64,000 nt of DNA from Nemertoderma westbladi (taxonomy: Eukaryota; Animalia; Xenacoelomorpha), in the NCBI GenBank assembly GCA_032718475.1, contig JAUCBJ010003476.1, forward strand, positions 1 to 64,000, given 5' to 3'. Numbering within the stretch: position 1 is the stretch's first letter; each line of letters opens with the position of its first letter. The notes beneath the pieces were generated by a model. The model was not told where the DNA came from and did no database searches. It saw nothing but the letters and a program-made list of their open reading frames with translations. This document shows, one piece after another, positions 1-64,000 of the stretch. The position numbers were made by a program, and so were the translations under genes.

Positions 1-3000
1 AGTTGTTTATGGTTTCTACCTTTCAATATTTTATGAAAATTTTGACACCGAAATAATTATATAGTTTTTATTTGTTTATTCAACAATTTGACTGAGCCCC
101 ATCCACCCTAACATATGTATCCTGTATAGAAAAACAAATAGTTCCTAACTTACCATCCACTTTACACCGATAGCCAGTGGCTAATAATGCCTGTTACGCC
201 ACTCAAAACCTAAACCCACTAATTCCTGTACTAATTCCAACTCCATCTGAGACCTCAAACTAAATGGCAGGCAGATAGACAGTCAGCAAGTTCTCACTGT
301 CAGCCATTTAGCCAAGAACCGTAGGCGACTCATGTAAAACGACATTGGCTGTAAAACTAGGTTAGGCACCCGATGGTTAGCCAATGAGGATCCCGTATGG
401 GCTCTACGTTGGTGGTTTTATCAAGGGCTGCTGGGCTCAGCGGATACGCCCAGGCGATTCACTGATGATTTAAAAACATCTTGCTGTGTAGTTGATGGTT
501 CATTGGGCTTGAAACACTCACTGGGTATCCCTACGAAGATTCGCAGTGAGAATTTTAGCGTTACTAACACGCAGTTGTCAGTTTGTCAGTGTGAAATTGT
601 TTTGATTGTCAGTCGGTAGCGAGTTTACAGTGGACCGCCCTAAGTGTATCTGTCGCAAATAACCCAGGAAGGAAAGATCAACCCAGCTGCATCTGATCCA
701 CCCATCAGGTATGTTATGTTTAATTACTTTGTATGAAATATCCTTATGTAGAAACACGAAACTAACACTACCAGCACTTATATACCGGTTTACTATTATT
801 AGGACCAGCTTTGTAAGTTTTTTGTATTAGATTTTTGTTACTCACAACCAAATAAAAGCGATTCGATGAGCAAAGGGCCCCATCATCTTTTGATTCTTCT
901 CTGCGTTTTCTCGGCATTCATTGATCCGTTTACATATAAAACTACTATCACAACCTGGAAACTAAGAATGCTACTAAAAACATTTACAGGTTAACCAAGT
1001 TCTAAATCCATGTGTATTGTACACATGTATACGGGGCCCAGAATCCAACTACCACACCACCACCCATTTGGTAGTGAACTTAACCTCCTAGACTACTTAC
1101 TGTCCTAATTAATATTCATCAATGAATCACGCAACCAGATTTTAATGAAGAATGTAATTTAGATTGTTGATTGAACCGTGACTTGTATAGTGTACCGGTA
1201 CTGGTATATATATTGTTTGCAAATAGTAAGTCGTGTGTCCTCATCAACCAGACATCCTGCTCCCTTGCTTCGGGGTTAGATTACTTTCTATAACATACTT
1301 TATGTTTATTTAATCTCATCCCCATCCGCCCTTCATCCTGTCCTAAAAATCGTTAAAAGCCATGGATTAATCTGCCTGCAGGAACTTCGCGATTTAAATA
1401 ATAATATTGATTCGCTAAGTGGAGACACCCTCAATACGTCTTAATTTAATAACTATGTATTATTGAGTTGTTTATGCTATTTACACTTTATATGCCTCAT
1501 ATTTTTATCTTTGTAAGTTAACCCTGTTCCGTTCCATTCTCTAACATAATTTATCCTCCCGCCCACACACAATGCAGACAATTTTATTACGTTGTGGGCT
1601 GTGCTATTGCTTTTGTATAATTAATTAAATTATTAAACCTCAGCATCATCTTTTGTCTAATAATTAATTCTCCATTTAGCTGGTATACAATACGAACAAA
1701 CGACATGAGTTGAAACATTCTTTCGCTCATGTGAAGAATACCAGAATTCACTTTACGGTCGAAATGTAATTGAAAATTTATATATGAAGAAGAATTCATA
1801 TTTTTGTAATTTCTCCTAGTTAAGTGTTTTATAGCTTTTATTTTAATGTCTTATTTCCTATGTACAGATCTATAATTAGTTTATTGTTTTGGTTAGATTC
1901 TAACCTGAAATCTGCGTTTTTTGTGAAAACCTATACTGGTATTACAGTATTCCGGTATTACCTTACCTGAAAAAAACTTGTAAATTAGTAGGGACTGATC
2001 TTTTAGATAAAATGCGCCGGCGCTTACCATATAGCAGAAGCAAGGAGCAGACTCAACAGGTTGTCGTTCTGTTTAACAAGCTACATACTGCGTTTCGCTG
2101 TTTGCAGTAACACGGGTCATCCTTTGTCTACTAATTTCTTGCTCTAGTTGGTGTCAGACAAGGCGTAGCCGGTGTAGCTCCAGGGGTTCTGGGTCTACAC
2201 GTTAACAATGGCGGAGTCGGTAGGGGCGCCGGTACTTCACGCCCCTAGGGCCTCGTGGGCCAGCGTACCAGTACAGGAAGCATTGGCCAGCCCCCGTGGG
2301 GGCTGAATAACTAAGCTGCGTGCAAATTATATGGTACATCCGAAAGGTTGCTCAAAGAATAATGGTGTTTGGCTCTTATATCTGTAAGACAAGCCGTGTA
2401 GATAACCTTGCCGCATGTAAACCAACATTCTAAACTCGGTCTGCGTGTTTTGGCCCCACATGCCATGTACATTACACAGGGTTTGGCCTCCATCCAGAAA
2501 TTGTCAACAAATGTTCGCATTTTTAATTGGAAATAAAATCATACTAAATGACCCATTTTAAGTCACTCATATCATATATATACTCCTTCGTCATCATCCA
2601 TACGCTATGAGTATGATCATGTATAGATCATAATTGATCAGGTTATCATGCAGTGTGAAAGGTAAATTACCGATTCGGTTGAACAATTTCGTAACCTACT
2701 ATACTGTACTAGGTCGAGCGAGCCTAGGCAGTTTTTCGAACAGTATTTATCTTAACCTATTCTACAAGATCTAAACCAAATCACGAATCTTCCATCGACC
2801 CTGGCGATACTGAAAAGGACTTTTTCAATTAATGATATCATCGATTTTCGCTATAGCAATGAAAATCCCAAGGGAAATCACATGAAAATGTCCGCAGATT
2901 GACCACAGGTGAAAATAGTGATCTTCAGCGCAAATTGACCCCAAGTGAAATAATGTATAGTTTATTGTTTTGGTTAGAAAACAGCACCGCCACTGTAACC

Positions 3001-3784
3001 TGCTCCTTTCCCTTTAATTTTTCAAACCCACTTAAATTTATTTTGTATTTGCGGTTATATTTTGCGCCATTGACTGCGAATGTCGTATATACAAACGGAA
3101 AAAGTCTACAAATCTTTTTTGGAATTGTTCTTTTCTTTCTTAAAAGGAAACCTCATCCGCCGTTGAGATATTGATACAGGAATATACACGTTATATTATT
3201 GCATTGTCTTTTATTTCAACACTGGATTTTTAGGACCACTTTGTAAAGAAATGGGACGTGCTTTTACTATTAGGGATAGTTACTATTCAGAAAAGGAAAT
3301 ATACTGAATCTCCTGTATACTGAATAATACTGAATATCTGAGAACAGATGTATTATTACGGCAGGTGACTTTATACGACTTTTGGCCGAGGTAGATCTTT
3401 AATTTTCCACACTATCTGTATATACATTGCTAACTATAAACCTATTGTTGAAACGATACTTTAATTATCGGTGACAGCAATATACAACTAAGCAGCGTAT
3501 ACTGCGGCCTAACATCAACTATAACATATTATAGCGCAAATCTATTTAATGTTTAAATATTTAATTTTTAAGATTCATATAATATATGACTTATATATGG
3601 ATTTACAATCTTTTGTTAAAAAATCTGTTCGTTTCTTAGTTTCCTCGTTATATTCCAAAAAATATATTACGCCTATAATAATAATAATAGGTTCGTTTAA
3701 TATTATATAAATTTGGATTAGGTATGTAATTTGTGACAACACCCAAAAACGTTGACAACAGTGAGTCAGACAAATAAACCACCC

Positions 3785-3857
3785 GCCTTCATAGCTCAGG
3801 GGTTAGAGCACTAGTCTAGTAAACTAGGGGTCGAGAGTTCGATTCTCTCTGAAGGCT
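3785..3857 (+). tRNA. tRNA-Thr, anticodon AGT
   Basis: Cloverleaf readable: acceptor GCCTTCA/TGAAGGC, D-arm GCTC..GAGC, anticodon stem CTAGT/ACTAG with loop CT-AGT-AA, T-arm GAGAG-TTCGATT-CTCTC. Followed by a T-run Pol III terminator. Confidence 0.93.
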
Positions 3858-4126
3858 TTTTACGGTAATTACGTTTTTTATCATTTTTTTTTATTACGTC
3901 TTTTATTTTCATTGTCTCATTTTTGTTGATGAAAATAACTAAATTATAACTAGATTAATATTTTGACCAAAAAAATTAATTTAATCAACCTCTATTTTTA
4001 TAATAATGCGTAGCATTTCGGCGTGCGTAATTCTTTTTGTTTAAGTTTATCATACATATGAGATAAATCAAACTTCATCTCTAGAGGAAGAATAAAATAG
4101 GCACTATTAATAAGGTTAAAAAAAGC

Positions 4127-4199
4127 AGCCCCCAGAGAGAATCGAACTCTCGACCCCTAGTTTACTAGACTAGTGCTCTAACCCCTGAGCTATGGAGGC
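4127..4199 (-). tRNA. tRNA-Thr, anticodon AGT (second copy, convergent)
   Basis: Reverse complement is identical to the first copy except the acceptor stem (GCCTCCA/TGGGGGC). T-run terminator just downstream on the minus strand (A-run ending at 4124). Confidence 0.93.
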
Positions 4200-5728
4200 T
4201 TGAAGGGCAGATGTCAGTATTATTTATTTCAAAAAAGAGCCGTAGACAATTGAAATTTCTCCACTCTCTCCCACTCCAAACACAACTAGTTGTTGTCCTA
4301 ACATGGCCAACAAACAATAAAATAAGTCATAATCAAACATTAATTGTTAAAAAAAAAACAATACAACAAATTGTAATCATATTTGATTTAAAATTATTAT
4401 GTGTAAAGTACCTGTACGACCCTTAATTATCTATGAATTCCTGGTTGAACAATCACTATGTTAGTTGTTACTATGTCTGTCTGTCAGTCACCGCCGAAAG
4501 TAAAATATAATTATATTCACCAGAATGAGGTATTCAGTAGTAAATTATGATATACGTCTCAAATTCTTAATATCTCCACTAGAGGGCATTTGTTTTACCA
4601 ATATAGTTTGAAGCTCCTCAACGCAGCGCCATCATTGGGTAGCTTCTTTTATTTATTACGCAGTGCAGCTGTGTAATTTAACGACGCTAGTTGGTATCCA
4701 ACACCGAACTTAATCCTTTAGTTGATCACATAATCACAAATTTAGTTTGAATGTTGTGTTCATTGAACGTTTGATAGTTTTATAGAATCTGGTTAAATTT
4801 TCCATTCTTCTTTCAATTTTCCTCCCATGTCTCATATAGCCTAACCTTACGGAGTGAGAACATTCATATACTATTTTGGCAAAATATCAGATCCAAACAC
4901 GCAAATGAATGAAAGACAGCATATAATAAGTGTCATTAACAATACAGACATCTAAATTTGTTACAGACTTCAACATTGGTATAAAAGTTAGGCAATACAT
5001 ATACTCGTGAATAGAAATTCAGCAATAAATTATAAAAGATTTAGCATTCAACATTGGCTTGTTTATATAAGGCCAAAAACAGCTATAGAACTCAGATTGA
5101 GTCTGTAATTGATTGGCGCTCTGTGGGGGTCCCAACTGACAATTTTGATTGACAAGCTGTTGACTTTCTGGGATTCTGGGTGGCGCGGTCTATTTTTTAT
5201 CAATGTCAAATCGTTTTTTTACGTGAATTTCGGTAGTGAATTCTTCAAATAGCACGAAATAATTATTGATAATTTTTTGTTTCCAAATTCCAAAGATTAA
5301 TGTTTTAATTCCCTCCGAGATTAATGGTCGGCCGATCTGTACTGCTATTGGTGGCGCAATAGTCAAAGTTTATCCCTGTTCAGTTCGAATCAACCAGAAA
5401 ATCGAAGGCAAATATAATATTTGGTCAATTTAGTGGTGCGTGTGGTCCAAGCCATGTTTGAATTAAAGTATTTACATTATTAATATACGTTGTAAATGCA
5501 CAATTGTTCGGCACACATGAAATACTGGAGTAAGAAGGCCTACTGTAGATAAATTATTACCTAGTGATATGGGGGCTAAGGAGGCGACTATAGGCGTGTA
5601 GTTGACATATGGATGGATAGGTCGAGATTATGATACAGATATAATAATGAGCCATACAGAGCCATTTAGCTCGTGGTGCGTCGGGTGCGGGAGGGAGAGA
5701 GGACCTCAGAGGTCGTCGGAGAGGGTGG

Positions 5729-6181
5729 GCGCCGAAGATAGGACAATTGCGACCCGGACAATTGCGACCCGGACAGTTGCGACCCGGTCATAAATAAATG
5801 GTTATACAACATTATATAGATTTCAAATATATTATATCAATAGCTAGTTAAAAAATAATGCATGAACAATGTTAACAATATACGTAGGTTATGCCAAAAC
5901 AATTAATTTTAATTCTAAGCATTCCAGAATATCTAATGGCAAATAATGTATGGCCAACCGCTCCCTTTTGTTCCAATGTAGCTGTTGTAATTACATGTAG
6001 CTACAGTAATTATAATACAATTAGTAAAATTAATGTAAAAAGCATTTCAGAATATAACATTGCGAATAATGTAGTCGCTATTTTAAAATGTAGCTACAGT
6101 AATTTAAATGTAGCTGAGCTACCCGTACAATTTCGACCCAGCAAATTTAATAAAATCATGGGTCGCAATTGTCCGGACACC
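5729..6181. mobile_element. MITE-like non-autonomous DNA transposon
   Basis: Left end has three tandem GGACAATTGCGACCC-type units; right end has the inverted GGGTCGCAATTGTCC. AT-rich non-coding interior. No clean TSD seen. Confidence 0.6.
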
Positions 6182-6199
6182 GCGGGCATGCGGGGTAGC

Positions 6200-6455
6200 T
6201 CGAACTTAGTTCCAATCGCACATTTTCAAAGGCGAACTTAATTCCAATTTGCGAATTTAGTTCCAAAATAAATTTTACAAAGCGAACTTAGTTCCAATTG
6301 AGGCGAACTTAGTTCCAATCCCAGAATATCAAAACGAACTTAGTTCCAATGGAAGCGAATTTAGTTCCAATGGAAGTGAATTTAGTTCCAATGGAAGCGA
6401 ATTTAGTTCCAATGGAAGCGAATTTAGTTCCAATGGGTGCGAACTTAGTTCCAAT
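6200..6455. repeat. Tandem/dispersed ~21-bp repeat GCGAA(C/T)TTAGTTCCAAT(GGAA)
   Basis: About 11 copies of the core, regularly tandem from ~6335 to 6455. Probably the subterminal repeats of a DNA element. Confidence 0.8.
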
Positions 6456-6475
6456 GTTTCAATCGTAGGGATAGC

Positions 6476-6992
6476 CACGTTAATAGTAGGCGAAGCCTAT
6501 TGCGTATTGCCACTATTTGGGGTGGGTCAGGGTCAACAATAATTGTAAATAATTGTAAAACCCGCCTGTCATTTTTAAAAAACGAATTATTATTAATGAA
6601 TTAAATGTATAATTACACATTTGGAAATATATATATATTAATCACGAGTATACTGATACTGACTGACTGAGTCTGTAGTATTATATAATCAAGTCATGCA
6701 TGCACATTGTGCCATTTTCACACCAAATACAATATTTACCAGTTGTTTCGGTTTAGGGGATGGGCGTTGTTTGGGTTAGGAGCTTGGGTGTTGTTTTTTA
6801 CAATGAATATCATTTTAAATGATTAAATATAAATGAATTTAATTGAATAGTTTGGGTTAAGAGGTTGGGCGTTGTTTGGGATAAGATTGTTTTGGTTAGG
6901 AGGTTAGGCGTTTTGGGTTAGTTATTTACAATTATTATTTAACCATCCACCTAATAGTGTCATTAAACATAGATTCTTCGCCAACTAGGTGG
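6476..6992. mobile_element. Diverged MITE-like inverted-repeat element
   Basis: GGCGAAG..CACTATT..GGTGG..AATAATTGTAAATAA at the left is mirrored by TTATTTACAATTATT..CCACC..AATAGTG..CTTCGCC at the right. Confidence 0.5.
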
Positions 6993-7081
6993 CTCGCCCC
7001 ACGCACCTAAAACATTGGAACAGAAATTAATTCCCGAGATGGGATTTGCCGGTTATTCGTCAAGTCCACAGACCCCCCCCC

Positions 7082-7112
<31 letters not shown>

Positions 7113-8376
7113 ATACACCCCATCTCGAAAACCCTTACAATAACATCACCGGCATATGGTCGAGTAAATCACCCCCGTATAAATAAATCGACCTCCCACA
7201 TTCTCCCTTTATTGTTTACAACGTATTTGTTTTCACGGGCGATTAATCGTAGACTTGTACATTTTCCAAAGTTTATAATATAGGTTGATAGGAACTATAA
7301 ATGAACGTATTGAGGAAATGCAACATTGAAAATATCATACATATAATAATACCGCGGTAAGTAGGTGGAGATTGACTATGGGTTTATATAGATAAACTCA
7401 CCCGGATAGCCATTCATAGAGTCTGACTGAAATGAAACAAACAATACTTTTGTCAATTTATCCTGGAGTTTTGGCATCAAAACGTATATATTGTAACCAA
7501 TCTTTTGTTGTCTTCCCTGTCAATCACCCAAAAGGGCTGGACTTCCGTTAATTACAATAATAACCTATTGGCATCTACCGGGAATCTTTAAATACACTTT
7601 GGTTCAATAACGCTTGGAGCCATGCACACATACGCACCGTTCACGCAACTACAAACAAATGTAAATAAACCATCAATTACGGATGAGTGAATGAGCGTGT
7701 GTGTACTTCGACCACGCATATGTTCGAGTTGCTTCTTCTTTTCAAATCTAAAATTACTTCGTGATGATTGTTTCTGATTTTGACTTTAAATAAGTTCCAT
7801 TTTCCATCGTTATTTAAGGTTTGCTTATAGACCAGATTTCTCCTTGTATTTATTTAAGCATACACCACGCTACAGGAATTCAGGATTGGGTTCTGGACGT
7901 GGCGATGGCCGCCTGCGATCGATCGTCGTAAACTCACGCAACGAAACCGGCCACCGTCTCGTTACAATTTCTCTGTACCGTAAACTCTCTCCCAGCCCAC
8001 CAACACTCGTCAACTTGTGCCGCAATTTCCCTCCATCCATGCCCATTATTATTCATGTTTCTCACCTCTATAACCAAATCATATCCGAACTACTCATTCT
8101 AATCCTTTATTTTACTACATTCTAATCAAATTACGTGTATGAAGTCTTTTATAGGTTGGAGATTTTGCACTTTCTAATGAAAATTTTCAATTGGTCATAT
8201 ATTTTACGCTTATCTCGCCTATATATAGAGGTGATGTCATATTATCATTAAGGAAGTTCACAAATCTCATTGTAAAGGCCACAGATATGTCATGTCACTC
8301 GACACTATAATGAACCAAACCGAGCTATATGATTAACACAGTCGTGTAACCGTAACCCTATACAGATTGCCTAGTT

Positions 8377-8922
8377 CTAATCCATAGTATATACAATTAT
8401 TGAATTACTATATAGTATATATACACCATAAAACCATACAACAACCATTTTTATCAGCCCCCCCCCCCCCCCCTAATTTTTTTTCAAATTTCAATAAAAT
8501 GCTGCAAAATTTGGTATGATGATAGATCGACACCTTTTCTTACTGGTGGCCTGGTCGGATTTTTCAATTTCTCAGTTATTTCCATACAACAAGCTTGCTA
8601 TTTAATCTGAGCACAATCAAAGCAAATAACAGCTGATTACTCCCAAAAATAAAACTGTAACTTGTTATATATTGACTTTTTGTTTATTATTATGTAAATC
8701 TTTATAATTCTAATGTTTTTTTTACTCAATTCTGAGAAATTGAAATATCCGGCCAGGCCACCAGTAAGAAAAGGTGTCGATCTATCATCATACCAAATTT
8801 TGTAGCATTTTATTGAAATTTGAAAAAAGTTAGGGGGGTGGGGGATCCGAACCCCTAAAAATGGTTGTTATATTAAGGGTTATTATGGTGTATATATATA
8901 GTACTAACGCGGTATGGATTAG
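8377..8922. mobile_element. Fold-back MITE upstream of Zic
   Basis: Inverted arms of ~200 bp; 8473-8575 pairs almost perfectly with 8732-8836. Outer ends CTAATCCATA/TATGGATTAG. Non-coding. Confidence 0.8.
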
Positions 8923-9399
8923 TGATGTTTCGGATTTCCAATTCCAGGTAACGGGAATTGCTGACGTCTTTGAACGGATTCCAATTTAGTAATTTTAACT
9001 TAATTTTGTATTTTTATTACTTTGTAAGATTAATTTGAGGCTCATCGTCCATTTATATAAATCAACTAAGGAATAATATCATTAAAAATGTTGGACTCAC
9101 TATGGGATAAATATTAAGTTTTTTTTATACCACGGTTTGCACAAATAAGTCCGGGAAATTAATGTTTCAAATCCTGGACCATTTGCAAAATTCCCTAGCT
9201 GCGGGTTGAAGCACAGAGGTCAAGGTATCCATAAAATAGTGTTCCAGTACATAGGTCATATATATAACAGCAAATTTATGACAGTTATTTAAAAATATTC
9301 ACCTTCGCGTTAGACGTTAACCATTTTACTTTTCGGAGACCGAACGTTATCCCTTCCTATTTTGTGTTTCACTGCAGGAAATAAATAATCCCGGGAGCT

Positions 9400-9570
9400 G
9401 AGATTACCAATCCACCTTGTCCGGTTGTAGTAACCAACCAGTGGGCGGCCTACCACCCGCTAACAAATCCGCCAATCACCGCTCAGGCAGCCACCAATAC
9501 AAGGCACCGCCTCCCAGCTGTAAACCAATCAACGCGCGTCTACCCAATTGACCAGTAACGGCTTATAGGC
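9400..9570 (+). promoter_or_regulatory. Putative Zic proximal promoter
   Basis: Five CCAAT motifs between ~9407 and 9548, GC-box-like GGGCGG/CCGCC and a TATA-like TTATAG at ~9563, directly upstream of ATG 9603. Confidence 0.5.
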
Positions 9571-9602
9571 AAGCCAGCAAGACAGTGGACATCACATTTA
9601 GA

Positions 9603-10572
9603 ATGGATCACCCTTTTGCTAGAAAGATTATGGCACCTCACAACCAGAACATTTCTTCTTTTGGTATTAGTGCTTCTGATTTATCCGGTAACGAGGTATC
9701 TTCTACTATGGCTATCAACCCATTTTCTATGGACACTTCTCATCACTTGAGCGCCTTGAAGATGAGCCCACCCCACCATCTCATGGATTCAGGTGTGACA
9801 AGCGGTGGACAAGGATTCACGGGGCAGACTAATAACGGTTACGCGACGCACATGGGAGGTTACTTAAACGCTTCTCGGGACTTCCTCTTGCGTAGGGATC
9901 CGCTCGCGGGCTCCATGGGTATGGATCCCTCCTCCGCGATGTTTGGCGCCCCTCCCCCGGGCTCCACCGTGCTGCACCACCCGTCGCAGCACCACGACGG
10001 TGCAGGCTCTATGGGGGGCGGCGCCCCACCCGGGCACCACATGCTGTTCCCCTCGTTGCACCACCACCATCACCACCACCCGGGGGACCAGAACCGCTTC
10101 GGTCTGACCACAGACTGGGGCGGGCAATTCTCGCAGATGGGCGGTGCCCAGAGCGCGGGGGGCGGCTCCTTCTCGCACCATCATATACAACACCCAATGA
10201 ACATGATGGGCATGCACGCGCCCGGGGCGTTCTTTCGTTACATGCGACAGCCAATTAAACAAGAATTGAACTGTTATTGGGTAGATCAGGACCAGGCAAA
10301 CCCTAAGAAGTGTTGCACCAAGTCTTTCAGTACAATGCATGAGATAGTAACGCACATCACGGTGGAACACGTTGGGGGTCCGGAGCAGATAAACCACGCG
10401 TGTTACTGGCAGAACTGCCCGCGGAACGGTAGACCATTTAAAGCCAAATACAAACTGGTTAACCACATCCGTGTGCACACTGGGGAACGCCCGTTCCCGT
10501 GTCCCTTCCCCGGTTGCGGGAAGGTGTTCGCTAGATCTGAGAACCTCAAGATACACAAGCGCACGCACACCG
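9603..10572 (+). CDS. Zic: Zic/odd-paired C2H2 zinc-finger transcription factor, exon 1
   Basis: ZOC-like motif ([12 protein letters not shown]), poly-His tract, ZF-NC motif [15 protein letters not shown], and ZF1-3 ([45 protein letters not shown]). Phase-1 donor G|GTGAGT at 10572/10573. Start ATG uncertain (9603 or 9630). Confidence 0.96.
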
Positions 10573-11514
10573 GTGAGTTAAATAACTTTATAATAAATTA
10601 TGTTAAATTATCTGTCGAAACATCTCGAAACTGATGATCCATTCAATTATTTTAGTTTACGCAAACATGAATATTATTTTAATTTTAATAATATAAAGAT
10701 TGTTTTAAAGATATTTCTGCTTCTGGCTATTCCTGTTACTAAATAATATTACTGAAAATAGTTTTAACCATCAGCGGTACAACCATAGGCAGAGCAACAC
10801 AATTGTTATGATAACTAATTAATTGTAATTATGTTGTTACAATAATTAATTATCATCGAGTATTCTACTAGCAGCTACAGTGACAGTCACAGTAGTATAC
10901 AAACAATCACGTTTCAAAGTATTATTCCTAATGTTTATCCACAAAATGTTATAACGGGTACCTCAACAAATTTGACAACCAATATTTTATGTTTTAGATG
11001 CATTATTGAGGTTCATTGCCACTTGACATAGCGTGACTTTAAATTGTATAAAATATCAATTAATTTAATTAATGCTTAATAGCCGTTGCATAATGCCATT
11101 TTGAAAGCGAATTTTATTATACTATACCATATATATTTATTCGCCGTCACCCACCCCACAACAATTCAATTTTATTATTTCATCGGCCAAGTAAAATATT
11201 ATACTAAAATATTTTGGGGGAAATATTTTAAACCCATCAGCTACTCAGGTGTACCACCAGTCCTTCCTTCCGGATAAAACGCATTGATAATTTTAATTTA
11301 ATTTGCTAAATATGCTTTTATTTTTGAGATTGCATACCCTTTCGTAGGTCGTAGCTAATCTTAAATCATATACACACAAAGTTTTATTATAAACAATAGA
11401 TTTACTTACTTTAAAAAAGAGTGGAGAGAATATTGATTTCTAATTGATACTCTTTGTGGTGCAATTATTTAATAAACAATGGAGGAGATAGGAGCATAAT
11501 TTAGTGTTTATAAA

Positions 11515-11800
11515 AGAAATAGAACTGCAGTATTTTACTATATTGCATTCCGAGTCACTGCTGCGATTCAAATTATTGTACTCTTCAACTCCTGATGCTA
11601 CCTTACTATAAATGTAAAATAATATAGTGTTCTGGAATATTTATGACAAAGTAGACTCTTCAACTCATAATTATGTTTTAGGTTAATGGAGTGCAGACAC
11701 TAAAATTGTAATGGCATAATATGGATTTTTTTAAAATTTCATGCAATTTCTTCACATTTGATTTTCTCTTTCAACACATGCAATAAAATTTAAAAAATTC
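11515..11800. repeat. Dispersed repeat copy 1 (Zic intron 1)
   Basis: Collinear diverged similarity to 19980-20280 (GAACTG.AGTATTTTACTATA..GTACTCTTCAACTC..GCAGACACT..TCTTTCAACACAT). Confidence 0.65.
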
Positions 11801-14800
11801 AAAGAATAATTTTCACATTTTCATTATTTTGATGTTTTTCGCAACATGCCATAAGATAAAACATTTATAAAGCGCGGCTTCTTATTAATAAAATATATGA
11901 ATATTACTTAAAATCAAAGTTACAAAGGTTGGTCGCTACACATTTCTTTCTAAAGGTTGACACGGAATTGTGTAACTTGATGACGTATTCCCTGGCCCTG
12001 AAACTGCGTCACGAATATTACATTTTGATCATTTTGTTTCATGAGGTTTCAGAAATCCCGCAACCTTTGGTCTCCTGCTCTGTATTTCTCCGATGTACCC
12101 CAATCACTCACACACAAACACCAGTTGTAGTCTCCGTACCTGAAATTACAATCTCCAATCCCCAATAAAACTAAATCCTCCCAATATTTTTCGTATGATT
12201 GACAGGTAAATCATATGGTTATTGGCAGCCTAGGCAAACAAATCAACCCGACCCCAACACGCTAACATGTGTTCCCTCGAATTATTACTAAACACAGTGT
12301 CCTCAAACACGACCTTGTCATTTGTGTAACGTGTTTCAATCAGCTGTCTACCTTTTACGTGTTACCTGCTCTACAATTGGCCTCGATCTCTCTATCACAA
12401 CTACGGTGTCAGTTTTCTGCTCAAACCAATCTGTCATTCAGTTATCTATCAGTCGCTAATTACCAACTTGTATTTGACCGCTCAGTAAACCATTTATGTT
12501 GTGATTTATTGCCCTCTCGTATGGTGCGAATTATAACAAATAATTTACCCATTTATCAATCAATGGCTTACCTTTTGACAGAGGTTTGTTGAAATTTCAC
12601 GCTATCATATTTACACGTCGAATTTTACTCGATTATAATTTTATTATAATTTTCATATTTTACTGACTTGCTTTTCGTTTGCGTTTGCGATGGCGTTTGC
12701 GAAGCCACTCTACTTGCTGTATCAGAATTTGAAACAGTTCGGTGTTGTTACGTGGTGTGAATCAATGAATATCTTTTATAGTCTGGCGCTTAACCCATTT
12801 ACCGTAAACATAAGTGTGGAGGTGTCATTCTATCTCTCCTGTAAGAATATAATATATGGACTAAAATCTCACTACCCTGCTGTCTGGCAATTTACACGGC
12901 TCTAGATAAGTAGACACACAGTTTATTTTCATAGTGCCATATTCAATATTTGAGGACTTAGGTAGGTCCCATATTAATTTGATTTGACTTCATCGCTACT
13001 TCCAAACATAAATCAAAATCACCCCACCCCTTCCCTTCCCAAAACATAAGTTATTAATAAAACAGAACCTCATGATATTATTAATTAATTAGGGAATACC
13101 CCGTATCTGACTTACTCACTAGACTACAGTCAATCCCAATTATAGACCACACCGCTGGTTGTGGTTCTCTCTGGGTGGGCACTTTTAGCCACTACCAGAA
13201 TGTACTGATAGGTGTATGATTGACATTTACGTCCTATTATCCTTTGTAGCTAATTGAGCCATAGGTAGTTCCCAGTTATTGGCTGGTTACTTCACACATC
13301 TCTATTTCTTCATGGTGGTCTATCCACACTGCCTTTAGCACTCTGTAAACCTATGATTCTAATATCGCACCTCTCCTCTCTCCATTTTTTAACATAAACA
13401 ATAATATGTTTATACTTCCAAAACGTGTTTTCCGTTTAGTGGAATGTTTAGCTGATGTTACCCCAGGAATTATATTTGTCAGGAAATATTGTGTGTTTGT
13501 GTTTATTATTGTGAGTGTGTTTTTGTGTTTAATGTATCTATCAACTTCAGTTCAAGCACAACTTGTGTTTAGAAAACGCCTAAAATTTGACTGCTCTCAC
13601 TCAACAATCTCCCTATCCCCTGCATCGTTTATTAACAGTAAGTAGAATAAGGTATAAAGAACGTACGCAATAATTATTGCATAATCAAAAAACTACACTG
13701 TTTTTACTTCAACCCGATTTACGTAGTAAACGCTCGTAACTAACCCGTGGTGCGTCGGTGTTGTTGGGTTTATTTTTCTGCTCTAGTTTTCAATCGGTTT
13801 TACTGCGACGGTTCACTTAAAGTGCTGTGCTTTGTTCTGAGTCTGACCCTGCCTCGTAACTTAGTTTGCTCACAGATATGTCAATTATTAAAATTTAAAG
13901 TTAAAGTGTGATAGCATTTTTTATAATTTCAATTCTCACCACAAATGTATTATTTTATTTATCCCATCGTACCAGTTAGTTATTCTCATTGGGTGATTAT
14001 GAGTAATGTCGGCCTCTATTGCAAAGTTAATCTCCTAGCGTGTGACCGTTAAGCTGTCCGCGACCTATTTATATATTAGTCTTTACCGGACGCACACGTT
14101 TATGTTAGCCTGTAATCCGGTTCATCTGTCTTCATCCAACAAATCTCTCAATATTCGAGATTGAAAGTTATAGGAAAGACGTGGCACAACGATCGAATTG
14201 TTCTATAACAGGAACTCTTAGTAAATATAAGTTAGGCTTTGAGATTTTGGAGCGCTAGGCTGGTATTTAACGGTGTACTGAACGCACCCACCACCGCGCA
14301 TGCACTGGAATCATTGGAGCGGATTTTACCTGAATAAAAGATTTCTCAATCAGGAAAACCTGCAATCTGGTCCAGAGCTAGTCCCCTTGGCTTACAATGC
14401 AGCCACCCTTGTGTTACATGGTGGGGGAAAGGGGTGAGGGGGGGGGGGGGGGGGGACTAACAATGTTTAACCCGCTTGGTATAGCTAGTATTGATTCTAC
14501 ATTAGCTGATTCAGTTGTAATCACATTTACTGGGCACCCAGCGGGTGGTACAAGCAACCCGTACTCCAGTAGGCTAAAGATTGCTAGCCCCATTCTCTCA
14601 CCATTCTCTCACCCACTCCCGAGAGAGTGTACAATGTTCTCTATACAAAATGGATCAAACGATTATAGAGTTCGAATCTGTGAAATCGAAAATCAGAAAA
14701 TTTTATTATTTTATTTCAAGTGGTTTTTTTTTTATTAAAATATATACACGTGCTATTGTTTCCCTGACCTTCATTTAATAAATACGAGGTTTATATGTTG

Positions 14801-17611
14801 TTTTGTCTTGTTGAGTGGTTCACATGTTATTGTGTTTTGCCCAAAAGAAATAAATAGGCACCACACAGAGCATATTTCTTTATTCGTTTTGTTGTTATAA
14901 GAACGATGGAAAACAGTTATTTGCATGAAATACAATAATTTAATTGTCAAATATGTGTCCGTCACACCGCAAGGGTTCTCAAGAAGTGTGAAGTTTAGTG
15001 TATTTTGATAAACTGAAGTGCGAGTGGTGTTGGTCACAAGTCGTGGAAATTTAACGCAAAATAACCGCAGCAGAATACATTGGCGATAAAAACATCCTTG
15101 TATGGTAATTTGTACACACATACCATGTCCCTGAAAAAATAGAAAACACCTTTCTTAAATTATATTTGCAAAACATAATTGAAAGTCCGCTATTTAACTA
15201 AATGCTAAATAATTAAATAACATATACATTGCATAAAATGATATATATAAATATGAAAACAAAACAGTGCTGTAAAAGAAGAAAACCTTTCAAACGGCAA
15301 AATTTAAGAAGATTTTGTTATCTAAAAAAAAATTCAAATTTCTTGACTTTGACTAAATGACTTGTCTTATATTTCTAATCCTTAACACAATAATTGGAAC
15401 AATTGGAACGTCTCTCGCTAAGTTATAATAAGCTATAAATTATATTTTAGGGGAAGAAATATTATATATTTACGTTTCCACCGCATTTCGGTACTTGTAT
15501 ATAGGAGCAAAGCTATCCGTCGAAGAGAATTTGTTTTGTAAAACTTTTATGGTACTTTGGGATGGAATTATAACAGTTGCAGGTTGACCTACCATAAGAA
15601 ATGAGTTTCTAATCGGAATAGTTCGATTTCTGAATCCCTAGAATACCTTTTCCGTAAACTAGCGCATAGAGAACATCTTCGGTTTGATAAAACGCACTCA
15701 GTGTCTCTTGGCGCACTGCGCGTTGGACACTAACAGTAATCATCCGCACACGGGATTCTTTGGGAAACCTGCCGGCAAAGTAAATCTGATCCGACAAACT
15801 CAGTGTGTCACAAGTTCCGCGTTTAATCTCTATTGGGTGACGCCCTGGGGCGGCTATAAAGTGGGTTTATTTGAGTAAAATATAGTCGCTCAGATTGAGA
15901 AGCTGTCTTCCCCTCTTTACACCGTATTTGCACAACTCAAAACTCGTCAACTTTTTGACAGCTGAGAAGAACCAAAGTATATAAAGATAATAATAACCTA
16001 TGACTTGTCTTTTTATAATTTACTCATTATGTAAAAAAAAACCCAGTGGCAGGCGGGACTAAACTCCGTGTAAATAATATCTTAATAAAAGGTACGTTCA
16101 TTTCTTTGTATTTCTTCTGAATTAAATGATAAATATTATTACATAAAACACATTAACCTCGGCCCTGACATGGGAAAAAGTGTCGAATCATTATCATATT
16201 TTTGAAAAATTAAAATCATAACAGTTTTATATTTAATTTGTACATGAAATTGAGACCTTAGACTATAATATGGTCACCGAAGCCGCAGATATTGACAAAG
16301 ACAAATGTACAAACATATAGAATAAAACACAAAGCTATGTGTGCTTAAGGAGTTCCTGGGGTTTACATTTACGGTCCACTGTGGTCCCCTTACAACGACA
16401 GGCGCGTGCTCCCCTGCAGACAAACAGCGAGTGCTGATGTCCCGTCGTTTGGCTGAGTCACACATCGAGGTAAATACGCCAAATGTCCCGTCGTGAAACT
16501 CTACGAAAACTCAATCCATTTCGATGGTATCCTGACCTCAAATGCTGGGAACACTCTTTCTAAATTCTAATGTCTACCCCCCCCCCCCCCCCCCCCTTTC
16601 TTATTGTCACACAGAGCCTAGGGCAAACTCGCAAAAAATCATTATGAACAACTGCCAAAAGCGAGCCAGAACATTCTGCTAATTGAGGGGTGTAGTATAT
16701 AGTTATAGCGCCTGGTAAACCCCCATTAGACTACAGTCCGTATATAATCCAGGTACAACGAAAGTCCGCTGTTAGCCCCTATTGTTTGCTTTCCATTCCA
16801 TGTGCCTCTTACGCCTTGTCGGTTCTACGGAGCGGCCCTTACTCTCGCCTCCAGTTATATTCGCTCTATTGCCCCACCACCCGTGGTGACAAACTCTTTT
16901 AAACCGCAGTGTTAACATTCGCACCGAAGAATTTCACGCTCCGAGGTATACGAAGTTTCGCTATTGTAAACTTTACCTGTAGATGTTATAATCCAACTCT
17001 TCCGTGGTTATTGTTGGCTTAGGCCCCGTTTTTTAGAGGCCTCGCATACAAAGGGGCTGGAGTTCCGATGCTTGTTGCTGAACATAAGGGGCCTCACACA
17101 CAGATTTAAATGTCTTGATTACACGTCGACGGCCCTAGAAGTGTTTGCGTGGGTTCCCCCATATACTATATAGTTTTAATGATAAGGCGTGGTTGTACCC
17201 ACTCCATCACATCTCAATAGGTATTTATAAACCTTTTAAAACTCTTCACTTTAGAATTGGAGTTAACTTAGGAACTTTAATACTTTCATGGTTTAGAGAC
17301 CTCCGCCCTAAAAAAAATGTTAACGGATTATATACGTTGTATTACAAAGTATACCCATATTACGACAAACGCATTTACAAACACATTAACTATACCTCGA
17401 AATATAACAGCGGTTCTCACAAACGAAGAGCATTATTGTTTTACATTTTAATACAAACACATAAAGATTCTATTGAAAACACGCTTATCGCTTTTTCGCC
17501 GTTTATTTTAGCGTTTCATTATTAATAAAATGGACATTCTTATTCTAAAAGTCATAATTTAAAGTCAATATTTATTAAGTTACATCTATAGAAGAGTATA
17601 CTTAAATGTGA

Positions 17612-17842
<231 letters not shown>

Positions 17843-18168
17843 TAAAATATTGTCAATATAAAATATACGAATTCAATAGTTATATTGATGTCGTGTAAAT
17901 AATAATCAAATAATTATTATTTTGGAAACTGATTTAAAGTTATTTTCGATAATTATAATCAGCATTAATTAAGCATTATTAATTAAGCATAATTTTTATA
18001 TTTATGGGTTGGAATTTTAATATTTTAACTGATTCCGAATTGTCGTAAACCCGAATATTATATAGGCCTAATTACTAAACAATAACAAATCAAGAAGTAC
18101 TTTAAAATATATCAATATAGTTTCGCTGAATAAATTGTTTTTAATCTATCTTTTACATTTACTTTCAG

Positions 18169-18396
18169 TTTCACCCGCAAGTCCACATGAAGACCCCTCC
18201 TCCCGTGGACGTGCCGCCAGCGCCGATGGCCAGCCAATCACACGGCATCACCCACGATCACGTGACCACGGGTATAAACAGCGGAGCGACGTCTCTAAAT
18301 GGACTGTCTAGCTCCCTGACAGACTGGTACGTTGGCAGCATACCAACACCCCCCAGCACCCAACACTCACCCTCGTCACCCCTATCCCATGTTTGA
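18169..18396 (+). CDS. Zic: Zic exon 3 (last ZF5 His and C-terminus)
   Basis: Acceptor ACTTTCAG, phase 0. Reads FHPQVHMKTPPP...SSSLTDWYVGSIPTPP..HV*; LTDWYV matches the Zic C-terminal (N/S)EWYV motif. Confidence 0.9.
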   Translation, partial: FHPQVHMKTPPPVDVPPAPMASQSHGITHDHVTTGINSGATSLNGLSSSLTDWYVGSIPTPPSTQHSPSSPLSHV

Positions 18397-19979
18397 TCGA
18401 TGCACCCCTTAATGGTGATTGTTGTAATCATTTACTGTTTGCCACATATTGTTGCACTGTCGTGGAATAACTGCACTCCCCCCATATACTAATACTTTGC
18501 AGTATACTTGCTGTCTGTGTCACTGACTCAGATAAAAAATCGTCGTCGACATCTTATGTTATATTAACTTCGCACGCATCATTCATAATTACCGTCGACA
18601 TTCGTAACTGCATTTAAGCGAATATTAAGCGCAAACTTTTAATATTGTTTTTTCTTTCTCTTCGCAGACTGTGCAATAATATTATATTATGTAATATATT
18701 GGTAAATATGTTATTTGCATGCATCACAACGCATCTTGTAGTTTTATTTTGCAATGTTAATTTATTATGTTATTATCAGCTTCATTGCAGCTTGTTACTT
18801 AGGCATATATCTTATAAACCTATATACAATATATACAGTTATTTATATATACAAATATACATGGTTTACAGTATATATTCACAACTGTGTATAACATAAA
18901 TTAATTTCCCAGATATGGTAAATCTTTTCGTTGAAAAAACGAATATATTTATATGTCAAAAATTTCGGAACAATGCACTTTATTGCTAAAGTGTACAGTG
19001 TTCACCAAAATAACAGGCTATGAAGAATATCAAAATAGTAAAAATGTTCCAGATAATACTTTCTGAAAGATTTAATTAATATACTAATATGATATATATT
19101 ATATAAAAATAATATGTTATTTGAGAAGTCATAATAATAGAATTAAGTAGTTAGACAAAGATACTTGTTATTTTTCAATAGGTTTTGTTTGTAATACAAA
19201 GTTTTCTATAATTGTTTTATATTTTGGGTAAGGTAGGGAGGGATTTGTTATAGTAAATTTATGTTGAATTGCAATAACATTGTTAGGTGAATAACTTTAT
19301 ATATTTAGAGTCTATACCGGCCTTTTAATATAATAATATATCTTATTAGTTAAGTTAGTATATAGTAGAGTAACTAATTAATTAATTAACATTACTTTAA
19401 GAACTTATATTTTACAACAAATTTTCCCCGCTGTATACAAAAAATAATTTTATATGATTTTGTTTTACGGCTGTTTTCGCAAAAACAAAACTGTTGTTTA
19501 CAAAAAGCCTAAAAATATTTAATAATGTTTATGATTCTAAATTTCTCTGATTTCACTGAATAGTTTTCCAACTATAAACAATTTCCTAATCTTATTATTA
19601 ACCTTCTATCGTGTTGCGGGCCTAATTATATTAATATAGTTTATTCCATTATGTATGAATTAGCGAAATTGGCCATATAATACGAATATAACGTAAATAT
19701 ATAACCTTATTTATAATTATGCTATATTATATATACATTTTCTTATGAGTGGGTCTATGGAATTGGGATTAGAATTAAAACTATACATGGGAAAAAAAAA
19801 GTAGAACTTTTTTCACTATTCTCGAGAGCTACAACGAGGTTAATTAAGGGTCGAGATAATATTGACAAAAATTGTTCTACCTTTTTTCTCATGTAATACG
19901 TAATTTTAATCTTAAATTGTTACTTTATATTTGTTGCTCAATTCATTAATAAAACATACAGCGATAGGGGAAAAATAAA

Positions 19980-20280
19980 TTGAACTGTAGTATTTTACTA
20001 TAATGCTTCCATAAGGTACAGCGATTTCAATTATCGTACTCTTCAACTCTCGATGTTGCCTTACTCAATGTTAAATAATTTAGTGTTCTCGAGTATTTAT
20101 TACATAACTAGAGAGCCGCTTAACTACCTAAACCAACATTGGATATTGAATTCCGTTTTGGAGTTCGCCTTGCAGACACTTAAGTTGCAATAACTTTTAA
20201 GTGTGAATGGATTTTGTTCGAATTACGTGCAAACCTTTTCTACGTCGATGCTCTTTCAACACATATGTAATAAAATTTAA
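19980..20280. repeat. Dispersed repeat copy 2 (downstream of Zic)
   Basis: Same-orientation match to 11515-11800. Confidence 0.65.
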
Positions 20281-21268
20281 GAAATGCGAAATTCCACCAA
20301 AATATTATATTTTACATTTTCTCCGGGAAAAAAAGTAAAATCAATGCAATCCTATATGGGTTAATTTTTGTTTGGGTTTATTCGAGCGAAAAAGTAACAA
20401 TTTAAGAATAAAAATATTAACCGAACCTTTTAGAAAAGCAACGACTTTTGTATATGGCAAAAACAATCAAATCTCCAAGGCTATCATATCATATCATATC
20501 ACTCTATATCACTATCACTCTACTATTATAGTAGTAGGCAGAGTAACATTGATGACAAACAAATACTCTTGCACGATAAACACTGTAGGGGTACAGACCC
20601 TACTGTGACTACATCACCCCAATACCGCAAATTTTGGTATACCACCGCGGTGAGGCCAGTGACAAAGCAACATGTAGAAATATTCTTGTATATAATTACT
20701 CTGATCATTGGCAATATACACCGCGTGGTGCAGTATACAGAGACACCGGTAGCTATCATCTTCCTAGCTATCTATAAGCCTAAAGTACTGCGGGTGACCA
20801 ATCGATATACGGGATGCCCGACAATATACAATAGAAGATCGCTCGTCACTCCATAACACCCCCCGCTGTCAGGTTGTAAGTAGGCGACTTGTGCAACAAG
20901 TTTCCGAGAAATATTACGCTGTAGAGAGAAGCAGAAATTGTTACAATGTTTTCTATACGCGACCGGGCGGTCGGGCGATGATGGAGTTGGACGCAATTAG
21001 CCAGCGTCAATCGTTATTGATGAGATGTCACAATAAGGTATTAGCAGCACTAGAGGCAATAAATGATTGTAGTTAGTTAATATACGAAAAACAACCAAAT
21101 ATTCAAATAACTATTCATTGAATAGTTATTGTATGAAAGATTTGGGAACAAAAATATAGTTATCCATTATGCGTTTAACGTTGTCATAACTATGTGGAAT
21201 CTGAAAGGGGAAAATTGGTGCAAATGCCATGTCACAAATTCATATTAATTTATATGTTAAATTATCCA

Positions 21269-21540
21269 TTAAGGGAAAGCAGCAGGTTACAGAGGCACGT
21301 TTTTCTAACCAAAGCAATAAATGAAAGTCAATAGACATGATACAGTTTTATTTTTGGGAGTTATATACTATAGATGAACCAGGCAGATACGGGAAATATG
21401 AGGGGGATATAAAAATTGACCCCCCCCCCCCCCCCCTTTAGGGCGAAATCGACATAAATACACTGAATCCTGTGCTATTGACTTACGTTTATTATTTTGG
21501 TTAGAAAAAAGTGAAACTGTAACCTGTTCCTTCCCCTTAC
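21269..21540. mobile_element. MITE with TTAAGGG..CCCTTA ends
   Basis: Inverted arms CAGGTTACAG..TCTAACCAAA..AATAAA / TTTATT..TTTGGTTAGA..CTGTAACCTG. Related right-arm copies occur at ~2960-3017 and ~50364-50412, and a partial one at ~1880. Confidence 0.7.
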
Positions 21541-24500
21541 TTGATAAATAAATTTGTTTTTGCCGATATTGTAATTATAATATTATAAAACGGGAGATGG
21601 AATATAGGACCCTATGGGCGGCTATGTTACAGATCAACAAATAATATACCCCCCCCCCCCCCCCCCCCCCCCCTCTCCTTAATGGCAATAACTTACGAAT
21701 TCGTATACGTCAACTCAAAACATGACCAGTTATTTATATTTATATTTCTTTATAGGTACCACTGATACCACAAGTGAGTGATGTTTTCCCCAGCACTGCC
21801 TTACACAAACTTTATTGGGGTCGAAAAGTATTCCTTTATATAAGTTTGTGAGGCAAAAAACGATGAAAAAATCAACGACGCATTGAACCTAATGGTGAAT
21901 GTTTATGGTGCTGTTAGCTAGCTCATTTATGGGAGTTGAAGAAATTTAATTAATACCACACCCGTGTGACTCATGCAGTAGACTTTTTTTTATAATTGTT
22001 CTGTGAATTCTGTGTGCAAATGCAATAATTAAATTAACGAACTATATTGTTATACCTTTTACCGTCTAACAGTAAACGTTTCAGTGTTACTAACTGTCAC
22101 TGTATTTTTTCTATTTTATAATATTGGCAATGGTTTAAAACTGACTGACATCAGTATGTATGTGTACCTAAATTAATTATAGTAATTACCAACAAACTTG
22201 TAATAAAAAAGCCTTGAATACAACCAAAGTTCTCTCCGTATAACAAGGCCAAGGCCCTGAAAAACATACATCACTTCTGTCCCCTTTTCATGCGACCTGT
22301 TATCAAAAAGTTTTCCCATTGTCATCTAAGAGGCTGTTAACCACAGCTTTACCACGCACCCGGTACGCAACAAGGGCCTATTACCCAATTATCAAACCGT
22401 CAAACACCTTAGGCAAGTTTGCAATCTCCTTACACTTAGAAAACGCTGGCTACAGAAGCCACCTCCAACACGTAGAGGGCCTGTGTCAAGCCCCTTTTGA
22501 GGAACAACAAAAGCAGCTTTAGCACCATGGGTGTCCGGGCTGTCATAGCCAAACGGGCACTCCAGACCCCTTAATTGCCCCTCGTTGGCACCTAAACTCC
22601 GAGGCTTTGGCCCCCTCCCCCAGGCACTCTGTGGGTGTCAAGGACCCCCTATCGCTCCTAACGTTTATATAGAGGCCTCAACCAATGCCTTCGCCTAAAC
22701 ATCGCGTGTCAGCGAACCTGGTTATTATGGACTACCCGGGACTACTGCTTACACGCACTAGCTGACTTATTGATTATTACTGGCTTACAATCTATAAAAC
22801 TTACAGTTGCCCACTTTATGGTCATAAACTCCTCAGAGACAATTTCATGGGAGAATTTTAGTAACGTTGGTGATTTTTATTGAAAATTGAATTAGATTTC
22901 AATATATTTTTTCGTCGTTAATACAATAAACGCCGTTACTACCATCAGTAAGTTAATAGCGTCACTTCTAGTCAATTTTATAAATTGAATTTCGGACCGC
23001 AAACAGGGTGGTTTTTTTGTCCCGAGTTGTGGGGGAGCCCGTACATGTATCATTGGGGTAGCGAGGCGCATATCAGCGGGGGTTACATTAGGTAAACGCT
23101 CCAAGGTTCATTAGCAATCTTATTGGCTCACATCCTACGTTCTATGTGGATAGATTCTTTCCTCCAAGGACATGACGTGCGGTGTATATGTTTAATTTGG
23201 GAAACGTCCTGATTCTGTGTTTTTGTGGTTTGTGGCGTGTAAAGACTCAAATGATTATTAACTCTTTAGTTTTTGACATAACAGGCCACCAACACCAAAG
23301 TCGCCTTTAATTATCATTTCTACAGACTCTTCAACGCTTGTATAATACGGTTAAAATTGTCGCGACAATTTAAATATAATCAATTAACCCATCATTATTT
23401 AATTCTTAACTGAACTATCTCTTTTCGCTCGTATAACTTCATTTTATTTAGTATATAAATTATTGTTATTAGGGGAATCGTAATTATATGGTTATATTAA
23501 AATAATTAAATTAATAAATGTATATTATTAATTAATAAGCAATGATATGATATTTGGTAACAAATAACAGTGCATAATATTTGAATATATTAAACGTTTA
23601 TTATTAACTATTCTTGGTACACGCATATTTGGTATTTAAAACAAAGAAGTGTTAATTTAGTAAATTAAATGCCAAAATAAAAATATATATCATATGAAAA
23701 ACTAAATATTTTTCTTTTAATACATATCGTATTGTCGTGTCGAACAAAATATGTAAATACTACTCTATAAAGCAGTATCGGGGGGGGGGGCATCTGGCCC
23801 TCCTGTATCATGACGTTCGCCAATCGTTAGTTATTCCAGTTAAATGTTCACTATGCTATGATAAGATGTACGCATACCTTCCAAACATCTACTGTTTTCC
23901 TAGAAAAGAATAACCGCATGAGGCGTAGCAATGTTTGGACCAAACAACAGTAAGAAAAAATTTATGCTGAAGCCAATAAGTTTTCGTTATGCAATAAATA
24001 TGTGTGTTAGTTAACATGCCAATTGAAACGTGCTAACGCCACTCCCAGGGAAACCAAACCTAACATTCCTAAACACATTCCATCGTATCGTGACTAGCAT
24101 TCCAAACACAGGGCTAGAAAATAATCTTCTTAAAGCAACAAGGTGGGCGGGCAACATATGGGTTTACAGCCAGGTACACCACTGAGTGATTGACAACCGG
24201 GATCCGATAGCCGAAACAAGGCTCCTGTGTGAGAGAGGGATTGACCTAGTCTTATTACCCATCAGTTACCCATACAGGAGGGTCTGTCTATCTCCCTGCC
24301 AATCAATCCAGCCTACCCCTGTGTTTATGTACTCCCGTCTAGTTGACTCCAGGAGTAGTAATGTAATTATTGACTGCCTGGGTAGATGTATGGTGCTTAT
24401 TTTTTTGAGGACAAGATGGAATTTATAGCTGTCAGGAGTTATGTGTTTGTTTGACAGACGTTTAAGAAATGTAAGGCATCTCTGTAGTTTTTCAATAATC

Positions 24501-27221
24501 TGTTGTGATGTGAAAACTGATAAAATATAATAAAACTGCCATAGTTACGGAAAATTTTGTTGAAATGCCTCGGGCTGAGGTACATCAGCAAGTTAAGTAT
24601 TACTTCCGCTAATAAAATGGATGTCATGTGTACTAGGATGAAGTCTGCCACTGTCGGTAATCATGTAGTCCAAGCACAGGCTAAAGTTGTCATAATCACA
24701 AGACACGTGAAACATATCTAGGGCAGTCACTATTTAATACTCACTATTTAATAGTCACTACTACCTAGTAGTAGTAATCAGACCTTGAAATAGAAGTGGC
24801 AGTGGCGTGCCACCCCTTCTCTAAATGTAAATCTCTAGAGATGATGTTAACACATTCATCGGGTCTTTCGGTTCTCAGACAGTTTGAGTCTCTGTGGTAC
24901 GACTCACAGACATAGAGTCGGCAGGAAACGAGACAGAGATATATTTAATTTTTTTAGGCGATTTAAATTGATATTAATTATTAATCTTAATTTGATTCAG
25001 AGATAAATATTGGCGTACTTCTTAAAACCTTGAGGACAATGACTATATCCGATGATCATTACTCAAATTAATTATTAATACTTATTGGATTATAAAGAGG
25101 TTTTATCTTAAATAAGTAATATAAACGACCAATCACAACCTAGGGTTGGATTTATTAAGGTTGAATTCACAGCAAACTCGATTCAATAGGTTAATTAGTG
25201 TTAGCGTTGAATCTCCATCCATTGGGGTTGGATGGCAGGGGGTGCTATTGTCTGATTATTTGAGGCTTGTAGCTGCGTTCTTCATCTTTATGTAAATATC
25301 TCAGCTGTGACCATGCGTTAGGCCTACCCACTCAAATTGTCGCTAATATCGATTAAATAAACATACCGCCTTTTGTCCGGGAAACAATTTTCTCCACGGG
25401 TGTTCGTGTTTCGATGGGGTGGGACTCTGCATATCAGAGGAATTAGTTCTTCCTTGACAATCGATCCAAGATCTCTTGGTCTCACTCCCGGAACCCACTG
25501 GGTCTCAGATATTTACACAATAGCCATTCCGGGGGCCTTAATTGCTTTCAGTTTCTGACAACTACCAGTTGTGTCCGACAGCTCATGTTGCTGTAAATAC
25601 AGACGCGGCGTGATGATCGACAGTTCCCATTGTTGAAATAAAGTTCCGTAAAGAAACTCGATAAAACACTTCCCGCTTACGGGGAGAACTCATTGTTACT
25701 ATTGTTTCATTTAAAATAAAAAAAATGCAGATATTCTGCCCTCGGGTGTATTCAGATATTTTTTTTGTGTTTTATCTACTTAAATTGCGATACTTCCTTG
25801 AACGACATAATTTATCTTGATATTTTCAAAATTTGGAATTCTCTCTCGTTCGTTTCCTATAACGGATGTATATATCCCCTTATGGCCCCTTATGTTTAAT
25901 CAAAAATTATATACAACAACAACAGTAATAATAATTGAACTATCGCATATTCATTTTTAATTCAATTAACATATTCAACCTGAAGACAAAACTTGACAAT
26001 GTTGGCTGTAAGTGTATAATATCCACATATCTCTCTCCGGAGAATAATACACACAAACTTATATGTTCGGAGTCAATTAATTATACGGACAATCAAGCAG
26101 GCATTCTCTAAGCCAAAGAGGAGAACTTCAATCATTATATGGTCCGGTACAGTGAATAGGAGACGATTTTACTATAAAGATATAGTAGGACAATAGGAGA
26201 TGAGTCCTATCGTAGCGAAAGCCAACCTAAACGCCATTGCCAAGTCGCTGTCACTCTAGGCCTATTGGATTGCCCGCATGAATGAAACACAGCAAGACCA
26301 CACGTAGAATCAATAGGTTGTAGGCGGGGGATGTGTGACTCCGTGCCTTCAGTTATATAGGTGTTTAGTGGAGCACTGTTGTGTATTATAATCAATAAAA
26401 GAATTCTTAAGAGTATCCCGGGGCTTTATCTTTGGGCAGGGATGGGGCAGAGCGATTGAGCGACAGGGGGTTCATACTGACCTATTGACACGGTTGCCAC
26501 CCCCCATGACAGCAGACACAATACGAACCAACCTCCATCCCCACACACTCCGAGACACAGCCCCACCCCCCACAAGTTCCACTATTAACAAATTTCTTAC
26601 ATGATCGACATGGTCTGGCCCCTGGGTCAACCTTTCCAAGTTCGACGATGGTGTACCCAAGACCAGTCTCCTTGATAAACAGGTGAAGGAAAGATTAATT
26701 TCAAATTAAATATTTCAATAAAATTTCGAACGGAAAGAATCTGATATTATTTACGTCAGCGGTTTTTTTATAGTTAAATGGGCAGAGAAAATAATCTGAA
26801 GTCGGGGCAGTTACCACTAGATCGTGATCAGGTTGATTTTCCTGGTATAACAATTACCAGTTAAGCGGCAGTGTTTTTGGGTCGGCCTTGGTTTGGAAAT
26901 TAGGTGTGACTATAATTGCAGTGCGCCTCATTGGTTATATGTGGGGCGCGTCTAATAACGTGTACTCTGGGAGTATGCACCATCCATGGATCCCATAGAA
27001 AATAGGTCTACGAATGCCACCCCCTACCACCGCCCAAAATACAAGACATCTCAAGATCTTATTGATGCCAAACCGTAAACTTATTTACGATTAGTGAGCA
27101 ATAATAACCAAAAGTTCCATAATCAACATACGGAAAAAAGTGAATATCTAATCTTATTGCTCAATGATCACATGTGAGATCTACTAAAATGATTTGTATG
27201 CAACAAACTAGAGCTAAGGGA

Positions 27222-27252
<31 letters not shown>

Positions 27253-28373
27253 ACATGGTACAATGCTCCCACCCTCTTACATTGGTTTTATGAAAGTAAT
27301 GTCATGTTTACATCAGTAACATAATAAAATCAAGCTCGCTTTCGCTTAGTCTGCCGTTTAGATGTGCACTCACATAACCTGCTGCGAATGCAAATACAAC
27401 GATTTTAAACCCCAGTCTAGGAAGCTATGCTGCAGTAACGCCTGTTACATAGCAGCCTTCCAGACGCACTTAGAGTTGCCCACAATGGACCGTCACCTGC
27501 TCGGTATCAGAGGACCCCTGTAGACAAACCTTTTCCGTGACAGTTGGACACCAACTCCACCAACTCCACTCACACCGGGGGTTCCATACGCTCAGTTATT
27601 CCCAACATGTATATTTCCTTATCAATATTTCCTAGGGTGCCCCTACTGTTAGTACCGGTATGGATACCAAGCAGTACCACTTACATGACAACAATGTAAG
27701 CTTCTCTGATAAGATGAGTTATATCTTTCTATGAACGTCCGCGGGATCTTATTATGAATCTGGGAGGGGGTAAAATGATTTGGTTGGCCGAAGGAGGGGG
27801 GCACATGAGAAAAATAAACGAACTTCATATTTGATAGGAGAGATTAATTATTAACGTTGGGCGGCCTAATGCGATTCATATTAAATGTGGTATGATAAAA
27901 TTAAATAACGTAACGATTTTACTATATAAATTAATAATTAATCTAATAATTTTATCTAATAATAATAAATTTATATAATATTAATTTTAATATAATCAAT
28001 ATTACTTCAGGGTTTTGGAGGTAAATGTATCTAATTTATTCTAGAAACTCATACCACAGACCGCACTGTAACCAGATACCGGATGTGTTTTACTTGGGAC
28101 GTTCTCGAGATATAGTTACTAGCTTGTTCCTCTGATAGAAGATGGATGGCGCACCGCCTTTCCTACCATCAACGACAGTTCGTTTCAGAGGCCTACGAAT
28201 CACAAAATCTTGTAATATAGAAAGTATTGATTCGCCCGTAACTTTGTACACAATTAAATGGAAAATCATTAAAAAAATGAAACGAAAATATATATTATTG
28301 TTATGATTCAGTTTTATAAGTAACTGTATAATTCCAGTCGCCCATATGCGTTGACGTCCAGGTGGGATCAACT

Positions 28374-29716
28374 ACTACTAGGATCGGCATGATGCATTGC
28401 AGCTGCATTTCAGCTGCATTGCAGCTGCATTGCAGCTGCATTTTTAAGAATGCTGTGCCGGCTTATCGACAAAATTGCAGCGCCACAACTCCCTATCACC
28501 CATCACATTTGCTAGATCATCCGCATCTTCAAGGCCAGTGTCCTTTAAGATGCGTCTTAAGAAAGTCATGGGCTGTCCACCATGCTTATTCGCTCCATGA
28601 GGCTGCCAAAGTACAAGATTATGCACTGGCTGGTCCTCACGGCGAAAGCAATGTCCTGCAAAGCGGAGGCGATTTTGTTCTAGTGTCAAGCTTGGGGGAA
28701 CCAATGAGACACCTCCAATGTTATATAGTGTCTGGTTGGAGATGTGAGCATTGTACTTGACACAATGAACCCGGCGTAGCATTCTTGTGAATGTGCCATG
28801 CAGAGATTTGGTGTCCTCAGCAGTTAGAGCCCAGCATGGACTCCCATAGAGGAGTACTGGAACTACTGCTGCTCTAAATAATCGGACCTTAAGTTTCCGA
28901 TTAATTCTCGGGGACTTCCAAATCCTGGAAAGCCTATTCAAGGCTGCCCATGCCTTTCCCTTACGTATTCGAAGGTCCTCACCTGACTTCCGGATCCATG
29001 ATCCCAGGTAACAGAAGTCATCCACATGCTCAAGCATACCATCTTTTGAGCTTATGCTCATCCGATCAGAGACTTGCTGAGGACTTTCAAAGTTAACTGT
29101 CAAAATTTTGGTCTTTCTGGAGTTAATGAAAAGACCAATACTAGAAGCAGCATGTTCTAATGAGCTGAGGAGCCGTTGGGCTCTAGTGATTCTGAGAGTA
29201 CTCCTAAGTCATCAGCAAAGTCTAGATCAGTTAGGTACTTGGCAGGATTTCCTCGACTTCTAGAGGCAGTAGGTGGAGTTATCATCACCCCATCTTCATT
29301 ATGATGATCTAAGGACATGCGTAGAACATAGTCAACAACAATTATGACCAAGAATGGTGCAAGTGTGTCTCCCTGGAGGACGCCCGATAACACTTCAAAT
29401 GGTTCTGTGTCACCGTCAACAGTAGACACAAATGTTGTCGAACCATCGTATACTGATCTGATTGCTGCAATAATTTCATCAGGAATCACATATAATGAAA
29501 GTATGCTGAACATACGTGAGCGAGAGACTGAATCAAAGGCCTTGAAGAAGTCAACAAAGATAACAGCCAGATGCCTGTCTTTCTTTTTTGATAAATAACT
29601 CTTCAATTATCCTTCTAAGTGCCAAAATGGGCTCCATGGTCCCACGACCTTTACGGAACCCATTCTGATTTCCACGGAGCAGTCTCTCAATGGGATCTCT
29701 GATGCGATTTAATAGA
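28374..29716 (-). mobile_element. 5'-truncated, frameshifted RTE-type non-LTR retrotransposon
   Basis: RT motifs QNGFRKGR, FVDF.KAFDSV, GVLQGDTLAP, LDFADD and FCYLGS, with the RTE-like C-terminus (VLLYGS..W, RLRFAGH) in ORFs 29157-29606 and 28444-29103. Short tandem (TGCAGCTGCAA)n 3' tail at 28374-28441. Confidence 0.88.
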
Positions 29717-30969
29717 TCAAACTGCAGACAAGAATATATTAGTTTTTATACGGTACTGTTGAGCACAGTGACTTCAGATCATTTGAATATTGACATTTAT
29801 GAGGCCGAAAATAGTGGACATTAAAGGTATCAGGTCGTATTTCCAGGCCTACCTTTTATCTGAGCCGCTAGCGGAATGGTTAGAGCGCCAGATGTAAAGG
29901 CTTTGGCGGAATTAGCTGGTTATTTTCCCCGCAAAGTACTCTGTAGGTGTTTTAACGGACATAAAAAGCCGTTTCCTTACTGTACCGGTGTTTTAGTGGA
30001 CATAAAAAGCCATTTCTTCTGTATGTGTACTTTAGCGGACATAACTAGCGATTTTATGTCGCAATAAGCCAAAATCCTCTTGATACAGTGTAGTTACGAT
30101 GACGACATCTATCAGCTGATATGTACACGTGTATGGTGGCCCATGAGTATCATAACAAAAAAATATATTTATATATTTTTAAATGAAATAAAAAAACGAA
30201 TTTTAAAATGCATATGAAAAAAATTCAAACAAAAAATAAAATGCAATTTAAAATGTATTTTAAAGTCGATTTCAAAACGATTTTTAAAAGGCATTTTAAA
30301 ACGCATTCACAACACGCAGCCCATGAGTATCATAACAGACTGACGTAATGGTAGCTGGCCCAGGAGTATCATATCGAACTGTCAGAGGATAGGCCTAACA
30401 TGCGCATGCGCGCGCATGCGCATACGTCAGGCTACCTAGTTCCCTTGCTGCCAGCTGTAGAGTACCGGTAGTGCACTACTGTTGAACTGCACTAGACAGA
30501 ATCAGAACAGCAGAAGTCAGCTAGTGCAGTAGTGGTATCGGTTCTGCGGTTGTGGCACTTGTGGCAAGGCCCTGCTGCCCTAGGCGTACCGGTACCTGTA
30601 ACTGAATAAGCTCTTTGCTTTGAGTATGCTGAGCGTAGAAAAGCACTATAACTAACTGTATACAGGTATAAGACTATGGCAGTTCGCAGTATGGCTATAT
30701 CTGTATATAAATACAGAAATACCCTATATAGGCTATTATTAGCCTATAGCACTGTAGCAGTATAGGGCTGTAGGGTGACCAGTGACCACTGATAGATTGC
30801 AGGTACCGGTCACCGGTACGTCTGTACGTTGATTGACTTTGTGCCAATGCTGTTATCTGTTCTGCTGTTATTCAGAAACTGCTACCGGTAGTAAACCGCA
30901 TACATTGAAATTTCATTATTATATTTATATTGGACGACATCGATCTGTCGATTGCCTCCCTATACTGCT

Positions 30970-32175
30970 ATGCCACCACGAACAGAATGGAAGGATGACA
31001 AGATTCTTAAAGCGGCTTTGGCTTGGTATGTAAAGAAAAACTACAAAAAAATGGAGATTCTTAACTACATGGAACGCGATTTTGATGAATATGCATGGAG
31101 TTTGGCCACATTAAGTCGCCGCATGAAGCATTTTGAAATTAGGTATATAGATGACTGTGATCCGCAGATCGTTATGGCTGCTATAGTTAGTGAGTTAGAC
31201 GGCCCTTCTCAGAAACTTGGATATAGAGGAATGCATCAAGTTCTCCGTGATAAACATAACTTAAAAGTTCCACGTAGCCTAGTTTCGGACATACTACGAG
31301 ACGTTGATCCAAGAGGTACTGAAGAACGGACACCCAGGTTTAAAGATAAACGTGTGAGAAGTCTATTTGAAAGTGGTGGTTCTTTTCAGACGCTGAGTAT
31401 AGACGGCCACGACAAATTATGTGGATACCAAAACCGTACATTTCCCCTGGGGGTCTTTGTGTTTTTAGATACTTATTCTAGAAAAGTACTTAAAATCAAT
31501 GTTTTATTCTCCAACTCACAGCCTTTAGCTATCGCCTCACTATATTATGATTTACTTACTGAAATAAAGTGTATGCCAGTGTTCATTAGGTGCGATAGAG
31601 GTACCGAGATGGGTAAGCTAGCTACATTGCATTCATACCTTATAGATCAACAAGATATTATGGATGACCCAACAGAAGCTATAATATTTGGGCCTTCCAC
31701 GACCAATAAAATTGAACGATGGTGGAGGGATCTTCACGAACGCATGGAAATGTATTATAAGGATCAACTTACAGATCTGTTAGTTACGAATCAATACGAT
31801 CCACATAACGCAAATGACAGGCTTGTTATGGCCTATGTTTACATACCCATTGTGCAGAAGGATTGCGATATGTTCGTGTCAAACTGGAACTCACATAGAA
31901 TTCGAGCACAGAAGATAGGATTACCAACGGGAATTCCAAATCATATGTTTGATTTTCCCGAAACATACGGTGGCCAGAAATACTCGCTCGATTTTGATTT
32001 ACATGACTTGCAACTGGTTGCAGAGCAACTAGGTATCACTGACTATAGTAAGACCCGTATTATGGACTGTGAGGTTATAAGAAAGTGTACTCAGATATTG
32101 CCAGAACCCGCTAATATTAAGAGTTGTGATGCTAAGGAAGTCTTCATTTATCTTAAAGAAAAAATTAAAGAATAG
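30970..32175 (+). CDS. IS3/integrase-like DDE transposase (intact, ~401 aa)
   Basis: N-terminal HTH-like region (WSLATLSRRMK; LGYRGMHQVLR) and triad SIDGHDKL / IRCDRGTE / NKIERWWRDL, followed by WNSHRIR..GIP. No introns or stops. Confidence 0.92.
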   Translation: MPPRTEWKDDKILKAALAWYVKKNYKKMEILNYMERDFDEYAWSLATLSRRMKHFEIRYIDDCDPQIVMAAIVSELDGPSQKLGYRGMHQVLRDKHNLKVPRSLVSDILRDVDPRGTEERTPRFKDKRVRSLFESGGSFQTLSIDGHDKLCGYQNRTFPLGVFVFLDTYSRKVLKINVLFSNSQPLAIASLYYDLLTEIKCMPVFIRCDRGTEMGKLATLHSYLIDQQDIMDDPTEAIIFGPSTTNKIERWWRDLHERMEMYYKDQLTDLLVTNQYDPHNANDRLVMAYVYIPIVQKDCDMFVSNWNSHRIRAQKIGLPTGIPNHMFDFPETYGGQKYSLDFDLHDLQLVAEQLGITDYSKTRIMDCEVIRKCTQILPEPANIKSCDAKEVFIYLKEKIKE

Positions 32176-32719
32176 TTAAAAGAGAAACATATATATTTAT
32201 TATAATTATAAGGCTATAGAGGGAGGGATGTAACAGATTGGGCATTTATTTTCATTGGCAATCCGGACGGCTAGTACGTAAATTGTATTAACAGTTAACA
32301 CGTTATTTTCAATGATAATCCGGATTGCTGAATACCCTATTGGAATCATGGATTTTCAATGTAATTATTAAATTTCAACTAAACTACTACAACTAACAAC
32401 TAAAAAAGTTAAAACTTAAAGCGAACAATAAAACTAAAAAAACCAACAAAAAAAACAGTAAAACCAAAAATGTATAAGTTTCGCTGTATGGAGTAGAACG
32501 TGGGTTAGTTACCCCGGTATTAATTTCATTGCAATTTAGATAATTTACCAAACCAGATATTAGTATTATTCAATGTTAGTAACCCCAGCCCAAACCCAAA
32601 CTAGCTGCCGGCTAAAATGTATGAAAAACTAAAGAACTTATGCTAAAATAAAAAAGCAAGTTATAGTTATAAGCAAGTTCTATTGCATGAGTCACATGAC
32701 GAATGATATGATAGGCCTA

Positions 32720-34089
32720 CTAAGTGTTTTCATGGAGGTGCATAATTTTGCAATAACGGTTGCATTTATGGGATAGGAGGAAGGTTTCAATACCGATCAC
32801 TGAGCAATTCCCTGCGCAAAAGTATATCTCTTGGTCGTCATATGTTAGTTCTCTACTGGCGATCTCAGGGTCATACAATCGCAGATCTGTGCCCTGAATA
32901 TCTAATAGCATTATCTTCTTCTTCGTATGTATATATGAGTAATGGGCGAGCGCCTGCGCCTTATCATAGTTATCCAGCTCGTAATCGCTGAGGTCTTGGT
33001 CCCTCGTATCTGTTACCGTGCCACAGTTGTTTATGTATTTAATAAATGTGCCAGGTACATGCTCCTCTACTGTAATAAATTCCCTCTCAGATGAATCCAT
33101 CACCCCAAACCAAACCTTATTGTAGACGAAAGTTTCTCCAAAATCTTCGTCGAGATTACTCACACACTTCGAGAATGAATCAGTGTTGTAGAAGCAACGG
33201 TATGCATTTGTACCTGTTTTCGAGTGTGATATTCGACGGTTGTTCCCAGTTCCTCAGTTAACATTGCTTCCACACTGGGTTTGTATTTTTTCACAACAAA
33301 CTTTTCATTGCCATCGCAATTGTAGGCCATGTAGGCAGATCTAAACCCACCCTCCGCAAAAGGTACTTTGGACACCTTGTATCTGCCGGCTTTCTCTATA
33401 TTCCAAGTGGAGTGCTCAATATCAAATTCTTCACGACATATAGTGACAGCAACGTATTTATCATCTACTATAAGTTTACCTGCCTTTATTAAGCATGACA
33501 CTGATACAGATTTTGGATAAATCTTCGGACTCTCAACTGCCCGTGAAGACCACTCCCTAGATAACATATTGGTAGATGAATAAGTAGTACAGCTACCGCC
33601 GTCACTTGGTTCTAAATCCTGCAGTGCGGTACTCACTTTACCACCTGCAGCAGCATCACTACCGGGCGTGGTAGGTTGGCTACTAGTACTAGGTCTACTA
33701 CTACCACCAGTAAACCTGACAAAGTAAATCTTCTTACATCCCAATTGTTCGATGTCAGAGCAGCTTGGGCCCCTCTCACTAGCCAAAACATCACAACTTC
33801 CCTCGGGTTCACCATAGTATGCCTCACAGGCAGTCTTTATGTTAGTGATGCTTAGGTCCTCATAGTCAGCTTGGAAAGGTACAAAGTGGCGAGGCCCAAT
33901 CGGTTCGTATTTAGATAGTCTACCTCCAGAGTGTTCAGATAATTTTTGTACAGTTAGCCATTGCGGGGATTTGAGTCTACCGGTAGCACCAGTACCTTGT
34001 TGCGCTCTCTTCGTGCGTTTCGCTGACAGTCTCGCCTCCAAATCGCCGATGTTTGTTTTTCTTCCTTTCTGTCCCGCAACTCCTGCCAT
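32720..34089 (-). CDS. Alpha-kinase (eEF2K/MHCK/TRPM7 family), intronless, with one frameshift near 33185
   Basis: Motifs PFAEGGFRSAY, FVVKKY, TVEEHVPGTFIKYINNCG, AQALAHYSY, LLDIQG, LYDPEI, AGN and the zinc site HKCNRYC. ORFs 33160-34095 and 32720-33163 join if one base is restored (QMHTVAST.TDSFSKCVSNLDEDFGETF). Confidence 0.9.
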
Positions 34090-37000
34090 ATCCAAGACAT
34101 ACGCATAGGCCTATATACACAGTGGAATACTGAAATATAATAATGTAATACTGAAAAGGAAGTCTACAAATGCGAACTGTACAACTACCGGTACTCTACA
34201 CCTTCAGGTCACAGAAACGAACGAGTCATACTGCCTGACTGCTGTACCGTACCAGTAGTCAAGTTCCAGTACTGTATCACAGTAACAGAAGGCATCGGAT
34301 GTTAGGCCTTGCTGACTTCTGCTGTAGTGCAGTACAACAGTAGTGCACTACCGGTACTCTACAGCTAGCAGCAAGGGAACTAGGTAGCGTATGCGCATGC
34401 TCATGTTAGGCCTATCCTCAGCCAGTTCGATATGATACTCCTGGGCCAGCTACCATTACGTCAGTCTGTTATGATACTCATGGGCTGCGTGTTGTGAATG
34501 CGTTTTAAAATGCCTTTTAAAATTCGTTTTGAAATCGACTTTAAAATCCATTTTAAATTGCATTTTATTTTTTATTTGAATTTTTTTTCATATGCATTTT
34601 AAAATTAGTTTTTTTATTTCATTTAAAAATATATAAATATATTTTTTTGTTATGATACTCATGGGCCACCATACACGTGTAACTTTTCCTTTGTTTCTTT
34701 GTTCGGTCAACCAATCAGAGCGATTCTCATTTTATTTGTACAGAAGCCTCCGGGAAATCGCGCAATGCATTACGGTTTATGTTTACCTTTTTTCCTGATG
34801 CCAGAAGACCGGCTGTGGAATTATTCTGTGTTTCAGGCTTTAGCCAAACATTAGTAGGCTTTGATCATAGAAACGTATAACTGTTATCACAATTCATATC
34901 AACTCAAACCACAAACTGGCATACAGCCCATATCATACCATACATACCTTTCACCGCATTATTTTACTGCTATTTAATGTCGGTTATTAATTGTATCAGT
35001 TTGATGGAATATTGTTATATTTGGATAATATTGATAAATAATCATAAAACCCCAATCTTCTTGATATACTGAAGGTAAGAGACCGGTTACATATAGCAAT
35101 TGCGACTTACATTCTATTGGTTTTGGAGTGAATCTAATGCTATTTCATAGGCACTACATGTGTCCGTTGCTGTTCTCTTTATATGTGACTAAAATCAGTG
35201 AAGGTCGGCAGATCGGTGTGCAGCATTGTGCAGTAGTGTGCATGAGTTTGATAGATAACAAAGCATCTCCTAAAGAATGCGCTTTATACGTGAATCAATA
35301 GCCATCCTGTTGTGCTTAGTGTAAGTCATAACTCTGTTTACATACTTAGAGCGCCACGTCCTAAAGGAACTGTTGATATTTCCCGAAGGTGAATAATATT
35401 GGTCAGAGATTATATATTAGCGATCAATCGAATAATACAGTAGGCCTACATCGCAATAAGGTCAGAGCTTCCGAATCCAGTCTCCTGGGTATATCCAGCG
35501 GGTGAATGGTCGCGCATAGGCTGGCTTCGGCTAATGTAGTGTATCAAATACTTGTCATAGGCTAAAGTCGATTTATAACCTAAAAGACACCTAAATTTGG
35601 CAGGTTAAACTGCTAAAGGTCTAAAAGCGCGAACAATAACAGTTATAGCTTCTTTATTGCACGTAGGCAATAAAGGGCAAAAGTACCGGTCGACCGGTAA
35701 CCAGTAGGCCTGACTACCTAACCACCCGGACCGGTACTTACAGCAGTACAGGTACAGCAGTATTATTCGATTTTGATAATTATATACCGGTAGGTCTTGA
35801 TATTTAATCAGGGACTGCAGCCCTGGTTTTTTATTGGGATTTTACTTATTTCTGTCAGTTTTATTTATTTGTAAGTTGATATTGAGCAGAAGGCGTGTAA
35901 GCCTGCTCAGATTGTACAGATAATTTGTAGGCTAGACTGTTGTCTGACTGTTGTTAAGTCTGAAGAGATTGCAGTGTGTGTAGAGTGTATGTCCGATAAA
36001 GTACTAGTTAGGAAAGTGGGTGGCATCCAGTGCTGTAAGGTAAATCCCCCCGAAAGAATAAGTCGTACTACTCGGTTAGAACGCATACTAACTAACCATT
36101 TCGGAGTCTGCATATACTGTAATTTGTTTAGGCTTGATAGTAGTCTGCCAGCATTTGGTTTGTATTTTGTTTGTGTAGTCTGTAAGGGTAGCGTAATATT
36201 TATTATTCAGAGTTTATGCGATTATTCGCAACATACATACCCCCAAGTTTATTCCTACAGTAATTGTGCTTGTTATACATACCGTTATAGTTAAATTAAC
36301 CCCGGTACTACATCAGGGCTGTTTGGCGTAGGTAAAGACTGGTGATTTTATGCTCTAGTCACTCCGGCAGATACTGTGGTTCTTTTAGCTGTACAAGTAT
36401 TTTTAACTGCTGGTTATTTGTTGTATAAGTACTTGTACCTAATTTAGGGTTTAGTGTACAGTGCTTTCCGAAGGTAATTAGTGTGTAGGCAGTATATTTG
36501 TGTTGTAAAGTGGTTAATAGGCACGTTGGCTCTGGTAGGCCGCGGTAATTAACTTCTAGGTAGGAACTAAGTAGTACTTATAGCGATACGGCTATAAGTC
36601 GTCAGACGGTGGTATTTTTCCTATCTGGACAACGCAGTATATTTACTACTGCTTTGTTATTTTCAAATACTGTAGTATCCTGTCCGTTTGTAATAACCAG
36701 ATATTCTAACCCTTTGTTAGGCTGGTTTGTAGACTTCTTGTAAAATTAACCCTAAAAATTCGTACGTGTAATTTTTGTGTTTATTTAGAGATTGTAATCT
36801 CACCCCGAATTGTACGTAATTTGTAGTATTAAGTAACTTAGGCAAATTAGAATTATTTGTTTTAGTGTCCAACAAGTAGCACTTCACTGAGAGCGTACAG
36901 CTTCTGTGCAGTGACTCCTTCCCAGAAATAATAACATTTATTTCAAACATTGACAAAAACCCATTAAACGGGTATATACATATTATAAATCAACTCAAAC

Positions 37001-37234
37001 CGATTTATAAAATAGTAGGCCTGTCATACAACAATTAGGTCTTAATATCAGTTGGACTACTGATTAAATAACGGTAATAAGGTAAAGTAAAGTAACTTGG
37101 TTCCAAGTAGACTTGGTTTCAAGTAGACTTGGTTCCAGCGGGTGAGTCTCCAGGTTCAAGGAACGGCCCAGTAGAAAGCTCAGCTGGCTGAGCGCTCAAC
37201 CCATGGAGAATCAACAGACGCTACCTTTTCCCAA

Positions 37235-40200
37235 GTGGAAAGTGAAGCGACAGCTGAGAAACCGCATAAGAGGGATGCTATTGACATCTATCTGTCAGAC
37301 TATCAACGATTTCTAGGTGACGAAGAGTTGAGGAGACGGCTGTCTGGACTTCGCCCTAATAGTGAAGGAGCCAAGCTTGTGTTGGACGCAATCGATGCGG
37401 AAATGTTAGCTGCAAACCAAGCTGAATTTGATGAAAGACTCCGCATCGCTAGGGTCCAAGAAGAACAAGTCAAGAAAAAACGTATAGAAGACAGAAAGAC
37501 AGCAGCAGCGGCAATGGCAGAGGCAGAAGCGGAAAGAAAGGCGGCAGAGGCAGAGGCAGAAAGAAAGATAGCAGTGGCAGAAGCAGAACGAAGAGCATCT
37601 GAAGAGACCACCCAACTAGAGTTGGAAAATATTCAAGAGAATCAAGACTGCATAAATAAACAGTTAACAGCTAGTCAAATGCAGATGATGAACAGGAAAT
37701 GATCAAGAAGTGCAGCAGAGTATCGCGTTAGAACGCGATAAATTAGTAAATACCCAAAGAGGTATACCACCAACCCCGGTAACAATGTATCAACCTGTTA
37801 GGTCTGAAGTATTTCATGCGCAAGGTGTGGAGCCTACACGCATCTATACTGCTAGTGAAGTAGAAACTCCTATAGTAAACCCTATTAAGGGTAATTATAA
37901 ACCTGTTGACAATGATATTCCATATAGACCTGATCATAATCCGAGAAATTTATATACCGATAACTCGATATTAAATAACACGATGGCCCAAGAAAGTTTT
38001 ACACGTCAAATGGCTAGAACCGAAGCCCGTCAAGCGGTAAAGGTGGGAGAGATCGTCAAGTTCAATGGAGATGAGATGAAATGGTTATCTTTTAATGAAT
38101 ATTATAAAGATAACATACAGAACTCTGTGCTATCTAATGGAGAGAAACTTAGATTCCTCATCGAGTGCTTGGAAGGATCTCCCAAGTTAATGGCGTTAAA
38201 GTTTATTGGACATCCAGATGGATTAAGACAAGTTTGGGATACACTAAACATCAGGTATGGTAATAGGAATAACATAGCTAGGTATTTGTATGCAAAATTG
38301 GTAGCGCCCCGAAAGTTCATTAGCAGTGGGATTATAGAGTTTTCCGATGAGATTCAGGAGATCTGTAGACAATTAGATTGGCTAGGTAAGTCTCATGAAT
38401 ATCAGAGTTCTATGGTTATTGGAGCCGTGGCCTCTACTTTACCGAAGGGTGGAGTAGGTACACGCTGGGATAAGAAAGTGAAGATATGATGATAAGAAGA
38501 TATGATGGAACAACAACGACGAGACCCTACCGTGGCTGATCTCATGTCATTCTTAGATGGAGAAGTAAAATTACAGCTCCTAAAGCAGTCCAGAGAGAAG
38601 ACACCGGAAAATAAGGTAAGTGAGAAACCAGTTTCTAGGAGAAAGGTAACACCAGTGTGTTATACCGACGACGGCGAAAGCCAGGCTTCTCAAGAAGAGG
38701 ACAGCGGGAAAGACACTGAAAGATCTTATTATGTCAACAAAACGCCTAAAGACGTAAGTAAATTCAAGTCTCGAACCAATGACAGGAGAGAACAGGTAAG
38801 AAAAACTCCTCCTACGTCTCCTAAGAGAATTCATGTAAGAAAGCCCGAAGAAAGAACGAGTGTGCACAACGTTACTCAAAATAAGGTAAGTAACATCAAA
38901 CCGAAATGTGCGCTGTGTGACGGGCCCCACCGTTTGAATGTGTGTGATGAATTCCTAAAGAAATCGTTAAAGGATAGACGGGAAGTCATGTGGGATAAGC
39001 GGTTGTGTTTATAATTGCCTCAGACAAGGACACCAACGGCGAACCTGTTACTCCGACGCAAGGTGTGCGAAGTGCGGCGCAAAACATCATATCTTGTTGC
39101 ACACTGAATTCGAACGAAACAGCTCGAGTCAGGTAAGTGAGTCCGAACTACATGTCCAATTCAGTGATGTGAACGACACTGACCAAAGTTCTGAGATGGA
39201 AGGATTCTATACGGACGAATTCTCCGACGAAAACGAATCCTGTTACCAGATAAATACCGCAGTGTATCGAGCACTTATGTATGAAAAGGATACCGACAGT
39301 GAGCTCCCCCTAACTACTTCTGACCGACAACCATCTTGGAAAGCACCAACTTCCAATGTAGGAATCCGAGAATTTACCGTAGTGCAGTTGAGGGTCCACG
39401 GACCTGAAAGGAGTTATATAGTGAACGCCCTCCTTGACTCCGGTAGCACAGGAACATTCATCGACAAAGAACTAGCCGAAGACATCTTTGCTGGACAACC
39501 CAAGTTCCGAACAAGTTAAACATGTCAGGAATTATGCAGGTTTGGAAATCTACAGTAATAGCAGATTATTATGTAGGTGCGTTGTCCAACCCCCAGGATG
39601 AACTAGGAGAACACAGTATAAGGTCAGTAAAAATGGTGGCGATAAAGAACTTCGCTACCAGCCAAGTAGAACCTTATAACTGGGATGAGGACGATTTCAC
39701 CCAGCAGCTTAAAATACCTAGATTCAACACAGACTACCCTGGAGTGCAAATACTCATCGGCCAAAATGCGCATGAGGCGCTTGAGACATTGGAGAAACGG
39801 CCTGCTCAACCGCAACCACTACAAACCTATGCGGGAAGAACTAGAGTAGGTTGGTACTTTACTGGCCCTTCCCGTAGAACTCTCATGGAAAGGTTAAAAA
39901 GAACGGGTATACCAGGTAAGTGAATGGGAAGCGGAGAGCAGTGAGGTAGATGACCCAACTGAGGGAACACCATACTCCTCAGATAATGACGATATCCACC
40001 AACTCTTCGACGAGGAAAATACCATCGACCTCCTTACAGAAAACGAAACTTGGCAAAACCAAGTGAACCTATGTCAACTCATTCATCCATCAGGACAAGT
40101 CGACTATAACGACGAACTGAATGACGTGATAGATCGCTACAACGCGAGGACTCGGGATGAACACGCCGTACGATTCTTTACTCAAGAGGCTGTAGAGCCC

Positions 40201-43200
40201 AATTCCTACGATAAGGCCCTATCGGTAGAAGAAGAAAGAGCCAAGCAGATCCAGGAGACAACTATACGTTTTCTTAAAGATCAAGGTAGATATGAAATCG
40301 GTCTACCATTCCGAAAGCGAGAACCAAAATTCATAAACAACCGACCCTTGGCGGAGAAAAGAATTGCGCAACTACATCGACGCCTTACGGCAAATGCTTC
40401 AGCTAAAGAAATGTACCAGACTCAGTTGAAGAAATTTATTAACAAGGGATATGCGGAGCGAGTACCGGAAGAAACACCCATAACTGAGAGAATGTACTAT
40501 CTAACACATCATTACATTCCCAAACCCGGTAAACCCAATGAAGTTCGGGTAGTATTTGATGGCTCCGCCCTCTACATGGGCCAATCCCTTAATTCCGAGT
40601 TGTTAACAGGACCCAACTTACTCCAATCCTTGTTGGGAATACTCCTAAGATTATGACAATATTCAATCGCTTTCGCCTCCGATATAGAAGGCATGTTCTT
40701 ACAAGTCAAGGCGCTGGATAGGGATCGAGATAGCCTACGATTTCTGTGGTGGCCGGAAGGAGACCTCAACCAGAAACCGGTGGACTATTGGATGACCATC
40801 CAGGCTTTTGGGATCATCTCAAGCCCTTCAAACGCCTGCTCAGTGGTGCGCACCACTGCTGATGACAACCGGGGGGACGCCTTCTCTAAAGAGGTGATCA
40901 ACAACATCAAACGGGATATATACATGGACGACAATTTAAAGTCCCTTCCATCGGTGGAAGAAGCCATTGATGTCGCCATAGGAACTGTAGAGTGCTTAAA
41001 AAGAGGTGGATTTCGATTAACTAAATTCACCAGCAACTCCCGTGAGTTTCTGGAATCGATTCCGGTAGAAGATCGAGGAGTGAAAGATCTAGACCTAATC
41101 AAAGACGATCTTCCAGAGAAACCAAAACACTTGGTTTGAAATGGGACACAGAGAGAGATATCCTGTTTTTCCAGCTCAAACAGCGAGATAATCCAGTTCG
41201 GACTAAACGGATTTGTTTAAGTATCCTGAGCACTTATTTCGATCCATTGGGATTTATTAGCCCAGTTATATTGATTGCTCGGAGTTTAGTACAACAAATG
41301 TGGCTTGAAAACCACTCATGGGACGATCCACTTAAGGGAGAACTATTAAAGAAGTGGATGAAATGGGAAGATTCTCTACCAACCATCGAGAACTTTATAA
41401 TTTCCCGTTCATATTTTGGTCATGTTCTCCCTACGTATTCCTATCAACTCCATGTGTTTGGAGACGCCAGCGATATGGGAATAGGTATAGTAGCCTACCT
41501 GAGAGTGGAAACTCCGGATGGAATCAAAGTCGCCTTGGTTACCTCTAAGGCATTGATAAACAACAAGTTGAAAGTTCCTCGAGCGGAGTTAAAAGCGGCT
41601 CTATACGCTACAGCCATCGGCCGGAATGTAACAGAACAGATCGAATATCCACTGGAGAAAACTGTCTATTGGACCGATGCTTTACTCGTGTTGGAGTATA
41701 TAACCAATGAAGTCTGTCAGTTCAACGTCTTCGTTACCAACAGAGTAGCCATTATACTTAGTCGCACGAAGATGGATCAATGGAGACATTGCCCCGGAAC
41801 GATTAATCCAGCAGACATCGCCTCCAGGGGAGCAACTCCACAAGAACTGATAGATACTCCAGACTGGTTAGGTGGACCCGACTTCCTAAGCAAAGAAGAG
41901 GATGAATGGCCTCCTCATCTTACTACGGCGGAGATTAGACAGGCCAAGGGAGCGGAGAAAGTCAAACCTAAAACTCGGGCGAGTAAATCGAAGTTATTTA
42001 AACCCGTGGTAGATCTGTCTGTACTACACGCTTCCGGAGACGACGCTTTGGATCCGAAACCCACAGCCACAAATAAGTCTGTTGTGGAAATCAGAGAGAA
42101 GGATTGGAAATCTGGAATACCAGACGTCTCGCAAGGACTCTCACCTCTCCTGCAGAGAGCGATATATCACTACAGTTCCTGGAATCGGTTCTGTAAGGCC
42201 GTTACATATTTAAAGCGATGTTTTCATCATCACTACTCCAGAACGAAGACCAATAGTGATACCGCTCCACTGACATCTGTGCAGGTCCATGTTGTTAAAG
42301 ATCTTCCCAAATATAAGATATCCGACAGGTTTCTGAAGGAGAAGATCAGTTACCAGGAGCATGAAGAAACCAATAAGCAGATGCTGAGACTCCTGCAATT
42401 CTATGAGGATTCCGATAAGTATTTCCTGTTGTTGAGAAATCCACAGATGCACTTAAGGGATCGTTTCTCTAGCACAATGATAGATGGGTTGATACGTGTT
42501 GGAGGAAGATTAACTAATGCTCCATTATCCTTTGACACTAAGTTTCCCATACTCATTAGAAATCTTGAAATACAAATCAAGATGATTGTAGATGTTCACA
42601 GCAAACTTTATCATGCTGGTAGAGAACGAGTTCTTAGCGAAATTCGAACTCGCTATTATTTTTATAAACCCCGTAGAGCTCTGAACCAAGTTCTTAGGAA
42701 CTGCATACCCTGTAGGAAAGCATTCAGTAGGCCTTTAACACAGCGAGAGGCAGAATTACCTAGGGAACGAGTAAGCTTCTATGAACCACCCTTTACTAAT
42801 ACCGGTGTAGATTTATTTGGCCCTATTGAAGTATATCGTGCTAGGACTATAGTCAAGAGATGGTGTGTCATCTTTGTTTGTATGACTTGTAGAGCTATCC
42901 ATCTCGATATGGTGAACGATTTATCTACCAACAGCTTCCTATTGAGCTTACGACGACAGATCGCTCGCTTTGGAACTAGTAACACGATGAGATCTGATAA
43001 GGGAACGAACTTCATTGGTGCCAACAATGAAATCAAAGCTTACGTCAAAGATTGGAACCAAAGACAGGTGGATGATCAGCTAAGGGTAACAGCGTCTAGC
43101 TGGACCTTCAACGCCGCCGACGCCCCTTGGTGGGGAGGAAGTTGGGAGAGATTAATCAGGAGCGTGAAGACCGCATTTCACTTTATAGTGCCGTGCCGTG

Positions 43201-43808
43201 CGTATCTCACCGACGAACTTTTGCGGACGTTAATGGAGGAAATCGCCGCCTATCTCAACGAGAGACCGCTTATGCCAGTCTCATCGAGTCCCGATTCCCT
43301 GGAAGCGCTAACACCCGCGCACTTCCTACTGAAGAAACCTGTAGCCATGCTCCCACGATCGGAAATCACAGACGGAGACGAATACTGCCGGCAAACTTGG
43401 CAACTTATGCAGTTGTTATCCCGTCGTTTCGCTGACCATTTCGAAAAACATTATCTGCCCACGCTACAACTTCGAACTAAGTGGTTTGCGCAGCAAGAAA
43501 ACGTCAGCGCCGGAGACATGGTCCTTATTGTGGATTCAGATCTTCCACGTAAGCGGTGGCAGACAGGTCTTATCATCGAGACTCACATCTCGGATGATGG
43601 TTTGGTGCGATCGGTAGAACTCGTCGTCATGCGACGTAACTTTAAGAAACCGGGAATTGTCTTCGAGACACAGCAGCTCAATCGCCCAGTTGGTCGTTTA
43701 TGTTTACTGGAAAGAGACAGAGAACTCTCCGGAAACTATGGAAGGCAAGATACTCTTCCCACGACCACCTCCCTAATCCAACAAACATCTAGGGACTCCC
43801 CAACGTAA
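37235..43808 (+). pseudogene. BEL/Pao gag-pol polyprotein, disrupted by several frameshifts and stops
   Basis: Coiled-coil N-terminus; gag core (KFNGDEMKWLSF, EKLRFLIECLEG); three Cys/His knuckles (CALCDGPH..C, CYNC..GH..C across a frameshift, CAKCGAKHHILLH); protease LLDSGS; RT (VRVVFDGS, YMDD); RNase H (FGDAS); integrase (H..H..CIPC, GVDLFGP, SDKGTNF, WERLIRSVK). Confidence 0.95.
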
Positions 43809-45444
43809 CAGCGTCTGGAGTGGGTGTGTGACTATATTATTTTATATTTACTTTTATTATTTTATATTTATGTATGTATTATTATGTAATTTTATTATAA
43901 TCGTTTTCTTTAATTTTATTTAGTAGAAGGTTATTTTAGCGATTATTTAGTAGATTAGTGCCATATATATTCGCGTTTATTATTTAATTACTTATATATT
44001 ATATATTTAGTGCGACGGCGAGATATAATTCTTTTTCTCTTTCCTTACTGTCCGTATTATATTATAAATACGTGACTACAGTAAGATGAAATATCCGTAC
44101 TTATTAAAGTACAATAAAGCTCCTACTATATTCAAGTATTATTGGTAAGTAGAGTATTAGGAATGCAAAATTCAGATCCTCGTGTCTCGGCTAAACCAAG
44201 CTCTGGGTAGACCTTGGAAACGACTTGCCTCTTCTCACTGACATTGCTTCTTGCGATATTGCTCTCATACCGTATATTAAATAATACATATAGTAGCGTG
44301 ATGTCCCTTTAACAGTAGCGTAAAACGCAAATAAATCTGTTAAACCCTTTGACCATCTCTAATTCTAGTCGATTAAGATATCGCAGCACCCACCGATATA
44401 CTTGAAAGACAAAATTCTAGAATCAGTGGTTAACGTCCCCAGACAAGTTCTGGAATAAACTGGTGCCCATCCTAAATATTAACTATTAATATTTATAAAA
44501 TCTGTCAAATTTTAGATCCTTTAAAATTCTAGTCTATTAAGATATCGTAGCACTTACCGATATTCTTAAAAAGACCAATTTCCTAGAATCAAGGATCCCA
44601 GTCCCCAGACATGTTCTGGAATAAAATTGTGTCTATTTAATATTAAATAATAAAATTTACGGGAATAAATTTAAATTCATCTTTTAATGAATTTGATAAA
44701 TTGTCATTTTTATACAATTTATAACATTCCCAAAATTCCATAAATTATTAGATCATGGGAGCGGAGATTCACCCTATTAAGTGTATTAGTGTGCGAGAAT
44801 CTCCAATATATAGTCAATAGCCGATAAAATTCATAAAATCATGTATAAAGGGGATATTGACAATTAAAGAATTACTATTAAATAGCATCCCAGATCTGTA
44901 TGCATGGGAATTACCCTAATTCTACCGCTAGCTTTCCATAATGTCACCATAGCAACAACCACACTAGAATTAGAAGTGAGTTAAAAGAACAATAGAAAGC
45001 TTGCCCCATTGAATAGCATAGGGAATAAATAGCACACTGCTAGTATCCAAGGATACATAATAATAACGTGGCATTCTGGAAGGCACTGACTAACGGACAA
45101 ATGGCCCGAATGTGTACAATTTGTGACAGTTGTGTGGAATTTGTGCGTTTATAGGTGAATGTTACTACTAAAGTGTGTTTACAGTAGCGAGTCGCAATTG
45201 TGAAAGTAGCCCTAACTCTGCCGTAAGAACCTGAAGTAAATCTAAGCCTTTGGGACGGACAGTGGAGTGACTTGTGCCGGTTATCGTTGTCGTTGTGTAG
45301 CTACTACGTTGGCGAAAAACACAGCGATGACGGTACATCGGCGCTGAGGATCTTGCACTGTCCGGGGGCAGAGAGGGGTAGGCAGCGACGCCCGCTAGCC
45401 TAAATATAAACTCATTATAATATTGATAAACTCATATAGCAGAT

Positions 45445-45843
45445 ATGACTGAGTTGATAGAAGATGATCTTGGTATCAGGGAGCGATATACTCTACCTTT
45501 ACAAGCGTTTGTTGATAGCTTGATACGCGGCGACGCTGGTCCAACTACTACGGAGGACGATGGTCGTTATATCGAAACGCCAATGTCCCAGGAGCAACTT
45601 ACGCGTGAATTGGACTATAGAAAATTCACCGCTCGCTATACATATCGTAATGGTACGTATATGGACTTCTTAACTACTGGCCATCCTATCGATTTACACG
45701 ATACGGACGATGTAGACACCGAAAGGAAAATGGTTTTATTTAAATATCATACCCAGCGGAGTCGGAACGATAAACCGAGAATAGAACACGAGAATTCTAT
45801 TCGAAACCGACTCGGGGGATGGAATGTGGAAGAAGGCTTGTAA
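45445..45843 (+). CDS. Unknown 132-aa ORF in the 3' region of the BEL/Pao element
   Basis: ATG-started ORF with protein-like acidic composition, preceded by TATAAA at ~45405. No recognisable domain. Confidence 0.4.
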   Translation: MTELIEDDLGIRERYTLPLQAFVDSLIRGDAGPTTTEDDGRYIETPMSQEQLTRELDYRKFTARYTYRNGTYMDFLTTGHPIDLHDTDDVDTERKMVLFKYHTQRSRNDKPRIEHENSIRNRLGGWNVEEGL

Positions 45844-46632
45844 AGACAAGTAGAGGAGAACCACTAGAGAAAAGACATACGTTAATGTCCAGGGTCCATA
45901 ATGTGAATAATTTTCCCCGGGGCACGGGTGCTCGCGGGCGGTCTCCTTCGGGAGGCTGTAATTTTCTCTTATTTCATCGTCTTCCTGTAATTATTGTGAT
46001 CAGTGTCACAATTAAAGAGCAAGAATGAATGGTGACATAACGGAAAACAAGTCCATCGTGGTATCTTACAGATACTACCATATATCCTTCCTCCTCCTTA
46101 CTACCATTATCCCTCTATACATCGCTATTGAAGATACAACATACTTCGTCCCTCCTTCTCTTCCCAACGCGCTCGGAGCTTTGGGAGACGATCGACCAAT
46201 CCTAGTGGTATCGTGGTATGGATCGTACCACCTACTACTAAACCTCCCCATCCCTTACTATTGATCTGGATGCTTATATTGGTGTCCGCACCTCCTGTCC
46301 ATGTCTCATTCTGTTGATATTTATAATGTCAACTTCCACCCTCTCGTTGTTGATTAGAAAATCAACCACCAATGATTTCCTTAAGTCCAGAACCGTGATA
46401 CAAGGACTGAAAGGACACACGGATAGTTTGTGAACAACTGGTACCATTATGTGTCATAAATCTGGTTGTTCACCTCCCTTAATAATTGGGGATAAATTCA
46501 TTTGGAGATAGTCATCGAATGATACAATCCTCCTACTGAGATCGTATTTCTGAATATTTCAGAATGCGACATAAGTTTTCCTCTGCTCTCTACCATCAAT
46601 TGTGGAAAACATATTAGGCATACAACAGGAAC

Positions 46633-47754
46633 ATGGAGAACATTCCATATCCTTTCGTCGATACTCAGCTGATTGCTCCCTCGGCAGAAGGCCGAGGTTT
46701 CTTCCACACTATGTATGCAAATACACCCAGCGGCATTACTAAAGTACATCGGACCTCCATCGGACATCTTGCCTTTCAAGAATACGGATGGAATTTCAAG
46801 GTTGGAAATCCTATCAACTACCAACAAGTATATGGAGATCATTATTCTCGATTATACTTTGACGGACCATTGACCGCACCTGGCGCTGTGTATAGCTTTA
46901 TGAGCGTTCCACTTCGTCCCTCCTTAGCTATATACACGATCTTTGAAAACGCCGCACTTGCCGGTTGGCTAGCCGATGTGTGCAGTCGTACCATACACGC
47001 CCATCCCTTAATACTTGGAACCAAACTCGCCAAGCTAGATGAACACAATAAATTCATCCGCTTCGAATGTTTCAGGCGCTTTCTGACTCCGTTCCGTAAC
47101 GTCGATAGTCAGTTCAAGGACTGCGCTCTGACCAAGCTCAGCCTAAGAGACTCAGCTGCTGAGAAGCTAGACAGCGCGGGATTCGCCATTTTCAAGGACG
47201 TTTGTATACAGAACTTACATTCATCTGTTATACAAAGACCTCGAATACCCACGGGTTATTCTGTCGTGGAAGTTCAGACAGTGGGTTCGCTTGCGGAGAC
47301 AGCCGCACATATCTCAGCTATGCAATTGGAGGACGAACCAATATGCTTAGAATCTGAGGAGATTCAGCCTACTCAGGAGGTTCATAGACGACCCTATGAA
47401 TATAGAGCCCGAGAACGCGAGTTAGAAAGAACCATCAAACCGATGAAATTTCTCACTACTCACGGTCTACCTACCGCTCTCGTGCAGACGACTCGTCAGG
47501 GACCAGTAAGAGCTGCTGTCTTGAAACGCGCTCTGAAGGTTGTTCGAGCTTGCTCCACTGAGGTTGATGTCGATCAACCGGGTACCTCGACCGGCGGATA
47601 CACTGACCGTAATCCTAAACCTTCTGATGCAATTGTATTGCACCCTTCACCTAGGAGTTATAGCCCTCCTAGTAAAGTGGCTCGCCCCAAAGAGAAAAGG
47701 ACTCTTGCTAGCCTCAAAAAACTGCGTAAACGCCATCCACGCAAGAAAGACTAA
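46633..47754 (+). CDS. Unknown 373-aa accessory protein of the BEL/Pao element
   Basis: Uninterrupted ATG ORF ending ~70 bp before the PPT. Globular-looking N-terminal half and a basic C-terminus (KKLRKRHPRKKD). No obvious signal peptide or transmembrane helix. Confidence 0.7.
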   Translation: MENIPYPFVDTQLIAPSAEGRGFFHTMYANTPSGITKVHRTSIGHLAFQEYGWNFKVGNPINYQQVYGDHYSRLYFDGPLTAPGAVYSFMSVPLRPSLAIYTIFENAALAGWLADVCSRTIHAHPLILGTKLAKLDEHNKFIRFECFRRFLTPFRNVDSQFKDCALTKLSLRDSAAEKLDSAGFAIFKDVCIQNLHSSVIQRPRIPTGYSVVEVQTVGSLAETAAHISAMQLEDEPICLESEEIQPTQEVHRRPYEYRARERELERTIKPMKFLTTHGLPTALVQTTRQGPVRAAVLKRALKVVRACSTEVDVDQPGTSTGGYTDRNPKPSDAIVLHPSPRSYSPPSKVARPKEKRTLASLKKLRKRHPRKKD

Positions 47755-47831
47755 CTGTTTAGAGTATTTTATATTTTAGAAACTGTGATTTTTTATATTT
47801 TATAGAATTAAATCCCATTTTCTGGGAGCGG

Positions 47832-49026
47832 TGTAAAGGCTTTTGCGGAATTAGCTGGTTATTTTCCCCGCAAAGTACTCTGTAGGTGTTTTAACGGACA
47901 TAAAAAGCCGTTTCCTTACTGTACCGGTGTTTTAGTGGACATAAAAAGCCATTTCTTCTGTATGTGTACTTTAGCGGACATAACTAGCGATTTTATGTCG
48001 CAATAAGCCAAAATCCTCTTGATACAGTGTAGTTACGATGACGACATCTATCAGCTGATATGTACACGTGTAACTTTTCCTTTGTTTCTTTGTTCGGTCA
48101 ACCAATCAGAGCGATTCTCATTTTATTTGTACAGAAGCCTCCGGGAAATCGCGCAATGCATTACGGTTTATGTTTACCTTTTTTCCTGATGCCAGAAGAC
48201 CGTCTGTGGAATTATTCTGTGTTTCAGGCTTTAGCCAAACATTAGTAGGCTTTGATCATAGAAACGTATAACTGTTATCACAATTCATATCAACTCAAAC
48301 CACAAACTGGCATACAGCCCATATCATACCATACATACCTTTCACCGCATTATTTTACTGCTATTTACTGTCGGTTATTAATTGTATAAGTTTGATGGAA
48401 TATTGTTATATTTGGATAATATCGATAAATAATCATAAAACCCCAATCTTCTTGATATACTGAAGGTAAGAGACCGGTTACATATAGCAATTGCGACTTA
48501 CATTCTATTGGTTTTGGAGTGAATCTAATGCTATTTCATAGGCACTACATGTGTCCGTTGCTGTTCTCTTTATATGTGACTAAAATCAGTGAAGGTCGGC
48601 AGATCGGTGTGCAGCATTGTGCAGTAGTGTGCATGAGTTTGATAGATAACAAAGCATCTCCTAAAGAATGCGCTTTATACGTGAATCAATAGCCATCCTG
48701 TTGTGCTTAGTGTAAGTCATAACTCTGTTTACATACTTAGAGCGCCACGTCCTAAAGGAACTGTTGATATTTCCCGAAGGTGAATAATATTGGTCAGAGA
48801 TTATATACTAGCGATCAATCGAATAATACAGTAGGCCTACATCGCAATAAGGTCAGAGCTTCCGAATCCAGTCTCCCGGGTATATCCAGCGGGTGAATGG
48901 TCGCGCATAGGCTGGCTTCGGCTAATGTAGTGTATCAAATACTTGTCATAGGCTAAAGTCGATTTATAACCTAAAAGACACCTAAATTTGGCAGGTTAAA
49001 CTGCTAAAGGTCTAAAAGCGCGAACA
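47832..49026 (+). repeat. 3' LTR (1195 bp, uninterrupted)
   Basis: TGTAAAGG...GCGCGAACA. Carries a single CACGTG at the site that is duplicated in the 5' LTR. Confidence 0.96.
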
Positions 49027-50846
49027 CCAGACTTCCGAGCTGGTGGAGGTCACCAGTTCGATCCAGTTTTTTTTTTATTAATATACGAAACCTCTGGAAT
49101 ATCATTCTCCCAAAATACAAATAATATAATTCTAACAGTTCCGTATAGCACTACATTTTTATAACATAAATCATTGTTACCATGGCAATATTGTAGAGTT
49201 CTAGAACAAAATATAAATAATATACTGCGAGTTATTGCATAAAATGGATATGAATTGCTCAATATTCCTAATTACAATAATAGTGAAGGTAAAGCTAATA
49301 GTTAATCATTCAGATCGCCGAAAGTTGACATAATAATATAACAAAAATTATACGTTCAGCCATTGTGTGAAAAAGACACCCTATTGAACGTTGGAGACCG
49401 TTGTATATTTATGTAAACCTCCCTCGCGCATACACCCCGGTCAAAACGTTGAAAAGTGCTACTTGTCATACAATATGTAAATAGTTAATAGTAAATCATG
49501 TAAAAAAATGATTTATTATTTATCTGATGTTACAAAAGGCGTCGGAATGGTTAGTTGCCAAGCTGCCATCACCAAACGTCGAGTCCTGGTGCCGGTCTCT
49601 GAATAATCCCGCCAATGTTTGGCCTGTGGCGTAACGTTTGGTTTGTCACACCCGGTAACGTTCTCTCTCAGCACATGCAGGCGTCATACCCCTTTTTTGC
49701 TTTATTATTGTAATCAGCCTTCCCAGCCACAAAAATCGATGACAAAAAGAAAAAAAAGAAATTTATATTTTGAAAAAAAAAGGAAGAAAAGGATAGGATG
49801 CAGTTCAAAAAACGGACTAAAAGTATAGGATAAGTTAAAAACAAAAGGAAAACTCAATTGTATTATCTTTAAAAAAAGGATAGCGCTGTTCATTCTTGAT
49901 TTAATTTCATTAACCTTATTTGAAGAATCCCATAAGAAACGTTACTGCTTTAAAAGACAGGAAGAGATCAAAGTAAGTTACAAATACAGTAGAAACACAG
50001 AAAGAGAACAACGCCAATAGCAATATAAGTATTATAAATCAACCAATCAATAAAATAAGAACAATTTAAAAAAACAATTACGAAATTTTCACCTTTTTTG
50101 CCTAGTTATCATAGATGGTTGAGCTCGGCCGATTGATGGTCATTGATAGAGGTTTATCAAATGCTTGTAAATAGAACTCTAGTTTGAAAGTGATATAAAA
50201 ACTTTGGAAAGGATTTCCGATCGTGGCTACATTTATATAAATAACAAAAATACATTTAGACGCAATCAAAATTCAACCATCTCCAGGGGAAAACGGATGC
50301 ATTTAACAGCTGGTTACGAGCAATCGAGCAAAAATGAAACTGTAACCGTATTATATGCTTTCTTTTATTGTTTTGGTTAGAATAGATGCCACTGTAACCT
50401 GTTCCTATCACTAAATTGAAAATCAACAATGTTAATGCACCAAGGCGGGTTTTGTGCCAATTATAATAATATCCCCCCTCAGAAAATAAATATATTAAAG
50501 CTCACAAAAAAAGGAAGTAGATGAAATAAAAATAAAAATGAAAACAAAATCAAACGGATATAATTAGTTAATTAATTAGTTATAATTTACCCGCCCGGTT
50601 TACATTTCTATCTGTATTGATGTTACATAGTACGTAATTGTTATGTTGGGTATGATATATTGGTAACGGTAAATTTTGTTGTTGACTATTTTGTTTGTTT
50701 GACTTATGGAAATTATACGTTGCTTCAGGCGTATCTAACTATAACTATTTCTGAAATATTTTATACAAATATTGTATCTATAGCTGTACTTTGGTGTAAA
50801 GATAATATTCTTAGTCAGACGAGTCTAGAAGAATTATAAGAATAAT

Positions 50847-53800
50847 TCTTCGAGTTAGCTCACTCCTCCAGCTCACTCTTCGAGCCAGCTCACTCCTCAA
50901 GCTCACTCTTCGAGCCAGCTCACTCCTCAAGCTCACTCTTCGAGCCAACTCACTCCTCAAGATCACTCTTCGAGCCAGCTCACTCCTCAAGCTCACTCTT
51001 CGAGCCAGCGCACTCCTCAAGCTCACTCCCCAAGCACACTCTTCGAACCAGCTCACTCCTCACGCTCACTCTTCGAGCCAGCTCACTCCCCAAGCTCACT
51101 CTTCGAGCCAGCACAATCCTCTCGCTCACTCTTCGAACAAACTCACTCATCAAGCTCACTCGTCGAGCAAGCTCACTCCTAAAGCTCACTCTTTGAGCCA
51201 GCTCACTCCTCAAGCTCACTTTTCGAGCCAGCTCACTCCTCACGCTCACTCTTCGAGCCAGCTCACTCATCAAGCTCACTCTTCGAGTCAGCTCACTCCT
51301 CAAGCTCGCTCTTTGAGCCAACTCACTCCTCACGCTCACTCTTCGTGCCAGCTCACTCCTCAAGCTCAATCGTCGAGTCAGTTCACTCCTCAAGCTCACT
51401 CTTCGAGCCAGCTCACTCACCAAGCTCACTCTTCGAGCCAACTCACTCCTCAAGGTCACTCGTCGAGCCAGCTCACTCCTCACGCTTATTCTTCGAGCCA
51501 GCTCCCTCCCCAAGCTCACTCTTCGAGTCAGCTCACTCCTCAAGCTCACTCTTCTAGCCAGCTCACTCCTCACGCTCACTCTTCGAGCCAGCTCACTCGT
51601 CGAGCCAGATCACTCATCAAGCTTGCTCTTCGAGTCAGCTCGCTCCTCAAGCTCACTCTTCGAGCCAGCTCACTCCTCAAGCTCACTCTTCGAGCCAGCT
51701 CACTCCCCAAGCTAACACTTCGAGCCAGCTCAATCCTCAAGCTCACTCTTCGAGCCAGCTCACTCCTCAAGCTCACTCTTCGAGCCAGCTCACTCCTCAC
51801 GCTCACTCTTCGAGCCAGCTCACTCCTCACGCTCACTCTTCGAGCCAGCACAATCCTCTCGCTCACTCTTCGAGCCAACTCACTCCTCAAGCTCACTCGT
51901 CGAGCCAGCTCACTCCTAAAGCTCACTCTTTGAGCCAGCTCAATCCTCAAGCTCACTCTTCGAGCCAGTTCACTCCTCAATCTCACTCTTCGAGCCAGAT
52001 CACTCGTCGAGCCAGCTCACTCCTCACGCTCAATCTTCGAGCCAGCTCACTCTTCGAGTCAGCTCACTCCTCAAGCTCGCTCTTTGAGCCAACTCACTCC
52101 TCACGCTCACTCTTCGTGCCAGCTCACTCCTCAAGCTCAATCGTCGAGTCAGTTCACTCCTCAAGCTCACTCTTCGAGCCAGCTCACTCACCAAGCTCAC
52201 TCTTCGAGCCAACTCACTCCTCAAGGTCACTCGTCGAGCCAGCTCACTCCTCACGCTTATTCTTCGAGCCAGCTCCCTCCCCAAGCTCACTCTTCGAGTC
52301 AGCTCACTCCTCAAGCTCACTCTTCTAGCCAGCTCACTCCTCACGCTCACTCTTCGAGCCAGCTCACTCGTCGAGCCAGCTCACTCATCAAGCTTACTCT
52401 TCGAGTCAGCTCGCTTCTCAAGCTCACTCTTCGAGCCAGCTCACTCCTCAAGCTCACTCTTCGAGCCAGCTCACTCCCCAAGCTAACACTTCGAGCCAGC
52501 TCAATCCTCAAGCTCACTCTTCGAGCTAGCTCACTCTTCAAGCTCACTCTTCGAGCCAGCTCACTCCTCACGCTCACTCTTCGAACCAGCTCACTCCTCA
52601 CGCTCACTCTTCGAGCCAGCACAATCATCTCGCTCACTCTTCGAGCCAACTCACTCCTCAAGCTCACTCGTAGAGCCAGCTCACTCCTAAAGCTCACTCT
52701 TTGAGCCAGCTCACTCCTCAAGCTCACTCTTCGAGCCAGTTCACTCCTCAATCTCACTCTTCGAGCCAGCTCACTCCTCACGCTCACTCTTCGAGCCGGC
52801 TCTCTCCTCACGCTCACTCTTCGAGCCAACTCACTCCTCACGCTCACTCTTCGTGCCAGCTCACTCCTCAAGCTCAATCGTCGAGTCAGTTCACTCCTCA
52901 AGCTCACTCTTCGAGCCAGCTCACTCACCAAGCTCACTCTTCGAGCCAACTCACTCCTCAAGGTCACTCGTCGAGCCAGCTCACTCCTCACGCTTATTCT
53001 TCGAGCCAGCTCCCTCCCCAAGCTCACTCTTCGAGTCAGCTCACTCCTCAAGCTCACTCTTCTAGCCAGCTCACTCCTCACGCTCACTCTTCGAGCCAGC
53101 TCACTCGTCGAGCCAGATCACTCATCAAGCTTGCTCTTCGAGTCAGCTCGCTCCTCAAGCTCACTCTTCGAGCCAGCTCACTCCTCAAGCTCACTCTTCG
53201 AGCCAGCTCACTCCCCAAGCTAACACTTCGAGCCAGCTCAATCCTCAAGCTCACTCTTCGAGCCAGCTCACTCCTCAAGCTCACTCTTCGAGCCAGCTCA
53301 CTCCTCACGCTCACTCTTCGAGCCAGCTCACTCCTCACGCTCACTCTTCGAGCCAGCACAATCCTCTCGCTCACTCTTCGAGCCAACTCACTCCTCAAGC
53401 TCACTCGTCGAGCCAGCTCACTCCTAAAGCTCACTCTTTGAGCCAGCTCAATCCTCAAGCTCACTCTTCGAGCCAGTTCACTCCTCAATCTCACTCTTCG
53501 AGCCAGATCACTCGTCGAGCCAGCTCACTCCTCACGCTCAATCTTCGAGCCAGCTCACTCTTCGAGTCAGCTCACTCCTCAAGCTCGCTCTTTGAGCCAA
53601 CTCACTCCTCACGCTCACTCTTCGTGCCAGCTCACTCCTCAAGCTCAATCGTCGAGTCAGTTCACTCCTCAAGCTCACTCTTCGAGCCAGCTCACTCACC
53701 AAGCTCACTCTTCGAGCCAACTCACTCCTCAAGGTCACTCGTCGAGCCAGCTCACTCCTCACGCTTATTCTTCGAGCCAGCTCCCTCCCCAAGCTCACTC

Positions 53801-55360
53801 TTCGAGTCAGCTCACTCCTCAAGCTCACTCTTCTAGCCAGCTCACTCCTCACGCTCACTCTTCGAGCCAGCTCACTCGTCGAGCCAGCTCACTCATCAAG
53901 CTTACTCTTCGAGTCAGCTCGCTTCTCAAGCTCACTCTTCGAGCCAGCTCACTCCTCAAGCTCACTCTTCGAGCCAGCTCACTCCCCAAGCTAACACTTC
54001 GAGCCAGCTCAATCCTCAAGCTCACTCTTCGAGCTAGCTCACTCTTCAAGCTCACTCTTCGAGCCAGCTCACTCCTCACGCTCACTCTTCGAACCAGCTC
54101 ACTCCTCACGCTCACTCTTCGAGCCAGCACAATCATCTCGCTCACTCTTCGAGCCAACTCACTCCTCAAGCTCACTCGTAGAGCCAGCTCACTCCTAAAG
54201 CTCACTCTTTGAGCCAGCTCACTCCTCAAGCTCACTCTTCGAGCCAGTTCACTCCTCAATCTCACTCTTCGAGCCAGCTCACTCCTCACGCTCACTCTTC
54301 GAGCCGGCTCTCTCCTCACGCTCACTCTTCGAGCCAGCTCACTCATCAAGCTCACTCTTCGAGTCAGCTCACTCCTCAAGCTCACTCTTCGAGCCAACTC
54401 ACTCCTCACGCTCACTCTTCGTGCCAGCTCACTCCTCAAGCTCAATCTTCGAGTCAGTTCACTCCTCAAGCTCACTCTTCGAGCCAGCTCACTCCTCAAG
54501 CTCACTCATCGAGCCAACTCACTCCTCAAGGTCACTCGTCGAGCCAGCTCACTCCTCACGCTTATTCTTCGAGCCAGCTCACTCCCCAAGCTCACTCTTC
54601 GAGTCAACTCACTCCTCAAGCTCACTCTTCTAGCCAGATCACTCCTCACGCTCACTCTTCGAGCCAGCTAACTCGTCGAGCCAGCTCACTCCTCAAGCTT
54701 ACTCTTCGAGTCAGCTCACTCCTCAAGCTCACTCTTCGAGCCAACTCACTCCTCACGCTCACTCTTCGAGCCAGCTCACTCCTCAAGCTCACTCTTAAAG
54801 TCAGTTCACTCCTCAAGCTCGCTCATCGAGCCAGCTCACTCCCCAAGCTCACTCTTCGAGTCAACTCACTCCTCAAGCTCACTCTTCTAGCCAGATCACT
54901 CCTCACGCTCACTCTTCGAGCCAGCTAACTCGTCGAGCCAGCTCACTCATCAAGCTTACTCTTCGAGTCAGCTCACTCCTCAAGCTCACTCTTCGAGCCA
55001 ACTCACTCCTCACGCTCACTCTTCGAGCCAGCTCACTCCTCAAGCTCACTCTTAAAGTCAGTTCACTCCTCAAGCTCGCTCATCGAGCCAGCTCACTCCT
55101 CAAGCTCACTCTTCGAGCCAACTCACTCAAGGTCACTCGTCGAGCCAGCTCACTTTTCACGCTCATTCTTCGAGCCAGCTCGCCCCCAAGCTCACTCTTC
55201 GAGTCAGCTCACTCCTCAAGCTCACTCTTCGAGCCAGCTCACTCCTCACGCTCACTCTTCGAGCCAGCTCACTCCTCAAGCTCACTCTTCGAGTCAGCTC
55301 ACTCATCAAGCTCACTCTTCGAGCCAGCTCACTCTTCAAACCAGCACATTCTCCGAGCCA
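50847..55360. repeat. 30-bp satellite array (GCTCACTCCTCAA + GCTCACTCTTCGAGCCA)
   Basis: ~4.5 kb of alternating 13- and 17-bp subunits; variant patterns recur at a 1508-bp offset. Confidence 0.97.
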
Positions 55361-56009
55361 GGTTAGATAAAAAATTAACAAACAAAAAAAAAATTAGTAA
55401 AACCGAAAATGCATTTAGTTGAATTTATTGTCCAAGTTGCTAATTTAAGATAACTTCCGCACTTTATAAGTGTAACACAACATAGAATATATTTTGGATA
55501 CGACAACAGAACATTGACAATGGTGTACCAAATACATAGTTGGTATATATATGACTATTATAGTCCTGAACAAAAAGTAAAATGCAGTTGAACAAGCAAA
55601 ATACATGAACCAAATGAGAGGAAAAATATAAGAAATATCATAACCCTGCAAAAAGGAATATATCCTGAATTTAAACATTTCAAAAATAACATCCAATATC
55701 GTTATTCGGTTGAGAATTATTGTTTACAGCCAATAGAAATAATTTAGGAAATAAAAACTTAGGTTTTAATACAATTAGCGAGGTTTAGAGTTCCTGAAGA
55801 ATCATATTGAGAAACAAACTTATGGAGAGGATCAATGAGAAATGTTTCTCATGAAAAGTTAAAGCAAATTCTAAGGGATACCGGCTGCAACGTTATAGAA
55901 GTAAAAATAAAAGTCCCTCCTGAATGTCATACAATAGTTATACAATGACTGTCACAATACTGCCGCCACATAGAACAGTAAAAACAAAAATAGCCTAACT
56001 GCAATGAGA

Positions 56010-56131
56010 ATTCTGGAACATCAGCTACTTCACTGCCTTCCAATACATTGAGTGTTCTAGAACGCCAGTTACTTCACTGCCTTCCAATACATTGAGTGTT
56101 CTAGAACGCCAGTTACTTCACTGCCTTCCAA
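56010..56131. repeat. 44-bp tandem repeat (~2.7 copies) in the probable ZFR 3' UTR
   Basis: TTCTAGAACGCCAGTTACTTCACTGCCTTCCAATACATTGAGTG repeated. Confidence 0.75.
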
Positions 56132-56193
56132 TTCCAATATTATGAGTATCTAACATCGGTTATTTAACTGCCTTCAATATGATTCCATTCCTT

Positions 56194-56231
56194 TTATTTA
56201 CCATCTTCTACTTTTTCTTTCTTGTCAATAG
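56194..56231 (-). CDS. ZFR: ZFR-like gene, predicted terminal coding exon
   Basis: Acceptor TTTTTATTTCAG; phase 1 matches the upstream donor. Reads (A)IDKKEKVEDGK*, resembling the charged KKDKK tail of ZFR. Confidence 0.65.
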
Positions 56232-56680
56232 CTGAAATAAAAAGAGCAAAAATTCAAAAAACGCCAATCCAACATATAGAATTGCAAGAATATAAAAAAA
56301 TACAGAAAATCATTACTTTATACTAGTGTTGCGACGGGATCCCGATGGAAAATCCCGATCCCGATCCCGTCCCGATCTCGATGAAAAAATATCGGGATTT
56401 TTCGGGATTTGCTATATTATCTGAATTTATATGCCCTTCAGCTTAAAATTTGTTAAATTATATAAAAATGTACAATTTTTCCCAATAACAAAATTCAATA
56501 TTTTTGTGAAAACAAAAATAATGAATAATAAAGTAAAAGTATAGGTAAACGGTTTTGCTTTTACAATTACCTACCTACAGTACTACAGAGATGAATGTCT
56601 AGATTATAAATCAGAGAAACACTTGTTGCTTATTTGCTATGCTTTATATTGAATATGATAAACATGTTTATGTGGCAGCT

Positions 56681-57021
56681 GGGTTCACTGTGTCAAGTAC
56701 AATGCACACATCTTCAACCAGACACTATATAACATTGGAGGTGTCTCATTGGTTCCCCCAAGCTGGACACTTGAACAAAGCCGCCTCTGCTTTGCAGGAC
56801 ATTGCTTTCGCCGTGAGGACCAGCCAGTGCATAATCTTGTGCTTTGGCAGCCTCATGGAGTGAATAAGCATGATGGACAGCCCATGACTTTCTTGAGACG
56901 CATCTTAAAGGACACTGGCCTTAAAGATGCGGATGATCTAGCAAATGTCATGGGTGATAGGGAGTTGTGGCGGTGCAATTTTGTCGATAAGCCGGCATAG
57001 CATTTCTTAATGCACGCTGCA
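56681..57021 (+). mobile_element. Short 3' fragment of the same RTE family as 28374-29716
   Basis: Near-identical to 28440-28772 on the opposite strand (TLEQ.RL.FAGHCFRREDQPVHNLVLWQP..CNFVDKPA). Confidence 0.92.
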
Positions 57022-57042
57022 TTGGGGAAGCCAATTGTGGAT

Positions 57043-60378
<3,336 letters not shown>

Positions 60379-60696
60379 CTAAAGAGAACATAAAAAAATG
60401 TTATATAATCGATAAAACAAGAACGTACTAAAAGGAAAATCACTTTTTTTATTTATAATAAAGTAAAATTGGCCCGAAATTCAACTATTCTTGAATTGAA
60501 TTATACGCGAGTTTATGACTCGCGTCGCTCGTGCACTTAATGCGAAAGAGTGTAAAACTCAATACGCGAGTTCATTATAGACATACTATCTGCACTTTTT
60601 CCTGAAATGACGTATTTATCTAAAAACAAAAACATATAAATATACAAAATACAACCAAGGGACAAAAATGTCCACAGTTCTAAAAAACAACCTTGT

Positions 60697-61760
60697 CTTC
60701 AGGGGGCTCGCAAAGTGGGGCGTACACTACAGCTTGCACGGGAGGAGACCGGGTTCAAGGAGGCGATCGAAGACATGTCACAGACCCGACGACGCACAGT
60801 ACAACGAGCTGTTGACTACCGTACCAGCGGCTGGATTTCCTGTCTCCCCCATGCAGAGCATCACCTCGACCTTTCTCCTCGTGAGTTCCGTGATGCGGTG
60901 GCCATCCGCTATGGTCGGCCCCTCGCCTCGGTTCCGAGCCGGTGCGATGGGTGCGGGGCCCCCTTCGATCTTAACCACGGGTTAAATTGCAAGAAAGGAG
61001 GTCTCGTCATCCAGCGCCACAATGAGCTACGGGACGTTGTGGGCGACCTGGCGGCGGCAGCGTTCGGGCCCCGCAATGTTACTTGCGAGCCGGTCGTTCG
61101 GGAGCAGCAGGGGGTCGACGGAGCGTCTGGTCTTCGGTGTGACGTGGGCATTCGGGGGGCGTTTAACCCGCAGACCCAGGCGTTGATCGACATCAGGTTG
61201 GTTAACCTTGACGCCGGGTCTTATGCGGGGCGCTCCCCGATGTCAGTCCTCGAGTCAGCCGAAGACGAGAAGAAGCGGCTCTACTCCGACGCAGTCTGGG
61301 CGCGGCGTGGCGACTTCTCGCCATACGTTGCCTCCTGCGACGGAGTGTTGGCCCCCCAAGCGGACAAGCTCCTCAGGACCATTGCCCAGAAGCTCCACCG
61401 GACGTGGGGGAGACCCTACAGCATGGTGATGGGGTGGGTCCGTACCCGGGTCCAGCTGGCTATCATACGCGGGGCTTCCCATTGCCTTAGAGGGTCGCGG
61501 ACGAAATGGCGTAGCGGGCTCGGGCTGGACGACGGCGCAGGGATACCAGGTATATCTCGAATTTGATGAGGCAATGCGGAAGAAACCGAAGATATTGATT
61601 GGCGGTAGATAGAGACTTATTTGTGGAGATGGAGTTTATGCTATTGCAGTTGGTTACATTATGACGTTGTTGGTACGATCTACTTCTTTTATATTTATGA
61701 TTAATCGTTTTACATTGATGACAATATTTATTATGTATCATTATGTGCATCATTATGTAT
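60697..61760 (+). mobile_element. 3' part of a CRE-like non-LTR retrotransposon (restriction-like endonuclease), antisense in a ZFR intron
   Basis: ORF 60715-61566 has W..CLP..LSPREFRDAV, zinc knuckle CDGC-x7-H-x3-C, RHN, and RCD..LID..EKK PD-(D/E)xK-like motifs. GC-rich island. RT domain absent; boundaries approximate. Confidence 0.8.
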
Positions 61761-61959
61761 TATATATAACATTTATTTTCTTAATTAAAAATTATTTACT
61801 ATTTACTATGTACAGTATGCTTCCTTTCAGTAATTGCTATACAAACTAGAAAGCGAAAGTATAACTTTTTTACAAATAAATAAACATTTTTTACAAATTC
61901 AAATAAAATAAATAAATTTTTTGATAAAAATTAGAATTGTTTTAGCCCAACATATCCTA

Positions 61960-62097
<138 letters not shown>

Positions 62098-63477
62098 TTA
62101 GTAATTCAATATTTACTCACTGGTGATTGGGTAGAAAATGATTGAATGAATAATTTAATTTACTTGTATTGAGTATTTTGTACTTTACATTATTTCCATT
62201 CAATCATTTATCCGCCAACCACCCCCAGCTACTTTCCAGCCTTATGCAAATTTTATTGCATTTGATTTCTTGATGCGCGTCAATTAAACAATAAAAAATT
62301 AGGATTCAAATATATACCGGTTATTAACCGTAAGAATTAAGTAAAGATCCCCTTCCATAATTATGTAAACAATAAAAAAAACTATTCACATGTGTAAAGT
62401 ATAACTTTACAGTGTGATGATCCGAGCGGTTTGTTTCACGAACGAACGTAGCGAGCGAGTTCATGTAAGCCACGAGGAGCAGTACACTGCAAAGTAATTT
62501 GCAATAAGTATATGAATGTAGATTTATTCCAAAATACGAATCATGTATATGAAACTTCTATTGTTAAAAAAAGATGTACTATTTTCTGGAATTTCTCAAA
62601 TTGCGTACAATAATATGAACTTATAAACCTCCGAAGTAGAAAACATTTGGAATAAATTAAAAAAATATAATAACTAAACTGCCAAAAGTTTTACGCAATA
62701 TGACCGTTTGCCAATAACTCCTAGTACGCATAAGGTTGCCAGGCAATGCCCAATCAATACTAAGGAACGCAAATTGTTTCCGAGGTATCTATGATCTATC
62801 TCAACGTAAATGCAATTAAGTTGTTCAGTGACATAATTTTACACTATTTATTCGGGATACAATATTATTTAATAGCACTTTACGGCACCAGTGTGATATT
62901 TTTTCCCGAGAGATAGAGATTGAATATAACAAAGGCGAGTGTTGCAAAAGATTTAATATCCAATCAAGGTGCTGCCAATACTAGCGCCAACGACGTTAAG
63001 GATATTAAAATTTTGGAATAAAACACATTGCGATTAGAAGAGTTTATAAATGAATCATAATTTTTTCGAATTAGTTAGCCACTCGGAATTAATAAACAAT
63101 TGTTTTACCAACATTAATTGAAGATCAACTCACTAAACTTAAATAAATTTCGTTTACAAAATAAGTTTGGCATACTTTTAGCGAGACTAAAAATGACAAG
63201 AAAAATAATGCCATCCAAAATTCAATTCATTTCGGCAAAATAAAGAAAATACCTTCAAAATAATTATTATAATATCCTAGTAGAAAAAAATAAAATGAGA
63301 GGAAATTACAATAAACGCCAGTAAAACATGATCGAGAAAAATTAATCAAAAAGTTATAAATATATCTCTCTAGTTTCTATTCCATGTGGAAATTTATCTC
63401 AAATAAAATGATTTTGCAGTGATATAATAAGGCTGAGAAGTATTACAATAAGGTTAAATACTAAATCTACGACAAAC

Positions 63478-63566
63478 CTGGAACCACTTTGCGTGGCGCA
63501 GGGCTGCCAACGCACCCAGGCAGCCTTGTACGTCCAGAACATCGAATGGATCAACCTTGGCCTCTT
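63478..63566 (-). CDS. ZFR: ZFR-like exon (gene continues beyond the window)
   Basis: EAKVDPFDVLDVQGCLGALAALRHAKWFQ followed by a GTTTGT donor. Acceptor TCTGCAG with an upstream CTAAC branch point. Confidence 0.88.
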
Positions 63567-64000
63567 CTGCAGATACAGTAAACTTTTGGGTTAGTGGAAG
63601 GGTCGTCACAGAAGAATTGGGGCGAGTCATACACACATCTTTCTTTATTACTTGTATCATAGATAATATATATTTGAGTTTAATAGTACCTTATTTCCAT
63701 TTTAAATTTTGCATAATTTCATCATTTTGTAGTCACAATCTTTAATTACTTCGATACAACTCAAAAAGAGCTATGGCTACTGTAATGGGTGAACTTTACC
63801 CAATATTTGAAAAGGTTAACCAACGGCTATGGTAAAGTAGTAACGTATGTAATTGAGATGTCTTACTGACTGGCAGAGAAAGGTGTGTGTTTTAAGTAAA
63901 AACATATTCGAGCACTTTCATATTATTTCCTTATATACCACGACTATAGTTTATGTCTTGTTTATTAAAATCCAACATTTAAAAATTAGAGACCGATAGT

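Follow-up and report, generated by a model that had tools for sequence, protein, structure and literature searches.

The window, i.e. the stretch of 64,000 nucleotides of the Nemertoderma westbladi contig JAUCBJ010003476.1 analysed here, harbors an IS3EU-type element of about 4.5 kb (30132-34673), which begins with TATGG at 30132, ends with CCATA at 34673 and is located within the 5' LTR of a BEL/Pao retrotransposon. The features of the locus are the following:

29893..49026, forward strand: host BEL/Pao LTR retrotransposon (PF05380, PF18701, PF03564)
30126..30131, no strand: left target-site duplication CACGTG, present once at the empty site of the sister LTR
30132..30505, forward strand: left terminal inverted repeat (TIR), starting with TATGGTGGCC, AT-rich, terminal motif repeated further in
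30503..30952, no strand: 11 motifs X5-(CAG or CTG)-X5, likely footprints left when another DNA transposon excised
30970..32175, forward strand: intact intronless DDE transposase of 401 aa (PF24764; D145, D209, E249)
32176..32719, no strand: spacer between the convergent genes, AATAAA on both strands
32720..34089, reverse strand: alpha-kinase gene with basic N-terminus, predicted ubiquitin-like domain, low-confidence linker and kinase domain
33694..33993, reverse strand: N-terminal domain of the kinase, predicted beta-grasp (ubiquitin-like), model pLDDT 88
34312..34673, reverse strand: right TIR (blastn), ending with GGCCACCATA
34674..34679, no strand: right target-site duplication CACGTG

The original prediction described a cleanly bounded element, and TIRs, a 6-bp CACGTG duplication and an empty site in the sister LTR were all found. 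The TIRs of about 370 bp show 93% identity (blastn), and the terminal motif recurs in related loci, at 16 left ends and 8 right ends. The 5' LTR of the host retrotransposon (29893-35635) is split by the element; the 3' LTR (47832-49026) preserves the empty site with one CACGTG, the match beginning at 48057. Both LTRs are 1195 bp in length, with 7 differences between them and CCAGA as the flanking sequence. Since the target reads TA-CACGTG-TA in this copy, a 10-bp duplication with TGG..CCA ends would fit as well; the 6-bp duplication is favoured over it, because the outer TA was seen at just 1 of 23 ends of relatives. SWNNWS was found at 16 of 23 such ends compared with 5.6% expected, and this target preference of the relatives is an addition of the present analysis. 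The element is a recently inserted, young cut-and-paste transposon of the IS3EU/GingerRoot type.

The proposed IS3EU identity is borne out by the features by which it is recognised here: TAYGG..CCRTA termini, the 6-bp duplication, TIRs longer than 30 bp and an integrase-like DDE transposase (PF24764), whose first Asp (D145) is located between 100 and 300 residues from the N-terminus. TA..TA termini, 6-bp duplication and integrase-like transposase are shared with the IS3EU/GingerRoot elements of PMC10045372 and, in the text portions considered, PMC6839031, which likewise report such elements from aquatic animals, corals and anemones among them. In these portions, plant GingerRoot TIRs measure 100-150 bp, compared with about 370 bp here, and GingerRoot targets are described as GC-rich without base preference, whereas the relatives studied here prefer SWNNWS.

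The transposase scores 65.9 bits against PF24764 (cut-off 26), and its D, D and E are conserved in 47, 47 and 46 of 47 aligned relatives, respectively. No third gene was detected inside the element among ORFs of at least 80 aa: two other such ORFs run antisense to the kinase and overlap it, and an 83-aa ORF sits in the non-coding left end. Open reading frames and the PF24764 and PF02816 profiles thus agree with the earlier claim of just two genes, an intact IS3-like DDE transposase and a convergent intronless alpha-kinase, except that the kinase is frameshifted. The AATAAA sequences in the spacer would serve as polyadenylation signals for the two genes.

Upstream of the transposase, 11 of the putative footprint motifs were observed compared with 0.035 expected from shuffles, all within 450 bp of the gene. 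Three of them and one variant are missing as 8-base gaps in 4 of 4 public runs, and one further motif is missing in one run. Positions 1-50700 of the window contain no complete element that has CAG..CTG ends and is flanked by a 5-bp duplication, and our search yielded no matching literature on such footprints. If the cluster holds, it would mean repeated visits of a second transposon to the promoter region of the element.

By profile (86 bits against PF02816, cut-off 21.3) and fold, the second gene belongs to the alpha-kinase family, and kinase activity is predicted for its product. It keeps VVKKY, LLDIQG, LYDPEI and the H/H/C/C zinc site; accordingly, the ATP-site Lys, both catalytic Asp motifs and the zinc ligands are retained as originally described, and they are conserved in relatives: three of four zinc ligands, both catalytic Asp and the Gln occur in 19 of 19 family representatives, the ATP Lys and the first zinc His in 18 of 19. 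Searches with the kinase gave E values of 9e-25 for TRPM7, 1.5e-21 for MHCK A and 1e-15 for eEF2K, and the structure model of the intact homologue P0109 matches the TRPM7 kinase (E 1e-17). In this copy, the loss of one base near 33185 splits the gene over two frames, and a whole kinase cannot be encoded as written. One extra base near 33185 is present in contigs of 4 of 4 public runs from 3 studies, and a different 1-base loss at 33286 was seen in one run.

A single architecture of 393-471 aa with PF02816 as the only profile is shared by 84 homologues, in which the melastatin/channel domains of TRPM6/7 are absent before the kinase; in the alignment, the protein ends about 10 residues past the zinc cysteines. 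An NLS-like motif occurs within the first 45 aa of 71 of the 84 homologues, compared with 0 and 12 of 84 in control stretches. The domain that follows is predicted to be ubiquitin-like: the best matches are weak (Foldseek E 3.5e-3, i.e. above 0.001; VIA Z 6.6, i.e. below 8, rmsd 2.8, 73 aligned), and the Foldseek matches listed are nearly all ubiquitin, SUMO, UBL or PB1 domains. Searched alone against the Atlas, this domain gave no score reaching 0.8. The predicted domain and the basic N-terminus are additions of the present analysis. TRPM6/7, MHCK A, eEF2K and ALPK1, as far as covered by the text portions of PMC2827801, have in common with the element kinase the fold, the catalytic Lys/Asp/Asp and the C-terminal zinc site. 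In contrast to them, the element kinase lacks the channel, WD40, calmodulin-binding and eEF2-binding parts, has a basic helix and the predicted ubiquitin-like domain, and is encoded by a transposon.

To what extent the kinase is a standing gene of the group was assessed in the best 80 of 146 related loci. Where the sequence continued for 1500 bp or more past the transposase, 33 of 34 loci had a convergent kinase (34 of 37 where it continued for 1000 bp or more), and at none of the 80 loci was a kinase located on the transposase strand. It was convergent in all 16 testable families out of 36, the other 20 being represented by too little DNA, and in 8 of 8 cases the recognisable right end lies beyond the kinase start. 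Among these families, the kinases share 30-60% identity and keep the catalytic residues. In six pairs of a transposase and a kinase match, the longest contig has the same length for both, and one of these pairs is named Ciona intestinalis.

For 19 family representatives, the transposase and kinase trees share 7 of 16 splits, whereas 2000 shuffles gave a mean of 0.40 and a maximum of 4 (Mantel rho 0.69, p 0.0001). In AU tests, each topology was rejected on the data of the other gene with all 19 rows (p 9e-6 and 2e-4); with the 14 well-covered rows, p was 0.085 and 0.019. The trees hence largely agree, reflecting broad co-descent, and are not identical, from which we conclude that modules were probably swapped now and then, including in the lineage of the window. 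In length, the kinase tree exceeds the transposase tree by a factor of 1.8. Since dS between families is saturated, only close pairs were used to assess selection. Of 14 kinase pairs, several of which come from one family group and are not independent, five had a dN/dS of 0.18-0.46 (p<0.05), one further pair had 3 silent and 0 replacement changes, and 8 were not significant, with near-identical pairs at about 1; the dense-mismatch filter applied lowers the ratios, which are 0.28-0.69 unfiltered. The kinase is under purifying selection, with dN/dS of about 0.2-0.45 in close pairs. Stops and frameshifts in several related loci indicate frequent decay of copies. Co-occurrence, largely concordant trees and dN/dS together uphold the earlier suggestion of a dedicated element gene rather than a one-off retrocopy, as the kinase is neither confined to this copy nor neutral overall.

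The kinase family falls into 365 clusters (50% identity, E<=1e-30), and corals, anemones and tunicates are the sources of its named members. In the Atlas, the nearest clusters consist of alpha-kinases from cnidarians (0.98) and basidiomycetes (0.97). Viral contigs, searched with the transposase alone and the kinase alignment, and prokaryotic genome contigs, searched with the kinase alignment, contained no relatives. The idea that the element spreads alpha-kinases through invertebrates is in part supported by the size and membership of this family, but the association was counted from the transposase side only.

The novelty originally attributed to the pairing did not stand, since an alpha-kinase in IS3EU is already in print, in passing, for rust fungi: section 4.1 of Kojima 2025 (PMC12730594) describes TET+ families with oppositely oriented transposase and alpha-kinase genes, and its portions considered here mention the kinase in two sentences, with no function given. 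This publication comes near to what was originally named as removing the novelty, an alpha-kinase second ORF annotated in existing IS3EU entries. These elements share with ours the TAYGG..CCRTA ends, the 6-bp duplication and the opposed gene pair. They differ in a TET/JBP gene between the two and, in three supplement rows, a length of about 9-12 kb, compared with the compact two-gene animal form of 4.5 kb; the fungal and animal kinases are likened here by description and Atlas match, not by a tree. PMC12730594 was the only literature found to link alpha-kinase and IS3EU, and Repbase/Dfam entries or reviews may state the pairing for animals. In the main text of PMC10045372 and PMC6839031 the word kinase is absent; going by its absence in the plant GingerRoot work, the kinase may be dispensable in some lineages. 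Cnidarian kinase-only 'TRPM6-like' entries were judged wrongly annotated in the text portions of PMC13143021, in which 'transpos' occurs nowhere, whereas here the kinase family sits inside IS3EU-type elements; proteins labelled 'TRPM6-like' are close matches to the element kinase, and they are linked to those entries by the label. New are the animal count, the predicted ubiquitin-like domain and basic N-terminus, the SWNNWS preference and the transposon context of the 'TRPM6-like' kinase-only proteins.

On balance, we favour the view that the kinase is a regular part of the IS3EU/GingerRoot-type group and a nuclear helper, which would phosphorylate the transposition complex or nearby chromatin. 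The transposase would bind the TIRs, excise the element and insert it at SWNNWS-like sites by cuts staggered by 6 bp. The basic N-terminus may bring the kinase into the nucleus and the ubiquitin-like domain may dock it on its substrate, and phosphorylation would increase the chance of the element being copied; the present copy, with its broken kinase, would depend on intact copies elsewhere. The cleaved TRPM6/7 kinase, which phosphorylates nuclear histones according to the text portions of PMC13143021, is a precedent only.

Alternatively, the kinase could have its targets outside the transposition complex, namely proteins of silencing or immunity in the cytoplasm (small-RNA pathway, innate signalling), and be kept for lifting repression, which is conceivable but rather unlikely. 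Its faster change than the transposase and the occasional module swaps suit a gene in conflict, and the TET/JBP genes of fungal IS3EU are read as anti-silencing tools in the portions of PMC12730594; on the other hand, the conserved basic N-terminus suggests the nucleus, no pair has a dN/dS clearly above 1 and the architecture of the 84 homologues is uniform. A bolder extension of the nuclear helper appears quite improbable, namely that a ubiquitin-like-domain alpha-kinase is an ancient, near-obligate IS3EU partner in animals and fungi, phosphorylating chromatin to keep the element active, that the kinase-only 'TRPM6-like' genes found in corals, anemones and tunicates mostly belong to transposons, and that the vertebrate ALPK2/3-TRPM6/7 lineage was domesticated from such an element. 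We are very doubtful that the kinase is kept for host benefit, as a signalling or immunity gene made mobile by the transposon that carries it: a large conserved family with intact catalytic residues would agree with this, but the kinase tracks the transposase tree across many coexisting families, and the frequent copy decay fits with selection acting on the element. That the kinase alters host translation via eEF2 phosphorylation, as originally considered, is highly unlikely despite the common fold and some database labels reading 'eukaryotic elongation factor 2 kinase', because the calmodulin-binding part and C-terminal eEF2-binding domain that eEF2K requires (text portions of PMC2827801) are absent, and the eEF2K match ranks below TRPM7 and MHCK A. 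A passively captured, neutrally decaying host retrocopy, to which the lack of introns, the frameshift, the loss at 33286 and the near-neutral dN/dS of near-identical copies might point, is hardly credible and already largely refuted by co-occurrence with fixed position and orientation, co-descent and residue conservation; the transposase is equally neutral among near-identical copies and is itself intronless in the window, and many relatives combine an uninterrupted kinase with a transposase of up to three introns, so that being intronless does not mark a retrocopy.

It is unusual for a cut-and-paste transposon to have a protein kinase as a standing second gene, the role of which is unstudied in the literature found. 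With just two genes, the compact animal element, whose transposase is intact here and whose kinase frame is open in other copies, offers a simple test system for the proposed nuclear helper. For marine invertebrates, it is also a caution that many genes called 'TRPM6-like', 'MHCK-like' or 'eEF2K-like' are likely to be transposon genes, which inflate kinome counts.

The element has inserted into a BEL/Pao retrotransposon, splitting its 5' LTR, and comprises the following features:

30132-34673: transposon, starting with TATGG and ending with CCATA, with CACGTG on either flank
30970-32175, plus strand: transposase of 401 aa in a single open frame (PF24764, D145/D209/E249)
34089 to 32720, minus strand: alpha-kinase with its ATP-site, catalytic and zinc motifs kept, in two frames split near 33185

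The clean boundaries that had been claimed for the element could be validated, since in addition to these ends and flanks it carries TIRs of about 370 bp with 93% identity, and an empty insertion site is preserved in the 3' LTR of the BEL/Pao retrotransposon (PF05380, PF18701 and PF03564 found). Because this site is kept and only 7 positions differ between the LTRs of 1195 bp each, the insertion is young. The transposase is likewise intact, as originally noted. Overall, the element is real, young and of the IS3EU type, with its customary alpha-kinase. The LTR around the insertion site (29893-30131 and 34674-35000) was covered, in three of the public sequencing runs, at a summed depth exceeding that of the element by a factor of hundreds and therefore represents a very abundant repeat in the organism. 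Of 23 ends from the related loci L005-L080 (21 distinct hexamers), 16 had six adjoining bases matching SWNNWS (5.6% expected), with which CACGTG is compatible, and one had an outer TA. In contrast to GingerRoot of plants, whose targets are described without base preference, the relatives of the element thus favour a palindromic target.

The relatives were obtained by scanning metagenome contigs with a transposase alignment, and the best 80 of 146 confirmed loci were analysed. Among these 80, a kinase on the opposite strand was found at 33 of the 34 loci with at least 1500 bp downstream (the sole kinase-less locus, L070, has a truncated transposase, and other members of its family have the kinase) and at 34 of 37 with at least 1000 bp, while none of the 80 carried a kinase on the transposase strand. 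Grouping at 85% amino-acid identity resulted in 36 families, of which 16 were testable for the kinase and all 16 had it. These counts bear out the original prediction that the kinase is a dedicated element gene. All eight recognisable right ends were situated past the kinase start. Six pairs of database matches, one named Ciona intestinalis, agree exactly in the length of the longest contig, a hint that the two genes are linked in assembled genomes as well; the named matches were Paramuricea, Stylophora, Exaiptasia, Actinostola, Clytia (transposase only), Ciona and Phallusia.

One family appeared as circularly permuted contigs (L003, L004, L009), in which a few tens of bases separate the starts of kinase and transposase and the joint differs between L004 and L009; they represent artefacts of assembly or amplification, or circles formed by excision. 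In one transposase clade (L022, L031, L038, L052, L064 and others), up to three introns occupy common positions (about 249, 285 and 341 in the profile); the kinases of this clade are intronless, as is the transposase of the window.

The pairing of an IS3EU transposase with an alpha-kinase is already known in passing (PMC12730594, rust fungi), so that the expected novelty of an alpha-kinase as accessory gene does not hold. Our literature search, with Repbase entries outside its scope, retrieved no paper counting the pairing in animals or studying the kinase. PMC10045372 and PMC6839031 define ends and duplication, the kinase being absent from their main text, and PMC11934779 describes IS3EU structure and function as largely unexplored. 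PMC13143021 calls cnidarian kinase-only 'TRPM6-like' entries misannotated and derives the TRPM6/7 kinase from an ALPK2/3 ancestor, with transposons not mentioned there.

Trees of both genes, built for 19 family representatives, were largely concordant, with 7 of 16 splits in common (shuffled mean 0.40, maximum 4) and a Mantel rho of 0.69 (p 0.0001), but they were not identical, as AU tests rejected each topology on the data of the other gene. When five rows of poor coverage were left out, the trees had 7 of 11 splits in common (AU p 0.085 and 0.019). The two genes have mostly descended jointly, apart from some swapping, or error, among the deep branches, the window's element included. Catalytic and zinc residues were kept in 18 or 19 of the 19 representatives and were invariant or nearly so across 84 kinase homologues. 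Five of 14 pairs examined gave a kinase dN/dS of 0.18-0.46 at p<0.05 (pairs mutually non-independent; unfiltered values 0.28-0.69); a further significant pair showed three silent changes. The transposase values were 0.21-0.25 in four of these pairs, and near-identical copies were at about 1 for both genes. Neutral capture of the kinase was rejected.

In the window's copy, the kinase motifs noted originally are present, but the frame is broken. Contigs of the four public runs (three studies, one organism), which cover the gene in long pieces, all have one extra base near 33185; the break is thus specific to the present copy or assembly. In one of the four, another single base is missing, at 33286. 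In run X4, contigs span the element interior (30511-34245) without TIRs. A loose end in them resembles a template-switch adapter. As the DNA label of the run is a guess and RNA ends cannot be seen in contigs, this pattern counts only as a hint and does not demonstrate expression.

Further features of the window are:

30503-30952: 11 X5-(CAG/CTG)-X5 motifs (CAG or CTG flanked by a 5-bp direct repeat), immediately before the start of the transposase
34230: a further such motif
9552-10634, plus strand: Zic zinc-finger gene, first coding exon, by which the host is recognisable as an animal
46618-47754, plus strand: open frame of 378 codons between pol and 3' LTR of BEL/Pao, no Pfam match
50700-60200: long minisatellite arrays, 30-bp period and related
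60640-61566: open frame of 308 codons after these arrays, no Pfam match

The 11 clustered motifs compare with 0.035 expected, and only four others occur in window positions 1-50000. Three motifs and one variant are missing, as clean 8-base gaps, from each of the four public runs, and a further motif is missing from a single run; the motifs were therefore added stepwise. Sleeping Beauty footprints, according to bioRxiv 10.1101/659086, consist of CAG or CTG between duplications; the motifs are alike, but with 5 bp in place of TA. The cluster is likely to consist of stacked footprints left as another DNA transposon repeatedly inserted and excised near the transposase promoter, the likely candidate having a 5-bp duplication and CAG..CTG ends. 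It is irrelevant to the kinase question.

In the model of an intact kinase homologue (P0109), a basic helix at the N-terminus is followed by a compact domain, a linker of low confidence and the kinase domain, which matches TRPM7, then MHCK A, eEF2K and ALPK1. For the window's own kinase, the compact domain has a predicted fold at pLDDT 88, and this domain resembles ubiquitin-like domains in two structure searches, weakly in each. In 71 of the 84 homologues, an NLS-like motif is present among the first 45 residues (control stretches 0 and 12). The family is large, with 365 clusters at 50% identity (E<=1e-30), and the Atlas clusters closest to it are alpha-kinases, cnidarian 'TRPM6-like' at 0.98 and basidiomycete at 0.97.

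Anatomy, transposase/kinase linkage and constraint are established for the element. As to the role of the kinase, its main rival explanation, an anti-defence function away from the transposition complex, is possible but has a modest chance in our view. An action on eEF2, suggested originally as a role in translation, is unlikely because the parts required by eEF2K are absent from the element kinase. We consider it reasonably probable that the kinase would go into the nucleus, dock via its predicted ubiquitin-like domain and phosphorylate the transposition complex or adjacent chromatin, from which the element would benefit.
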